Of a stretch of DNA of 64,000 bases, positions 1 to 64,000 are shown piece after piece. The stretch is from an uncultured Campylobacterales bacterium (GTDB lineage: Bacteria; Campylobacterota; Campylobacteria; Campylobacterales; Sulfurimonadaceae), in contig CBFDAB010000001.1 in the NCBI GenBank assembly GCA_965602745.1, positions 4,211 through 68,210 of the forward strand, given 5' to 3'. Under the pieces are notes generated by a model. That model had not been told where the DNA came from, searched no databases, and saw only the letters and a program-made list of their open reading frames with translations. A program made the position numbers and the translations under genes. How positions within the stretch are numbered: position 1 is the stretch's first letter; each line of letters opens with the position of its first letter.

Positions 1-225
1 TAGAGCCCTCTGATGTAATAAAAATATTGAAGTCACTCTAATCTATCAAGCATGGATTAGAAGTTAAAATATTTTTTGATTCTAAATGTGAAGGGATTGA
101 AGAGGGATGCGCAAAATTATCTATTTTGACTCAGCCTGGTTTGATTGTTAAAACTTAAGAGTGAAACAGTTGTCTATATCTTTATAAAGGGTATAATTAC
201 TAAAAAATAAGTTAATAGATTAATT

Positions 226-711
226 ATGATACGAAAAGTTTTTAAAAAAAATAAATCTAGCCCTAAACTAGATGCTGTAATGAAAAAGTATAAGATTCCC
301 CGGGATCTTTTATCTATTAACAGAAAGATGGTCTCACGTGCCATTTTAGTGGGTCTATTCATTGCTATGATACCTATGCCTATGCAGATGCTAGCGGTGA
401 TTTTAATATCTCCATTTTTTCGTTTTAATGTTCCCATCGGTGTCTCGTTAGTCTGGATTACTAATCCCTTGACTATGCCTTTCATATATTATATTGAATA
501 TATGACCGGAAATTTTTTGTTAATGCAAGAGGGGGTGAATAATATGCAGATGAACCTAGACTGGTTTACAAATAATATTGGGGATATTTTCATTCCCTTA
601 TATGTCGGCACATTTTTTTATGCTACAATTTTTTCAATAGGCGGTTATTATCTTGTTAATTGGCTGTGGATTGCTTCGGTCAACAGAGCAAAGAAGAGTA
701 GAAAGAAATAA
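226..711 (+). CDS. DUF2062-family membrane protein
   Basis: 161-aa ORF with hydrophobic helices. The segment ...VWITNPLTMPFIYYIEY... resembles DUF2062 proteins. Assigned by family resemblance only. Confidence 0.55.
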   Translation: MIRKVFKKNKSSPKLDAVMKKYKIPRDLLSINRKMVSRAILVGLFIAMIPMPMQMLAVILISPFFRFNVPIGVSLVWITNPLTMPFIYYIEYMTGNFLLMQEGVNNMQMNLDWFTNNIGDIFIPLYVGTFFYATIFSIGGYYLVNWLWIASVNRAKKSRKK

Positions 712-722
712 TAAGTATTTTT

Positions 723-2090
723 TTATGAATTATCTCGTGATTTTAACCACTGCAGAGAACTCTTTTCGTCTTTTATCTTTCCATCAAGCTGAAGTTCATA
801 AGCTTCATCCAGTATCTTTTTAAACTCGACTCCCGCTTCCATTCCATTATCTATTAAGTGTCGGCCTTGTAAAATCGGCTTTGGTCTTTGCCTGCTTACT
901 TTAAGTTTTTTTGCCTTTGCCAGTAACCACTCTCCGGCAGGATAGACTCTCTTTTTGGCTTCAGTTGTGGTGCGTCCAAAATGATCTGCCTTAGATAGGA
1001 TAACAAGATCTTCTATGTTTACCTGTGTCGAGAGTCGTCTAACGGCAGTATCTTTTGACTTTTGTTTGTAAAGCTGAGAAGGCATTAGATGTGTTCTTAT
1101 AAGAGGCTCTATCTCTTGAAGAAGGGCTTTTTCATTGCTAAGTCTGCTTAGTAGAGAGATAGTTGGCTGAAGTGTGTTTTCGTGGCCAATAGAACTTATC
1201 TTACCATCAAGGATCTTTGTGCATTGGGCTTTTCCAAGATCATGGCAAAGTGTTGCCAGAAGAAGGGTCAGGTCACGTTTGTTATCTCCTGTTTTAAGTT
1301 TAGCCATAGCATCTAAACTCATAAGAGTATGGGTCCAAACATCTCCCTCCGGATGATAGGTCTCATCTTGTTTGATACCCTGAATTTCTTTAAGTTCAGG
1401 GAAAAGTGCACCTATCTCGTTCAAGAGTTCAAATCCTTGTGAGGGTTTGTCTGACTTTAAGAGAAGCTTCTTATACTCTTCAAAGATACGCTCTTTAGGA
1501 AGTTCTTCTAGCATCTTATCTTTGACCATGTTTTGACAGAGTTTTAAAGTGTTAGTATCGAGTGTGAAGTTAAAACGAGCCGCAAACTGGACTGCACGCA
1601 ATATACGCAGAGGGTCTTCAACAAAACTTTTATTATCTATATGTCGAATAAGGCAGTTTTTAATGTCTTCTCTACCGCCGTGGGGGTCTATAAAAGCACC
1701 TGTTTTAATATCATATCCTATGGCATTCATAGTAAAGTCACGACGTCTTGCAGCTGTATTAAAGTCTAGCTGTCCATTAGTCTGAATATGAAAGCCCTTA
1801 TGTCCCTTGTCTGTTTTTATCTCTGTTCGAGGAAGGGAGATATCAAGGTCATAACCTTCGAGTTTTATCTTTAAAACACCAAAGCTTTTACCGACTTCAT
1901 GTACAGGGGCCAGAACTTCAAGGGCAGTCTTTAGTTTATTTAGGGAGCTTATCCCATAAACCTCGATATCAATGTCCTTACTCTGTTTGTTTAAAAAGAA
2001 GTCACGCACATATCCACCGACGATAAAGGGACGGGCTCCTTGTTCTAAAAGTGTTTCCGAGAGTTTTATAATGGAAGAATGAAGTATCAT
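723..2090 (-). CDS. cca: CCA-adding tRNA nucleotidyltransferase with HD domain
   Basis: 455-aa ORF. It has the nucleotidyltransferase head motifs GGYVRD...DIDIEV and RRDFTMNA, and a downstream HD-type motif LCHDLGK. Confidence 0.8.
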   Translation of the reverse strand: MILHSSIIKLSETLLEQGARPFIVGGYVRDFFLNKQSKDIDIEVYGISSLNKLKTALEVLAPVHEVGKSFGVLKIKLEGYDLDISLPRTEIKTDKGHKGFHIQTNGQLDFNTAARRRDFTMNAIGYDIKTGAFIDPHGGREDIKNCLIRHIDNKSFVEDPLRILRAVQFAARFNFTLDTNTLKLCQNMVKDKMLEELPKERIFEEYKKLLLKSDKPSQGFELLNEIGALFPELKEIQGIKQDETYHPEGDVWTHTLMSLDAMAKLKTGDNKRDLTLLLATLCHDLGKAQCTKILDGKISSIGHENTLQPTISLLSRLSNEKALLQEIEPLIRTHLMPSQLYKQKSKDTAVRRLSTQVNIEDLVILSKADHFGRTTTEAKKRVYPAGEWLLAKAKKLKVSRQRPKPILQGRHLIDNGMEAGVEFKKILDEAYELQLDGKIKDEKSSLQWLKSRDNS

Positions 2091-2494
2091 AGAAGTCGTT
2101 TTAGTGCCTTTTCAAAAAGTTCTTCGCTTTCATCAAAGCTGTTGTCCGAGTTGAAAATATCGCTCATGCAAGAATAAAGTTCTTCATTTTTGATGATGAG
2201 GTTAAAGGCTTCTTGTCTGTCTTTTAACCAAGCTTGGTTATTTTCTTGATAAGAACCGAGTTTCATCTTCACATATTCCATCACATTTTCGACATCAACT
2301 TTATTGTCCATAAGGTTTAGAAGATATACAGAAGCACTTTTGAGCTCTTCTTCATATACTTTTTTATTCATATAGATAGCGACGGAAAGCAAAAGGGATA
2401 TGGCTTCTATTTTACGACCATAGTTGCGTGTTTTCCAATGTATGAAACATTTCTCTAGAAAAGAAGTGCTGTCTATAATAGTTTCTGTTGGCAA
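2087..2494 (-). CDS. hypothetical protein (135 aa)
   Basis: ORF with a TTG start. Its stop overlaps the cca start by 4 nt, which suggests an operon. No motif recognised. Confidence 0.4.
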   Translation of the reverse strand: MPTETIIDSTSFLEKCFIHWKTRNYGRKIEAISLLLSVAIYMNKKVYEEELKSASVYLLNLMDNKVDVENVMEYVKMKLGSYQENNQAWLKDRQEAFNLIIKNEELYSCMSDIFNSDNSFDESEELFEKALKRLL

Positions 2495-3164
2495 GATTAT
2501 CTCTTTTTCTTTATTTTATATATTGTACTGTAAATTGCATATTAATTTCTGAGTTTAGAATAAGTTTGAGATTTCAAGAATAAGAGTTACTTATTTAGTC
2601 AAATAACTTTTATTGATGACTTATAGTATGCTGAGGTCGGTATACCTACAGATATCGTATATGTATATGATAATTTAAAAGCAGGCTCTAATAATCATTC
2701 AGATGTATTTAGAACAGAAGTAGATGACTATAATTAAGGTTTAAAATAAGATTCATTGTATATATAGGCCTATTTTTGAGTATCTTACGTGGACAAGAAC
2801 TTTTTGCGAAACACCCATAGATGCGGTAAGATCTTATTCTTATGTAATGAACCATGGAGATATAGATCTTCTACAAAAGGTCATGGTAAAGTCTTCTATT
2901 GATATGACTATTAAGGTATGGGCTCTTTCTAAAGCACTGTAAGACAAATTTTTTTCACATACACTACAGCAGTATGGAAGAAGTACCCAAGCAGACCAAG
3001 AGATGAAAGGAGTGGCTAAAGAGAAGCTGTAAAACTTATTTCAGATCTTATACCAACATCTCTTGGCATAAGCCGACAGATGGTCAGTTATTAGAAGAAT
3101 AAGAGCTAAAGGTCGAAAAGGTATAATATTGTTATTGGTTTTAGCCTTGAGTATTAATTAGGAG

Positions 3165-3857
3165 TTGAATATAGAAAATATAACAATTATGGATGCGATT
3201 ACTAAACGTTCATCTAAGCGAAAATTTTTAAATAAGCCAGTGCCGAAAGATATACAAGAACAAATTCTTGTTGCGGCCGGAATGACACCATCTGGGGCAA
3301 ATATGCAACCATGGGTCGTGTATGCTATTTCAAACAAAGAAGTCTTAAAAAATATCGGTGATGATATTATTAAGCACATAGATGCAGGCGGGGATGTTGA
3401 TCAGTTTATCCAGTATTATCCTATCAACTGGATCAACCCTTACAAAAAACGTCGTATTACTACGGGAGCTGGTCTTTATAAGCACTTAGAGGTGGATAGA
3501 AAAGATGAACAGAAACGTAAAGAGCTATGGCATGATAATTATCGCTGGTTTGGCGCTGAGACAGTTTTCTTTATATGTACAGATAAATCACTTATAGATG
3601 GTGCTGAAGGTGCCCTGATCGATTGTGGTGCCTATATGCAAAGCATTATGCTTGCCGCTCAAGCCTTTGGTATCGACTCTTGTCCTCAAGGCTCAACGAC
3701 AGAATATGGTCGTATCATAGCCAAGACCTTAGATCTACCGGATAACTTAGCACTTTTGTATAGTGTTGTCTTAGGCTATGAAGATAAAGAAGCGGCACAA
3801 AACAGCTATCAGCCAGAAAGAGCACCTCTGGATGAAATAGTCACTTTTATTGATTAG
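3165..3857 (+). CDS. nitroreductase-family NAD(P)H oxidoreductase
   Basis: 230-aa ORF with the N-terminal pattern RRS-like ...KRKF...PSGANMQPW typical of the nitroreductase fold. The start is uncertain: TTG 3165 directly abuts AGGAG, and an alternative ATG lies at 3189. Confidence 0.7.
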   Translation: MNIENITIMDAITKRSSKRKFLNKPVPKDIQEQILVAAGMTPSGANMQPWVVYAISNKEVLKNIGDDIIKHIDAGGDVDQFIQYYPINWINPYKKRRITTGAGLYKHLEVDRKDEQKRKELWHDNYRWFGAETVFFICTDKSLIDGAEGALIDCGAYMQSIMLAAQAFGIDSCPQGSTTEYGRIIAKTLDLPDNLALLYSVVLGYEDKEAAQNSYQPERAPLDEIVTFID

Positions 3858-5842
3858 AGTCTGCTTCTTTCATAAAGGTTCTCAAAGTCCTTTGAAGAAA
3901 TAGGTTTAGAACAGACATAGCCTTGGTAAAAGTCACAGCCAAGGGTCTTTAAAAAATCGATCTGATCGTTACTCTCTACACCCTCTGCAACAACCTCCAG
4001 TCTAAGTGTTTGAGCCATTTTTACAATAGTCTCAACAAAAATAGCACCCTCACTGTTCTTATAATTATCCAGGAAGATCTTATCTATTTTTAGAATATCA
4101 AGAGGAAAATCCTTAAGATAGGAGAGTGAAGAGTAGCCTGTTCCGAAGTCATCAAGGGAGATCTGAAGGCCAAGCTTTTTGATACGATCAAAGGTCTTAT
4201 AGACAGAGATACTGTTATCTAAAAAGATATATTCAGTAATCTCAAGTGCTATCTGCGAGCTGTTTACCTGATACTTTTGCAGAAGACCTTCGAGGGTTTG
4301 AACAAAATCATCTTCCAAGACCTGCTTAGCCGCGACATTTATGGATAGCTTGATATCTATTCCTATATTTTCCCACTTTTTTTTCTGAGCTATTGCCGCT
4401 TCCAATATCCATTCTCCGAGTACAGTGATAAATCCATTTTGTTCCGCGATAGGGATAAATACATCAGGAGGTATCATCCCTCTGGTAGGGTCTTCCCATC
4501 TTATAAGGGCTTCGGCACCGATGATCTCGCCTGTGCTCACACTGTTTTGCGGTTGATAATAAAGGAGATACCTGTTCTCTTGCAGTGCCTCTTTCATAGT
4601 GTTGGTTAGAGTGATATATTCTTGAGTCTTGTCGTTTAGATCCTTGGTAAAAAAGCTGTATCCTTTTCGTCCCTTTTCTTTGGCTTCATACATAGCAATA
4701 TCTGCATGTTTCATAAGGGTCAAAAAATCCTCTCCGTCTTTGGGGTAGAGGGTAATCCCAATACTGCTCGTGATATTGATCGGAAAGGTCTGTATCTGCC
4801 AAGGTCTTGCCAAATGTTCCTGTATACGGTTAACGATCTCTATGAGTTCTATATTAGTGTTATATTGAGTCAGAACAATGACAAACTCATCTCCGCCTAT
4901 GCGGGCTACAACATCATTTGGACGTAATATCTCCTGGATGACATGGGCGACGTTTCTAAGAAGCTCATCACCTACATTATGTCCCAAAGAGTCATTAACT
5001 GATTTAAAATGATCAAGGTCCAAAAAGAGCAGGGCAAACTCTCTGTTGTTTCGTTTGCTCTCTGCGAGGATCTGTTCAACCCTCTCTTCCAAATGATTTC
5101 TATTCGCCAGACCGCTTAGAGAGTCTGTTCTAGCAAGAGTATAGAGCTCGAGTTTCTCTTGCTCGAGCCGGTCAAATGTCTGTACCATCGAAGCACGAAT
5201 GTATTCAATCTCGCTGATGAAAAACTTTTTAGGTACATTGGCGTGATAATAAGCGTACCGGCGCAGTTTTTCTAAGGGTTTGGAAATGATCTTATGGATA
5301 ATAATTGCAAGAAGAAGCAAAATGGTTATAGGCAGTATTACAAAGAGAAGCATAAGTTTTTCTCTCATCTGGACGAAACTGTTTTCAACAAACTTATGGT
5401 CAATAAAAAGAACAAGACTGTAGTTTTTAAACTCTTTTCCCTCATAATAATGAATACTCTCCTCCAGACCTATTCCCTTAGTCAAGCTTGTATACATATC
5501 CTTGCCTGTATCGATAAAAAGTTCAATGGAACTGGGTGCTTTTGAGAAGGCCGGGTCTGTTGTAACCAGAAGCTTTTTATCGTCAAAGACGGCAATGGCA
5601 CGAATATAGTCATTGGTGGCTGCTTTTCGATCAAGAAGGGCGCGGGAAGTAAAGATGGATTCTCGCGTGATGTGTCTGGAGAGGAGATAGGTGAGTTCTG
5701 AAAGGTCATTTTGCATACTGTGCATGATGACGCTTGCTGTCTGCTCCTGCTGCTCAAAATAGTATTTTGCAAAAAGAGCATACATGCTCAGGGTAAAGAT
5801 CAAAAAGACCGTTGTAGTGAACTGTTTGATACTCAGTGTCAT
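3854..5842 (-). CDS. membrane sensor diguanylate cyclase/phosphodiesterase (GGDEF-EAL)
   Basis: 662 aa with two TM segments flanking a periplasmic region of about 150 aa. The GGDEF motif is intact (RIGGDEFVIV) with an RxxD I-site (RPND) just upstream. The EAL motifs are intact (EALIRW, DDFGTGYSSLSYL, EGVE). Confidence 0.9.
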   Translation of the reverse strand: MTLSIKQFTTTVFLIFTLSMYALFAKYYFEQQEQTASVIMHSMQNDLSELTYLLSRHITRESIFTSRALLDRKAATNDYIRAIAVFDDKKLLVTTDPAFSKAPSSIELFIDTGKDMYTSLTKGIGLEESIHYYEGKEFKNYSLVLFIDHKFVENSFVQMREKLMLLFVILPITILLLLAIIIHKIISKPLEKLRRYAYYHANVPKKFFISEIEYIRASMVQTFDRLEQEKLELYTLARTDSLSGLANRNHLEERVEQILAESKRNNREFALLFLDLDHFKSVNDSLGHNVGDELLRNVAHVIQEILRPNDVVARIGGDEFVIVLTQYNTNIELIEIVNRIQEHLARPWQIQTFPINITSSIGITLYPKDGEDFLTLMKHADIAMYEAKEKGRKGYSFFTKDLNDKTQEYITLTNTMKEALQENRYLLYYQPQNSVSTGEIIGAEALIRWEDPTRGMIPPDVFIPIAEQNGFITVLGEWILEAAIAQKKKWENIGIDIKLSINVAAKQVLEDDFVQTLEGLLQKYQVNSSQIALEITEYIFLDNSISVYKTFDRIKKLGLQISLDDFGTGYSSLSYLKDFPLDILKIDKIFLDNYKNSEGAIFVETIVKMAQTLRLEVVAEGVESNDQIDFLKTLGCDFYQGYVCSKPISSKDFENLYERSRL

Positions 5843-6720
5843 AAAAGGTCTTTTGTTGGAAATGAAGCCTTATGCATACGTTCAGCCAAATCTTCTGAGA
5901 GATTTATATTGATCCATTCTATATCGTTTAAACCGTTTACAAATTCCTCATAGCTCAATTCGTTCATATAAGACTGTATTGTCATATAAAACTCTTTAGG
6001 ATCTTTATTCAGTGCAAGTATCGCCTTGTCTGTTAAGGCTTTAAGCTGAGTAAACTGCTCCTTGTGTAGGAGTAGTGTCTCTTTTGTAGTATAGAGGGCA
6101 TCTACAACAAAGAGGTCTAATCCACTCTTTGTTGAGAGTATCTCTTTAAATCCACTTTCTTCTAAAGGAGTATTGTAGGGAATATAAGTGACAATGACAC
6201 GCAGTTTGTCCGGCGTGTCGTTTTTTAGTGCTGCAATCGATATCTGGTCTCTGTTGATATAGTTTATTCTGCTTTCATCGATCTTATACTTTACAATAAA
6301 GTCATTTAAGAGAGTAAAGTTGATGGAATCCATCTCCAGGTAAGCATCAATCTTTTCACTGCTATATTGAAGTTCTTCGATAGAAGCATTGCTCATGATG
6401 ATGTCGCCGCCATTGGAACGGTCAAAGAGCATTATCGGGATGAGGTTAGGCATTCTATCTTTAAGCACATTATGTTCATATTGGGTACCGCAGTAGGCGT
6501 CAGAACTGCCTGCCTTGTAAAGGTACATGTTTTCACTTAAGGAGACAACATTGATCAGTCTTATATTGATCTCTTTGAGCCACCCTTTCTCTTTCGCATA
6601 ATACAGAGGTGTATAGCCTATCCAGGTCGTTGCAGATATTTTCAGAGGTTCTTGAGAAGGTGAAGAGCAAGAGCTAAGTACCAAAAGAATAAGGATAAAT
6701 AGACTAAGTGTTTTTTTCAT
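5839..6720 (-). CDS. periplasmic solute-binding-like lipoprotein (NMT1/TauA-like)
   Basis: 293 aa with a lipobox (LSSCSS). Its stop overlaps the GGDEF-EAL start by 4 nt. General resemblance to NitT/TauT-type binding proteins. Confidence 0.5.
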   Translation of the reverse strand: MKKTLSLFILILLVLSSCSSPSQEPLKISATTWIGYTPLYYAKEKGWLKEINIRLINVVSLSENMYLYKAGSSDAYCGTQYEHNVLKDRMPNLIPIMLFDRSNGGDIIMSNASIEELQYSSEKIDAYLEMDSINFTLLNDFIVKYKIDESRINYINRDQISIAALKNDTPDKLRVIVTYIPYNTPLEESGFKEILSTKSGLDLFVVDALYTTKETLLLHKEQFTQLKALTDKAILALNKDPKEFYMTIQSYMNELSYEEFVNGLNDIEWININLSEDLAERMHKASFPTKDLL

Positions 6721-6790
6721 TAGAGATCCTTGAAATCTACATATATATTAATCATATATAACTTAAAACATTTTTTGTTTGATATTTATA

Positions 6791-8617
6791 CTATATTTTT
6801 GTTCTGTCCTTAAGAAATAAGTTCTGTGAAGGCAGGGCAAACTCTACCTTATGCTTTCTCAATATCTCCCAGATCGTATACAAGAGCTCCTCTTTTACCT
6901 TGTACCACTCTTCTCGGTTTGTCGTTCTGGTAAAGGTCTGGACTAAGATAGTGAGATGTGAACTATCAAACTTGTCCAGATAGACGAACCGGTCTTTTTT
7001 TAGTCCAAGAAGGTGTCTGGCCGAGACAAAGGCTTCAGCTGCCAAATGATTTTCATATTCTACGATGTCATCATTTTGCACGAGATCAGGATGCAAAGAG
7101 ATCATGTGTCTAATCTCCTCAATAACATCTTTTAGCTTTTGAGGATCGGTCGTGTAGGGCACAGCAATGTTTGTCTTTATCTCTTTTCCCAACAGACGCT
7201 TGCTCCAGTTAACGACGGGTTTTAAAGCGGCTTCTGCATTGGGCATGATGATAAGCGAGTTGTCAAAGGCGCGTATCTGTGTTGAGCGAAGTCCAACCTT
7301 TACAACCTCTCCTTCGAGTGTGCCTATACTTATAAAATCTCCTTGAGAAAAGGTGTTGTCAAGCAGAAGGTTTAAAGAGCCAAAGAAGTTGGCAATGCTA
7401 TCCTTGGCGGCAAGCGCGATACCTATACCGAAGATACCCAAAGAAGTAAGAACCGTCTGCAGGCTTACGCCCATCTTGTTTAGGAAAAATACGAAACCGG
7501 CAATTGCGAGCATACTTTTTAACATATCGATAGAGAGCGAGATGAGGGCCTTTTCGTTTTGACTGCTCTGCTTCGTCTCAAAATATCCAATGACAAGATA
7601 GGCAATAAATTCCATGGATAGATATGAGATGGAGAGTATGTAAGCAAAGATGATAAATGATGCTCCGAACCCGCTTGGCTGAAGCGGATACATGAGAGTA
7701 AGGACAAAATAGTCCAAGGCTGTCACAAGGAGTAAGATGCGTATTGGCTGAAGGAGCTTTTTATTTTGATAATATTTAAAGTTTAAAAGTTCAAAATTTA
7801 AAATCCATTTGGATAATATAAGACTGAGAACCAAAAGGATAAAGGTGATCACAAAGGAGACAAGTTTACCGCTGTTGAGGTATAAAAAACTTATTTTTTT
7901 ATTCAGCCATCGCGCAGATGTGTAGGCGTTAACAGAGCTTATGATGTCATCATAGTTTATGAGTGTAAAGATAGTAATTTGCGTAAGAAGCTTTGGGTTT
8001 TGTATGGTGTATTCAAGAAGTTTGTTGCAGGTCTCGGAGATGGTAATATAAGCCTTGAAATTCTCTTTAGCTGCCTCAGCCAGAGGGTTTTTATCTTTGA
8101 GAATACTTTTATAGATCTCGGTAAATTTCTCCTTATCGACAGCAGGATGTTCTTCGCGCTGTGATATGGCAAAATCTTTTATCTCGTTTGAATTTGCATA
8201 AGATTGGACCATATAAGACAAGGAGAGGATATAGTCGTTAAGAAACTGCATCTGCTCAAGGTAGCCTAAGGCGATCTCATCTCGCTTGACAGCAAAGTCA
8301 TTTCCTTGTTTGAGGTTGATTGAAATACGGCTCTTAAGAAAAAACACACGCTCTTGAAAGGCTTCTTGGATGATAAATCCATCTGAGTAGGGGTCTTCTT
8401 TAATGGAAAGCAAGATATTTTGGAGAAAATCCTGGTTCTCTTCTAATACTTTTTGCACAGCTTCATCGCTATAGAGGGCATCCTGATCAAAGGCCTGAAC
8501 CTGGATTTTATGCACATTTTGAATAGAGTCCAAGAGGGGAGTGGGTTTGACAAGATGACTGATATCATAAGAAAATAGCTGGGATATAAAAATGAGAAGA
8601 AGAAAAGACAGTCGCAT
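6791..8617 (-). CDS. mechanosensitive ion channel family protein (MscS-like, large N-terminal domain)
   Basis: 608 aa with a signal peptide and multiple TM helices. The MscS core signature is present: ...NFFGSLNLLLDNTFSQGDFISIG..EGEVVKVGLRSTQIRAFDNSLIIMPN. Confidence 0.8.
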   Translation of the reverse strand: MRLSFLLLIFISQLFSYDISHLVKPTPLLDSIQNVHKIQVQAFDQDALYSDEAVQKVLEENQDFLQNILLSIKEDPYSDGFIIQEAFQERVFFLKSRISINLKQGNDFAVKRDEIALGYLEQMQFLNDYILSLSYMVQSYANSNEIKDFAISQREEHPAVDKEKFTEIYKSILKDKNPLAEAAKENFKAYITISETCNKLLEYTIQNPKLLTQITIFTLINYDDIISSVNAYTSARWLNKKISFLYLNSGKLVSFVITFILLVLSLILSKWILNFELLNFKYYQNKKLLQPIRILLLVTALDYFVLTLMYPLQPSGFGASFIIFAYILSISYLSMEFIAYLVIGYFETKQSSQNEKALISLSIDMLKSMLAIAGFVFFLNKMGVSLQTVLTSLGIFGIGIALAAKDSIANFFGSLNLLLDNTFSQGDFISIGTLEGEVVKVGLRSTQIRAFDNSLIIMPNAEAALKPVVNWSKRLLGKEIKTNIAVPYTTDPQKLKDVIEEIRHMISLHPDLVQNDDIVEYENHLAAEAFVSARHLLGLKKDRFVYLDKFDSSHLTILVQTFTRTTNREEWYKVKEELLYTIWEILRKHKVEFALPSQNLFLKDRTKI

Positions 8618-8693
8618 ATAAACCTCACTATAACAGATAAGTTGAGGATATTATAACGTAGAGAAAGAAATAAAAAATTTCTTTAAAGTTATA

Positions 8694-9479
8694 TCAACCG
8701 AATTTACCGGTGATATACTCTTCTGTCAGTTTTTCTGAGGGTGTGACAAACAGGTCTTCTGTTTTTCCCAGTTCAACTAGGTCGCCAAGATACATAAATC
8801 CAGTATAGTCAGACACACGTGCGGCTTGTTGCATATTATGCGTAACGATAAGAATAGATACCTTCTCTTTTAGCTCAATGATAAGCTTTTCAATTCCCTG
8901 GGTCGAGATAGGATCAAGAGCTGAGGTCGGCTCATCAAAAAGAAGGACTTCAGGTTCAACGGCAATCGCTCTGGCAATACAAAGACGCTGTTGCTGACCG
9001 CCTGAAAGACCGTTTGCATCATCTTTAAGACGGTTTTGAGTCTCTTTCCAGATAGCTGCATCTTGAAGGGCTTTTTCAACACGATCCTTAAGTTCCGTCT
9101 TGTTTTTGATACCTTTCAATCGCATACCGTAAGCAACATTATCAAAGATACTCATTGGAAAGGCTGTCGGCTTTTGAAATATCATTCCGATTTGTGTACG
9201 AAGTTTGATCATATCTTCTTTTTCATCAAGGATATTACGGCCTTCAAACATGATCTCGCCACTGTAGGTATTTCCGGGATAAAGATCATGCATACGGTTA
9301 AATGAACGAAGAAGGGTCGTCTTCCCACAACCTGAGGGTCCGATAAGTGCCGTTACCTTGTTCTTTGCTATAGGCATAGAAATATTCTTAAGGTTAGGCT
9401 CATTTACGCCGGCATAGGTAAACTCAAAGTTGTTGACTTGAATTGCTTTTTCTTCTGGGATATCAATAATAGTTGCCAT
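8694..9479 (-). CDS. pstB: phosphate ABC transporter ATP-binding protein
   Basis: 261 aa with Walker [10 protein letters not shown], the signature LSGGQQQRL and Walker B LLFDEP. It is the last gene of a pstCAB array. Confidence 0.95.
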
Positions 9480-9481
9480 GA

Positions 9482-10327
9482 TTATTTTCTCTTTCTTTTG
9501 ATTAATAATACTCTACCTAGTATATTTAGAGTAAGGATGAACATTGATAAGATGAAAGCTGCAGCCCATCCTAGTTTCTGCCAGTCTTCATATGGACTGG
9601 TGGCATAATTAAACATGGTCACTGTCAGTGAAGCTATTGGCTCACTCAGATCTGTGTTTAAGAAGTTGTCATTAAAAGAGGTAAACAGAAGGGGAGCTGT
9701 TTCTCCTGAAACTCTGGCAACACCCAGTAGTACACCTGTTAAGATACCTGTCTTTGCTCCGCGAAGCACGACTTGCATGATAACCTTGTACTTTGGTGCG
9801 CCCAAGGCAAAGGCAGCTTCTCTTAGTGTCGTAGGGACAAGCTGAAGCATATCATCTGTTGTACGCAAGATAATAGGTATCATGATGATAGTCAGAGCGA
9901 TAATCCCCGCCCAACCGCTGAAGTGTCCAAAAGGAGCAACAAAGATAGCATATACAAATGAACCGATGACTATAGAAGGTGCAGACATCATAATATCTGA
10001 GATATCACGAATCACATTAGCAAGTTTTGACTTCAGTCCGCCATACTCGCTTAGGTAAGTCCCGGCTAATATACCTAGAGGTACACCGATAATGGTCGAA
10101 ACACCGATCAACATAGCCTGACCGATAAGTGCGTGCTTAAGTCCACTCTCTTCATATCCCGGAGGGGCACCTTCAAAAATGAAGATATTCCAGTTGATAG
10201 CATCAATACCGTTAATGACAAGAACGGAGAGTATCCATAACAAAAAGGCGATACCGATAGCAGCTGAAAGACTTGAAAGTGCCATAACGACCTTATTTAC
10301 AATGATACGTTTTTCAGTATGTGTCAT
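9482..10327 (-). CDS. pstA: phosphate ABC transporter permease PstA
   Basis: 281-aa polytopic permease with an EAA-like loop ([11 protein letters not shown]). It lies between pstC and pstB and overlaps pstC by 4 nt. Confidence 0.9.
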
Positions 10328-11178
10328 GCTCTGCCTCTTTTCAAGAATACAAATTTAGCAGAGGCGATAATTACGAAAGATATCACAAACAGAACAAGAG
10401 CCAAATAGAAGAGACTTGAGAAGTAAAGACCCTCATCTGCTTCTGCAAACTCATTTGCCAGTGCAACAGGAATTGATGTCGCCGGATCAGTGATAAGAGA
10501 GGGTATCTTATGCACATTCCCCATAACAAAGGTAACCGCCATTGTCTCGCCGACGGCACGGCCAAGCGCCAATATTGTTGCTCCGATGATCCCCGCCTTT
10601 GAATAAGGGATAACAACATCTTTGATAACATCCCATTTTGTTCCGCCCAGAGCGTAAGCTGACTCTTTTAAGATATCAGGCGTTGTGTTCATCGCGTCAC
10701 GAGTAACCGCTGCCATAAAAGGAAGAACCATAATAGCCAGAACGATACCTGCTGTTAATAGTCCTATACCGAGTCCGCCAAATATATCACGTATAATAGG
10801 AACAAAGTAAAACAGTCCCCACATGCCGTAGATAACAGATGGGATGGCTGCTAAAAGCTCTATAGAGACCCCAACCGGTGTTTTTAACTTTGCAGGAGCA
10901 ATCTCAGATAAAAAGATAGCTACCCCTATAGCCAGTGGAATGGCAAGGAACATTGCCAAGGCTGTTGACATAATAGAACCGACAATAGCGGGAAAGGCAC
11001 CGAACTTTTCAAGATTAGGAGCCCATTTGCTGTTAACAAGAAAGTCAAAACCAAAGGCATCCATTGCAGGTTTAGCCTCTTGATACAAGACACCAAAGAT
11101 GGCACCTGTCACAAGAAGGGTCAGCAGTGCAATAGAAAGAGTTGATAGGTGAAAAAACCTGTCTAGAAACTTATTCAT
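10324..11178 (-). CDS. pstC: phosphate ABC transporter permease PstC
   Basis: 284-aa polytopic permease (ESAYALGGTKW loop). It is the first gene of the pstCAB array. Confidence 0.9.
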   Translation of the reverse strand: MNKFLDRFFHLSTLSIALLTLLVTGAIFGVLYQEAKPAMDAFGFDFLVNSKWAPNLEKFGAFPAIVGSIMSTALAMFLAIPLAIGVAIFLSEIAPAKLKTPVGVSIELLAAIPSVIYGMWGLFYFVPIIRDIFGGLGIGLLTAGIVLAIMVLPFMAAVTRDAMNTTPDILKESAYALGGTKWDVIKDVVIPYSKAGIIGATILALGRAVGETMAVTFVMGNVHKIPSLITDPATSIPVALANEFAEADEGLYFSSLFYLALVLFVISFVIIASAKFVFLKRGRA

Positions 11179-11225
11179 TCGTCTTCTTAATGTTATTATT
11201 TTGTAATGAGATTTTATCGCAAAAT

Positions 11226-11258
11226 GATTACAAAGAGATTACAAAGAGGTTACTTTTT
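11226..11258 (-). promoter_or_regulatory. putative Pho box upstream of pstC (three 11-bp-phased half-sites)
   Basis: Read on the minus strand: GTAACC-tctt-TGTAATC-tctt-TGTAATC, then 9 nt, then TAAAAT (plus coordinates 11211-11216). It lies 48-80 nt upstream of the pstC ATG. Confidence 0.55.
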
Positions 11259-11309
11259 GGATAAAAAAGCCTATTTTCCTTAGATTAGAAGAGATAAGAG
11301 CTAAAGTAT

Positions 11310-12701
11310 CTACTTCTTAATAGGCTTAAGGTCAAAAGCAAAGATTGAACCTTCTCCCTCTTTACTCTCTATAGTTAGAGCAGATTCATGAAGCCTAAGC
11401 ACATAAGTTACAATGGAAAGTCCCAGCCCCATAGAGTTATCCCAGGTGTTTTTCTGTATTCTATAAAACTTTGAGGTGATCTTATCGAGCTCTTTCTCGG
11501 CTATTCCCAGTCCTCTGTCAATTACGCTTAGTTTGTTATCCATGATGGCTACAGTAACGTCTTCCTGGGAATACTTCATAGCATTATCGATAAGATTGAT
11601 GATAACAGTCTCTATCATCGTCTTGTCTGCTTCTACATTATACATTTCGCCGGAAAAGTGAATCTTTCTATCTTTATACTTTTTGCCCAAGTTCATAATG
11701 ACATCTTGGGTGAGTTCGGCTAGATCAAACCTGCTGCGCTTGGCTTGAAGGTCTTCATTTTCCAACTTTACAGACAAAGAGAGTCTATCTATCATAGTCG
11801 TAATCTTTTTACTGTTTTGCATGATCTTGTCTAAGAAACGCTGACGGATCTGCAGGTTTGTATTAGGATCATCTACAAGGGTCTCGGCGTATCCCTGGAT
11901 GGAAGCAATGGGATTCTTAAACTCATGCGATATGGCAGAAAGAATATCATTTCTTTGTTTGTTGATGAGCCTTAGTCTGGCGGTATATTTACGTTTTTGC
12001 CTGTCTCTATTGTTGAGCTTTTTCGCCAAGTTTTTAAGGGTCAAGGCTATATATAGAAACTCAGAAAAGAACTCAGGTTTGACAACGGCCTTATAGTTTT
12101 TATCAGATATCTCGCGAAGATAGTCTGTTATCTGTTGAATATCATGACGAATCTTTTTACTGATATTATAAGAAACAAAAAGTCCTATAAGAATAAAAAT
12201 TGAGAAGACAAGAGCTAATCGTGACCATAAGGTATAGAACTCTTCCATGACCTTATCAAGATTTACGGCTAATCTGAAAAATATGAACTCTTCTTTATAA
12301 CTAACTCTTTTGGCGACATAAAGAAAGTCTGTTTTAATAGAATCAGAATATCTGGTGACAAGACCATATTCATGCACAGCCGCATCCATTATTTCCGGAC
12401 GTCCTCTATGGTTGTCCATCTTTGTCTTGTCTTTGTTTGACTCAGAAAGAACAAGTCCATTATCATCAATGAGAGTGACACGAAGATCACTCTTCTCACT
12501 AACCTCGGAAGCGAAGAGATCCAGGTCTTGAACATAAGGAAGCTGCATCTGTAAAAGGGAGATCTGCTTTTTTAATTGTTCCGTGTTCTCTTTAACAGTA
12601 GTGTTCTTAATGCTAAGATAAGAGACCAAAGATGAGAGAAGAAGGGTGCCAAAGAAAATGGCTAAAAAGTTAAGAAAAAATATTTGGTGGAGTTTTAGCA
12701 C
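11310..12701 (-). CDS. phoR: phosphate-regulon-type sensor histidine kinase
   Basis: 463 aa with an N-terminal TM, a periplasmic region and a second TM. H-box SHEFKNPIASIQGY and a C-terminal HATPase region are present. It overlaps the upstream response-regulator gene and sits inside the pho/pst locus. Confidence 0.75.
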   Translation of the reverse strand: MLKLHQIFFLNFLAIFFGTLLLSSLVSYLSIKNTTVKENTEQLKKQISLLQMQLPYVQDLDLFASEVSEKSDLRVTLIDDNGLVLSESNKDKTKMDNHRGRPEIMDAAVHEYGLVTRYSDSIKTDFLYVAKRVSYKEEFIFFRLAVNLDKVMEEFYTLWSRLALVFSIFILIGLFVSYNISKKIRHDIQQITDYLREISDKNYKAVVKPEFFSEFLYIALTLKNLAKKLNNRDRQKRKYTARLRLINKQRNDILSAISHEFKNPIASIQGYAETLVDDPNTNLQIRQRFLDKIMQNSKKITTMIDRLSLSVKLENEDLQAKRSRFDLAELTQDVIMNLGKKYKDRKIHFSGEMYNVEADKTMIETVIINLIDNAMKYSQEDVTVAIMDNKLSVIDRGLGIAEKELDKITSKFYRIQKNTWDNSMGLGLSIVTYVLRLHESALTIESKEGEGSIFAFDLKPIKK

Positions 12702-13372
12702 AGGGTATAACCTACACCGCGCACGGTCTTGATGTACTCTTTTTCTTTATTTGGGTCGATCTTATCTTTAAGACGGTTGATGGCGACATTAACGGTCTTG
12801 TCTTGATAGACTTCATCACCACCCCAAACATTCCCGAGTAAAAAATCTCTGTCTAAAACGACATTTTGGTTTTTTATGAGAGTGAGAAGAAGATCAAACT
12901 CAAGTTTAGAGAGTTCAACATGCAGCGTTCCCGCCTTGACGCTCCTCGTCTGAGGGTTCATCTCTATGTCTCTGTAAGAGATGTTTTCTTGATTAAAACC
13001 TATTTTAGTACGTTTCAGTACAGCTTTAACGCGCATAGCTACTTCTTTTGGACTAAATGGCTTGGTGATATAATCATCTGCACCGCGATCAAAGCCTTCT
13101 TCTATGTCGCTCTCTTTATTTTTCGCGGAGAGGTAGATAACGGGAGTCTGAATGCCACTTTTACGAATCTCTTGAACAAACTCACTTCCTTCTATACCCG
13201 GAAGGTTTCTGTCCATAAGTAAAAGATCGACTTCCTCCTCCTCAAGAAATTGAGCTACTGTCTTTGTATTCAAAAAACCGACTGTCTCATAACCCTCTTT
13301 TTGAAGGTTATATTCGAGTAGTTCTAAAATGTCTTCTTCATCTTCTACAATAACAATCATTGCCTTAGACAT
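12695..13372 (-). CDS. phoB: OmpR/PhoB-family response regulator
   Basis: 225 aa with a receiver domain (IVIVEDEED...LLLMDRNLPG) and a winged-helix output ending ...TVRGVGYTL. Assignment is supported by its location in the pho locus. Confidence 0.8.
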   Translation of the reverse strand: MSKAMIVIVEDEEDILELLEYNLQKEGYETVGFLNTKTVAQFLEEEEVDLLLMDRNLPGIEGSEFVQEIRKSGIQTPVIYLSAKNKESDIEEGFDRGADDYITKPFSPKEVAMRVKAVLKRTKIGFNQENISYRDIEMNPQTRSVKAGTLHVELSKLEFDLLLTLIKNQNVVLDRDFLLGNVWGGDEVYQDKTVNVAINRLKDKIDPNKEKEYIKTVRGVGYTLC

Positions 13373-13442
13373 ATTAACCCTTCGAGTAATTTATATCGGT
13401 CTGTGACAGTGGTCGCGAGCGACATCACTTCTGGTTCCAAAG

Positions 13443-13559
13443 CTACAGATGACAAGCAGTTGTCATCTGTTTAAGGCTTTTCACATCTTCAATGATGACA
13501 ATCATTGCCTTTACTGAAGAAACATTTGCTTCGCAAACCGCCATGGCTTGTTTTGACAT
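13443..13559 (-). other. 38-codon ORF formed by a partial duplicate of the phoB 5' end
   Basis: It shares the same RBS/start context as phoB (AAGGGTTAATATGTC). The peptide is MSK-QAMAVCEANVSSV-KAMIVIIED..., compared with phoB MSKAMIVIVEDEED. It terminates inside a perfect hairpin. Confidence 0.4.
13446..13469. other. perfect 10-bp inverted repeat (CAGATGACAA-gcag-TTGTCATCTG) between phoU and phoB
   Basis: Read directly from the sequence. No canonical T-run follows on the minus strand, so it is not called as a terminator. Confidence 0.6.
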
Positions 13560-13577
13560 ATTAACCCTTCGAATATG

Positions 13578-14246
13578 TTAGTAGCTTTGGATATAGCCAC
13601 CCTCTTTAGAGTAAAGCATTAACTTCGCAATATTGATAGCATGATCTGAAGCGCGTTCAAGTTTTCGAAGTGTGCTTAGGATTTTTACGTATTCAATAGA
13701 AAGTTCACCTTCTATAATTATACGTGAAAGTATATCTTTTTCAAGTATAGAGAATAAATCATCACACTTACTCTCTTCAACCATAACCGAACGATATAGG
13801 TCTGAATAATCACATTCATCATGATTATTGAAACAGTCGGCTATAAACTGCAAAGCAGAGATAGAAGAGCTGTGAAGCTTGATGATGATTTCTGAGATAC
13901 TCTCAAGATTACATTCACTTTCACAATGTGCTTTCATACGTTTAGCGTATTTTTTTGCACCTTCACCTATACGTATAAGTTCATTTGTCATCTTTAGGTA
14001 AGAGATCAATAGACGAAGTTCTTGAGCTTCAGGGCCGAACAGAGCGAAGGTCTTAACAATCTTATTATCAATAGCATTGGCTTCTTGCTGGATTGTTTTA
14101 AGGATACGCTTAACTGTATCGAATTTTTCTATGTCACGGACTCTGTAAGCATCTAAGGCAGTATTGTGCGCCTCAACTACTTCAGAAATAAGTTTGGCTA
14201 ACATCTCTTGAATGTGACTAATTTGTTGTTCATATCGCGGAAGCAT
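13578..14246 (-). CDS. phoU: phosphate signalling complex protein PhoU
   Basis: 222 aa, an all-helical two-repeat protein with an ...ERASDHAINIA... type motif. It sits in the pho locus. Confidence 0.85.
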   Translation of the reverse strand: MLPRYEQQISHIQEMLAKLISEVVEAHNTALDAYRVRDIEKFDTVKRILKTIQQEANAIDNKIVKTFALFGPEAQELRLLISYLKMTNELIRIGEGAKKYAKRMKAHCESECNLESISEIIIKLHSSSISALQFIADCFNNHDECDYSDLYRSVMVEESKCDDLFSILEKDILSRIIIEGELSIEYVKILSTLRKLERASDHAINIAKLMLYSKEGGYIQSY

Positions 14247-14288
14247 TAAGTCCCTTTATTATATAGTTTTGAAATTGTAAAAGATGAT

Positions 14289-14306
14289 TGTAACAAGAAG
14301 GTTACA
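14289..14306 (-). promoter_or_regulatory. putative Pho box upstream of phoU
   Basis: Read on the minus strand: TGTAACC-ttct-TGTTACA, then 9 nt, then TACAAT (plus coordinates 14274-14279). It is part of a perfect palindrome TGATTGTAAC-N6-GTTACAATCA (14285-14310). Confidence 0.5.
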
Positions 14307-14320
14307 ATCAAAAATTACTT

Positions 14321-14338
14321 TGTAACCATTATGTTACC
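14321..14338 (+). promoter_or_regulatory. putative Pho box upstream of pstS
   Basis: TGTAACC-atta-TGTTACC, then 9 nt, then TAAAAT (14348-14353). The pstS ATG is at 14408. Confidence 0.55.
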
Positions 14339-14407
14339 AACTTAACATAAAATTTCGGTAATTTAACCCAAGGGTTCTTAATAAGTACCCAAAAAAAGGA
14401 CAGATAC

Positions 14408-15406
14408 ATGACTAAGATCACAAAAGTATTATTGATTGCAGCAGTAGCTACAACAAGCATGATGGCAGCTAAGATTAGTGGAGCAGGAGCATCGTTCCCG
14501 GCACCCTTATATTATGACTGGGCGTATCAGTACCAAAAAGAGACAAAAAATCGTGTAAACTATCAGTCAATTGGTTCAGGTGGAGGAATCAAGCAGATAT
14601 CTAAGCGTGTTGTTAACTTCGGCGCATCAGACAAACCACTTAAAACAGAAAAGCTGGCTAAGATGAAACTTCTTCAGTTCCCGGCAGTTATCGGTTCTAT
14701 TGTAATTTCTTTAAATGTTCCAGGTGTTGCAGATGAGCAGTTAAAACTTAAAAACTCAGTTGTAGCAGATATCTTTGCAGGTAAGATTACTACATGGAAT
14801 GACGCAGCTATTCTTGCTGATAATGCAGGCGTAAACCTTCCAGCTGAGAAGATCATCGTATGTCACCGTTCAGACGGATCAGGTACTACATATAACTTTA
14901 CTTACTACCTATCTGAAGCAAGTGAAAACTGGAAAAACAACTTTGGTGCCGGTAAAGCAATCGACTGGGCAACTGGTATCGGTGGAAAAGGTAATGAAGG
15001 TGTTGCAAATCTAGTAAAGAACACACCTTTTGCAATCGGTTATATCGAAAACGCATACAAAGAGAAGAACAATCTTGCAGCAGCAACACTTCAAACAGCT
15101 AACGGTAAATGGGTGACTGCAAGAGAAGAGAACTTCAAAGCAGCGGCAAAATATGCTTCATGGACAAAAGAAGACAACTTCTTCGCTCTTTTAGCACTTC
15201 AGCCGGGTGATACTTCTTACCCAATCGTTGCAGCAACATTTATTCTTCTTCCGGTAGAGAAGGCAGATACAAATAAAAAAGTTGTAGAGTTTTATGACTA
15301 CGCTTTCAAAAAGGGAGATGCAGCAGCAAAGAGACTTGGTTACATCCCTCTTCCAGAAGAGACTAAAAACCTTATCCGTTCTTACTGGGCAGACAAGGGT
15401 CTTTAA
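14408..15406 (+). CDS. pstS: phosphate ABC transporter substrate-binding protein PstS
   Basis: 332 aa with a signal peptide and the motifs ISGAGASFPAPLY and ...SDGSGTT. Confidence 0.9.
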   Translation: MTKITKVLLIAAVATTSMMAAKISGAGASFPAPLYYDWAYQYQKETKNRVNYQSIGSGGGIKQISKRVVNFGASDKPLKTEKLAKMKLLQFPAVIGSIVISLNVPGVADEQLKLKNSVVADIFAGKITTWNDAAILADNAGVNLPAEKIIVCHRSDGSGTTYNFTYYLSEASENWKNNFGAGKAIDWATGIGGKGNEGVANLVKNTPFAIGYIENAYKEKNNLAAATLQTANGKWVTAREENFKAAAKYASWTKEDNFFALLALQPGDTSYPIVAATFILLPVEKADTNKKVVEFYDYAFKKGDAAAKRLGYIPLPEETKNLIRSYWADKGL

Positions 15407-15413
15407 GACCAAA

Positions 15414-15432
15414 AAGAAGCCTATCTTCTTTT
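15414..15432 (+). terminator. putative intrinsic terminator after pstS
   Basis: Hairpin AAGAAG-cctat-CTTCTT followed by TT. A second hairpin, AATCCCC-ttt-GGGGATT, lies at 15449-15465. Confidence 0.45.
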
Positions 15433-15530
15433 AAATATCTACTCTCCTAATCCCCTTTGGGGGATTCTTCACTCCACACAAGCAAACTCTATGATATTAT
15501 TGTCAAACACTTTTTATTCAGAGGTCAAAA

Positions 15531-15674
15531 ATGAACGAAGAAGAAAAACTAAAACTCTATCTTGAAAGACTGAAACAGCTGGCCTTAGAGAAGATAAAAG
15601 ATAAAAATATCTCCGCGATTAGGGCTTTAAAAGAGTCTCTCAATTATATTGAGGGTGAAATGACAGGATACTAA
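15531..15674 (+). CDS. small hypothetical protein (47 aa, helical, charged)
   Basis: This ORF is not on the supplied track because it is under 60 aa. ATG is preceded by AGAGGTCAAAA. Its stop overlaps the next start context (TAAGATG). Peptide: MNEEEKLKLYLERLKQLALEKIKDKNISAIRALKESLNYIEGEMTGY. Confidence 0.3.
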   Translation: MNEEEKLKLYLERLKQLALEKIKDKNISAIRALKESLNYIEGEMTGY

Positions 15675-15675
15675 G

Positions 15676-15858
15676 ATGGCAAACAATCCCGCACTAACAA
15701 TAATGCAACTAGAACAGGCTCTGAATAACTTACAGAACACTATGGTAAAAGAGGACGGCACTCTTGCCCTAGATGACAATTTTTTGAAGATCTTTGACGA
15801 ACTTATGAAAAAGCTGGCCGAGGCCAGAGATATCGCAGAGGGAATGCGGAAGTCTTAG
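15676..15858 (+). CDS. small hypothetical protein (60 aa)
   Basis: ORF starting 1 nt after the preceding 47-codon ORF. No motif recognised. Confidence 0.35.
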   Translation: MANNPALTIMQLEQALNNLQNTMVKEDGTLALDDNFLKIFDELMKKLAEARDIAEGMRKS

Positions 15859-15915
15859 AAAGAGCTCTTGATAAGCCTGGATTATAGATATTAAAGAGTT
15901 AGGTTAAGGATAAAT

Positions 15916-16290
15916 ATGAATAATCTCGAAACAGATGAAGCTAGTTCTATCGTAAAATTAAAAAGCTTTTTTTCAAAACTAGTACAAGGTGAACTTGGAT
16001 TAGCTAAAACTTTTTGGATATTTGGACTACTTATTCAACTTATGTTAGTGTTTATAATAAGTACGATTCCTATTGAAGTACTAACAATTATTGGCTTATT
16101 ACTTATACTTACATACGAAATAATAGTAATATTTGGTGTATGGAGAGCAGCAACCAAATATGAAGGATTTAAATTATGGGCAATTCTTGCAAAAATTGTT
16201 GTTATATTCTGGTTGCTTAATTTTATCAAATTAAGTCTCGTTTTATTTGGCTTATTAGGTTTGTTAATTACAAGGCTTTTTACAAGCTAA
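15916..16290 (+). CDS. hypothetical integral membrane protein (124 aa)
   Basis: Three predicted hydrophobic helices and very low GC. No family recognised. Confidence 0.45.
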   Translation: MNNLETDEASSIVKLKSFFSKLVQGELGLAKTFWIFGLLIQLMLVFIISTIPIEVLTIIGLLLILTYEIIVIFGVWRAATKYEGFKLWAILAKIVVIFWLLNFIKLSLVLFGLLGLLITRLFTS

Positions 16291-16335
16291 CAAGTACGAG
16301 GAGACGCAATAATTTATTCCTCAGGAGAGACTAGT

Positions 16336-16950
16336 ATGCGCTATCAAGGAAAAATAAGCAGCTGGAAAAATGAGCAGGGCTTTGGATTTATCACTCCTAA
16401 TGGTGGGGGACAGCAAGTCTTTGTTCACATTAAGTCGTTTTCAAGCCGACAGCGAAGGCCAGTCGGGAATGAGATGGTGACCTACAAGGTTAAGACGGAT
16501 GCAAAGGGTCGATTTCAGGCAGATCATGTTAGCTTTGTGGGTGAGCGCGTGACTTCGGCTACTTCCTCAGGGAGAAGCAAGGTCTCGCTCATATTTGCTA
16601 TAGCCTTTCTCGGTTTTGTAGGGGCTTCGGTTCTGTCGGGTAAGTTGCCGATCCCTGTCCTCGGGCTCTATCTTATTGCAAGCATTGTTGCATTTTTCGC
16701 TTACGCACTTGACAAGTCAGCCGCAAGAAATGAGAAGTGGCGAACTCAGGAGAGTACCTTGCACCTTTTTGCTTTAATCGGCGGTTGGCCTGGAGCATTA
16801 GCCGCACAGAGGATACTTCGTCACAAGTCCAAGAAGCAGTCGTTCCAGCTTATGTTTTGGATTACTGTCCTTATAAACTGCAGCTCTCTGGCTTGGTTTT
16901 TCTCGTCTTCAGGCGCCGAAGTGTTCCGTAGAATTCTTGGTTCATTTTAA
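16336..16950 (+). CDS. cold-shock-domain plus DUF1294 membrane protein
   Basis: The N-terminus GKISSWKNEQGFGFITP...VFVHIKSF is a CSD. The C-terminus ...LFALIGGWPGALAAQRILRHKSKK... is DUF1294-like. Confidence 0.75.
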   Translation: MRYQGKISSWKNEQGFGFITPNGGGQQVFVHIKSFSSRQRRPVGNEMVTYKVKTDAKGRFQADHVSFVGERVTSATSSGRSKVSLIFAIAFLGFVGASVLSGKLPIPVLGLYLIASIVAFFAYALDKSAARNEKWRTQESTLHLFALIGGWPGALAAQRILRHKSKKQSFQLMFWITVLINCSSLAWFFSSSGAEVFRRILGSF

Positions 16951-16972
16951 ACCTTAACAAGTATGTAAACAG

Positions 16973-17170
16973 ATGAAAACAGAGGTCCTAAGATCTGATA
17001 TAACAGAGTTAAAAGTCGATGCCATTGTCAATGCGTCAAATACTTCGCTTCTTGGAGGAAGAGATGCAGGAGAAGAAGAGCTTCTTTCTTCCTGTTACAG
17101 GGAGTGCATAAGGGTAGCCGATGCTCATGGGCTGAGGGAAAGTCTGTCTAAATTTTATTCGCAGGTCTAA
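16973..17170 (+). pseudogene. decayed macro-domain (YmdB-like) gene remnant
   Basis: 65-codon ORF. DITELKVDAIVNASNTSLLGG matches the macro-domain N-terminus. It then jumps directly to ...EELLSSCYRECIRVADAHGL, which corresponds to a segment about 65 residues further on in full-length macro proteins. The C-terminal half is absent. Confidence 0.6.
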
Positions 17171-17220
17171 GATAGCTTTTATGATATACTTTTTTAAAGC
17201 AGAAGCCTGAAAGAGTCCAG

Positions 17221-17973
17221 ATGAAAAAGAGCAAGAGTGAAGAACTTCTTCGAGAACATCATCCTGCGGTAATCAAACAACGCCTGAAACAAGCTGCCAA
17301 ATCTCAAAATATCTCTAATGCTGTGCTTGGCGGGATTGACGGGTGTGTGACGACCTTTGCCGTGGTATCAAGCAGTGTCGGCGCAGGTCTTCCCTCTTCA
17401 GTGGCTGTAATAATGGGCTTTGCTAATCTGTTTGCTGACGGCTTTAGTATGGCGGTGAGCAGTTATGAATCTATCAAAGCCGAGAGAGAGTTTATAGAGG
17501 GGATCAGACGGACAGAAGAGATGCATATTGATAATGTGCCAAAGGGTGAAAGAGAAGAGATACGGCAGATATTTTACAAAAAAGGTTTCAGGGGAGAGAC
17601 TCTTGAGCAGATCATTGATACGATCTGTCAAGATAAGGATCTATGGATAGAGACAATGCTTACAGAAGAACATGGTGTCCACAGAGCCTCAAGCAGTCCT
17701 CTAAAGTCGGCAATAACGACCTTTTCCTCATTTATTTTTGTCGGTGCAATACCTCTGATACCCTTCTTTTTTACCCAATTGCAGATGCAGGACAAGTTTA
17801 TTATAAGTGCCGGTCTTGCCGGAATAATGTTCTTTTCAATAGGAGCGCTCAAGGGGCTTGTCTTTAAAAAATCAATATCTTTTTCCGGTTTAAGTACTCT
17901 GCTTACAGGAAGTATGGCGGCAGGACTTGCTTATCTTGTGGGACATCTGCTGAGAAATGCTTTTGGTATATAA
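17221..17973 (+). CDS. VIT1/CCC1-family iron/manganese transporter
   Basis: 250 aa with the N-terminal motif ...VLGGIDGCVTTFAVVSS..., a central cytoplasmic acidic region and a C-terminal TM bundle. Confidence 0.75.
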   Translation: MKKSKSEELLREHHPAVIKQRLKQAAKSQNISNAVLGGIDGCVTTFAVVSSSVGAGLPSSVAVIMGFANLFADGFSMAVSSYESIKAEREFIEGIRRTEEMHIDNVPKGEREEIRQIFYKKGFRGETLEQIIDTICQDKDLWIETMLTEEHGVHRASSSPLKSAITTFSSFIFVGAIPLIPFFFTQLQMQDKFIISAGLAGIMFFSIGALKGLVFKKSISFSGLSTLLTGSMAAGLAYLVGHLLRNAFGI

Positions 17974-18001
17974 AGCCAGAAGTTTAAAGTATAATTCCCT
18001 T

Positions 18002-20521
18002 ATGTTAAACCTACCCATATCCCAAGTCCTGCCACAACTCAAAAAAGAGCTTCTGTCTCATAAGCGTCTTGTACTGCAAGCCCCACCGGGAGCAGGAAAG
18101 ACCACGGCTCTGCCTCTTTCTCTCTTAGATGAACCCTGGTTAGAAGGCAAAAAGATCATAATGCTTGAACCGCGTCGTTTGGCTGTGCGTTCTTCTGCGG
18201 CAAGAATGGCGGAACTTTTGGGAGAGAAGGTCGGTGAGAGTGTCGGTTATCAGATTAAGATGGAGTCTGTACAGAGTAAGAAGACGAGGATCTTGATCGT
18301 TACAGAAGGTATCTTGACCCGAAAACTTCAGGCTGATCCCTCTTTAGAAGAGTTTGCCCTTGTTATCTTTGACGAGTTTCATGAGAGAAGTATTCATGCT
18401 GATCTCTCTTTGGCGCTGTGCCTTGAGTCTCAGTCTCTTATTCGTGAAGAGCTGAGACTTCTTGTGATGTCGGCCACTCTTAACACCTTGGCTATCTCAG
18501 CTCTTTTAGAAGATGCTCCCATTATAAAAAGCGAGGGACGTTCTTATCCAATAGAAGATATTTACCTAGATGCAAAGATTCCTCAGCCCAAGAAAAAAGA
18601 GCTTCCTGTTTTTATTAACAATCTTTTGAAGAAGCTTATAAAAGAGGAAGAGGGAAATATACTTGTTTTTTTACCCGGAGTCTCTGAGATAAAGAAGCTC
18701 GAATCCTTGATAAAGCAGAGCCTGAGCGAGACGAACAGAGATAATATATTTGTCTCAGCCCTTTATGGAAACCTAAGCAAGGAAGAGCAGGATAGAGCAA
18801 TTAAAGCCCCTGAAAAAGGGAGCAGGAAGATTGTTATAAGTACTAACATTGCACAAACAAGCCTAACCATAGAAGGGATTCGAATCGTTATTGATTCAGG
18901 TCTTCAAAACAGCTCTGTTTTTAACAGCAGCTCCGGGATGAACAGACTTGAAAGCTCTTTTATCTCTGAAGATTCTGCCACCCAAAGAGCAGGTCGGGCA
19001 GGACGTTTGTCTGAAGGAAAGGCCTACCACCTCTGGCATAAGGGTAAGATACTTCTAAAACACGACAAGCCTGAGATACTTTCATCTGATCTGACACAGA
19101 TGCTTTTGGAACTCGCATTATGGGGAAGTGATGATATTACAGAACTTCAATGGATGGATCAGCCGAGTCCTCATGCGCTCTCTCATGCCAAAGAGCTTCT
19201 TGTTCAGCTTGGCGCTATAAGTGAGAATGGCAGGATATTAAAGCATGGAAAAAAGATGGCCTCCATCGGTCTGCATCCGCGTCTGGCGCATATGATGATA
19301 AAGGCTCAGCAGATGGATCTGTCATATATGGCTTCTTTGCTCTGTGTGCTTATCAGTGAATAAGATATCTACTAGGCAGGTTTCAGATCCTCAGATTTGC
19401 AAGAGAGGGTCTGTGTCTTGCATGATGTAAACAGGGGAGTGAGTATTAATGCAGGCCACATTGATTTAAAACAGTGCAGGTCTCTTTTGAAAATGGCCAA
19501 GAGACTTGAAAATAAGCTCTCAGATGATATAGATGAACAGATGGTCGGTGTCTTACTGGCTTTTGCCTATCCTGAACGCATTTCTCAAATAAGAGCAGAT
19601 AAGAGCAGTTCTTATCTGCTTAGCAGTGCCAAGGGTGCTTTTTTACATAAAGAAGATGAACTTTTTGCAGGGGAGTATCTAGCTGTTTGCGATTTAGACG
19701 GAAATGCCCAAAATGCGGCTATTTATAAGGCGGCCTCCTTGTCTAAGGAGCAGATAGAAGAGTATTTGGGTGAGATGATAGAAGAGAAAGAGAGCCTGAG
19801 CTGGAATGCAGAGCTTCAAAGAGTAGAAGCGAGAAAGAGAAGGCTTTTGGGAAGTCTTGTCTTAAAAGAGACTCAGATTCAGACCTCCTTAGACAAGGAA
19901 GCTTCTCTTGTTCTGCTGGAGGCTGTTTCTGGACTTGGATTGGATGTTCTGAGCATGGATAAGAACTTTCTCGGACTGAGGCAAAGAGTAAACTTCGTAA
20001 ACAGACATAAAGAGCTTCTCCCTGATGATACTGAGTTTCCGGACTTTGGGGATAAATATCTCTTAGAGACTATGCAAGATTGGCTTCTGCCTTTTTTGGA
20101 GGGGAAAAGCTCTTTAAAGTCTTGTCAAAGTCTAAACCTATATTCTGTTCTCTCATCCATGTTGAGCTGGGAACAGATGCACTCTCTTGACCTTCTGGCC
20201 CCCTCTAAGATAAAGGTGGCCAGCGGTTCAAATATTGTGATAGATTATGCAGATGTGAATAGACCCGTCTTGGCCGTAAGGCTTCAAGAGCTGTTTGGAA
20301 CTGAGGATACTCCATGTCTCTTAAACGGAGCTCTGTCACTGACTCTACACCTTCTCTCTCCTGCACATAGACCCATGCAAGTGACACAAGACCTGAAGAG
20401 TTTTTGGAAAACGACGTATACAGATGTAAAAAAAGAGCTAAGAGGAAAATATAAGAGACATTACTGGCCGGATGACCCATTAAGCGCTCAAGCAACCTCT
20501 AAAACAAAAAAAAATATGTAA
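18002..20521 (+). pseudogene. hrpB: ATP-dependent RNA helicase HrpB, interrupted by two in-frame stop codons
   Basis: The N-terminal part has LQAPPGAGKTT and the DEFH box (IFDEFHERS). The C-terminal part (19397..20521) is in the same frame. TAA at 19361-19363 and TAG at 19373-19375 separate them. The combined length of about 840 codons is what is expected for HrpB. Confidence 0.75.
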
Positions 20522-20559
20522 AAACTATAAAGTGCTATAATACAGAAGCGGAGAATATT

Positions 20560-20919
20560 ATGAGACGGATTGTTTTACTTTTACCTGTATTTCTTTTTTT
20601 AGGATGTGAGAGCATCGGTCTGGGAGGCACGTACCCTTCCATATATAGCAGATACCTTCCTGAATGCGGCTGCGGCGGAATGATGTTTTTGATCAAAAAC
20701 CCCAATCAAAATATGCAATCTGTCACACTGGTGCGAACAAGGACCAGCGGTACGGCTCCTCAAGAACGTAAAGAGATCAAGATCTTACTTCAGCCAAAGA
20801 CAGAAAAAAAACTGGGCTGTTCAGAAATAAACCTGTTTATCTCAAGGAAATCTCCCTATTGCGACAGCCATCAAAGTTTTTATGTGAAAAGATATAAGGA
20901 AGTAAAGCGGAAAAGCTAG
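20560..20919 (+). CDS. hypothetical Cys-containing lipoprotein (119 aa)
   Basis: Lipobox FLGC and internal ECGCGG. No family recognised. Confidence 0.4.
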   Translation: MRRIVLLLPVFLFLGCESIGLGGTYPSIYSRYLPECGCGGMMFLIKNPNQNMQSVTLVRTRTSGTAPQERKEIKILLQPKTEKKLGCSEINLFISRKSPYCDSHQSFYVKRYKEVKRKS

Positions 20920-20994
20920 AAGGTCTTTAGCTCTGTTCTTCACATGCCCTTCACGTTTTTATTGCTACAATCTCGAAAAGAAGAAGGAAACATC

Positions 20995-21381
20995 ATGAAA
21001 ATATTAATTCGAGTTTTAATAAGTCTAATCCTTGGTATATCTCTGCTTCAAGCAGCAGCCTTTGAAAAAGAGCTGAGGTCTGCAACAGTAAAAATTCACT
21101 TATCCTCAGATAAACCTTTGTCAACAGGCTCTAATACCTTAATCCTTACTATCTCTAAAGATGGAAAAACATTTCTAGGAGAAAAGCTAAGCGTAAGAGC
21201 TTTTATGCCGGCAATGCCGGGTATGCCTGCTATGGAGTCTAAGGCAGAGGCTTCGCCTTTGGGAGATGGAAGGTATGAGGTGAAGCTTAATCTTGCAATG
21301 AGCGGGACATGGCAAGTTCATATCTTTATCACACCTGCTGAGGGTAAAAAATCACGTGTGAAGACCTCACTTAACTTCTAA
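20995..21381 (+). CDS. FixH/YtkA-like periplasmic protein
   Basis: Signal peptide starting at MKILIR, a Met-rich loop FMPAMPGMPAMES, and ...GTWQVHIFI typical of FixH-like domains. ATG 20995 with an AAGGAAA RBS is preferred over the longer track ORF. Confidence 0.5.
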   Translation: MKILIRVLISLILGISLLQAAAFEKELRSATVKIHLSSDKPLSTGSNTLILTISKDGKTFLGEKLSVRAFMPAMPGMPAMESKAEASPLGDGRYEVKLNLAMSGTWQVHIFITPAEGKKSRVKTSLNF

Positions 21382-21390
21382 GGCTAGAGT

Positions 21391-22578
21391 ATGACAAGTA
21401 TTACACTGAATTTTTTGATCTTATCTCTTCTCTCTTCCAGTCTGTATGGACTTAGTTTAGATGAGGTAATATCAAAGGCGATAGATGAAAATCCCTCCTT
21501 GGAGTCGATAAGTCAGCGTATTTTGGCAAAACAATCTAATATTGACGCCTCTACTATATTCTCTAACCCTGAACTCTCATATATGCGAAATACTCTAGAT
21601 AAAGATCAAGCTATGAGTCGGCAAACCCTGACTTTAAAACAGAAACTTCCTTATCTTGGAAAACGTGACCGCAGGTATGCAGTCGCACAGGCCCATGAAG
21701 AGGTCTTGAAGGAGAGCTTAGAGAAGGCCAGAGTGGAACTTGTCCTTTCAATAAAAAACCAAGCCTATGCAATATGGGAACTGGAGCAACTCCATAATAT
21801 CATCAGGGAGTATAAAGATCTAACGAAGCAAAACATTGAACTTTTCGAGTCTTATACTTCCACCTCAGGTAATCATCATATGGGAATTATGTCGGCAGAA
21901 CTTACACTTTCTGATCTTCGTATTCAAGAGAGTATGCTAAAAGCGCAGATACACATGGCTTATGCAAAACTCTCTTATCTTGCCTCTTTTGAGATTAAGG
22001 CTTTAGATATTGACTTGGTGATATGGGATATGCCCGAGACTTCTACTCTTCAAGAGGGACTGAGAAATAATCATGATATTTTGCTCAAAGATAAAGAAGT
22101 TAATAAACAAAGGGCTGTGGTAGATAGAGCCGATTTAAGAAACTATCCGGATATTACTCTTCTTGCCGGATACTCGTACAGAGAAAACTTTGATAACTAC
22201 TGGACCTTCGGCCTGGGAATGTCTCTTCCTATTTATGGAAGAGAAGATCATCAAGAACAAGCTGAAAGAAAGCTTCTCCTTTCTAGCCAGAGTCTGAAAG
22301 AAGATACTAAAACAGCTGTGCATACGGAGCTTCAAAGTACTTATGTGCAGATGAAGTCGGCTTATGAGATCTATCATATTATACATGACGAGGCCCTTCC
22401 TCAGATAGAGCATATGTTTGAGTTAACGAACTCTTCTATCTCTACGGGTGGAGACCTCTTTAAGTATATTGAGATCTTGGTGAAAAAACTTAAACTGGAA
22501 CAAAAGAGTATTGCCGCAGTAACAAACTATAGCCGCGCAGAAGCAAAAATAGCAGCACTTTCAGGAGAGATACAATGA
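21391..22578 (+). CDS. TolC-family outer-membrane efflux protein (CusC/CzcC-like)
   Basis: 395 aa with a signal peptide and a two-repeat coiled-coil/beta pattern. It is the first gene of a three-gene RND set and overlaps the next gene by 4 nt. Confidence 0.75.
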   Translation: MTSITLNFLILSLLSSSLYGLSLDEVISKAIDENPSLESISQRILAKQSNIDASTIFSNPELSYMRNTLDKDQAMSRQTLTLKQKLPYLGKRDRRYAVAQAHEEVLKESLEKARVELVLSIKNQAYAIWELEQLHNIIREYKDLTKQNIELFESYTSTSGNHHMGIMSAELTLSDLRIQESMLKAQIHMAYAKLSYLASFEIKALDIDLVIWDMPETSTLQEGLRNNHDILLKDKEVNKQRAVVDRADLRNYPDITLLAGYSYRENFDNYWTFGLGMSLPIYGREDHQEQAERKLLLSSQSLKEDTKTAVHTELQSTYVQMKSAYEIYHIIHDEALPQIEHMFELTNSSISTGGDLFKYIEILVKKLKLEQKSIAAVTNYSRAEAKIAALSGEIQ

Positions 22579-23576
22579 GTCTAATATCTAAGATTTTATT
22601 ATTGAGTATACCCTTACTCTTAATGGCTGAGAAGGTGACGGTTGAACAGCTCTTCAGTGTTCAAACTGTTAAGGTGAAAAGGCAGAGTCTTTCTCAACGT
22701 ATTAAGAATTACGGATACGTCATGACGGATGAGAGTAGGATTTATGATATTTCTCCTCGTTTTGGAGGATATGTCGTAGAGATGTATGCGGATAAGATCT
22801 ATAAAAAAGTAAAAAAAGGCGAGCCTCTTGCCAAGGTATATTCTCCTGAAGTCTTTAAGGCGAAAGATGAATATCTAAATACCTATAAATATACGAAAAA
22901 ACGTCCAAACAAGGGGATGTTGGCTAGTTCCAGACTGAAACTAGAACTTCTCGGCATCACTCAATCTGAGATAGACGAGGTGGTCTCAAGCTCTAAGGCA
23001 GAGCCAAATACTACTATTTACTCTCCCGTAAACGGATATGTTTTTATAAAGGCTATTCAGCAGGGTACGGCATTTAAGGCAAAGCAGAAACTTTTTGAGA
23101 TAGTGAACCTTGACGAGGTCTGGGTAGAAGCTAGACTTTTTGAAGAAGAACGAGAAAGACTGCCAATGATCAAAGGCTATGAGCTGAACTTCAAGGGTCT
23201 GGAAAAGACTTATTATACAAGTAACACTCTCTTATATCCACAACTCGACCCTAAGATCGCGACCCTGAGCCTGCGTCTGCGTGTAAAAAATCCGGATCAT
23301 AAGCTTTTTCCGGGGATGTACGCCAGTGTTATATCTCTAAAAGGTGAGTCTGAGAAGTTAAGCCTTCCTGCTACAGCCATAATCCGAAAAGAGGGAAAAC
23401 ATTATGCCTTTATAGTCGGTGAGTTTAAGGGTGAGTATGAGCCTGTAGAGGTGAATGCAAAATCCCTTGATTCTAAGACATATATCATCCAAGGCGGTCT
23501 AAGTGAAGGGGATGAGGTTGTCAATAATGCTCTCTTTATGATGGACGCAGATGCGCAGATCAATGGCTTATACTAA
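22575..23576 (+). CDS. RND efflux periplasmic adaptor (CusB/CzcB-like)
   Basis: 333 aa, HlyD/MFP-like (…IYSPVNGYV…, …FPGMYASV…). It lies between the OMF and RND pump genes. Confidence 0.8.
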   Translation: MSLISKILLLSIPLLLMAEKVTVEQLFSVQTVKVKRQSLSQRIKNYGYVMTDESRIYDISPRFGGYVVEMYADKIYKKVKKGEPLAKVYSPEVFKAKDEYLNTYKYTKKRPNKGMLASSRLKLELLGITQSEIDEVVSSSKAEPNTTIYSPVNGYVFIKAIQQGTAFKAKQKLFEIVNLDEVWVEARLFEEERERLPMIKGYELNFKGLEKTYYTSNTLLYPQLDPKIATLSLRLRVKNPDHKLFPGMYASVISLKGESEKLSLPATAIIRKEGKHYAFIVGEFKGEYEPVEVNAKSLDSKTYIIQGGLSEGDEVVNNALFMMDADAQINGLY

Positions 23577-23711
23577 TGATACGCAAAATTAGAAAAGCCC
23601 ATTTTTCTACGCCAAGTTTGAGTTCGACTCGGCATCAAGCCCATGCGCAGATAAAGCGCACTCTATATTTATCATCTTTCATTTATCTCTTTTTTGCAAG
23701 GAAGGTGCATA

Positions 23712-26700
23712 ATGATTGAGAAAGTTATAGCATTTAGCATAAAAAACAGGTTTCTCGTCTTGACGGCAAGTCTGTTTTTGATAATGGGATCATACTGGGC
23801 ACTTAAAAACACTCCTCTTGACGCACTTCCAGACCTGTCTCCTCCTCAGGTCATCGTTCAGATAAACTGGGCAGGGCAGTCTCCTGAGATCATTGAGGAC
23901 CAGGGGACATATCCTTTAGTGTCTCAGTTCTTAGCCATTGCGGGTATAGATACGGTTCGAGCTTATTCGACCTATGAGAATGGACTTATCTACATTATCT
24001 TCAAAGAAGGAACCGACCTCTACTGGGCGCGCTCACGTGTACTTGAACAGCTCTCTTCTATACAGTCTCAACTTCCTTCTTCCATGAATATTGCCCTAGG
24101 GCCGGATGCGAGCGGTGTGGGTTGGGTATATGAATATGCCCTTACTTCCAAGACAAAGAACTTAGCCCAACTGCGCACGATTCAAGACTATTATTATAAG
24201 TATGCGCTTATGGGCGTTGAGGGTGTATCTGAAGTCGCATCAATCGGTGGTTTTGTACCGAGCTATCAGGTCAGCGTGAATAATGACAATCTTATCAGAT
24301 ATGACCTCAGCATCAATGATATTGCCCGGGTGCTTAAGGCAAACAATAACGATACGGGCGGACGTATTGTTATAGAAAATGGTTTTGAATGGATGGTTCA
24401 GGCTAAGGGATATGTGCAAGACTTAGACGATATCAGAAAACTTGTTGTAACCGATAAGGCGGGTATTCAAGTCACGCTAGGGGATATTGCAAGAGTCGAG
24501 ATGATACCTGCTGCCCGCCGCGGTATGGCTGATCTAAACGGTGAAGGTGAGGTCGTCGGCGGTATTGTGATGGTTCGATACGGGGAAGATGTATATTCTG
24601 CCATTAAACGTATAGACAAGAAGATGCAAGAGCTAAAGGTCGAAGGAATTGAGGTCACGACGGTATATGACCGATCTTCATTAATAGAAAAAGCGATATC
24701 GACTTTGAAAAACACCCTGATAGAAGAGAGCATCATCGTTGTTCTTATTATTGGTCTGTTTTTAATGCATATACGCTCTTCTTTGATCGTCTTAATCGTA
24801 CTTCCTTTAACTATAGGCTTTACCTTCTTACTGATGAAGAGCTTTGGAGTAGGCTCAAATATTATGTCTTTGGGCGGTATAGCCATAGCCATTGGGACTA
24901 TAGTGGACGCGAGTATAGTGATGATAGAAAATGCCCATAAGTCTTTACACAAGTTTGAGGCCAAAGAGGGACGTATCCCGACAAACGCTGAGCGCATAGA
25001 GATTATCATGAAATCTTCACAGCTTGTTGGACGGCCGATCTTTTTTGCTCTTGCCCTTGTCGTAGTCTCTTTTTTACCTATCTTTTCTCTTTCAGGTCAG
25101 GAGGGTCTGCTTTTTACACCCTTGGCTTATACAAAGACCTTTGCAATGACGGCAGGGGCCTTGCTGTCTGTAACACTGGTTCCCGTCTTAATGGTCTATT
25201 TTGTAAAAGGGAAGATTCTGGCGGAAAACAAAAATCCTCTTAATCGTTTTTTTATCTGGCTCTACCGTCCTGTCCTTATCTATGGGCTGAAACTAAAATA
25301 TCTTGTCATTCCTATTGTGCTTTTGTCTTTGGCTTATACCTATCCTCTATATAAGGGTCTAAAGTGGGAATTTATGCCTATGCTCAATGAGCAGACCTTT
25401 ATGTATATGCCGGTAACACCTTATGGAATCTCTGTAGATCAGTCTAAGGCAATAACACAAAAGACGGATAAGATCATAAAGTCTTTTCCTGAGGTTGAGA
25501 CTGTCTTTGGGAAGGGTGGTCGTGCGACTAGTGCTACAGACCCTGCCCCTCTTGGTATGATAGAGAGCATTATCACCTTTAAGCCGCAAAAAGAGTGGAG
25601 AGAGGGTATGACCTATGATAAGCTCAAACAAGAGATGGAAGATGCTCTTCAAGTTCCCGGTCTTATCAACTCATGGACCTATCCTATTCGCGGACGTATA
25701 GATATGCTCCTAAGCGGTATCCGTACCCCCCTTGGTATCAAGCTCTATGGAAAAGATGCCGAGGGACTACAGAAGTATGCAAAAGAGATAGAGACAAAAC
25801 TTCGAAGCTTTGATAAGACCCTCTCTGTCTTTGCGGATCAGGCCAGTGCGGGATACTACATAGACATAGATATAGACGAGGAAAAACTTCAACGCTATGG
25901 ATTGAAAAAAGATGCCCTTCTTGAGTATACCTCTTTAGCCATTGGAGGGATGAAGGTCTCTACCCTGTATAAGGGCTTGGAACGTTATCCTATTACTCTG
26001 CGCTTAGAAGAGAGCGAAAGACGTTCTTTGGAGAGTATTAAAGATATACAGATCAAAACAAAACTGGGTATCGTTCCGTTTAGCACCTTTGCTGAGGTAA
26101 GATACAGACAGAGTGCTTCAGTGATCAAGTCTGAGATGGCAACTCCTGTGACCTTTATCTATATCACTCCAAAAGATGGAATAAGCGCCACGGCATACAA
26201 AGAAGAGGCTCAAAAACTCCTTGAAGAACTGCACTTCGAGCCGGGGTATTATATAGAGTGGGCAGGACAGTCAGAATACTTAGAGTCTGCAATGGCTAAG
26301 ATCATGTGGATTATTCCTGCTGTGTTTTTATCAATTATGGTCTTGATCTATTTTGCTTTAAGGCAGATGGTACCGACACTTATTGTCTTCTTTACTCTGC
26401 CATTTGCTCTTCTTGGAGGATTGATCTTTATAGATATCTTAGATTTTTCAATGAGCATAGCCGTTATTGTCGGTTTCTTGGCACTCTTGGGAGTTGCGGC
26501 AGAAACAGCCATTGTGATGATCGTTTATCTTCAAGAGTCTGTGGATGAGTCAAAACATATACATAGAGATGGTTTTAATCAAAGGCATCTGTCTCAAGCC
26601 ATATATGAGGGTGCGGTCCAAAGGGTTCGGCCAAAGCTAATGACTGTTTTTTCTATATTGGCCGGACTTGCTCCCATCATGTATATTAACGGGGTGGGGA

Positions 26701-26837
26701 GTGAGGTGATGCAGCGTATCGCCGCACCGATGTTAGGCGGAGTTATTAGCTCGGCTATACTTAGTCTGGTGATTATTCCTATTCTTTTTGAGATATATCA
26801 TATCTATGTTTTAAAGATGCAAGGAGAAGAGATATGA
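23712..26837 (+). CDS. CusA/CzcA-family heavy-metal efflux RND transporter
   Basis: About 1040 aa with 12-TM RND topology. The N-terminus MIEKVIAFSIKNRFLVL is typical of the HME-RND family. ATG 23712 has an AAGGAAGG RBS. Confidence 0.9.
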   Translation: MIEKVIAFSIKNRFLVLTASLFLIMGSYWALKNTPLDALPDLSPPQVIVQINWAGQSPEIIEDQGTYPLVSQFLAIAGIDTVRAYSTYENGLIYIIFKEGTDLYWARSRVLEQLSSIQSQLPSSMNIALGPDASGVGWVYEYALTSKTKNLAQLRTIQDYYYKYALMGVEGVSEVASIGGFVPSYQVSVNNDNLIRYDLSINDIARVLKANNNDTGGRIVIENGFEWMVQAKGYVQDLDDIRKLVVTDKAGIQVTLGDIARVEMIPAARRGMADLNGEGEVVGGIVMVRYGEDVYSAIKRIDKKMQELKVEGIEVTTVYDRSSLIEKAISTLKNTLIEESIIVVLIIGLFLMHIRSSLIVLIVLPLTIGFTFLLMKSFGVGSNIMSLGGIAIAIGTIVDASIVMIENAHKSLHKFEAKEGRIPTNAERIEIIMKSSQLVGRPIFFALALVVVSFLPIFSLSGQEGLLFTPLAYTKTFAMTAGALLSVTLVPVLMVYFVKGKILAENKNPLNRFFIWLYRPVLIYGLKLKYLVIPIVLLSLAYTYPLYKGLKWEFMPMLNEQTFMYMPVTPYGISVDQSKAITQKTDKIIKSFPEVETVFGKGGRATSATDPAPLGMIESIITFKPQKEWREGMTYDKLKQEMEDALQVPGLINSWTYPIRGRIDMLLSGIRTPLGIKLYGKDAEGLQKYAKEIETKLRSFDKTLSVFADQASAGYYIDIDIDEEKLQRYGLKKDALLEYTSLAIGGMKVSTLYKGLERYPITLRLEESERRSLESIKDIQIKTKLGIVPFSTFAEVRYRQSASVIKSEMATPVTFIYITPKDGISATAYKEEAQKLLEELHFEPGYYIEWAGQSEYLESAMAKIMWIIPAVFLSIMVLIYFALRQMVPTLIVFFTLPFALLGGLIFIDILDFSMSIAVIVGFLALLGVAAETAIVMIVYLQESVDESKHIHRDGFNQRHLSQAIYEGAVQRVRPKLMTVFSILAGLAPIMYINGVGSEVMQRIAAPMLGGVISSAILSLVIIPILFEIYHIYVLKMQGEEI

Positions 26838-27178
26838 TAAAAGTAGTTTTGTCAGCATTTCTAACACTCTTTGTTTTAGCCGGATGTACAGATAAAGAAG
26901 ATAAGGGTTCAAAGAGTCCCTCTTCCGGGATGAAGTGTGGATCAGGAAAATGCGGAGCGAATATGCTTGACGGGAACTCTGCTCTGGCTAAAAAGAAGAA
27001 AAATATACTTTCTCAGATGGATGCGAATGATTTACGCAAAGAGTGTGTCATACAAGCAAAGACGACAAAGGGCTTGTATGATTGTGTACGAAACTCTATG
27101 ACGGGGAAGATGAGCCTTAAGTGCGGGAACTCGACTACACAGATGAAATGCAGTTCCGGCAAGTGCGGAGGCAACTAG
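26834..27178 (+). CDS. Cys-rich lipoprotein with repeated (M/L)KC(G/S)xGKCG motifs
   Basis: 114 aa with lipobox LAGC. Motifs present: GMKCGSGKCGANM, SLKCGNS and QMKCSSGKCGGN at the C-terminus. Its start overlaps the RND pump stop (ATGA). Confidence 0.6.
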   Translation: MIKVVLSAFLTLFVLAGCTDKEDKGSKSPSSGMKCGSGKCGANMLDGNSALAKKKKNILSQMDANDLRKECVIQAKTTKGLYDCVRNSMTGKMSLKCGNSTTQMKCSSGKCGGN

Positions 27179-27183
27179 AACTT

Positions 27184-27975
27184 ATGTTGCGTCTTACCCT
27201 TATGCTGGCATTGATGTTTTCTCTGTGCTTTAGTGAGAATAATGAGAGCAAGAGGGATATCCTATATACTAATCTTATAGGTGCGGTTGTGATCACCGCA
27301 TGGGGTGTGGCCAATTGGGATTATGCAAAGGGTAGTCCGCATACAGATGAAGAAAAGTGGTTTGGGAAATCCACGCAGTCTGGAGGAGCGGATAAGTTAG
27401 GGCATTTTTACTCTCCTTATTTTATCGGTTCGGGTCTATCTGGACTCTATGAAAGCTGGGGATATAAAGAAAAAGAGGCGGCATTTTACGGATCTCTCTC
27501 CTCACTCTTTTTGATGAACTATATGGAGATAGGAGATGCCTTTAGCCCTGACCTTGGTTTCTCTTATGAAGATTTTATTATGAATACTCTGGGTGCATTC
27601 AGTTCCTATCTTTTTTACACCAATCCTGAACTTTCTAAAAGGATAGATCTTCGATTAGAGTATATTCCAAGCTTTAACACGGCAGATCTCGTAACAGAGT
27701 ATGAGAGAATGAAGTACCTCATAGCCTTTAAGGCCGAAGGTTTTGAGTTTATCTCAAACCCTTATCTCAAGTATGCAGAGTTACAGTTTGGCTATTACAC
27801 GAGAAATTACAAGGGCGGATACACAGATGAAAGTGAGCGTATTGTTTATATGGGAATCGGTATCAATCTTTCAAGAGTATTAAGAAAAAACTCTTACAAA
27901 AAAACGGCGCACTTTTTAAACTATTATCAGCTTCCCTACACCTATCTGCCTTTTGAAAAGAATTTAAACAGATAA
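27184..27975 (+). CDS. exported protein with DUF2279/YfiM-like motif
   Basis: Signal peptide MLRLTLMLALMFSLCFS. GADKLGHFYSPYF resembles the D-K-x-x-H-F core of YfiM/DUF2279. The C-terminal half is rich in aromatic/alternating beta-like segments. ATG 27184 is preferred over 27121. Confidence 0.4.
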   Translation: MLRLTLMLALMFSLCFSENNESKRDILYTNLIGAVVITAWGVANWDYAKGSPHTDEEKWFGKSTQSGGADKLGHFYSPYFIGSGLSGLYESWGYKEKEAAFYGSLSSLFLMNYMEIGDAFSPDLGFSYEDFIMNTLGAFSSYLFYTNPELSKRIDLRLEYIPSFNTADLVTEYERMKYLIAFKAEGFEFISNPYLKYAELQFGYYTRNYKGGYTDESERIVYMGIGINLSRVLRKNSYKKTAHFLNYYQLPYTYLPFEKNLNR

Positions 27976-28084
27976 AAGCCTCTTAAGTCTACATCATCTT
28001 GTTTTATTAGTAATATTTAACAATAACAATTTAATTAACACAGTAATACAATTGATACATATTTCTATATGATAAGGATATGAT

Positions 28085-29272
28085 ATGCCTCGACTCTTAA
28101 TTGGATTTGCTCTTATGCTGATTAGTGTAGTCTCTAATCTTTATGCTATGCCGGCCTTTACTCGTCAGATGGGGGTCTCTTGTAATACCTGCCACTCTCA
28201 AAACGGCTTTCCAGCCTTAAAAGCTTTCGGAAGGAAGTTCAAAGCGAGCGGTTATACTATGTTGGGGACTCAAGGGATGCTCACAGATCCTGTCAAAGAG
28301 AACTTCCTCTCTCTTCCTGAGACCTTAAACGCCTCCTTTGTCGTAAAAATACGGGCGAAAGAGGGGGATGATTCAAAAAGAGTCTTGGAGTTCCCAGATG
28401 AAGCCGCCTTGGTTATCGGGGGACGTGTCTCTGAACATGTAGGTACCTTTATTGAGGTAGGATATAACAGTGCAGATGATACCTTTGGTCTGGCGAATTT
28501 CAAACTTCCTATTACTTACGCAGTTGAGGAGTACACCTTTGGAGCAGTTCCATACAGAACAGATGGATTTGGTCCCTCTGCCTCATTTGAAGTCCTTAAT
28601 ACGGGTGCGGTAAGAAATTCAAGAGTCTTAGAAGAGAGAAGTATTATCTCTGCCCAGCAATATATCGGCACGGCTACTGAGGCGGAGGGCTTGGGGCTCT
28701 ATCTTTATAACGATCTTTGGAATGTGGTCTATTCTGCTTGGATACCGGAAAATGGAACGGTTAGAGACTACTCTCCTGCACATTACGCCCGAGCGGTAGT
28801 TACTCCGATGGTAGGAGAATGGGATGTGGGATTTGGCGGTCAGATCTGGTGGGGAACAGCTAAATATGATGATGATAATACTATATCAACACCGCGACTT
28901 GAAGTAAAAACAGATGCCTTTGCCTTTGACTTTCAGGCTTTGGGAAACATTAATGAGGTGCCTGTAAGTTTCTTTGCTACCTATGCCAGTGCGAAGAAGG
29001 ATGCGAACTCCCTGTATAACACGGGTGCAGATGATAAGTCTGCTGCGACTCTCTTGACGGAAGTTTCTGTTATACCTTCTGTCTTGATGCTCTCTGCCGG
29101 TTACAGAGATGCAGATAATGGGCAAGCAACGAAGGCTTCGGATGATGCAGGGATTGTCGGAATAAAGTACTTTTTAAAAGAAAATGTAGAGTTTCAGCTT
29201 GATTATTCTCATCATATAGATCTGGACACAAATAAGAATCAGGTTCTTTTGATGCTATACGCGGCTTTTTAA
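28085..29272 (+). CDS. putative outer-membrane beta-barrel protein with N-terminal CXXCH motif
   Basis: Signal peptide ...SNLYA|MPAF. CNTCH at nt 28181-28195 lies immediately after the predicted cleavage site. Alternating-hydrophobic strands run throughout, and the protein ends in a C-terminal ...LMLYAAF (terminal Phe). Confidence 0.5.
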   Translation: MPRLLIGFALMLISVVSNLYAMPAFTRQMGVSCNTCHSQNGFPALKAFGRKFKASGYTMLGTQGMLTDPVKENFLSLPETLNASFVVKIRAKEGDDSKRVLEFPDEAALVIGGRVSEHVGTFIEVGYNSADDTFGLANFKLPITYAVEEYTFGAVPYRTDGFGPSASFEVLNTGAVRNSRVLEERSIISAQQYIGTATEAEGLGLYLYNDLWNVVYSAWIPENGTVRDYSPAHYARAVVTPMVGEWDVGFGGQIWWGTAKYDDDNTISTPRLEVKTDAFAFDFQALGNINEVPVSFFATYASAKKDANSLYNTGADDKSAATLLTEVSVIPSVLMLSAGYRDADNGQATKASDDAGIVGIKYFLKENVEFQLDYSHHIDLDTNKNQVLLMLYAAF

Positions 29273-29385
29273 CTTCTTGTGCTAAGTTCTTGAAACAATG
29301 GCTATAAGGGTAATCTTTTTACAAAGCCTGCATGCAATACTGGTATAGTGAAAAGAGTTCATCGCTTTAGTTAAAAAATAAATCT

Positions 29386-29586
29386 ATGAAGCGGAGGTGT
29401 ATGATGTGCGGTATGGGATTTGGATGGATATTTTTCATTCTACTTATAGGCCTTGGAATCTATCTGTTCAATCAAAAAAACACATTAGATAAAAGTGCTC
29501 AGGATATTCTTGATGAACGCTATGCCAAAGGTGAAATAGAGCAAGATGAATATGAAGAAAAGAGTAAAAACTTAAAACACGACTAA
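29386..29586 (+). CDS. small membrane protein with SHOCT domain
   Basis: One TM helix, then ...LDERYAKGEIEQDEYEEK..., typical of the SHOCT short C-terminal domain. It lies directly upstream of copA. Confidence 0.55.
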   Translation: MKRRCMMCGMGFGWIFFILLIGLGIYLFNQKNTLDKSAQDILDERYAKGEIEQDEYEEKSKNLKHD

Positions 29587-29607
29587 AATCCAGTTATGAG
29601 GTCTGTT

Positions 29608-31911
29608 ATGAATAGAGACATTGTATGCGGTATGGATGTACTTGAAAGTACGCCTTTTAAACTTGAGTTTAAGGGTGAACCCTACTACTTTTGTTCTGAA
29701 AACTGTCAGCATAAATTTTCAGAGCATCCCGAAAACTATCTGCATCAAGAGGATGTGAAAAACTCTTACACAAAACCTGACAAAAAGATAAAAGAAGGTG
29801 TTTATACCTGTCCTATGCATCCTGAGGTCTTGAGTAATAAACCGGGGAATTGTCCAAAATGCGGTATGTCTTTAGAACTGCTTCAAGAAAGTGTAGACGA
29901 AGAGGATAATTCAGAACTTCTATCTATGAACAGACGATTTATAATATCTGCTCTTTTTACCCTTCCCCTGCTTTTCGTCTCTATGGGAGATATGCTCCCT
30001 TCCAAACCTATATCTTCTGTTGTTTCTGCTGAATATAAGGGATATATAGAGTTTGTCTTAGCTACTGTTATCTGTACCTATGCGGCTTGGCCTTTTTATG
30101 AGCGTTTCTTTTTTTCTCTAAAAAGCAGGCATCTAAATATGTTCACCCTTATTGGTCTAGGCGTTGGAGTCTCTTACCTGTACAGCTTTGTCGCACTCTT
30201 CTTTCCTCAGATATTTCCTTATAGTTTTAGAGGAAGCGAAGGGGAGGTCGGGTTATATTTTGAAGCTTCGGGTACTATCGTCACCCTTATCCTTTTAGGT
30301 CAGGTCTTTGAACTTCGAGCACGTTCTCAAACAGGGAGTGCCATTAAAAGTCTCTTGAAACTTTCTCCTTCTACTGCGCATTATATAGATGAGAAGGGCG
30401 AAGATCAGGATATCTCTTTAGATGAGATACGCATAGGCAATCTGCTGCGTGTACGCCCGGGAGAGAAGGTTCCCTTAGACGGGATCCTCGTCAAAGGCTC
30501 TTCTTTAGTGGACGAGTCTATGATAACAGGCGAGCCTGTTGGGATTGAGAAACATACTGATGACAGGGTGATAGGAGCGACTTTGAACACAACAGGCTCT
30601 TTTGTGATGAGGGTAGAAAAGATAGGTGCAGATACTCTTCTTTCACGTATTATAGATATGGTAAGCCAAGCCCAACGCTCTAAGGCCCCCATTCAGAAGA
30701 TGGCAGACAGGGTTTCGGGGTATTTTGTTCCTATAGTCATTATGATATCCCTTCTTAGTTTTGCTGTATGGGGGATCTTTGGACCTGAACCGAGTATGGC
30801 TTATGCGGTGATCAATGCGGTGGCTGTTTTAATCATCGCCTGTCCCTGTGCCTTGGGCCTGGCAACGCCTATGTCTATTATGGTTGCTACGGGAAAGGGC
30901 GCGCAGATTGGAGTGCTCTTTAAAAATGCCGAAGCCATAGAGATGCTGAGAAAGGTAGATCTTCTTCTTATCGACAAAACAGGCACTATCACAGAAGGCA
31001 AACCGCACTTAAATACCGTCCTTTGCGATGCTTCGATTTCAGAAGATGAACTTCTGGCCTTATGTGCCAGTATAGAAAAAGGGAGTGAACACCCTTTGGC
31101 AGAGGCTATTGTAAGCAAGGCCAAGGAAAAAGGTCTTGCCTTGAGTGAAGCAGATGATTTTATATCATATACGGGAAAGGGTATCAGAGCAAGTGTCTCT
31201 TCTAAGGAGGTGATCTTAGGAAATAAGACTCTTCTCTTAGAACTTGGTCTTTATAAGGAGAGTTTTGAAGTGCAGGCAAGTGCCTTGGAAAAAGAGGCAA
31301 ATACGGTTATGTATGTTTGTGTTGATAATGAGCTTCTTGGTATCTTGGCTGTGAGTGATCCCATTAAAGAGAGTACTCCCCAAGCCATTAGAGCCTTGAA
31401 AAAAGAGGGTATGAAAATAATAATGCTCACAGGCGATAATGCTATAACGGCAAAGGCGGTAGCAGATAGACTTGAACTTGACGGTGTGGTCGCGGAAATC
31501 TTACCCGAGGCAAAGGCTCAAAAAGTCAAAGAGTATCAGGATAAAGGATACAGAGTTGCTATGGCCGGTGATGGGATTAATGATGCTCCTGCCTTGGCTC
31601 TATGCGATGTTGGAATAGCCATGGGAACAGGAACAGATGTGGCCATGCAAAGTGCTGATATTACCCTGATAAAAGGCGATCTGCTTGGTATAGTTAGGGC
31701 CAAACGTCTAAGTACGTTGACGATGAAGAACATTAAGCAAAACCTCTTCTTCGCTTTTATCTATAACTCATTGGGAATACCTGTGGCCGCCGGTCTTCTC
31801 TACCCATTTTTTGGTCTTCTTTTAAGTCCCATGATCGCAGCCGCCGCCATGAGCCTCTCATCAGTTTCTGTTATCCTAAATGCCCTAAGACTCAGAAGTG
31901 CAGAGATATAA
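29608..31911 (+). CDS. copA: copper-translocating P1B-type ATPase
   Basis: CPC motif ([13 protein letters not shown]), [16 protein letters not shown]-terminal TRASH/YHS-like segment (VCGMDV...YYFCSENC) and YTCPMHPE...CPKCGM metal-binding modules. ATG 29608 (GAGG 6 nt upstream) is preferred over 29596. Confidence 0.9.
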
Positions 31912-31944
31912 AAGAAAAGGCCATCATTCAGTTATAATAAAAAT

Positions 31945-32592
31945 ATGAAAATACTGTTTTTAGAAGATGATCCTGTTATTTCTGATATTGTGCTTGATTT
32001 TTTGAGCGAGTCTTATGATGTCAAACACTGTTTTAACTCTCAAGAAGCTCTTCAGTCGGCTGAAGAGGAAAGTTATGATCTGTATATCTTTGATATTAAT
32101 GTACCGGGTACATCAGGTATAGAACTGCTAAGAAGCCTTAGATCTTTTAATGACCTTACTCCTGCCATTTTTATGACGGCTTACCAGGAAGTCTCTTATT
32201 TAAGTAAAGGTTTTGATGCGGGAGCTAATGATTTTATACGCAAGCCCTTTGAACTTGAAGAACTTCAAGCCCGTATTGAAAACATCAAACGCCTCTTTAG
32301 CATAGATGAAGAGGTCTTTATAAATAAGAATATCCGTTTTAACGCCATGACGCATAAGGTCTTGGCTGAAGAGGAGACGCACTCTCTTAGTTCAAAGCAG
32401 AGTGCGGTCTTAGATTATCTTATACGAAATAAGAACCGTATTGTCTCAACAGAGGAGATCTTGCAAAACTTGTGGGATTATGATGAGATGCCCGGGCATG
32501 ATACGATACGGACTTATATCAAGAGCCTGCGTAATATCTTGGGAAAAGAGCATATTGTCAATATTCGCGGGGAAGGGTATAGATTTGAATAG
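31945..32592 (+). CDS. OmpR-family response regulator
   Basis: 215 aa with a receiver domain (ILFLEDD...LYIFDINVPG) and a winged-helix domain (...IRGEGYRFE). Confidence 0.85.
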   Translation: MKILFLEDDPVISDIVLDFLSESYDVKHCFNSQEALQSAEEESYDLYIFDINVPGTSGIELLRSLRSFNDLTPAIFMTAYQEVSYLSKGFDAGANDFIRKPFELEELQARIENIKRLFSIDEEVFINKNIRFNAMTHKVLAEEETHSLSSKQSAVLDYLIRNKNRIVSTEEILQNLWDYDEMPGHDTIRTYIKSLRNILGKEHIVNIRGEGYRFE

Positions 32593-33733
32593 CTTAGAAA
32601 AAAAGTCTTTTTACTCTTTTTTAGCCCTTTATATACTCTCTTCGTCTGTCTTTATCACTCTAAGCGCGTACTGGTATTATACAGCCCAAAAAAACGCATT
32701 AGAGAGCAACCAGTATTATAAACTGCAACATATCTCAGACACCCTCTCTCAAAAGATCATTCATGCACATATGCAAGGCTTGAAACTTGATATTCCTGTC
32801 TTAGACAAGGGCATAGGTATCGCCTTGATAGATGTGAATAAAGAGGTGATCTATGGTTCTCTTATAAACGACTTCTCTCCATCTAAGGCAGAATATTTTG
32901 AAAAGGGAGAAGATAATATCTTAATATCAGATGCCCCTCAAGAGCATTTGAATATAAAGTTTGTTGTTGTTCAGTCTAAGGCTCTTTTTGAGCAGAAGCA
33001 AGATCTAAAACGCAGGGTTTTAGCGGTTATGGTCTTAAGTATTATGATGATGATAGGCTTGGCGTGGATACTTTCTCGGTTTTTTATGTCTCCTCTTCAT
33101 CAGAAGATAAAGCAGATAGAAGGTTTTGTGCATGATACGGCGCATGAACTAAACACACCCATAACGGCCTTAAGCATGTCTGTATCAAGAGCCTTAAAAA
33201 AGAGAGATTATGATGAGAAGATCTTAAAAAATATCTCCATCAGCACCAAACAGCTTTTTGATATCTACAGATCTCTGGCCTACCTCTCTTTTGACTCCAA
33301 GAAGCAAGTCTCTAGGGAACTTGATCTGAGTACTGTTTTGAAGAGATCTGTGGCCTATTATAAAGAGCTTAGCGAGAGTAAAAAGATAGAGATAAGTCTT
33401 GAAGCTGAAGGATGTTTCTTTGCCATAGATGAGGCCAAACTCTCTATGCTCTTTGGAAACCTTATTAATAATGCGATTAAATATTCCATGCCAAATTCGA
33501 GTATAGAGATCAGCCTTAAAGAGGGTGTGTTCAAGATTCGAGATCATGGAATAGGGATAGAAAAAGAGAAACTTTCAAAGATATATGAACGTTATAATCG
33601 TGAGACAGACTACGCAGGCGGATTCGGGATAGGTCTGAGTATTGTCCAAAAGATATGCCAAGAATATAAGATCAAGGTAGATGTGACTTCTGAAAAAGAT
33701 CAGGGTACTTGTTTTGTCTTAGCTTTTCACTAA
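32585..33733 (+). CDS. sensor histidine kinase (partner of 31945..32592)
   Basis: H-box HDTAHELNTPITAL, N-box NLINNAIKY, and a G-box region GGFGIGLSIV. The likely TTG start at 32585 overlaps the regulator stop. The longer track ORF start (32441) lies inside the regulator gene. Confidence 0.8.
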   Translation: MNSLEKKSFYSFLALYILSSSVFITLSAYWYYTAQKNALESNQYYKLQHISDTLSQKIIHAHMQGLKLDIPVLDKGIGIALIDVNKEVIYGSLINDFSPSKAEYFEKGEDNILISDAPQEHLNIKFVVVQSKALFEQKQDLKRRVLAVMVLSIMMMIGLAWILSRFFMSPLHQKIKQIEGFVHDTAHELNTPITALSMSVSRALKKRDYDEKILKNISISTKQLFDIYRSLAYLSFDSKKQVSRELDLSTVLKRSVAYYKELSESKKIEISLEAEGCFFAIDEAKLSMLFGNLINNAIKYSMPNSSIEISLKEGVFKIRDHGIGIEKEKLSKIYERYNRETDYAGGFGIGLSIVQKICQEYKIKVDVTSEKDQGTCFVLAFH

Positions 33734-33961
33734 AGGATATAGTCTACACAGACTCTTCAGATCGAATCTTTTTACAATATGATGAAAAGACAAAAGGATT
33801 CGTATGAAAAAGCAAATCGTGATTGACCGCACCCGGTTGCATCGACAGACCTTTGTAGTGAACTGATATTTATATCATAATAACGATATAAATTAATATA
33901 TAAGCTTACTCTGTATAATTTATATGTAAAATCTAATAATATTATGTTGAAGGCTCTTCTT

Positions 33962-34744
33962 ATGTCAAAACTATTAACCATTGAATATTCCAAGCTCAAA
34001 GAAGAGATGGATTCGAGATTTGAATCTAATCAGTCTTTGACGAGTGTGGATGTATTTGATGTTTTTGTATCTGCCCTGCATAAAATAACAAATGTATTGA
34101 AAGAAGAAGACCTAAAGCCTCTCGTCTTTAATCAGTTTAAAGCATACGGCGATTTTGATAAGAAGATGCAAGAAGTCGTGCAAAATGTTGCTGATGTACG
34201 CAAGAGTACGGAAGATGCTATAACAGCGATAGATAAAAATGACACAGGCGGTCTAAAGAGTGCCTACTCTCAGTTAAAAGATTATCAGAAACGTATTCTT
34301 GAGCTTGAAGAAGATATGTACACAGATGATACAACAGGTATGTATAACCGAAAATATCTTTTTAATTATGAGCTTGATAAAGATGAAAACTGTAAATATG
34401 ATGGCATCTTGATGCATATAAGCGTGAATAACTTTCAGCAGATTAATAAAGAATATGGACATGAAGCGGGAGATATTGTTTTAAAGTTGGTTGCTAAAAC
34501 ACTAAAAAAACATCTAAGCCCGATGGGTATACATCTTATCCGTTATATGGGTGTGAAGTTTGTTGCTGTTGCTAAAGAAGGTGTCTCTGTAAGGGTGCAG
34601 AAGGCCTTTAAAGATACAGTTGATCTTATTTTGAGTAAAAAGTTTAAAACCCGTGCCGGTCAAATCCTCAATATTGAACTTCAACTCAGCCATAAGGTAT
34701 TTGAAAAAGGGCAAAGCTTTCAAGAAGTATATGAAAGCTTATAA
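33962..34744 (+). CDS. GGDEF-domain protein with degenerate active site
   Basis: Coiled-coil N-terminus followed by a GGDEF fold (TGMYNRKYL...INKEYGHEAGDIVL). The signature position reads RYMGVKF (nt 34541-34561) instead of RxGG(D/E)EF. Confidence 0.65.
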   Translation: MSKLLTIEYSKLKEEMDSRFESNQSLTSVDVFDVFVSALHKITNVLKEEDLKPLVFNQFKAYGDFDKKMQEVVQNVADVRKSTEDAITAIDKNDTGGLKSAYSQLKDYQKRILELEEDMYTDDTTGMYNRKYLFNYELDKDENCKYDGILMHISVNNFQQINKEYGHEAGDIVLKLVAKTLKKHLSPMGIHLIRYMGVKFVAVAKEGVSVRVQKAFKDTVDLILSKKFKTRAGQILNIELQLSHKVFEKGQSFQEVYESL

Positions 34745-34748
34745 CTCC

Positions 34749-35618
34749 TTATATAAAGTATCTCTCCAGGTCTTTGATTACAGCACCGGGTACGGTCATA
34801 ATCGTTGCAAATCCCATTAGATCTAAAAGAGGATATGAGATAGCGATATAATAGTCGGCGCGCATTGCTGTTGCTTTTGCACTTACTTTTCCGTCCTCAA
34901 GCGTCTCATTCTCGATCAAGACCATCCATGGAAGAAGAGCAGCATTTTTAACACCGATCTTGTCAGCAAACTTCATCGTACGTCTCCCAAGGTTTACACC
35001 ATATAGTACTCTTCCTTGCGAAATCTCAAGTTTAAAGACAAGGTTCTTTTTTGCCTTTGTCTCCAGCTTAGTCTGTAATTCAGCAAGATTTCCCTCTTTG
35101 ATCTTTATTGTATCTTGATAATAGGGACGAGAGATCATAAACTGATAATTTGCAAGTCCGTCAAATTCCCACTTGTCTTCAGATGGAGTCAATACAGGAA
35201 AGGCCTTGTTTATAGCATCTAAAAGAGGTGCTTCATCATTTAGATTGTAGTCAGTTTGCAAAAAAGCACGGATAAAATAACGAGGGTTTGTGATACGTAC
35301 TTCTTTATTTTTTGTATTGATTAAAGCACGCATTGAACCTGCAAGAAAACCACGACCCGGCTTGTCTGCAAGTGCTTTTAAATGTGGGTGGGTAAAGACG
35401 ATAGAATCCAATTTTGCCTTTGCTACCTTTGATACAGATACAATCTCAAAACCTTGAGCCTCAAGGGCAGCCTGAACTTCCTCAGTACTTGTTAATGGCG
35501 CGACCAGATAGGTACTGACCTCTTTAGGCCCAGAATATCCTGCAACAACTTCTTTAGACGAACATCCGCTAAAGATGAGTATGGAGAGGGAGAGAAGAGA
35601 TAATAATAATTTACGCAT
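34749..35618 (-). CDS. hypothetical lipoprotein (289 aa; weak DUF302-like N-terminal region)
   Basis: Lipobox FSGCSS. The family assignment is tentative. Confidence 0.4.
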   Translation of the reverse strand: MRKLLLSLLSLSILIFSGCSSKEVVAGYSGPKEVSTYLVAPLTSTEEVQAALEAQGFEIVSVSKVAKAKLDSIVFTHPHLKALADKPGRGFLAGSMRALINTKNKEVRITNPRYFIRAFLQTDYNLNDEAPLLDAINKAFPVLTPSEDKWEFDGLANYQFMISRPYYQDTIKIKEGNLAELQTKLETKAKKNLVFKLEISQGRVLYGVNLGRRTMKFADKIGVKNAALLPWMVLIENETLEDGKVSAKATAMRADYYIAISYPLLDLMGFATIMTVPGAVIKDLERYFI

Positions 35619-35746
35619 TTGAATCCTTTTGTTGAATTAAGTTATTATGCGATTTTATTCTTAAAGTATTGTTTAACTTAGATAAATATTTATTATATCA
35701 ATATATCTTGATATTGTGTTATACTGCTAAAAAAGTAGGAGAGAGC

Positions 35747-36202
35747 ATGAAACGTTTACATATTCATATTTCAGTAGAAGATATACAAGAGAGTAAAAAG
35801 TTTTATACGGCACTTTTTGGGATGGAACCGACAAAAGAGAAAGAGGATTATGTCCAATGGTTAGTGGATGATCCGGCTGTAAATATGGCTATCTCTTCGG
35901 GACGAGACTCAGTTGGCCTAAATCATTTAGGTCTTCAGATGGATAGTGATGAAGCTCTGGCAGAGGTTGAGGATAGACTTTTAAAGGCTAATATCACAGG
36001 CCAGAAACAAGAAGAAGCGCAGTGCTGTTATGCGGAGTCAAAGAAGTATTGGGTTCAAGACCCTCAAAATGTTATCTGGGAAAACTACCATACTATGGAA
36101 CAGATAGAGTATTTTGGCGGCGATGAGTTTACAGGCGGAACAGGATGCTGTACCCCGACCTTTTCCAAGAACGGACAGTGGTCAGCCGGCGGATCGTGCT
36201 AG
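35747..36202 (+). CDS. ArsI/CadI-family VOC (glyoxalase-fold) metalloenzyme
   Basis: MKRLHIHISVEDIQESKKFY..., a vicinal Cys pair QCCYA, and a Cys-rich tail GGTGCCTP...GGSC. It lies immediately upstream of arsR. ATG 35747 has a GGAGAGAG RBS. Confidence 0.65.
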   Translation: MKRLHIHISVEDIQESKKFYTALFGMEPTKEKEDYVQWLVDDPAVNMAISSGRDSVGLNHLGLQMDSDEALAEVEDRLLKANITGQKQEEAQCCYAESKKYWVQDPQNVIWENYHTMEQIEYFGGDEFTGGTGCCTPTFSKNGQWSAGGSC

Positions 36203-36511
36203 GTGGAGACCTTCTTAAGTACGGTTTCTGCTTTAAATGATGAGACCCGTGTACTTATCTTGCGTTTTTTAGATAAGCACGGTCCATTATGTGTATGTGA
36301 CCTGCAAAGTTCATTGGAGATGATACAGTCACGTCTTTCCCGTCATCTTAAGATACTCAAAGAGGGCGGATTTCTTCGTGTCGAGAGAAGAGGAACATGG
36401 GCTTATTATGAGATACGCTCTCCCTTGGACAGATTTCGCATGGAAGCGATAGAAGAGATACGCCATTTAGATATAAAACTACCCCCATTAAAAGAGAGTT
36501 GCAAGATATGA
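36203..36511 (+). CDS. arsR: ArsR-family metalloregulator
   Basis: 102 aa with a GTG start abutting the previous stop. It has the metal-site/HTH motif PLCVCDLQSSLEMIQSRLSRHLKILKEGG. Confidence 0.85.
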   Translation: METFLSTVSALNDETRVLILRFLDKHGPLCVCDLQSSLEMIQSRLSRHLKILKEGGFLRVERRGTWAYYEIRSPLDRFRMEAIEEIRHLDIKLPPLKESCKI

Positions 36512-36912
36512 AAAAAGTTTTGATCTTATGTACGGGAAATTCTTGCCGTTCTATTATTGCAGAGGCCCTTATCAATGCGAAGTTAGACAGATGTGTAGAG
36601 GCCTACAGTTCTGGTGTCAGAGCAAGCGGAAGGGTCAACCCCTATGCCAAAGAACTCCTTGAAGAGCATGATATGTGGAGAGACGAGTATCACTCAAAGA
36701 CGATCGATAAGGTCATAGATAAAGACTTTGACCTTATCGTGACGGTATGTGATCATGCCAAGGAGACCTGTCCAGTCTTTGTTAAACCGGTGAAGACTAT
36801 TCATATCGGTTTTGAAGACCCGGACGGAAAAGGGCCTGAGGCCTTTGTTGATACACTTATGGAGATTGAGACACGCCTTCTTCCTATAATAGAAAAAGAG
36901 CTCTGCTCTTAG
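36508..36912 (+). CDS. arsC: arsenate reductase (LMW-PTPase / thioredoxin-coupled type)
   Basis: P-loop motif LCTGNSCRS and downstream VCDHAKETCP. Its ATG overlaps the arsR stop (ATGA). Confidence 0.85.
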   Translation: MKKVLILCTGNSCRSIIAEALINAKLDRCVEAYSSGVRASGRVNPYAKELLEEHDMWRDEYHSKTIDKVIDKDFDLIVTVCDHAKETCPVFVKPVKTIHIGFEDPDGKGPEAFVDTLMEIETRLLPIIEKELCS

Positions 36913-36934
36913 AAGAGAGAAAAGGAATTTTTAT

Positions 36935-38188
36935 ATGATTTTAGCATTTAGTCTGTTTTTAGTGACCTTAGTCTTTGTCATTTGGCAGCCAAAAGGTCTT
37001 CAGATTGGAACAAGTGCTGTTATAGGCGCACTTTTAGCCTTGGCTATAGGCATCGTCTCTCTTGATGATGTTTGGACGGTAACAAGTATAGTATGGGACG
37101 CGACACTCTCTTTTATAGGGATCATTATCCTCTCTATGGTACTTGATGAGATAGGATTTTTTGAGTGGGCAGCCTTGAAGATGGCTCGCTTGAGCAAGGG
37201 AAACGGGAACCTGATGTTTGTTTACATCATTATCCTTGGCGCTATAGTCGCGGCATTTTTTGCCAATGACGGTGCAGCCCTTATCTTAACACCCATCTTA
37301 TTGGCAAAGATGAAGCATCTGAATATGAAGCCCATTGCCGTCTTTGCTTTTTTAATGGCGGGAGGGTTTATAGGAGATTCGGCTTCTAATCCCTTAATCA
37401 TCTCAAACCTGACAAATATCGTTACAGCCGGCTATTTTGATATCGGTTTTTGGGAATATGCGAAGACGATGTTTTTACCGAACCTTCTAAGTATCATAGC
37501 CTCAATTGTCGTCTTATGGATCTTCTTTAGAAAAGACATCCCTAAGCATATAGATATTGAAAACCTTGCAAGCCCGGAGTCAGTCATCAAGAACAAGACA
37601 ATGTTTAAGCTCTCCTGGTATTTTTTGGCTCTTTTGATGGTGGGTTATTTTATAGGAGATCATTACAATCTTCCGGTCTCTGTATTTGCCCTGGGAGGAG
37701 GATTGGTCTTTTTAGCCATTGCGACTTACTTCAAGGCGACAAAGCCTCTTATGACGATAAAAGCGGCGCCTTGGCAGGTTGTCTGGTTTAGTATAGGTCT
37801 GTATGTTGTGGTCTATGGTCTGAAAAATGAGGGACTGACGGCTTATATCGCGGTTATCATAGATGCAATGGCTGGAGTAAATGAGAGCTTTGCCATTATA
37901 GGAACAGGCTTTTTAGCCGCAGCCTTAAGTTCGGTTATGAACAATATGCCGACGATTATGATCATGGATATTGCTATCTCAGAAACAGGAAGAGAGGCCT
38001 TGGCCTACGCAAATATCATAGGTTGTAATCTTGGACCAAAGATGACACCGATTGGTTCTTTAGCTACTCTCTTATGGCTGCATGTTCTCGCGAACAAGGG
38101 TGTGAAGATCTCTTGGGGAGAGTATATGAAGGTCGGACTTATCATCACTCCTCCAGTTCTTTTAACGGCACTGCTGGGGTTAATCTAA
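36935..38188 (+). CDS. arsB: arsenical pump membrane protein (ArsB family)
   Basis: 417-aa polytopic permease that follows arsR-arsC. It has ArsB/NhaD-type features (…FFANDGAALILTPI…, …MNNMPT…). Confidence 0.8.
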   Translation: MILAFSLFLVTLVFVIWQPKGLQIGTSAVIGALLALAIGIVSLDDVWTVTSIVWDATLSFIGIIILSMVLDEIGFFEWAALKMARLSKGNGNLMFVYIIILGAIVAAFFANDGAALILTPILLAKMKHLNMKPIAVFAFLMAGGFIGDSASNPLIISNLTNIVTAGYFDIGFWEYAKTMFLPNLLSIIASIVVLWIFFRKDIPKHIDIENLASPESVIKNKTMFKLSWYFLALLMVGYFIGDHYNLPVSVFALGGGLVFLAIATYFKATKPLMTIKAAPWQVVWFSIGLYVVVYGLKNEGLTAYIAVIIDAMAGVNESFAIIGTGFLAAALSSVMNNMPTIMIMDIAISETGREALAYANIIGCNLGPKMTPIGSLATLLWLHVLANKGVKISWGEYMKVGLIITPPVLLTALLGLI

Positions 38189-38258
38189 GAATGTAACGTT
38201 TTTTTTAACTAAAAACATCTATAATGTCATTATCGAATAATATACATAAGGAAATTTA

Positions 38259-38465
38259 ATGAAAAGCGATAGAATCCAAAGAACAATGATGGGTACAATG
38301 TTAGCCGTTATCTTATATCTGGTAAATATAGAAGAGCTGATGATAGCAAGTTATCTACTCTCTTTTATGGTAGTTATGGTCTTCTCTTGGGCTATATTTG
38401 ATTTTTGTCCATCTACATGGGGATTAAGAAAGATCTTGAAAGAAGAGTGTAAGAGTACTAAGTAA
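38259..38465 (+). CDS. DUF2892 (YgaP-like) small membrane protein
   Basis: 68 aa with an N-terminal DRIQRTMMG and a C-terminal FDFCPSTWGL pattern. Confidence 0.55.
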   Translation: MKSDRIQRTMMGTMLAVILYLVNIEELMIASYLLSFMVVMVFSWAIFDFCPSTWGLRKILKEECKSTK

Positions 38466-38489
38466 AGCAAACTAAGGTTTGCTTTTTTA
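38465..38489 (+). terminator. intrinsic terminator after the ars cluster
   Basis: Hairpin AAGCAAAC-taag-GTTTGCTT running into a T6 tract, starting at the stop codon. Confidence 0.65.
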
Positions 38490-38515
38490 GACTTCTACTG
38501 ACTTATATGATATGA

Positions 38516-38537
38516 ACGTCTTGTTCATGTTCTGTAC
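38516..38537. repeat. left arm of a long-range imperfect inverted repeat
   Basis: ACGTCTTGTTCATGTTCTGTAC, compared with the reverse complement of 38728-38750 (ACGTCTTGTTCTTGTTCGAGTAC). Confidence 0.5.
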
Positions 38538-38727
38538 TGACTCCGGGTATGGAGTCTTCCCTGCCTTTTTCAGACCCACTTTCATCTTTTGCCCCGTACC
38601 ATATGTAAATGCCGCGTGGCTATGACAAATAAGCCTGTAAGTACTTTTATCATATCTCTGTGCTCATTTTTATAAGAGGAATATAGGTCTTGTATTCGTG
38701 AAATAATATGTATAATACTTGTATCAC

Positions 38728-38750
38728 GTACTCGAACAAGAACAAGACGT
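38728..38750. repeat. right arm of a long-range imperfect inverted repeat
   Basis: GTACTCGAACAAGAACAAGACGT. It pairs with 38516-38537 and is separated from it by about 190 nt. Confidence 0.5.
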
Positions 38751-38831
38751 GGCCAGAGGAATACCGAAGGCATATAGTTTTGAAGGTTGAGATTACATAA
38801 TGATTTCATTTCAGTGTCAATATATATGATA

Positions 38832-38849
38832 TGTAACCGTAGTGTAATC
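38832..38849 (+). promoter_or_regulatory. putative Pho box upstream of the porin gene
   Basis: TGTAACC-gtag-TGTAATC, then 9 nt, then TATAAT (38859-38864). The ATG is at 38891. The architecture is the same as at pstS, pstC and phoU. Confidence 0.5.
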
Positions 38850-38890
38850 TTTGTCTTTTATAATGTCAGGAATTTAAACGGGAGATACAA

Positions 38891-40276
38891 ATGAAAATTA
38901 CTACATTAAGCATATTAACTGCAGTAGCACTCTCTGCAACATCTGCAAGTGCTTTAACACTATATACAGATCCAGCTTCGGGTCAAGTCTTTACACAAGC
39001 TGCTGACGGCCGCATCGAGATGGGAGACTTTGTTGATGCTAAAACAGTTTACATGGAAAACCAGGCTCAAGACTCAGCTGCAATGAAAAAAGAAGTTAAG
39101 CAAAAGGGCAACAAGATCACTATCATGAGAAAGGACTCTCCGGAATTTCTTTTAGGTCAAGAGACTAATATCAATATGAAATTTGTACCTGAAGACAATC
39201 CAGATATGTGGTTCAAAGCGGGTGTACGTATTCAAGGTACAATGGAAAACGTAGATTCTGACAGTAAAGGAAGCCAGTCTGACGCATACCTTCGCCGTAC
39301 ACGTCTTGAAGCTCAAGCTGGATTTGGAAAACATGCTTCTTTTGTAATGGATCTTCGTAATGACAAGGTAAACTTGGATCAAAAAGGTGAGCAGACATTT
39401 AATGTTGGAGATGCTTACGTTAAGATCAAGAAGCCTTTTGACACGTCACTGGTAAACTTCAAGCTTTACCGTGCAAAGATCGATGTTTCACGTACTGAAA
39501 CTGTTAAATCTGCTCGTGTAATTGCTTATGATCGTCCAAAAGTTGCTGATTATGCAGCGCAGTACATCACACATAACCGTCGTGGAACAAATGTTCAGGC
39601 CTATGGTGACTGGGAAAAGAAAGTACATTATCAAGTTGCAGTAGGTGATGCGACTTATGAAGGCAAGCTACAAGATGCGAAGGGTGAAGCGGTAGATGAT
39701 GCTACAGGCGGAGAGATTACTAAGCAGAGTTTCTTTCACGGTGGTAAAATCCGTTTCTCACCATTTGACGGCTGGGAAGAGACAAAAAGAACTGAGACAT
39801 ACATGGGTGAAGGAAAGCACTTTTCTGTCGGTGCAGGTTACTGGGCTGTTAATAGTATTCAAGTTAAGACTACAGCTGCAGGAACAGAAGACCTAAAGAA
39901 TGAGCTAATCAACCTTGAGGCATCTGCTCACTATAAGGGTCTGTTTGTTCAGGCTGAATACTTCAAGATGAAAGATATTGTCGAGGACTTTACTGCGGCT
40001 ACTCTTAATAAGGGTACATCTACGGGTTGGTATGCGACATCTGAGTATGTGTTTAAAGACCTTGCTTATTTAGCACCGTTTGTCCGCTACGAGAAGTGGG
40101 ACAAATTTGATGACCTAGATGGTTACGACTATACAGCGAAGATAGCCGGTGTAAACTGGTACCTTCGTGGAAATACGACAAAAGTCGGTCTTTATGTACA
40201 AAAAGAAGAAAAAGGTGTAAATATTGGTAACGATGACGTTACTACGGTACGCCTAACTTCACAGTGGTTCTTCTAG
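38891..40276 (+). CDS. phosphate-selective porin O/P (OprO/OprP)-family outer-membrane porin
   Basis: 461 aa with a signal peptide. It has the ...AGVNWYLRGNTTKVGLYVQ... motif and a terminal ...RLTSQWFF. Confidence 0.65.
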   Translation: MKITTLSILTAVALSATSASALTLYTDPASGQVFTQAADGRIEMGDFVDAKTVYMENQAQDSAAMKKEVKQKGNKITIMRKDSPEFLLGQETNINMKFVPEDNPDMWFKAGVRIQGTMENVDSDSKGSQSDAYLRRTRLEAQAGFGKHASFVMDLRNDKVNLDQKGEQTFNVGDAYVKIKKPFDTSLVNFKLYRAKIDVSRTETVKSARVIAYDRPKVADYAAQYITHNRRGTNVQAYGDWEKKVHYQVAVGDATYEGKLQDAKGEAVDDATGGEITKQSFFHGGKIRFSPFDGWEETKRTETYMGEGKHFSVGAGYWAVNSIQVKTTAAGTEDLKNELINLEASAHYKGLFVQAEYFKMKDIVEDFTAATLNKGTSTGWYATSEYVFKDLAYLAPFVRYEKWDKFDDLDGYDYTAKIAGVNWYLRGNTTKVGLYVQKEEKGVNIGNDDVTTVRLTSQWFF

Positions 40277-40302
40277 GAAGCCCACTGCTAACTCTCCTAA
40301 CA

Positions 40303-40329
40303 GAAGCAGAAGTAAAACACTTCTGCTTC
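40303..40329 (+). terminator. strong hairpin after the porin gene (terminator-like, no T-run)
   Basis: Perfect 11-bp stem GAAGCAGAAGT-aaaac-ACTTCTGCTTC. Confidence 0.4.
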
Positions 40330-40394
40330 ATTAATCACTTCATTCATCCCTTATGTTATAATCATATAAATATTACTATACATGAGGATAGCAA

Positions 40395-40856
40395 ATGCAA
40401 ACAAGTACTTTAATTATAATTTTAATTATTTTACTTTTGATATTGATCCCCCTGCTTCTATCTTATTTGGTCTATCCTGACGAAAAGGTCAATAAGCATC
40501 TGCCGAACCTACCTAAAAAAATAAAAAAAGAAGAACCGGTTATTTCAAAAAATGAGATCTTGAGTTTTGAAGAGATAGCTACTATCTTTTCACATAAGAA
40601 GAGTACAAAAGAGGACTTGCTCAGGGCTATTGAACAGCTTATAAGGCATCATGGAAAGATACAGGCAAAGCTTGGAGATCTTCCTCATCCCGACTTTAAA
40701 CGTTATTTGACCCTGATAATTGAATTATGCAACAATCCGCAAGTTGACAAGGATATTATCGTTTCTTTGGATAATAAGTTACGAACAAAAAATCCAAAAT
40801 ACGGTATGAATATTGATGAGGCTATCAACAAAGGTATAGCAAGAAGAGGGTTCTAG
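40395..40856 (+). CDS. hypothetical N-terminally membrane-anchored protein (153 aa)
   Basis: A single Leu/Ile-rich TM helix followed by a helical soluble domain. Its stop shares the palindrome CTAG with the convergent gene. Confidence 0.4.
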   Translation: MQTSTLIIILIILLLILIPLLLSYLVYPDEKVNKHLPNLPKKIKKEEPVISKNEILSFEEIATIFSHKKSTKEDLLRAIEQLIRHHGKIQAKLGDLPHPDFKRYLTLIIELCNNPQVDKDIIVSLDNKLRTKNPKYGMNIDEAINKGIARRGF

Positions 40857-41933
40857 AAAAAGAGGTCTTCCAGGTCTTCTTTATCGTTATGACTTGCCCC
40901 GCCTGAGAGAATACTCTCTGTTTGGATACAGTCACTGATAATAGAATTATCAAGGAAATGAATTTCTTCAGCAGTTTTGAGTACAAGAACCTCTTGTCTC
41001 CATGTATGTAGAGAATTGGCTATACCAAAAAGAAACTCTTTCATCTCTTTTATCATCTCAAGGTCTTTAACCTGCCCTAAGGCGCTTGCAAAGTTTTTTA
41101 ATGCTTCTGCTAGATTATTAAACTTATGTAAGTTAAAAAGCTGAAGCCCATACTCATGAAAGGCAGTAGATATGTCTTTTAAACTCTTAGGAGTAGGGTC
41201 TAATAGTTTTTGATGAATAATAAGCTCTAAGATCTCTTCTATTGATTCTAAATTATCCATTATGGTATCAAGGTCGCCCGTAAAACTAGCAACAAAGTCT
41301 TCTGCTGATTCAGTCTCAATTTTTGGAGTATAAAAGATAAGTTCTTCTTTTTTAATCTCTTTATTGTTTTCTATAGCATCAATAAGAGCGATACTCATAT
41401 TTTCATTTCGAGTAAGTTGATGAATATTTTTTTCTAGTTCACGGTTTTTGCTTTGAAGTTCTTTTAAGAGACTAGAAATACTTAGATTGTCTTCTTCTAT
41501 TTGAGAATGATATTCACGAAGTTCTTTAAGCTCCGTAAGACGTTTACATGAATGAAAAAGTACATGTATCATCTTTGAAAAGTCAATGGGTTTGATTAGA
41601 AATTTTTCTATTCCTAAGTCGATAAGCTGAATAAGGTATTGAGCGTCATTATGTGCAGAAGTGACGATAATACTCTGCGCAGGATTTATCTTTAAAATAT
41701 TTTCAATCATCTCAATGCCATTCATACGCGGCATATTTATATCAGTGATCACGAGATCAAACTTGGAGCTCTGATATTTTGTTAAACCTTCTTGTCCATC
41801 TTTGGCAGTTTCAAGTGAGGAGAACAAGTTCTTTAAAGACTCTCGCGTAATTATCTCTAATAGCATGATCATCTTCAACATATAGCACATTTAAAGCTCT
41901 GCAAAGTGGCAAGAGGTCTTCAGTACCGTACAT
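40853..41933 (-). pseudogene. CheY-like response regulator with unknown C-terminal domain, apparently frameshifted near the 5' end
   Basis: The frame starting at ATG 41933 encodes MYGTEDLLPLCRALNVLYVEDDHAIRDNYARVFKEL... and stops at 41811-41813. The long ORF (41890 down to 40853) continues in the +1 frame with ...FSSLETAKDGQEGL...FDLVITDINMP...IVTSAH...KP. Confidence 0.6.
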
Positions 41934-41937
41934 AAGA

Positions 41938-42444
41938 TTAGTTCACCCGTAAAGATGTATTTAGCATTTTTCTGGAACTATAATAGTTGATAAAGATCTT
42001 ACCCTTAATAAGTACAATACCTGTTGTCTCATACATGGTTGTTTCTGTTTTAACACCATCTATCTCAATGGTCTGAAGAAGTGTTGTCCTGATTAGGGCT
42101 GATTTGCCGTCTTTTTCTATATTAAAGCTTCTCTCTTTAACTTCAATAAGATTGCTTTGTACCTTTTTCCATGAAGCGCGTAGATCACGTTTATACTCGT
42201 TAAAAGTAAGGCGTTTGGTATTAGAAGTCTCAATATCTTGAGTAGTTATACTAACAGGAGTACGTCCAAGAAAATGTTTTTGCATTGCTTTGATATTCTT
42301 ATGTTCTTTAGCAATCTTAACAGCATCAAGCATCTTGGAAATATTAGTTTCATCCAGTTTTTTTACAGCAAATAGGTTTGTGCTTAAAAAAAGTGTGAAT
42401 AAGGTCAGTATTAATAGTCGCATGGTTATCTCCCTTTGTGTCAT
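41938..42444 (-). CDS. hypothetical exported protein (168 aa)
   Basis: Signal peptide MRLLILTLFTLFLSTNLFA. No family recognised. It lies 22 nt after the META gene and 4 nt before the regulator start. Confidence 0.4.
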   Translation of the reverse strand: MTQREITMRLLILTLFTLFLSTNLFAVKKLDETNISKMLDAVKIAKEHKNIKAMQKHFLGRTPVSITTQDIETSNTKRLTFNEYKRDLRASWKKVQSNLIEVKERSFNIEKDGKSALIRTTLLQTIEIDGVKTETTMYETTGIVLIKGKIFINYYSSRKMLNTSLRVN

Positions 42445-42466
42445 TTATTATAACTCAAAAATCAGC

Positions 42467-42877
42467 TTAATAATCTTCTTTTGCCTCAAAACGGGCTATT
42501 TCTACATTTTCATGAAATAAAATAAGCTGATCTCCTTGTATCTCAATATGATCTGTTTTATCTAAGACTTGTAAAAATTCACTGCTCTGTACCATGGCCT
42601 CTTCGCAAAACATTTTGGTGCTAATAATATGTTTAAAGCTAAATAAGTCTCCTGCTTGGACATAATCTGCACTTATATTGTTACAGCCGTCACTTCCGTG
42701 TAGGCTTGAATCATTTAGATGAAAGAGAAGATGAATTGAGGGTTGATTGTCTATAGTAAGGGGGTCTTTTCCATTAAGTTCGCTAAGGCTCCAATAGGTG
42801 TTCTTGAGTGCCATGTTGGGTGTTGGGGAACAGGCACCAAGAAAGAGAAGAGAAAAAATCAAAAGGTATATAGGCAT
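42467..42877 (-). CDS. META-domain (HslJ-like) lipoprotein
   Basis: Lipobox LGAC. ...LKNTYWSLSELNGK... and ...GSDGCNN... are typical of META domains. Confidence 0.65.
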   Translation of the reverse strand: MPIYLLIFSLLFLGACSPTPNMALKNTYWSLSELNGKDPLTIDNQPSIHLLFHLNDSSLHGSDGCNNISADYVQAGDLFSFKHIISTKMFCEEAMVQSSEFLQVLDKTDHIEIQGDQLILFHENVEIARFEAKEDY

Positions 42878-42879
42878 AT

Positions 42880-45027
42880 TTATCCTTCAGCATTTGGGCG
42901 AAAGATAAGGAAGGGCACATTTCCGTTTGAATGCTTTAGCCATACATTATCTTCTTTGGCTTCCATCTCGTTTTCACCAAGTTGAAGCTCTATTTTTCGT
43001 AATTTTCGTAACTTAGTTATAAGGACTTCGATCTCCGGATCATAAGAGAGTAGGATAATATAAGTATTTAGTCCCTTGATTATATCAGCATTACTTAGTT
43101 TTGGACTTGCAGCATATTTTTTTATTTGAACGATATATGCCATCTTAAGCATGGCTCCAACGAGGTTTGCTCGACTTTGTAAGGTGAAAAATTCACCCAG
43201 AGTCTCTTTGATCTTCTTCACATTACCTAAAAATGCAAGTTCCTCACATTTTTCTATCATCTCTTTCCATTTAGACTCTAAGTCCTGAGCCTCATTGAGT
43301 TCGATTAAAAAAGGATGTTCATCCAAGAGAGTATATGCCTTCTCATACTCATTATTATCATAAGCAAGAATGAACTTTTGTGCCGCTATGGCATATTTTT
43401 CCAAGACCTCTGCCTTGTCATGCAGATGAGGAACATTTAAAATAAGTTTTGCATATGTCTGCACCGTTTCAAAGTCTCTCTCTTTGAGTTTTTCTTTTGC
43501 GGCTTCAAAGACTTTCTCAGCCAAGTCCATAGCCTTTTGAAACTCTGTAGTCTCTTTAAGATAGCTATGCTTAGAGATAATGGTGAGAAGCTTTTTAAAA
43601 TCTTTTTCTTTTAGTCCGGAAATAAGGTCTCTAAAAACATCAGGATCATTGATAAGTGTTTGAATAAGAGGCATTTTTGAAGGTACATTATTAAAATTTC
43701 CCAGAATAAGCTTGGCCGTACCAGCATCATTCTTGCTCAACATGACTGTCTTGGCTTTTTCAAAAGATTTTTTCCATAAGCTCTCCACCTGTATGTATGA
43801 GGGAGTCAATTTTAAAGTAGGAGACTGCTCAGCCAGAGAGTAGGCAGCAGGGAGCTTTTTAGTGCTGATAAGCTGAGTAAAACGTTCATAAGAACCAAAA
43901 TCACGTAATAATACTTGTATAGTGCTGGTGATCTTTGGTACGCCTTGAAAACTATTTAAAAGTGCCTTTGCTTTGTCAGTCTCTTTGTTGATGAGTAGGC
44001 TAAATCCTATCTTATAAGTCTTTTCCCAGGTCTCATCAAACTCTTTTTTGGCTTCAGTGAATTCTAATAAGGGATTGTTCTTAACTACCTCATAGGCTTC
44101 TTTATAGGCTTTATTGCTAATCGCCTCTCTTAGATCTTCTTCGTTTTCAAGATTATAATAAGCGAGTTTCCCGTTTAGGCATCCGATGATAAGATGGTTT
44201 TTCTTCTCATTGAAGTCTATATAAGAGGGCACTCCTAGAGAGGAGATATAATGCGTATCTATAGCTTCATATGTGAGCAGAGAATAGATTGCAATAGCGT
44301 GTTGCGATCCGCTGACATAGAGTACTCTCCCGTCACAAGCCAGACCACGGACTTCACCGTGGGGTGTCATAAAGCGGGCAAGAACCTCTCCGCTAAGGTA
44401 GTTTAGAACAACTATCTCGCCTTCAGTGCTCCCGGTGGCGACGATATACTCTGTCACAAAGCAGATGGCAGATACACGTGACTTATGCTGTTTGTATTTT
44501 TTTGCCCTTGCCTTGGTATGGATGTTGGTGCATATCATAGAACCTTCAAAACCGCATGAGATAAGATAGCTCCCATCAGGAGAAAAGCGTAAGAAGGCGA
44601 CATAATCCGGATGCGAAGGGAAACGGGATATAAATAAGCCTCGTTCAACATTCCATAAATAGACTTTTCCATCTACTCCGCCACTGGCGAGGTACTTTCC
44701 ATTTGGTGAAAAACGTAAAGACTCAATCTCATCTGTATGCTTTAAGAAACTATGCAAAACTTTTTTAGCATGAGTGTCGATGATACGGATAACAGGCTTT
44801 TGTGTCTCAGTATAAGCTAGGTAGTTTCCATCAAGAGTGAAGTCAATGTTATGATTATTCTTGTCTGCTTTTGCCGCAGCAAGTTGCAAAGCAAAACGAC
44901 TCTCATAATTTTCATTTGAAATGATACGAAACTTATGTTCCGCATCTGCAATACCAAGAGCATCTTTTCCCACAGTTTGCATAGCAACAATAGCATGCTT
45001 AAGGTCTAAAGTTTTAAAAGGAGTCAT
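42880..45027 (-). CDS. WD40 beta-propeller plus 4x ~85-aa helical-repeat protein (paralog B)
   Basis: 715 aa with no signal peptide. WD-type blades are present (FSPNGKYLASGGVDGKVYLWNV, FSPDGSYLISCGFEG...). Four internal repeats follow, spanning about residues 305-640. Confidence 0.7.
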   Translation of the reverse strand: MTPFKTLDLKHAIVAMQTVGKDALGIADAEHKFRIISNENYESRFALQLAAAKADKNNHNIDFTLDGNYLAYTETQKPVIRIIDTHAKKVLHSFLKHTDEIESLRFSPNGKYLASGGVDGKVYLWNVERGLFISRFPSHPDYVAFLRFSPDGSYLISCGFEGSMICTNIHTKARAKKYKQHKSRVSAICFVTEYIVATGSTEGEIVVLNYLSGEVLARFMTPHGEVRGLACDGRVLYVSGSQHAIAIYSLLTYEAIDTHYISSLGVPSYIDFNEKKNHLIIGCLNGKLAYYNLENEEDLREAISNKAYKEAYEVVKNNPLLEFTEAKKEFDETWEKTYKIGFSLLINKETDKAKALLNSFQGVPKITSTIQVLLRDFGSYERFTQLISTKKLPAAYSLAEQSPTLKLTPSYIQVESLWKKSFEKAKTVMLSKNDAGTAKLILGNFNNVPSKMPLIQTLINDPDVFRDLISGLKEKDFKKLLTIISKHSYLKETTEFQKAMDLAEKVFEAAKEKLKERDFETVQTYAKLILNVPHLHDKAEVLEKYAIAAQKFILAYDNNEYEKAYTLLDEHPFLIELNEAQDLESKWKEMIEKCEELAFLGNVKKIKETLGEFFTLQSRANLVGAMLKMAYIVQIKKYAASPKLSNADIIKGLNTYIILLSYDPEIEVLITKLRKLRKIELQLGENEMEAKEDNVWLKHSNGNVPFLIFRPNAEG

Positions 45028-45041
45028 AGTCTTTCTCTTTC

Positions 45042-47201
45042 TTATGAAATAATATCAGGAATTTTACCGTCTGTGAGGCTTAGCCAAAGATCACGAGGGT
45101 GTCGTTGCTCTTGTTCAGGGGAAAGTTCTATTGTGATTATATTATCTTTTTTCAGTTTTAAAATAAGATTATGCAATTCTGTGTCATAAGCAAATATTTT
45201 TATGTATCTGTCAATCGCCTCTTGGATAAGAGATAATTGGCGCCGTATTACAAGAAATTTAATCTGTGTTATATAGCTTAATCGTAATAGAGAACCGACT
45301 TTTTGAGAACGTGACTTAAGTCGAAGAAGTCTTCCTAGAATATTTTTTACCTCTTTTGTATTTCCCAATAAAGCCTCTTTTTCGGCTTCTTTCATCTTAG
45401 TACTCCACAGCTGTTTAAGTTCTTGGGATAGGGGTAAAGGATGAAGCTCTTTATGTTCATCAATAAGGCTATAGCAAGAAGGCAAGTCTTCATTTTGATA
45501 ATAAGATTCGAGTTTTTTAGCCAAGTCAAGAAGATTAGAAAGCTTTTTGCATTTTACCTTCATATAAGAGATGGGCTCTAAGGCTTTTTCCTCAAGTTGC
45601 GCAAGGTCATAATCACGAGAAAAGATATGCTGATGAAACTTCTCGTATAAGTTGTCTATCGCATCAATAATTTTTTGATAACTCTGTATCTCTTTTAAAC
45701 AAGGGTAATGCTTTGTTATCTCAAATATTTTATCATAAGAGTGTGAATTGATAAGATGTGTGAACTCTAAAAAACGTTCAGGTTGATGAAGCAAAACCTG
45801 TATAAAACAGAGTTTAGCATGTACTCGGCTAAAAGGTTCTAATACTTTAAGAAGTTGATGTGTCTGCCCCTTGAAAATATAGACCTGAGCCTTTAAAAAT
45901 GTTTTTTCCCAGACCTCTTCCATCTCTTGATAGGGCAAAGTACGTTTTGCAAGGCTGGCTTGTTCAGCAATACTATACGCTAAGGCATAATTATGATGTG
46001 CCACTGCTGTTTTAAATCTTTCAAAATGTGAGATTAGGGCTTGAAGCTCTTTTATTGACCTTTTTTTAGAAGGTACATGAGTAAACTTGTTAATAAGTAC
46101 CAAGGCGAGGTCAGCCTCGTCTTCTTGAACATAATTGATAGCCTGTTCTAAGGTCTCATCCCAGATATTTTCAAGTGTCTGCACTAAATAAGACTCTCTC
46201 AGAAGAGGGAACTTTTGAAGCAAGTCATAGCTTTGAGCATAAGAAGAGGTACTAATACGAAGTTCTAAAAGCTCTTGAGGATAAAGATGAAATAAATTGA
46301 CGCTTCCGTCCTCGCATCCTACAATTAAAACATCCTCAGGTGTAATATCTAGACTTGTTACCTTTGAGTCAAGCTGTATATATTCTGAGTCAAGTATCTT
46401 CTGCTCTTTGAGGTCAATTAAAGAGATATGACGGGCATGTCCAGAGGCCAAGAGATAAGAACCGCTGCTTGTAGGACATAAGGCGTTGATGTTTCCCAGG
46501 CGTATCTGGTAATGCTTGTATATCTGAGAGGTGTTAATATCAATAATATCAAGCCCCCCTTCTATATTACCCGCAGCAAGATGCTCTTCATTGATAAAGC
46601 ACAGAGCGTTAATACGGACATGGTTGGGCGTTATACGCTTGGGAGAGACTTCGGTATGGATATTGGTGATAACGATGCTCCCGCCGTACCCGCTTGTCGC
46701 AACGAGACTGCCTGAGGGACTAAAAGCAGCGCTGGAGACATAGTTTACCTTTGGTTGTGAAAAGAGGTGGGGTGTGTATTCGGGAAAGGAACTCAACCTT
46801 GAGACCTGCCCTGTTGAAAAAAGATTCCATAAATAGACGCGTCCGGTGAGGGACCCTGCAACGAGATAGCTTGAACTCGGGTCAAAACAGAGAGTTTCCA
46901 TCTTATTTTGCAGGGTAGGGAAGGAGTGGTGAAGTTTTTGTGCCTTCAGGTCGATAACACGGACTACGGACTGATCTTTTTTACTAAAAGCTAAATATTT
47001 TCCATTCGGACTAAAACTAATACTCATCTTTTCATTATGGACATAGGCCTGCTTAAAGCTAAACTGCTGCTCTATCTCCATAGTAGAAATATCTACAATA
47101 AAAAAGTTCTTAGTCTTATCAACGAGGGCTATCTTCCCCTCATCAAGAACACTCAGATAGACGATCTGTTCGTCGAGTTTTAATTTTGCGCTTGCTATCA
47201 T
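45042..47201 (-). CDS. WD40 beta-propeller plus 4x ~85-aa helical-repeat protein (paralog A)
   Basis: 719 aa, collinear with the downstream paralog (FSPNGKYLAFS..., LVAGSLTGRVYLWNL, FSPSGSLVATSGYGG...). No signal peptide and no NTPase motif. Confidence 0.7.
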   Translation of the reverse strand: MIASAKLKLDEQIVYLSVLDEGKIALVDKTKNFFIVDISTMEIEQQFSFKQAYVHNEKMSISFSPNGKYLAFSKKDQSVVRVIDLKAQKLHHSFPTLQNKMETLCFDPSSSYLVAGSLTGRVYLWNLFSTGQVSRLSSFPEYTPHLFSQPKVNYVSSAAFSPSGSLVATSGYGGSIVITNIHTEVSPKRITPNHVRINALCFINEEHLAAGNIEGGLDIIDINTSQIYKHYQIRLGNINALCPTSSGSYLLASGHARHISLIDLKEQKILDSEYIQLDSKVTSLDITPEDVLIVGCEDGSVNLFHLYPQELLELRISTSSYAQSYDLLQKFPLLRESYLVQTLENIWDETLEQAINYVQEDEADLALVLINKFTHVPSKKRSIKELQALISHFERFKTAVAHHNYALAYSIAEQASLAKRTLPYQEMEEVWEKTFLKAQVYIFKGQTHQLLKVLEPFSRVHAKLCFIQVLLHQPERFLEFTHLINSHSYDKIFEITKHYPCLKEIQSYQKIIDAIDNLYEKFHQHIFSRDYDLAQLEEKALEPISYMKVKCKKLSNLLDLAKKLESYYQNEDLPSCYSLIDEHKELHPLPLSQELKQLWSTKMKEAEKEALLGNTKEVKNILGRLLRLKSRSQKVGSLLRLSYITQIKFLVIRRQLSLIQEAIDRYIKIFAYDTELHNLILKLKKDNIITIELSPEQEQRHPRDLWLSLTDGKIPDIIS

Positions 47202-47279
47202 AAAAATAATCTTATCATAATTTCCAGTGAAATAATGGCAAGATTAAGCATTTTGGCATCTCTTTTGCTTAATTAGAGT

Positions 47280-47711
47280 ATGTATATTCAAAATAACAGC
47301 TCATATTTATACTCAGTACAAGATGAAAAGCCTTTAAGCTCTTTGAAAAAAGAGAATGATGAAAAGGTCTCAGCAGATCCTTCTTTGAAAAATTTTAGTG
47401 AAAAAGCGACACTGGCCTTTGAAGATCTTGCTATGGGTCTTGACAAAGAAGAGAAGAATGACTTAGTTGAAAACCTCAATAGCATTTCTAAGACAGCCGC
47501 TTTTTTTTCGATGAATGGATTTGAATCCCAAAGTGAACGTATACTGATAAGTCAATATTTTGAGAATTTCGGAGGTGTATTAAGTGAGGATGCTATTAAA
47601 AAGATGATCTATTCCAAGCTAAATAATCCCAGTTGCAAAAACAGAGATTTCTTAGAACGCTTTGCCAAGGCTCTAGGTGAACCTCTTCAAAGCATAAATA
47701 TCAGAGTTTAA
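47280..47711 (+). CDS. hypothetical protein (143 aa)
   Basis: ORF divergent from the WD40 operon. No motif recognised. Confidence 0.35.
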   Translation: MYIQNNSSYLYSVQDEKPLSSLKKENDEKVSADPSLKNFSEKATLAFEDLAMGLDKEEKNDLVENLNSISKTAAFFSMNGFESQSERILISQYFENFGGVLSEDAIKKMIYSKLNNPSCKNRDFLERFAKALGEPLQSINIRV

Positions 47712-47817
47712 AAATATCAAAAAAATCTTACTCTCTTCTTTTAAGGAGGCTCTTCTTCTATTTAAACTTTTTCTAATTTTTTATTATAATATGTGAATTA
47801 TATGTATTGGAGAAAAG

Positions 47818-48468
47818 ATGAGTAATAAGACCTTGGATGTAAATGATCAACTTTTAAGATATATTCTAAAAACGGGAGTCCATGAAAGCGAACTTCTAAG
47901 AGAGCTAAGAGATGAAACAAGAGAGCTGGAAATGGGGAGAATGCAGATTGCACCGGAGCAGGGGGCTTTTATGGGCTTTATCGCTAAGCTTATTGATGCG
48001 AAGTCTTATGTAGAAGTAGGAGTATTTACGGGATACAGTATGCTAAGTGTTGTTCAGGCTATGGGAAAAAAGTCGAGGGCCATAGGCTGTGATCTTTCAA
48101 AAGAGTGGACAGATATTGCCAAAATCTATTGGAAAGAGGCCGGTGTCGATCAGCAGATTGATCTGCGTCTTTGTAAGGCAGAAGTCACATTATCTAAACT
48201 TGAAAATGAAAGCTTTGATCTGGCCTTCATTGACGCGGATAAAGAGAGCTATAATCTGTATTATGAAGAGTGTTTGAGAATATTAAAAAGAGGATCTTTG
48301 CTGATGATTGATAATATTTTTTGGGGAGGATTGGTAGCAGATGAGACTGTAGATGATGCAGAAACAGAGGCTATTAGGAATTTAAATAAAAAGATCATGT
48401 CTGATGAACGTGTTGAAGCTTCTATGCTTAGTATTGGAGACGGTCTGATGTTGGTTAAGAAATTATAA
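47818..48468 (+). CDS. class I SAM-dependent O-methyltransferase (caffeoyl-CoA OMT-like family)
   Basis: VEVGVFTGYS (SAM motif I), FIDADKESY and LLMIDNIFWGG. Confidence 0.75.
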   Translation: MSNKTLDVNDQLLRYILKTGVHESELLRELRDETRELEMGRMQIAPEQGAFMGFIAKLIDAKSYVEVGVFTGYSMLSVVQAMGKKSRAIGCDLSKEWTDIAKIYWKEAGVDQQIDLRLCKAEVTLSKLENESFDLAFIDADKESYNLYYEECLRILKRGSLLMIDNIFWGGLVADETVDDAETEAIRNLNKKIMSDERVEASMLSIGDGLMLVKKL

Positions 48469-48528
48469 GTAAGGCAAATATATAATAGTGTTATACTTGT
48501 TACCGGAGATTTATACAAAGGAGATATC

Positions 48529-48906
48529 ATGCAAAAGAGAGTATTTTTGGGAATCCGAATTGTGGCGGGTCTGATCTTGCTTGTATTTGGATCTAATAAG
48601 TTTCTTGGTTTTATGGAGATACAGCCCGGTTCTTTAGAGATGGGTGCTTTTATGATGGCACTTTTTCAAAGCGGCTATTTAATGAAGCTTGTAGCGGTAG
48701 TGGAGATGGTCGCAGGTCTTTCATTTTTAGCAAATAAATATGTAGCCTTGATGGCGGTAGTCCTGATGCCTGTTATATTAAATGCATTTTTAGCCCATCT
48801 CTTCTTAGACCCCTCTGGTATAAGCGGAGCGGCACTGCTTCTAGTCTTAACCATACTCATTATGCTAGAGAATAAAGCTCGATATAAAGAGCTTCTCAGG
48901 GCTTGA
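48529..48906 (+). CDS. DoxX-like small membrane protein
   Basis: 125 aa with four hydrophobic helices and an N-terminal ...RIVAGLILLVFGSNKF.... Confidence 0.45.
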   Translation: MQKRVFLGIRIVAGLILLVFGSNKFLGFMEIQPGSLEMGAFMMALFQSGYLMKLVAVVEMVAGLSFLANKYVALMAVVLMPVILNAFLAHLFLDPSGISGAALLLVLTILIMLENKARYKELLRA

Positions 48907-48921
48907 AGCATATGAAGGGTT

Positions 48922-50355
48922 TTACATCAACCCTCGCATCATCAGGTGTTGGTACATCGGTTTTAGCATATATACGTCAAAGACCCACCATGCAGAACGT
49001 GGAACAGAGATATCTTTCCAAAACGGGATAGATGGTATTGGACCGTCATATCCGAACTCTGCCATAATGATCTCTCCATAGCGCGGTTTCATCGGGCAGA
49101 CCGTATATCCGTCAAATTTCTCTTTTAGCTCCTTGCCTTCCATAGCGGAGATAAGATTGGCTGTCATGATCGGGGCATGATGACGCGTTGATCCACCTGT
49201 CTTGCCCATAGGAATACCACAAATATCTCCGATACCAAAAACGTTTTTATAACGGCGGTGTTGAAGTGTGTACTTATCGACTTCTAACCAGCCCCTTGCT
49301 GTTCCTTTTTGCCAACTGAGCATTGATTCTTTTACTGCGTCAACAGGACCCATTGGCGGTACGATATGGATAAAGTCATACTCAATATCGACCTTTTCAT
49401 ACTTGTCGAGAGTCTCGTACATATCCAGATCTTCGTCATACTCGCCTTTTTCTTGCCAGAAGTGATCAAAGGTGGCTATTTTTTTCTTTACATCTATTGC
49501 TTTAAGGTTGTGTGTGAATTTTGTAGACATACCTTCATAGCTGTCTTGGGTTCTTTGAAGCTCTTCGTCTACATTTTTTAGACTAAAGAGTTTTGCATTG
49601 TTTGTTGTAAAGATAAACTCAGCAGATAATCCATCTTTTTTCAGGTAATCAGCAGACAGGTAGAGGATTTTCTGTGGGGCACCGCCACATTTAACAGGTG
49701 TGTTAGGATGGGTATAAATAGCTCTCGGCTTCTTACCCTCTTTGGCTGCTTTTTTCAGGTCTTTAAACCATTGGTGGGTAAGTTCACCGCCATCGTGCGT
49801 ACCTTTCTCAAGGTCATTGAGATAGACGGAAGAGATACCGTTTGTACCGATATCAGCAACCGTTAGCCCCTCGATCTTCTCATAATGGTACTGGAGACCT
49901 GTGGCAACAACAAGGTAATCGTAGCTTATCTCTCCTCCGCTGCGAAGAGTGATCTTGTTGTTGTCAGGGTCAATACTCTTCGCCTCGTCTTTGATCCACT
50001 TTACATCATCAGGAATAAAGCTCTTATTGCTCATCTCTATCTCTTTAGGCTCGTATACACCTGCTGCGATAAAGACCTGCCCAGGCTGGTAAAGATGGAC
50101 ATCATTAGGTGCAATAACAGTAATATCCGGATTTTTTAAAGAGGAACGAAGACGGGCCATAGACATAATCCCACCGGCACCGCCGCCAAGAATGACAATC
50201 TTACCCTTCGCATCTGATGCATGAATATCAGTTGTGGTCGAACCGGCTATGAGAGAGGCGGCAATAGGGGATATTCCCATAAGCTTAAGAGCTTCTCGTC
50301 GTGAAAGACCGTCGGTTATAGAGTTTAAAGGCTCGGTGGGAATATTTTTATGCAT
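48922..50355 (-). CDS. Tat-exported FAD-dependent sulfide:quinone oxidoreductase-family flavoprotein
   Basis: Twin-arginine motif SRREALKL, Rossmann motif ILGGGAGG, and conserved Cys contexts VKCGGAPQK and YTVCPM. Confidence 0.7.
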   Translation of the reverse strand: MHKNIPTEPLNSITDGLSRREALKLMGISPIAASLIAGSTTTDIHASDAKGKIVILGGGAGGIMSMARLRSSLKNPDITVIAPNDVHLYQPGQVFIAAGVYEPKEIEMSNKSFIPDDVKWIKDEAKSIDPDNNKITLRSGGEISYDYLVVATGLQYHYEKIEGLTVADIGTNGISSVYLNDLEKGTHDGGELTHQWFKDLKKAAKEGKKPRAIYTHPNTPVKCGGAPQKILYLSADYLKKDGLSAEFIFTTNNAKLFSLKNVDEELQRTQDSYEGMSTKFTHNLKAIDVKKKIATFDHFWQEKGEYDEDLDMYETLDKYEKVDIEYDFIHIVPPMGPVDAVKESMLSWQKGTARGWLEVDKYTLQHRRYKNVFGIGDICGIPMGKTGGSTRHHAPIMTANLISAMEGKELKEKFDGYTVCPMKPRYGEIIMAEFGYDGPIPSIPFWKDISVPRSAWWVFDVYMLKPMYQHLMMRGLM

Positions 50356-50425
50356 AATAGAAATCCTTATATCTTAATAATAAGCATAAATATAACATAA
50401 TCTCATTATAAACATCTTATAAAAA

Positions 50426-52006
50426 CTAAACAATTATCCTATCAAGCATAAACTGTATAGAGGTTCGTCCGTTAAAGACATTTTTATTCAGGGTGTATGA
50501 GCAAGAGATCTCTTGGCCTGCTCGAAGTTCTTCATCGCAGCGAAAGTACATCAGATCATAGGTCTGTCTGTCTTGAGGAGATAGTCGAAGTTCGATTTTT
50601 GCATGTTCTTTCTCTTTTCCTAACTTCTTTACGGAAACGATCTGCGCATTACTTGCCAGAAATCGCGGTCTGGGATTGGCCTCTCCGTAAGGTTCAAACT
50701 CTTCTAAAAGGTTTAAAAGCTCAAAGTCTATGGCCGAACTCTCTATCTCTCCTAGAATCTCTTCTTGGGGGATATAATCCTCGTCGGGAATTGATTCGGC
50801 TTCTATGTTGATAGCTTCTTTAAAAGAGGCAATATTCTCTTCTTTCAGGCCTAGTCCGGCAGCCATCTTATGTCCGCCAAATTTATCAAGAAAGAGTTCT
50901 TGAGACTTGATAAGGTTATAAATACTGATCTCTCCGATGCTTCGAGCAGAACCCTTAGCGACACCGTTTTCAATAGAGAGGACAATTGAGGGTTTTGCAA
51001 ATTTCTGTACAAGTCGTGAGGCGACAATACCGACAACACCCTCATGCCAGCCCTCATGTGCTACAACGATGATATTGTCATTGGGATGAACCTGCATCAT
51101 GGCATGTTCGGTCGCTTCAGCCTCGGTTGTTTTTCGTATCTGATTGAGTTGATCAAGAAGTTGATACTGTTTATAAGCTTTTGCTTCTGTATCTGCATTT
51201 AAAAAAGCCAGAGCGAAAGAGGCATCTTCCATGCGCCCTGCGCTGTTTATACGTGGTGCGATCTGAAAGGCGATATCTTCGGCTGAGAGTTGTTTTTTAG
51301 CTAACATATCTCGAATGATGATCATGCAGGGACGCATAGATGTTGACATCATCTGCAAACCTTTAATCACAAGGATACGGTTTATATCTTGCAGGGGCAT
51401 GATGTCGGCAATGATAGCCAAACACAGAAGGTCTAGAAACTGAGACAGGTTTACACTAGAACCTATCTCTTTTTTGATAAGACCCATTAAAAGCCAGGCA
51501 ACCTGAGCCCCGCATATCTCTTTAAAAGGATAGTCGCAGGCTTCAAGCTTAGGATCAACTATTGCATAAGCCTCAGGAAGGGTAGAAGAGGGGGTGTGAT
51601 GGTCTGTAATGATAAGGTCAATACCGCGTTCTTTACAAGCCTGTGCCGCACCAAAGGCGTTGATACCGTTATCTACGGTAATAACGACATCTGCTTCAAT
51701 CCGATCAATGATCTTTTCAGATACTCCGTACCCATCAGTGAAACGATTAGGTATAGTCGCTTCTACAGGGTAATCAATGGCCTTGAAGAACTCTACCATC
51801 AAGGCTGTTGAAGTCACTCCATCTACATCATAATCCCCGACAATATAGATCTTTTCCCGATTTTGTATAGCAAGGGCTATTCGTTTTGCAGATTTGATAC
51901 CATCATGTAAAAGTGCGGGATTGGGAATATCAGAGAGTTTTTTGAAACCCGTGCTAAAGCGCTGAGACAGAATCTCATGCAGACGGGTCTTGGAAAGTTT
52001 AGGCAT
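50426..52006 (-). CDS. recJ: single-stranded-DNA-specific exonuclease RecJ
   Basis: DHH-family motifs ([21 protein letters not shown]) and a DHHA1 region (GGHKMAAG). Confidence 0.9.
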
Positions 52007-53621
52007 TCGAAGCTAAAGCTGCTTTGACAAATGCCAAGATAGCCGGATTTGGTGTTGTCAGACGTGAGGTAAACTCAGGGTGAAACTGAACACCAAGGAA
52101 CCAAGGATGATCTTTGATCTCTACAGCTTCAATAAGCCCGTTAGACTCACCTGTAATCATCATCCCGGCTTTTTCCAGTTGATCTCTATAAGCAGGATTT
52201 GCCTCATAACGGTGACGGTGACGTTCATGAATCACTTTTTCACCATAAGCTTCACGTAGGTGTGATTTTGCCTTAGTATCACATGGGTACTCACCAAGAC
52301 GAAGTGTTCCTCCCATAGGGGACTTGTGGGTACGAAGCTCTTTCATACCTGACTGATTGATAAAGTTGTCAATCAGATAGATCATCGGATTTGTTGTTTC
52401 AGGATTAAACTCTATAGAGTTTGCATCTTCAAGTCCAAGTACATTTCTGGCATATTCGACAAGCGTCAGCTGCATACCTAAACAGATCCCAAGATAAGGA
52501 AGCTTTTCTACACGTGCATACTCAATGGCTTGGATTTTTCCTTCAACACCGCGGTTTCCAAATCCACCTGCGACAAGTACAGCGTCACAGTCCACAAGCA
52601 GGGTTTCAGCACCTTTAGCCTCTATATCTTCAGAATCGACCCAGCAGATCTCAACTCTTGTATCAAGATGTGCTCCACAATGGATAAGAGATTCGATAAG
52701 CGATTTATATGACTCTTTTAGCTCTAGGTATTTACCGACAAAACCGATGGTTACTCTACCGCTTGGCTGAACGATCTTTTTAACAAGGTCGTCCCATTGT
52801 TCCATTTTCGGATTTAGTTCATCCAGGTCAAGGGCTTTTGAAATCGGTCCAAGAATATTTTGCTGCATGAAAGCGATTGGGACAGCATAGATGGTTGCTG
52901 CGTCAAGTGCCTGAATAACACAGTCCTGAGCCACATCACAAGAAACAGCAAGTTTTTTCTTGAATGTCTTTGGCAATACTTTCTCACTACGGGCAATGAT
53001 CATCTGTGGCGTGATACCGATACGACGAAGTTCTTGAACTGAGTGCTGAGTCGGTTTAGACTTGTGTTCACCTGCAGCTTTGATGAATGGGATAAGTGTT
53101 ACATGGATATAAAATACGCCAGCAACTTCATCATCATGTTTCATCATACGAATCGCTTCCATGAAAGGAAGGCCTTCGATATCACCGACAGTTCCGCCTA
53201 GTTCAACAATAAGTATATCATGTCCTTCACCGGCAAGTTTGATACGATCTACGATCTCGCCAACGATATGGGGAACGACCTGGATGGTCTGTCCAAGGTA
53301 TCCGCCAGAACGTTCTCTTTCGATGACTGAAGAGTAAACTTGTCCTGTAGTGAAGTTAGATGTTTTAAGATATGAGCTGTCAAGAAAACGTTCGTAATTT
53401 CCGATATCTAGATCAGTCTCTGCTCCATCTTTTGTTACAAAAACTTCTCCATGTTCAAGCGGAGACATAGTACCCGGGTCAACATTGATGTATGGATCGA
53501 TCTTAAGCATACCAACCTTAAGGCCTGAATGTTTAAGTAGAGTACCTACACTCGCTGCAGTAATACCCTTACCTAGACTACTTAACACACCACCTGTTAC
53601 GAAAATATACTTTGTCATCAA
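51999..53621 (-). CDS. pyrG: CTP synthase
   Basis: [17 protein letters not shown]-terminus. The glutamine amidotransferase domain has GICLGMQ and HRHRYE. Confidence 0.95.
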
Positions 53622-53749
53622 GTTGCCCCTGTATTTATATTATATTATGCGAATTATAGCTCAAAAAGCTTTATTTTAGCTAGGTTGAATCCTAGACAAA
53701 GTCGCTTAAGGCGGGTATAATCCATAAAAACTATAAAATGGGCTTTTAA

Positions 53750-55366
53750 ATGCATGACACACTTCTATATGGAACCATAGGTATGGCAATATCTGTGATC
53801 CTCAATCTGGTCTTAAAGCGCTTTGGTATTCCCCAGATTATCGGCTATATCATTACAGGTACGATTATTGTATATGCCTTTGATCTACGTCACGCAATTC
53901 ATTCTGAAGTCCTTCATATGGTAGGAGAATTCGGTATTGTGTTTTTGATGTTTACTATTGGACTGGAGATATCAATCGACAAGATGAAAGAGATGAAGCG
54001 GGATGTTTTTTTTAACGGGGGCCTGCAGGTCGCTTTAACCGCTATTTTCATCTATCTTGTCTGTGTTTATCTTTTTGACATAGGAGTTAAGACATCACTT
54101 ATTATCTCTTTGGCTTTTTCCCTCTCCTCGACGGCTGTTGTTCTTACTTATTTAAAGCAGTCTAAAGAGATCTATATCCCTTATGGACAACGTTCTATGG
54201 GAATCTTGATCTTTCAAGATATTGCCGTTATCCCTATTCTACTGTTGATCGGTTTTCTTAGCAACGACGGTAATAATCTGCAGATGGTGCTTGTGGAAAC
54301 CCTAATTTCTGCGGTGGTTTTGTTGGGATTTATGTTTATTGTTGGAAAAAGGGCGATGACCTGGATCTTGCAATTTTCTGCAAACTCCGGAGTGGAAGAA
54401 CTCTTTATGGGTTCTGTATTAGTCATTGTTGTCGGAGCCTCATTGCTGGCGGGATATGCAGGGTTCACCTACTCTCTTGGTGCCTTTATGGCGGGAATGA
54501 TCATAGCCGAGACAAAATATCACCACAAGGTAGAATCAGATATTGCCCCTTTTAAAGACCTTCTTCTGGGCACTTTCTTTGTGACAGTGGGTATGAAAAT
54601 AGATCTTAATTTTTTCTTTTCACATCTGGGGATTATCTTTGGACTGTTTTTCGCAGTACTTCTTCTAAAAGCGCTATTGATATATTTTATTGTACGAACA
54701 GGCTCCTTGAAGAGTACCTCGGTAAAAACAGCCCTGGCACTTTCGCAAGTCGGTGAGTTTTCTTTTGCAATTTTTGAACTTGCCAGTGCACATGCCCTTT
54801 TAGGTGAAGAGTTGAGTCAGATACTGGTCTTGATAGTTGTTCTTTCTATGTTCTTAACACCCTTTATTATCACGCGTATTCATACACTTTCGAAGCTCTT
54901 TGGCAAAGAAGAAGTGATAGAAAATGATTTTACGACTGCAGCCGGAAAAAAGAATCATGTCATTGTCTGTGGCTATTCTATCGTAGGAAAGTTTGTAGCC
55001 AAAGAGTTGAGAAAAAGGGGTATCGATCATATCATTGTCGATAATTCACTCAAGCATGTTAAAGAAGGTCTTGCTGACAACGAAGAGATTTATTACGGAG
55101 ATATGTCAAAGGCTGGAATCTTGCAGTCCTTGCACGCAGAAGAGGCTTCGGCTGTTATTATCACTCTTGACAATGCAGAGAAAAAGCGGCTGATATCCGA
55201 GGCGGTAAGCCGGTATAAAAAACCGATAAACCTTATTGTCAAGGTAGTAAGCCTTGAAGAAAAAGAGATGCTTGCAGATCTCCCTATTCACGTTATAGTA
55301 GATGGGAAAGAAGAAGTAGCAAAGATATTGGTTGAACAAAGTATGTATTGTAAGATTCAAAAGTAA
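53750..55366 (+). CDS. cation:proton antiporter with C-terminal RCK/TrkA-N domain (KefB/KefC-like)
   Basis: 538 aa with a polytopic CPA2-type N-terminal domain. The C-terminal Rossmann motif is VIVCGYSIVGKFV. Confidence 0.8.
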   Translation: MHDTLLYGTIGMAISVILNLVLKRFGIPQIIGYIITGTIIVYAFDLRHAIHSEVLHMVGEFGIVFLMFTIGLEISIDKMKEMKRDVFFNGGLQVALTAIFIYLVCVYLFDIGVKTSLIISLAFSLSSTAVVLTYLKQSKEIYIPYGQRSMGILIFQDIAVIPILLLIGFLSNDGNNLQMVLVETLISAVVLLGFMFIVGKRAMTWILQFSANSGVEELFMGSVLVIVVGASLLAGYAGFTYSLGAFMAGMIIAETKYHHKVESDIAPFKDLLLGTFFVTVGMKIDLNFFFSHLGIIFGLFFAVLLLKALLIYFIVRTGSLKSTSVKTALALSQVGEFSFAIFELASAHALLGEELSQILVLIVVLSMFLTPFIITRIHTLSKLFGKEEVIENDFTTAAGKKNHVIVCGYSIVGKFVAKELRKRGIDHIIVDNSLKHVKEGLADNEEIYYGDMSKAGILQSLHAEEASAVIITLDNAEKKRLISEAVSRYKKPINLIVKVVSLEEKEMLADLPIHVIVDGKEEVAKILVEQSMYCKIQK

Positions 55367-55424
55367 TATAAGTCTTTACAAAATCTTAGTGAAAATGCAA
55401 GCGCATTAACTCACTAAAGCTGGC

Positions 55425-56036
55425 TTAGTTTCCTCTTGAACCCGGCTTGATAGCCTCAGACTTGCCTTCTTTACATAAGGGACAATCTTCAGGTGAGTAC
55501 ATCTCAAAGGTAAAATCATCAAGTGCAAAAAATGGTACGCCATCGGGCAACTTACAATTTGGCTTTTTTGTGACATCAGAGTTTTGACGAGAACAAAAAC
55601 CGCGATTAGCTAAAGCCGCAAAACCGACAATCTCTCCGCCAAGTGCTTCTATAGCAGCAGCAGCTTCCATAGCCGATCCGCCGGTTGTGATGATATCCTC
55701 ACAGATAAGGACTTTTTCACCTTTAGAGATCTCGAAACCGCGACGGATGCTCATAGTTCCATCAACACGCTCAGCAAAGATAGAACGTTTATCAAGAGCA
55801 GTTGCTAAAGCGAAACCGGCAATAAGTCCGCCTAAGGCTGGAGCACATATTGTGTCAACTTCAAGACCGCTTTCAACGATCTGCGCGGCAACACCTTCGG
55901 CCAGTACTTTAGCATTTTTAGGGTCTTCAAGAACCTTTGCTGACTGCAGGTAAAATTGAGAATGATTTCCTGAGCTAAGTTTGAAGTGACCTTCTAAAAG
56001 AGCATCTGCATCCATATATATTTTTTTAACGTTCAT
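55425..56036 (-). CDS. pyrE: orotate phosphoribosyltransferase
   Basis: 203 aa with the PRPP-binding motif [13 protein letters not shown]. Confidence 0.85.
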
Positions 56037-56104
56037 GTCTTGTCCTTAGGAAAAAGTAAAGAGAGAGAAGCTTGAAGTATCTCTCTTGTTGGATAGGATA
56101 GGGA

Positions 56105-56662
56105 TTATACTTTTAGTATTTCTGCTTCTTTATTTTTTAAGATCGTGTCGATGTCAGAAATAAACTTATCTGTAATTTTTTGGATTACATCTTGAGCTGC
56201 TTTTGACTCGTCAGGTGTGACCTCTTTCTCTTTTTCTAGCTTTTTAATATCATTATTCGCTTTTTGTCTGTCATTACGGATAGAGATTCTGGCATCTTCA
56301 CCCATACCCTTCATCTTTTTAACAGTCTCTTTTCTTTGATCAACAGTCATCGGAGGAAAGTTAAGGATGATCTTTTCACCATCAGAATTCGGATTTACAC
56401 CGATATTGGCTTTTGAGATCGCAGACTCAATGTCAGCGACAAGAGGCTTTTCCCAAGGATTTATAACGATAGTAGTAGCATCTGTTGCAATAACAGAACC
56501 TACTTGATCAAGTGCCGTCTGTGTTCCATAATAGTCAATTCTTATGCCATCAAGGATCGAAGTCATTACCTTCCCTGTGCGTAGAGTTTTGAAGCTATGG
56601 TGCATATGCTCAATAGAACCTTCCATGTTCATTTTGCATTCTTCTTGAATATCATTTATCAT
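56105..56662 (-). CDS. frr: ribosome recycling factor
   Basis: 185 aa, typical RRF sequence (...FKTLRTGKV..SILDGIRIDYYG...). Confidence 0.95.
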   Translation of the reverse strand: MINDIQEECKMNMEGSIEHMHHSFKTLRTGKVMTSILDGIRIDYYGTQTALDQVGSVIATDATTIVINPWEKPLVADIESAISKANIGVNPNSDGEKIILNFPPMTVDQRKETVKKMKGMGEDARISIRNDRQKANNDIKKLEKEKEVTPDESKAAQDVIQKITDKFISDIDTILKNKEAEILKV

Positions 56663-56679
56663 AGTGTTATTTCCTTATT

Positions 56680-57702
56680 TTATTTTTTGACAATAATCTT
56701 ACTTGTGTAGGCGTTGCCGGCTTTGATAATCACACGTGTACGTCTCAGCTTAAGCGGATAGGTCTTATCACTTTTAAATTCGCCGTCTTCAGGTGTAATA
56801 TATTCCCAGCTTCCCCCACTGACGTAGAGCTCTGCCTTCTTAATTGTTGACGGCATTGTAACGTTAATATAATTAAGCTTTCCATTAATCGGATAGTTTT
56901 TTGGTGAATGCCATGTGGCATTTAGATATTTGATACGGAGTTTTTGCTTAAGGTTTACATCCCCTGTCAAGGCAATACGGTCCAGATCATTTGTTGGACT
57001 CTTCTCTGATACGGCGCCTACATTTTGGTTTACTATAAGATCAAAACCATAAGAACCGATCTCTTGTTTTATACTTTCATCAAACTCACCATAAGGGTAG
57101 GCATAATATTTTGGCTTAAACCCTAGGTGCTTTTCAAAAGAAGCAAGTCCTTTGAGCGTATCTTTCCTGACGTCTTGGACAGAAAGAGAGACCATATGCT
57201 TATGTCCATAAGAGTGCAGGCCCATCTCGCCGTATTTAGAAGCTTCTATTACCTGTTCCCAACTCATAAAATCACCATAGTGCTTATCGGTAGCTTCTAT
57301 ATAAACAAAAAGAGCAAAGGGATACTTGTACTCTTTAAAGAGTTCCAAACCATTTTCGTAAAAGCTTTTAAAGGAGTCATCAATGCACAGTACAACCCAG
57401 TTATCAGGAATATTTTGATGGTTTTTCAGAGCTTTGTTGAGCTTATTCAAAGAGATGACTTCATAATCATTGTTTTTGAAGTAGTCAAATTGTTTTTTTA
57501 AGGTGTTTATGGAGACATTTGTTGAGGCGTGTCTATCATCACCAAAACGATGATAGACAAAGATATGGGCGTCTGCGTAAAGCGTAAGTGATAAAAGTGC
57601 GAATAGAAATATCTGTCTGATAAGACCAATGTTTAAAGCACTGTAAATACGTGGGCTTTTTGCCGAAGAAAACTTAGCGTAGTCTAATAGGCTCTTGCTC
57701 AT
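56680..57702 (-). CDS. polysaccharide deacetylase (NodB-homology) family protein
   Basis: N-terminal TM helix, FVYHRFGD..., then ...LCIDDSFKSFY... and ...HSYGHKH... metal/catalytic motifs, with an extra C-terminal beta-rich domain. Confidence 0.7.
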   Translation of the reverse strand: MSKSLLDYAKFSSAKSPRIYSALNIGLIRQIFLFALLSLTLYADAHIFVYHRFGDDRHASTNVSINTLKKQFDYFKNNDYEVISLNKLNKALKNHQNIPDNWVVLCIDDSFKSFYENGLELFKEYKYPFALFVYIEATDKHYGDFMSWEQVIEASKYGEMGLHSYGHKHMVSLSVQDVRKDTLKGLASFEKHLGFKPKYYAYPYGEFDESIKQEIGSYGFDLIVNQNVGAVSEKSPTNDLDRIALTGDVNLKQKLRIKYLNATWHSPKNYPINGKLNYINVTMPSTIKKAELYVSGGSWEYITPEDGEFKSDKTYPLKLRRTRVIIKAGNAYTSKIIVKK

Positions 57703-57733
57703 TAGACGTATGCCTTAGACGGCGCATGTCTCA

Positions 57734-58051
57734 TTATTTACTAGTGTTGGCTTCAGTTGCAGGCATTGCAGATGGTGCAACAACTGTTGTCTCTTCAATG
57801 ATAGTATCAACTACAGAAGAGTTATTCGATTGAGCATAAAAGTAACCCATAGCAATAGTGTTTGCTACAAATAAGAAGCCTAAGAAGAAAGTCATTTTAG
57901 CAAGAAAACTTGCCGGGCCTTTTGCACCAAATACAGATTCATTTGATCCGCTATAGGCACCAAGACCAATACTTGAGCTTTTTTGAAGAAGTACAGAAAT
58001 CGTTAAAAGAACGACTAAAATAATCTGAACAATCAATAATATAGATATCAT
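57734..58051 (-). CDS. secG: preprotein translocase subunit SecG
   Basis: 105 aa with two TM helices and the ...LLQKSSS.GLG..SGS..SVFGA.G... pattern. Confidence 0.85.
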   Translation of the reverse strand: MISILLIVQIILVVLLTISVLLQKSSSIGLGAYSGSNESVFGAKGPASFLAKMTFFLGFLFVANTIAMGYFYAQSNNSSVVDTIIEETTVVAPSAMPATEANTSK

Positions 58052-58249
58052 TAAGTTTCCTAGTTTAAAAATTGCGTAATTATAGCAAAATATAACTTTA
58101 TAAATAGTTTATTTCAAAATATTATATTTTATGTGAATGTGTATAATCGTAATTTAAACAGTATTAAATATAAATATCTAGGTTCTAAGAATGTATATAT
58201 AAGTTTTTTTTTAATACAATCCATTAACTTAAAATTAAAGGGAGTTAGA

Positions 58250-59341
58250 ATGAAGGTAGTAAATTATTTATTGCTAGGGCTAGTAGTATTAATGACGGGG
58301 TGTGCTCAAAAGGTACAAGTAAAGGCACTTGATCCGGCAGAAATTGGGGCAATGGCTTCTAAAAAGAAAGTTGCAGTAACAGGTTTTAAAAATGATAAGG
58401 TTGGTCTTTCTGGAAAGATCGAAGCAGAAATTGCTAAACATACCTTAGATGACAAAAAATACTTTACTGTACTAAGCAGAGCAGACTTAGACAAGGTGAT
58501 GAAAGAGCAGAAGCTACAGTCTTCTACTCTTATGAGCGCTAAAACAGCTTCAAAAATTGGTAAACTAGTAGGTGCACAAGCATTAATTAACGGTAAAGTT
58601 ACTTCATCAGGTAAAGAAGGCTCATATGTTGAAGACAGAGAAAAATGTCTTCAATATTATAAAGACGGTAGTGGATGTGCACAATTTAAACATTATAAAG
58701 TGACATGTAAGACTACTCAGGCCGGTCTTAATGCTAGTATCAATATAGTTGATATGGACAACGGACGTATTGTTCATGCTGATACAATTTCTAAAGAGTA
58801 TAATGCCGACTCTTGTAAATTTGATTCAGCAGCAGCTTCTAAGAGTGTTGGTGGCGGCTTTTTAGGTGCTGCACTAGGGGCTATAGCAAGTACAGCGAAA
58901 ACATCAAATGGAACTATTCTTACTAAAGAACAAGCTCTTCAAAGATTGTCAAATGAAATCGCAGATGAGTTCGTTCATAAGCTTGCTCCACATTATGTTT
59001 ACTTTGAGGTTACATTATTAGACTCAATTGAATTTGAAGTTGAGGACGCTCAAGCTGCTACTCTAGAGGGTGCCTTAGGTTATATTAAAGGTGGACGTAT
59101 GGACAAGGCTGAATCAATTATGAGCAAGCTAAATGACCAGCTAAATGGAAAAAGTTATGTAGTTGCTTATGATTTAGGTGTAGTTAAAGAAGCTCAAGGA
59201 AAACTTGCAGAGTCTAAAAAAATGTATGCAATGGCAGACGAATTATCTTTGCAGCCAGTTCCTGAAATAAATGAAGCTGTTCTTCGTATTGAGAAACTAA
59301 TTGCAAAACGTAGTAAAGCACAGGCTCAGATCAACAGATAA
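58250..59341 (+). CDS. lipoprotein with CsgG/LpoB-like N-terminal module and helical C-terminus
   Basis: Lipobox LMTGCAQ at ATG 58250 (GGAG RBS). The pattern KKKVAVTGFKN...FTVLSRADLDKVMKEQKLQ...KIGKLVGAQALINGKV is typical of CsgG/TolB-N-like lipoproteins. Confidence 0.45.
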   Translation: MKVVNYLLLGLVVLMTGCAQKVQVKALDPAEIGAMASKKKVAVTGFKNDKVGLSGKIEAEIAKHTLDDKKYFTVLSRADLDKVMKEQKLQSSTLMSAKTASKIGKLVGAQALINGKVTSSGKEGSYVEDREKCLQYYKDGSGCAQFKHYKVTCKTTQAGLNASINIVDMDNGRIVHADTISKEYNADSCKFDSAAASKSVGGGFLGAALGAIASTAKTSNGTILTKEQALQRLSNEIADEFVHKLAPHYVYFEVTLLDSIEFEVEDAQAATLEGALGYIKGGRMDKAESIMSKLNDQLNGKSYVVAYDLGVVKEAQGKLAESKKMYAMADELSLQPVPEINEAVLRIEKLIAKRSKAQAQINR

Positions 59342-60366
59342 TGAGAAGAGTTCTTACTTATGTTTCATTAGCACTTAGTTCGATTATTCTGACTTCTTTT
59401 GGAGGCTGTGGCAAGCCTCCTGCACCTAAAGATGCGCAGATGATCGTGAAGCCTTATCCTTCTTGGTACACAGATGCTCATGTTAATGATTTTCAGTATA
59501 TGTACTCTACAGGAAACGGTGAAAACAAAGACGAGGCTGTCAGAAATGCTTTAAACAATATGATTTCTGAGCTTGGAATTACAATTGAATCTACTTATGA
59601 GAGTAAGACTGAATCAAAAGTCTCTTACGGCGAATCAGTCAATAAAGAGATTAAGAATTCTATCAAAGCAAATGTTTCAAAAATACGGATTAGTAATTAT
59701 GAAGTTGTAAGCTTTGAGAAGATGAGTTACAGAGAGACGATTGTAATGGTAAGATCGGATAAACAGAAGTTTGCTGATAGTTTGAAGAAAGCTCTAGATG
59801 GTAAATTTGATGCTATAGCACAAGAAGAAAATGCTGTAAAGTCGAAGGACAACCTGAAGAAGTATAATAAATATACTGAACTCGTGAGCAGGGCCCAGGC
59901 ATTGAGATCAGAGATTATGGTTTTATCTAGTGTAGATAAAACTTTTGAGCAATCTATATATCTGAAATCGATAGCTAAGCTAAAAAATTCTTTTTTGAAA
60001 GCGAAAACAGAGTTGAAATTCTATGTTGAAGGCGATAAAAATTCGGCTTATTTCAGGACAAAGATTCAGAACTTTATCTCTGATAAGGGCTTGAATCTGA
60101 TACCCAAAAATAAACCGGATGCTATTAGAATAAAAATCAACACAGAAACAACGACAAGCATAGTCAATGACAGTTTCAAGGTAGCTATTTTTACTGTAGA
60201 TATTAAATCATTTGCTAATCAAAATCGCATAGGCGGAAAAACATTGGTTCTAAAAGAGCGTTACAATAGATCAATGTCAGAAGCTAAGAAAAATGCTTCT
60301 ATTCACTTAGAAGAAGATATGAAAAATCAAGAGACAGAAGAAATTCTGGGTTTAAAGATCAAATAG
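59341..60366 (+). CDS. LPP20-family lipoprotein with C-terminal extension
   Basis: Lipobox-like FGGCG. PSWYTDAH...YSTGNGENKDEAVRNALNNMISEL resembles the LPP20 domain. Its start overlaps the previous stop (TAATG). Confidence 0.5.
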   Translation: MRRVLTYVSLALSSIILTSFGGCGKPPAPKDAQMIVKPYPSWYTDAHVNDFQYMYSTGNGENKDEAVRNALNNMISELGITIESTYESKTESKVSYGESVNKEIKNSIKANVSKIRISNYEVVSFEKMSYRETIVMVRSDKQKFADSLKKALDGKFDAIAQEENAVKSKDNLKKYNKYTELVSRAQALRSEIMVLSSVDKTFEQSIYLKSIAKLKNSFLKAKTELKFYVEGDKNSAYFRTKIQNFISDKGLNLIPKNKPDAIRIKINTETTTSIVNDSFKVAIFTVDIKSFANQNRIGGKTLVLKERYNRSMSEAKKNASIHLEEDMKNQETEEILGLKIK

Positions 60367-60487
60367 ATAAAGCTAGGTCATATGACCTGCTTGCCAACTT
60401 CTTTCACATTTAACTGCAAATTTCACTTAAAACATATTAATAATCCTATATAATACATTCTAAATTTTATAATCAAAGAACATCTAA

Positions 60488-61396
60488 ATGAAAAAAGCAT
60501 TAATTTTTGTACTACTGTTACTGGCAGTATTTATCGGGGAGATGCTTATGTTTGAAAACAACACCCATATTCAAGAAAAAGATCCATATATCAGTGTAAC
60601 AAGCTTTCCTCTGTTTGAGATCAGCAACAAACTTATTGCTAATCAAGTCAAGATTAATAAACTTATTCCTTTTGGTATCGAGACTCACACCTATATGCCT
60701 TCAGTAAAAACAATGACAACAATCTCAAAGTCTAAGCTTTTTATCTTTAACGGTCTGGGAATTGAACCGTGGATCAAAAAAGAGTATCCAAACCAGATAG
60801 ATATGAGTCAGTTTATACAGTTAAATGAGACGGGTGAAGGTCATGAAGATGATGGACACGGACATAGTGATGAGGGTATCGATCCGCATTATTGGCTAGA
60901 TATAGAGAATATGATAAAAATGACGCATGTTTTAGCAAAAAGATTTGGGAAAGATTTTCCGGAATATAAGAGCTTGATTGATGAAAACTCAAAGAAGTAT
61001 ATTAATGAACTTCAGACCTTATCAGCGGAGTACAAAGCAGCACTAAAGATATGCAAGCGAGAAGAGATTGTAGTCAACCATAATGCCTTTGGATATCTTT
61101 CCCATGAATACGGTTTTTCTGTTCATTCTGTGACAGGTCTTTCTCCCGACGAGCAAGTCAGTGCAAAGAAGATGAAAGAGATTATGGATTTGGTTAGACA
61201 AGAGGGCATAAAGACTATTTTCTTTGAGAGTTTTATAAGTCCGAAAGTCTCTGAGACTATCTCAAAAGAGACAGGCGCGCAGGTACAGTCACTTCAACCC
61301 TTGGCTAATGTCACAGCAGACGAGGCAAAGAGGGGATATATCGCATTGATGCGAGAAAACTTAGATAAGCTCTCAGCTGCCTTGGAGTGCGAATGA
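60488..61396 (+). CDS. znuA: metal (zinc-type) ABC transporter substrate-binding protein
   Basis: Cluster-9-like binding protein with an acidic/His-rich loop GEGHEDDGHGHSDEGIDPHYW. Confidence 0.8.
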   Translation: MKKALIFVLLLLAVFIGEMLMFENNTHIQEKDPYISVTSFPLFEISNKLIANQVKINKLIPFGIETHTYMPSVKTMTTISKSKLFIFNGLGIEPWIKKEYPNQIDMSQFIQLNETGEGHEDDGHGHSDEGIDPHYWLDIENMIKMTHVLAKRFGKDFPEYKSLIDENSKKYINELQTLSAEYKAALKICKREEIVVNHNAFGYLSHEYGFSVHSVTGLSPDEQVSAKKMKEIMDLVRQEGIKTIFFESFISPKVSETISKETGAQVQSLQPLANVTADEAKRGYIALMRENLDKLSAALECE

Positions 61397-62151
61397 AGTT
61401 TGATACCGCTGTTTTTGAAGCCCAAGGTCTTTCGTATAAGATAAACGGGACGGATATTATCAAAGATATTAGTTTTGTAGTACAAAAAGGTGACTATAGC
61501 GCCGTTATCGGGCCTAATGGAGGGGGAAAGACGACACTTATCCGTCTTCTTCTTGGATTAGAAAAGAAAAGCAAGGGGAGTATTAAACTCTTTGGTCAAA
61601 AACACAGAGCCTTTAAGTCTTGGGATAAGATAGGATATGTTCCTCAGCGTGTTTCACAGATAGATCAGTTCTTTCCGGCGACCGTTGAAGAAGTCGTAAA
61701 AATGGGAAGAACAGCAAAGCGAGGTTTGTTTACCAGAGAATCACAAGAAGATAGGGATGCGGTAGAAGAGGCCATGATTAAGATGGATGTGCTTACTCTA
61801 CGTGAAAAGCTTGTGGGGGAACTCTCCGGTGGTCAGCGTCAACGTGTGATGATTGCTAGAGCCTTGGCTTCTAATCCTGAAGTCCTTATCTTGGATGAGC
61901 CGAACACGGGCGTAGATATGGTTTCTCAAAATCGTTTTTATGCCCTTCTTAGAGAGCTTAATCAAAAAGATGGAATGACAATCTTATTTATTACACATGA
62001 TGTTGGCGTGATTGCGAACGATATACAATCTATGCTCTGTATAAACCAGACACTCTTGGCCTGTAATAACCCACACGAGGTCTTAAGCTGTTCAGAGATG
62101 AGTAAACTATATGGGATTGATGCACACTTGATTCATCATCACCATCATTAA
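61393..62151 (+). CDS. znuC: metal ABC transporter ATP-binding protein with native C-terminal His5
   Basis: Walker A GPNGGGKTT, signature LSGGQRQR, Walker B LILDEP. It ends ...LIHHHHH (nt 62134-62148). Its ATG overlaps the znuA stop (ATGA). Confidence 0.8.
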   Translation: MKFDTAVFEAQGLSYKINGTDIIKDISFVVQKGDYSAVIGPNGGGKTTLIRLLLGLEKKSKGSIKLFGQKHRAFKSWDKIGYVPQRVSQIDQFFPATVEEVVKMGRTAKRGLFTRESQEDRDAVEEAMIKMDVLTLREKLVGELSGGQRQRVMIARALASNPEVLILDEPNTGVDMVSQNRFYALLRELNQKDGMTILFITHDVGVIANDIQSMLCINQTLLACNNPHEVLSCSEMSKLYGIDAHLIHHHHH

Positions 62152-62227
62152 AATGTATACCTTGAATAAGAAACGTGTTTATGCAGTTCTATCGAGTACA
62201 ATAACATTAATAGGAGCAGGGATCTAA

Positions 62228-63025
62228 ATGATAGATATATTTCAATACGACTTTATGATAAATGCCTTCCTGGCCGGCATCATCATCGCCGTTCTAGCAT
62301 CAGTATCAGGCTCATTTATCGTCCTGCGCCGATATGCGATGCTCACAGAGACCTTGGCGCATGTTGCCTTAGTCGGGGTTGCTATAGGTATGGTTACTGA
62401 GCAAAATCCTATATGGGTGGCTGTTCTTGTATCTGTTCTTTCTGCGTGGCTGATTGAATACCTCCGTTCTTATCTAGGGCTGTATTCAGACTCTATCTTG
62501 GCAATATTTCTTTCGGGTTCTTTAGCTTTGGCTGTGGTTATTGTCTCTGTGGCGGGTTCATTTAATGCTTCTTTATTCTCTTACCTCTTTGGCTCAATCC
62601 TTTCAGTGACAAATGAAGACCTTATAATAATGCTTGTTTTTGGATCTCTTTCAATGGCCGTTCTTTTGGGACTGTTTAAGGAGTTCTATTTTATTGCCTT
62701 TGACGAAGAAGTCGCTCAGGTTAGCGGGCTAAAAGTAAAATTATTGAACTTTCTGCTTGTAACCATTATCGCCGTTATCATTGCTCTGTCTATTCGCGTA
62801 GTGGGAACACTGCTTATTGGTGCCTTGATGGTTATCCCAACCATATCTGCTCTTCGTTATAGACTTGGATTTTCAAAGACCATCCTTCTCTCTTTGCTAT
62901 TTTCTATCTCAGCTGTATTGATCGGAATGACACTCTCTTATAACTTCTCTCTTCCAAGTGGTGCGACGATTGTCCTTGTTATTTTGGTGATTTTTGTTAT
63001 CTCAATGCTGATAAACAGAAAATGA
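62228..63025 (+). CDS. znuB: metal ABC transporter permease
   Basis: 265-aa polytopic ABC-3-type permease that follows znuA and znuC. Confidence 0.8.
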   Translation: MIDIFQYDFMINAFLAGIIIAVLASVSGSFIVLRRYAMLTETLAHVALVGVAIGMVTEQNPIWVAVLVSVLSAWLIEYLRSYLGLYSDSILAIFLSGSLALAVVIVSVAGSFNASLFSYLFGSILSVTNEDLIIMLVFGSLSMAVLLGLFKEFYFIAFDEEVAQVSGLKVKLLNFLLVTIIAVIIALSIRVVGTLLIGALMVIPTISALRYRLGFSKTILLSLLFSISAVLIGMTLSYNFSLPSGATIVLVILVIFVISMLINRK

Positions 63026-63705
63026 AGATAGAAAAAGAATTTTCGCGATTTGCGCATCAGTATGGGCAGTATAACACTATCCAAAATAGAGTGGCTCAAA
63101 AGCTTGTTGATGATGCCGGAGACAAGCCTCAGTCTATATTAGACCTTGGATGTGGAAATGGAACGCTGTTTAATAAAGTATCTTGGGAGTATAAAAAGTT
63201 TCTAGGAATAGACTTCTCGCAAAAAATGCTTGAGCTCCACCCTAAAGATGAGAAGGTAGAGTGTCGTCTTGGGGACTTCAATGAGGATAAACTCTTTGAG
63301 GAGCTAGTAAAAGAGAGATATGACCGTGTCTTCTCTGCTTCATCTTTGCAGTGGGCGCAAGACCTTGATACAACGCTTTATCAGATATCCCAGTTAAACG
63401 CACCCATCTCCTTGGCTATCTTTACCTCTAACACTTTTAAGAGTATGCTTGAAACAGCAGGAATCTCTTCTCCTTTGCGCTGTGCAGATGAAGTCTCTTA
63501 TCTTATTGGACAATACTTTCATTGTGATATTGAGATTATGAGGTATGAATTGACATTTGAGTCAGTAGAAGAGATTTTCACCTATATCAAAAAGTCGGGG
63601 GTCTCAGGCGGAAGAAATGTTCTTGGTTATAAAGAGATGAAGAAGCTGATGAAAAGCTATCCAAGCAAGAGCTTGGAGTTTGAAGTACTATTCGCTAGAA
63701 ACTAG
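63022..63705 (+). CDS. bioC: SAM-dependent methyltransferase, BioC-like (malonyl-ACP O-methyltransferase)
   Basis: FSRFAHQYGQYNTIQ N-terminus, SAM motif ILDLGCGNG, SSLQWAQDL and ...IKKSGVSGG, which parallel E. coli BioC landmarks. It overlaps the znuB stop by 4 nt. Confidence 0.55.
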   Translation: MKIEKEFSRFAHQYGQYNTIQNRVAQKLVDDAGDKPQSILDLGCGNGTLFNKVSWEYKKFLGIDFSQKMLELHPKDEKVECRLGDFNEDKLFEELVKERYDRVFSASSLQWAQDLDTTLYQISQLNAPISLAIFTSNTFKSMLETAGISSPLRCADEVSYLIGQYFHCDIEIMRYELTFESVEEIFTYIKKSGVSGGRNVLGYKEMKKLMKSYPSKSLEFEVLFARN

Positions 63706-63756
63706 AGCTTTTTATCAACAGATTCACGGATCACTCTGATTTTTTTTAAATCCGTT

Positions 63757-63789
63757 TAATCTTCGCAATCATGCTGACTAACTAAGATT
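63757..63789. repeat. copy 1 of a degenerate direct repeat downstream of the bioC-like gene
   Basis: TAATCTTCGCAATCATGCTGACTAACTAAGATT. The flanking roughly 20 nt is also similar to copy 2. Confidence 0.5.
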
Positions 63790-63868
63790 ATCTATATATA
63801 GCCTCAATTTCTAAGAAAACAAAAGTCCTTTGCCAGCAGACTGAGCAGATTATCTCTTTGAACTCCTC

Positions 63869-63897
63869 TAATCTTCGTAATAAAACTGACCAAGATT
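63869..63897. repeat. copy 2 of a degenerate direct repeat
   Basis: TAATCTTCGTAATAAAACTGACCAAGATT. It is about 80% identical to copy 1 and offset from it by about 110 nt. Confidence 0.5.
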
Positions 63898-64000
63898 CAA
63901 GAGGCCAGGCTGAGTATATGTAATATTGCACTTAAGTCAGGTTGTCTTTCTCCAGAGTATAGAGCTCATATCTGATATGCTTGAACCTTTCGGAGAGTTC

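Follow-up and report, generated by a model that had tools for sequence, protein, structure and literature searches.

Proteins of membrane-coat-like (MC) architecture have a beta-propeller at the N-terminus and an alpha-solenoid after it; three representative MC-like proteins of G. obscuriglobus are each longer than 1000 aa, and combinations of a propeller with a helical region are present in most proteomes (PMC2799638). We have analysed a stretch of 64,000 nucleotides (hereafter the window) in which two proteins with this order of domains, WD-A and WD-B, are encoded beside a META-domain lipoprotein, an exported protein and a response regulator (Table 1). To our knowledge, the propeller and alpha-solenoid coat architecture has so far been reported in bacteria from the PVC superphylum only, and internal membranes have not been reported in the bacteria that concern us here. 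Paralogs lying side by side are common for coat subunits, and STAND-type defence systems commonly carry WD40 and TPR sensors. Among the readings considered below, we lean, by a modest degree, towards the view that these genes form a mosaic string particular to one lineage, which contains a stand-alone A/B scaffold family, and are no dedicated five-part system.

Table 1. Features of the locus, with positions in the window.
Feature	Position	Strand	Basis
WD-A	45042..47201	(-)	ORF, 719 aa
WD-A seven-bladed WD40 beta-propeller, residues 1-305	46287..47201	(-)	Pfam, AF2 model, Foldseek
WD-A four tandem all-helical repeats, residues ~319-654	45240..46247	(-)	hhalign, model
WD-A C-terminal cap and tail, residues 655-719	45045..45239	(-)	Conserved columns, model helices
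WD-B	42880..45027	(-)	ORF, 715 aa
META-domain lipoprotein	42467..42877	(-)	ORF, 136 aa
Exported protein	41938..42423	(-)	161 aa from probable start; longest ORF 41938-42444, 168 aa
Response-regulator gene, disrupted in the window	40853..41933	(-)	ORF 40853-41890 (345 aa) plus upstream fragment from 41933
Extra single T that frameshifts the regulator	41826..41827	(-)	DNA alignments with orthologs
Divergent 143-aa ORF beside WD-A	47280..47711	(+)	ORF, synteny by tblastn
Convergent 153-aa ORF with N-terminal TM helix	40395..40856	(+)	ORF; Kyte-Doolittle

Domain architecture of the WD-helical proteins

The Pfam WD40 profile (PF00400, gathering cutoff 27) scores 62.3 bits on WD-A and 65.9 bits on WD-B, and its matches are limited to approximately residues 1-310 of the two proteins. 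The AF2 model of WD-A, with pLDDT 91.5 and pTM 0.82, is of high confidence, and the predicted inter-domain geometry is defined: a propeller spanning residues 1-305, in which 28 strands form seven blades at pLDDT >90, is followed by an all-helical part at residues 309-685. Foldseek places the propeller closest to the WD40 domain of PkwA (5yzv; E 2.7e-16, target-normalised TM 0.86, rmsd 2.9), with WDR5 and G-beta ranking after it. Homologs of WD-A found in the family profile search are 50-97% identical, and two motifs of the propeller, SRLSSFPEY (134-142) and GYGGS (171-175), are near-invariant. Profile self-comparison with hhalign divides the helical part into four repeats of ~84 aa, with self-matches at offsets of 84-85, 169 and 252 residues (E 2e-26, 7e-18 and 3e-8, respectively), and an AF2 model of this C-terminal part reaches pLDDT 94. 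Pfam, hhalign and AF2 thus bear out the initial annotation, made from the sequence of the window, which had described a WD40 propeller of ~300 aa followed by four helical repeats of ~85 aa. Beyond the repeats lies a C-terminal cap in which F670, D673, E675, R703 and W706 are invariant or near-invariant (58 and 26 family members) and for which the AF2 model has helices at 657-685 and 705-710. As modelled, WD-A and WD-B would be rigid two-domain units in which the propeller packs against the helical repeats and the conserved cap.

The helical domain (C-terminal 414 aa) has no Pfam match even at E<=10, TPR and Sel1 included, and its assignment as a TPR or Sel1 domain was rejected on these grounds and on its period of 84-85 aa. 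Foldseek finds nothing significant for it in the PDB, where the best match is IFT-A (E 0.3, TM<0.2) and clathrin appears at E 1.7, and the best match in BFVD has E 0.6. The family thus adds a helical repeat domain, very confidently modelled by AF2 (pLDDT 94), that has neither a Pfam entry nor a significant PDB match.

The architecture raises the question of whether the WD-helical proteins might be membrane-coat-like, of the protocoatomer type, in which case they would assemble on the cytoplasmic membrane and shape or organise it. Their domain order is that of the MC architecture (PMC2799638), two paralogs stand side by side, envelope genes recur as neighbours, and IFT-A subunits, APC/C TPR subunits and clathrin heavy chain stand at the top of the non-significant Foldseek matches to the helical domain. 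None of these structural matches is significant, however, and the repeat is an 84-aa multi-helix unit and no simple helix pair. In addition, the proteins, at ~710 aa, are short compared with the G. obscuriglobus MC-like proteins, propeller-plus-helical combinations are widespread in any case (PMC2799638), and membrane-binding elements were not detected in WD-A or WD-B: searches for a TM segment, a signal peptide or an amphipathic anchor found none, the maximum KD19 being 1.1. We consider a coat-like role distinctly unlikely on this analysis and in bacteria not known to have internal membranes.

Neither protein contains an NTPase, kinase or other enzymatic domain recognisable by Pfam or NCBIfam, and such NTPase and kinase domains are confined to long WD40 proteins that are unrelated and resemble the pair only in the propeller. 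Identification of WD-A and WD-B as STAND/NLR-type or kinase-linked WD40 proteins was rejected, since no such domain is found in these databases, and this agrees with the earlier statement that the pair lacks a signal peptide, a Walker motif and any recognisable enzymatic domain. The view that no characterised system fits the gene set also stood up, in that searches of Pfam, NCBIfam, PADLOC, the PDB (sequence and fold) and the literature brought up no such system; the profile and Foldseek searches that had been suggested for the WD proteins brought up no characterised family with a known role.

WD-B and the wider family

WD-A and WD-B can be aligned collinearly over 718 columns at 29% identity (E 6e-107), in keeping with their original description as collinear paralogs. 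WD-B branches deeply and separately in an NJ tree and is an ancient paralog of WD-A. The two share one architecture, but WD-B lacks the 12-residue loop insertion and carries the variants SRFxSHPDY and GFEGS in the motif alignment. Most related loci either lack WD-B or have it as a remnant or frameshifted. The orthologs of WD-B are 68-80% identical, as against 57-74% for the co-resident WD-A. Where it is kept, WD-B is the more conserved of the two and hence functional.

A profile of the C-terminal domain retrieves 505 representatives at E<=1e-3, so that the family has no fewer than 505 clusters at 50% identity. In the best 150 of the 505 the helical domain lies at approximately residues 300-710 of ~700-aa proteins, the exceptions being shorter entries that resemble fragments. 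All named members belong to Sulfurimonas, Sulfuricurvum, Sulfurimonadaceae or Campylobacterota, as exemplified by Sulku_1817 of S. kujiense. WD-A and WD-B belong to an uncharacterised family of ~710-aa cytoplasmic proteins of sulfur-oxidising Campylobacterota, which is single-copy and vertically inherited and has a stable chromosomal context within each clade. The neighbours of the WD gene vary from clade to clade: those of the Sulfuricurvum clade are methyltransferase, SLT and YebC genes, and other clades have different ones.

Genes downstream of the WD pair

On the 136-aa protein the META profile (PF03724, cutoff 24) reaches 79.9 bits and is covered at positions 3-108 of its 109. Its gene start is preceded by the ribosome-binding site GAAGGA, and the product carries the lipobox LFLGAC in the window, with a Cys after a hydrophobic stretch in 11/11 orthologs examined. 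Its assignment as an HslJ ortholog was rejected, since the NCBIfam equivalog NF007766 has a cutoff of 168, far above the 17.5 bits obtained. The next protein has no Pfam match but has a signal peptide ending in ...LFA/AK that is conserved in 12 orthologs, so that META lipoprotein and exported protein are both as first annotated. Homologs of the exported protein form 95 clusters, all >=57% identical and restricted to the same lineage as clade A. The ORF from 42444 that was originally assigned to it is indeed the longest, although the start is most likely the ATG at 42423, judging by the AGGGAG that precedes this codon and by orthologs that open with MRLL or MKLL. On this assignment the protein has 161 residues and the gap to the META gene is 43 nt rather than 22.

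The regulator gene is interrupted in the window. Where L021 (a 97%-related contig, its DNA 98% identical) and five other orthologs (L002, L003, L004, L009 and L011) read GAAC-TGTTC in DNA alignments, the window reads GAACTTGTTC at 41826/41827, with TT in place of a single T, and this one-base insertion divides the REC domain between two frames. The ATG at 41933 opens a frame of 40 codons that stops at 41811-41813, and the remainder (40853-41890) lies in another frame; L021, with a gene of 359 aa, and the five other orthologs have the regulator in a single frame. As far as the alignments tell, the regulator of the window is either inactivated by the frameshift or misread there by assembly. The REC profile (PF00072) gives the 345-aa ORF 78.9 bits and the intact ortholog in L021 91.4 bits, and the residues of the acidic pocket are distributed over both pieces, the N-terminal fragment carrying VEDD and the main ORF ITD. 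The C-terminal ~230 aa comprise a coiled coil, a helical bundle and an acidic-aromatic tail, ...EDLEDLFF. Pfam gave nothing but coiled-coil noise for this part at E<=10, and phmmer and a 12-sequence profile gave nothing significant in the PDB and no recognisable output domain. The initial annotation was thus right about a receiver-domain protein with an unassignable C-terminal domain, but in the window the protein is not encoded by one ORF.

Two further ORFs border the five genes. The 143-aa ORF adjoins WD-A in essentially all A-clade loci by tblastn, was not found by the same means near WD genes of other clades, and has no Pfam or NCBIfam match. The 153-aa ORF, which is syntenic in most A-clade loci, overlaps the regulator by 4 nt at their 3' ends and has a Kyte-Doolittle maximum over 19 residues of 3.29 at residues 5-23.

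Conservation of the gene arrangement

The five genes are co-directional on the minus strand with gaps of 14, 2, 22 and 4 nt in the ORF map of the window, exactly as first annotated, and no terminator-like sites were found in the intergenic gaps. Judged from this spacing, co-transcription of the five is plausible, and the short gaps and ribosome-binding sites, which fit co-transcription, leave room for a local functional link among the genes. The initial annotation had gone further and proposed one functional module, in which the A/B scaffold pair couples an envelope module of META lipoprotein and exported protein to the phospho-relay output of the regulator. We surveyed 24 syntenic relatives and the window, giving 25 A-clade loci; WD-A is present in every one, although its constancy is partly by construction since the loci were retrieved by searching with A. 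Support for a module is provided by the spacing, by the same gene order in L021 and L029, and by the adjacency of WD-A, META and exported protein in 23/24 A-clade loci; this adjacency, and the distribution of the exported protein, as narrow as that of clade A, could reflect function instead of plain synteny. Only 3/25 loci (the window, L021 and L029) have all five genes together, however, so that the gene-neighbourhood comparison called for at the outset does not find the five families kept together and the functional unit does not hold up. WD-B and the regulator occur in all four combinations of presence and absence, scattered across the A tree, and the patchiness has left deletion remnants (L005, L012/L033) and a frameshift (L008); each was lost several times, apparently independently of the other. 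Moreover, the regulator of the window is itself frameshifted, and regulator homologs elsewhere sit in unrelated two-component clusters that contain no WD genes. In 20 loci from other clades no partner family lies within 5-8 kb of the WD-helical gene, and META, exported protein and regulator were not found near any WD-helical gene outside this lineage. Finally, direct contact of WD-A and WD-B with periplasmic proteins is topologically improbable given that both lack an export signal. Taken with the spacing and the partial synteny, these data leave the single module an unlikely account of the locus.

The variation of WD-B and the regulator between conserved flanks might also be expected of an accessory island for conflict or defence whose sensors are WD40/repeat proteins, and PADLOC reports a weak match of the WD-B propeller to HEAT-ARM_XIII (E 4.5e-11). 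That match covers only residues 12-205 of the propeller, however, PADLOC is empty for WD-A, META and exported protein, and for the regulator it reports nothing beyond a weak match between the REC region and SduA (E 3.5e-06). Pfam and NCBIfam show neither an NTPase nor an effector domain, and the GC content of the cluster is unremarkable (0.35-0.38, compared with 0.39 for the entire window). These observations, together with the vertical inheritance of a single-copy family in a stable context, make a defence function extremely improbable.

In two other clades (L019, L024) a small lipoprotein gene overlaps the start of the WD gene by 8 nt, which is a further point in favour of a module. The recurrence hints at an association with lipoproteins that is left unexplained if the WD-helical proteins stand alone. 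It would be explained, in three separate clades, were the family a Campylobacterota counterpart of MC or IFT proteins, with A/B hetero-oligomers at the cytoplasmic membrane organising an envelope-associated process. The regulator would then be optional, its acidic-aromatic C-terminal tail perhaps serving as a docking element onto the propeller. We regard this combination as very unlikely.

Proposed role and significance

Under the reading that we favour, a stand-alone scaffold family in a mosaic gene string, the WD-helical protein would be a cytoplasmic scaffold for protein-protein interactions. Its propeller, with the near-invariant SRLSSFPEY loop and GYGGS motif, may bind a conserved partner, and the helical arm may offer a second surface for binding or oligomerisation. 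WD-A is the constant component, and WD-B, dispensable in many lineages, probably pairs with WD-A when present; META lipoprotein and exported protein are constant neighbours in this one lineage only, and the regulator is an optional neighbour. If WD-helical proteins are dedicated scaffolds, the family points to an as yet unknown cellular process that runs through the whole lineage of Sulfurimonas and Sulfuricurvum, genera that dominate sulfidic redox interfaces. Experiments are feasible given that one carrier, Sulfuricurvum kujiense (Sulku_1817), is cultured and genome-sequenced. For the window itself, annotation should record the frameshift in the regulator and should not carry the five genes forward as one functional system.

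Comparison with known systems

The smaller proteins of the locus resemble known families in part. The 136-aa product shares a full-length META domain and a lipobox with HslJ/META lipoproteins and is a META lipoprotein, though not demonstrably HslJ (17.5 vs 168 bits). The regulator has the canonical REC domain of RssB/CheY-like adaptors, which are regulators with a single output domain; in NCBIfam it comes closest to RssB-type and other REC proteins, with scores all far below cutoffs. Its C-terminal ~230 aa match no Pfam or PDB entry, and the gene in the window is frameshifted.

WD-A shares a tandem array of all-helical repeats, presumed to bind proteins, with TPR/Sel1 scaffolds such as P58IPK (3ieg), APC/C TPR subunits, BamD and C. 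jejuni PflA/PflB-type proteins (9hmf), which Foldseek lists among the weak matches to the helical domain. The repeat of WD-A is 84 aa rather than 34-40, however, the TM values are <0.2, and WD-A is cytoplasmic rather than periplasmic. The MC-like proteins of the PVC group, protocoatomer and IFT-A share the domain order of WD-A and likewise have paralogous copies, whereas the WD-helical proteins are shorter (~710 aa), are built on an 84-aa repeat unit, belong to Campylobacterota and not PVC, and have no significant structural or sequence similarity to them in the helical part. The seven-bladed WD40 propeller is common to WD-A, PkwA of Thermomonospora (5yzv), WDR5 and G-beta. Compared with these proteins, WD-A has no kinase or other N-terminal partner domain, and its family alone has the SRLSSFPEY and GYGGS motifs, a 12-residue loop insertion in clade A, and a 400-aa helical repeat domain added after the propeller.

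Architecture of the WD40/helical-repeat proteins

The two large proteins of the locus, A and B, were initially annotated as collinear paralogs in which a WD40-type propeller precedes four helical repeats of about 85 residues, and profile analysis agrees with this description. The alignment of A with B covers both proteins from end to end (29% identity, E 6e-107), and Pfam matches in both are limited to WD40-type propellers at residues ~1-310 (PF00400, 62 bits for A and 66 bits for B against a cutoff of 27), with NCBIfam giving nothing meaningful for either. When the C-terminal 410 residues were compared with themselves using a profile from 57 homologs, off-diagonal matches appeared at offsets of 84-85, 169, and 252 residues with E values of 2e-26, 7e-18, and 3e-8, far above chance, and the four repeats are therefore real. 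There is no hydrophobic segment in either protein, and no recognisable catalytic or export feature.

Our AF2 model of A, built with a 58-sequence alignment (pLDDT 91.5, pTM 0.82), has 28 strands forming seven blades in residues 1-305 and helices in residues 309-685, with a short conserved tail after them. Foldseek searches with the whole model retrieve only WD40 propellers, led by PkwA (5yzv, E 2.7e-16, TM-score 0.86 on the target) and then WDR5 and G-beta; because these matches dominate, the helical part was modelled separately (pLDDT 94). For this second model the PDB search yields no significant match (best E 0.3, TM-scores all below 0.2), the non-significant matches at the top of the list being IFT-A subunits, TPR domains of APC/C and P58IPK, and clathrin; the BFVD search yields nothing significant either. 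Searching PDB sequences with the profile of the full-length 58-sequence alignment (A3) also matches only the propeller. These results make the C-terminal domain a helical repeat that has neither a Pfam family nor a significant PDB neighbour, and TPR, Sel1, and HEAT identities were rejected on the same Pfam, PDB, and BFVD results. The order of propeller and helical repeats does match membrane-coat-like architecture as defined in PMC2799638, but a membrane-coat-like role for these proteins seems to us highly improbable given the lack of significant structural similarity and of any sign of membrane binding.

Near-invariant positions of the family fall in three places (Table). B carries the variant motifs SRFxSHPDY and GFEGS and is without the 12-residue insertion. 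On balance we lean towards A and B acting as stand-alone cytoplasmic interaction scaffolds, in which the conserved propeller loop would be the partner-binding site, the helical arm would provide a second interaction or oligomerisation, and B would pair with A.

Table. Features of the locus and its surroundings (window nucleotides, or residues of A where stated)
Feature	Position	Strand	Description
P-type ATPase	29596-31911		YHS and HMBD domains
Histidine kinase	32441-33733
GGDEF protein	33944-34744
Low-molecular-weight phosphatase/ArsC-like protein	36499-36912
ArsB	36935-38188
Signal-peptide protein	38891-40276	plus	461 aa; C-terminal ...SQWFF; 79-88% identical in relatives
orf153	40395-40856	plus	153 aa; membrane-anchored, convergent
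Regulator	ends 40853	minus	ORF; receiver-domain gene
Exported protein	41938-42444	minus	longest ORF, 168 aa
META lipoprotein	42467-42877	minus	ORF, 136 aa
WD-B	42880-45027	minus	ORF, 715 aa
WD-A	45042-47201	minus	ORF, 719 aa
FAD-dependent pyridine-nucleotide-disulfide oxidoreductase	48922-50355	minus	477 aa; twin-arginine-type N-terminus (...SRREALKLMGISPIAASLIAG...)
SRLSSFPEY	A residues 134-142		propeller loop, partly low pLDDT; near-invariant in family
GYGGS	A residues 171-175		near-invariant in family
C-terminal cap	A residues F670, D673, E675, R703, W706		near-invariant in family

Small genes and the interrupted regulator

Five co-directional minus-strand reading frames do occupy 40853-47201, and the reported gaps of 14, 2, 22, and 4 nt are right for the start codons chosen in the initial annotation. 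For the exported protein the start is very likely ATG 42423 instead of 42444, because AGGGAG precedes this codon and orthologs begin MRLL or MKLL, and its gap to the META gene would therefore be 43 nt. Its signal peptide stands, being cleavable and conserved among orthologs; Pfam detects no known domain in it, and its homologs (95 clusters, all at least 57% identical) come from the lineage of the clade-A WD genes, whose loci are syntenic with the window. In the 136-residue product the META domain is full-length (79.9 bits, Pfam cutoff 24) and the lipobox cysteine is kept in 11 of 11 orthologs checked, so that the description as a META lipoprotein holds. With the NCBIfam HslJ equivalog model the product scores 17.5, below the threshold of 168.

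The regulator had been read as a single gene, but in the window it is split. The frame opened by ATG 41933 encodes MYGTEDLLPLCRALNVLYVEDDHAIRDNYARVFKELVLLT and reaches a stop at 41811-41813, leaving a 40-codon N-terminal fragment, and the other 345 codons (40853-41890) lie in a different frame. Alignment with five orthologs and with L021, a locus on a contig 98% identical to the window in DNA over this stretch, locates one surplus T at 41826/41827 (GAACTTGTTC against GAAC-TGTTC); the L021 regulator is intact at 359 residues (L021:10505-11581), as are the other orthologs. The split marks either a genuine pseudogene or an error in the assembly. A 345-residue database entry (P0121), 94% identical to the L021 regulator, is as long as the truncated ORF of the window and sits on a 69-kb NCBI/ENA contig, which may be the window's own assembly.

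The regulator consists of a canonical REC domain, a coiled coil, a helical region, and an acidic-aromatic tail, and across the family (L021:10505-11581; P0122-P0239) the tails are conserved (...DLDDLFF, ...DDIFDF, ...DDLEFF) behind a likewise conserved DIHxLDxSxISD motif. Acidic-aromatic tails of this kind are typical short docking peptides. The C-terminal domain has no match in Pfam at E<=10, in phmmer searches of the PDB, or in PDB searches with a 12-sequence profile. An AFHEYG...L pattern raised a degenerate HPt domain as a candidate identity, which was rejected when no Hpt or other Pfam match appeared at E<=10 and the PDB searches gave only noise. Family members with REC and the same C-terminal domain (30-35% identity) are also found in two settings without WD genes, one a dense two-component cluster and the other an unrelated context. 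At its 3' end the regulator overlaps the convergent orf153 by 4 nt (40853-40856), which leaves no terminator space between them. The locus should be annotated as encoding two WD40/helical-repeat proteins, a META lipoprotein, a lineage-specific exported protein, and a frameshifted response regulator.

In the surroundings, a metal and arsenic block lies at 29596-38188. The flavoprotein gene at 48922-50355, the product of which is likely a periplasmic sulfide dehydrogenase or SQR-like enzyme, keeps its place upstream of the cluster in almost every relative. The 461-residue signal-peptide protein, probably an outer-membrane porin, is matched by neither Pfam nor NCBIfam.

Family size and the origin of B

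A word-indexed search with A returned about 100 clusters of 700-730-residue proteins, all unnamed or labelled "WD40 repeat domain-containing protein" and, where the organism is named, from Sulfurimonas, Sulfuricurvum, Sulfurimonadaceae, or Campylobacterota. In an exhaustive HMM search of 1.84 billion representatives using the helical domain only, 505 proteins matched at E<=1e-3 and 340 at E<=1e-30. Among the best 150 of the 505, the domain sits at ~300-710 of a protein of ~700 residues, shorter fragment-like entries excepted, and the architecture is therefore fixed. The cultured Sulfuricurvum kujiense DSM 16994 carries a member, Sulku_1817. Literature searches on the family, Sulku_1817, and WD40 proteins in Sulfurimonas or Sulfuricurvum gave one mention, "WD40 ... 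of unknown function", and none of Sulku_1817.

The neighbor-joining tree contains several deep clades, with B of the window on a separate deep branch. On this placement and the 68-80% identity of B orthologs across the lineage, a recent tandem duplication was rejected as the origin of B, which is an ancient paralog.

Gene content of related loci

We compared 15 loci from species-representative genomes and 34 from metagenomes, plus L021, and tallied gene content in the window and the 24 clade-A loci with readable downstream sequence. B and the regulator are both present in 3 loci (the window, L021, and L029), B alone in 7, the regulator alone in 11, and neither in 5, a sum of 26 rather than 25 that reflects one miscounted or double-counted locus (L033 looks identical to L012) and leaves the pattern unaffected. 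The trio of A, META, and the exported protein is complete in 23 of the 24 loci (L013 is without META), the constancy of A being partly by construction because loci were retrieved with A as the query. The four states are intermixed across the A tree, two lineages still carry C-terminal B remnants in the space separating A from META (L005:12169-12294; L012:12154-12450, equivalent to L033:10154-10450), and in a third lineage the B copy is frameshifted (L008:12166-14303), so B and the regulator were each lost several times; the decay products of B document independent losses. Where it survives, B is more conserved than the adjoining A, with identity to the window of 68-80% for B and 57-74% for A, and B is thus functional when present. 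Since the flanking genes (orf143, orf153, the Tat-signal flavoprotein, DoxX, ArsB, and the porin-like protein) are equally syntenic, being adjacent in this lineage is weak evidence of function.

Around the WD-helical genes of 20 other-clade loci, META, the exported protein, the regulator, orf143, and orf153 are all absent within 5-8 kb. In the Sulfuricurvum clade (L016, L018, L041-L056) the gene has a class I SAM methyltransferase (Methyltransf_31), an SLT lytic transglycosylase, and YebC/TACO1 at most a few genes away, a neighbourhood retained through several local rearrangements; in L016 the methyltransferase start overlaps the WD stop. Elsewhere the WD gene adjoins polysulfide/thiosulfate-reductase-type genes (L019), acetolactate synthase (L020), a LapB-like TPR/zinc-ribbon protein (L024), or IS elements (L025). 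Two of these clades have a small lipoprotein gene that runs 8 nt into the start of the WD-helical gene (L019:5463-6008; L024:5532-6008), an overlap that suggests translational coupling. The two lipoproteins, with lipoboxes LISGC and LCVGC and a weak DUF1131 match, are homologs of one another (33% identity, E 1e-17); a comparison with META, the exported protein, orf143, and orf153 showed no homology.

Discussion

The initial annotation described the locus largely accurately, but its reading of the five genes as one functional module is quite unlikely. Tight gene spacing, the triad of A, META, and exported protein, and lipoprotein coupling in other clades are consistent with such a module; against it, the five genes occur together only in the window, L021, and L029, and the arrangement is a non-conserved mosaic, an outcome of comparative genomics that the initial annotation had itself named as counting against the module. 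A defence role is likewise unlikely, since PADLOC yields just two weak matches (the B propeller to HEAT-ARM_XIII and the regulator REC region to SduA), NTPase and effector are absent, and the chromosomal contexts are stable. The interest of the family is modest until a partner or phenotype is found. What remains is an uncharacterised family that is a variant on the theme of propeller-plus-helical-repeat scaffolds, with a helical domain that has no Pfam entry.
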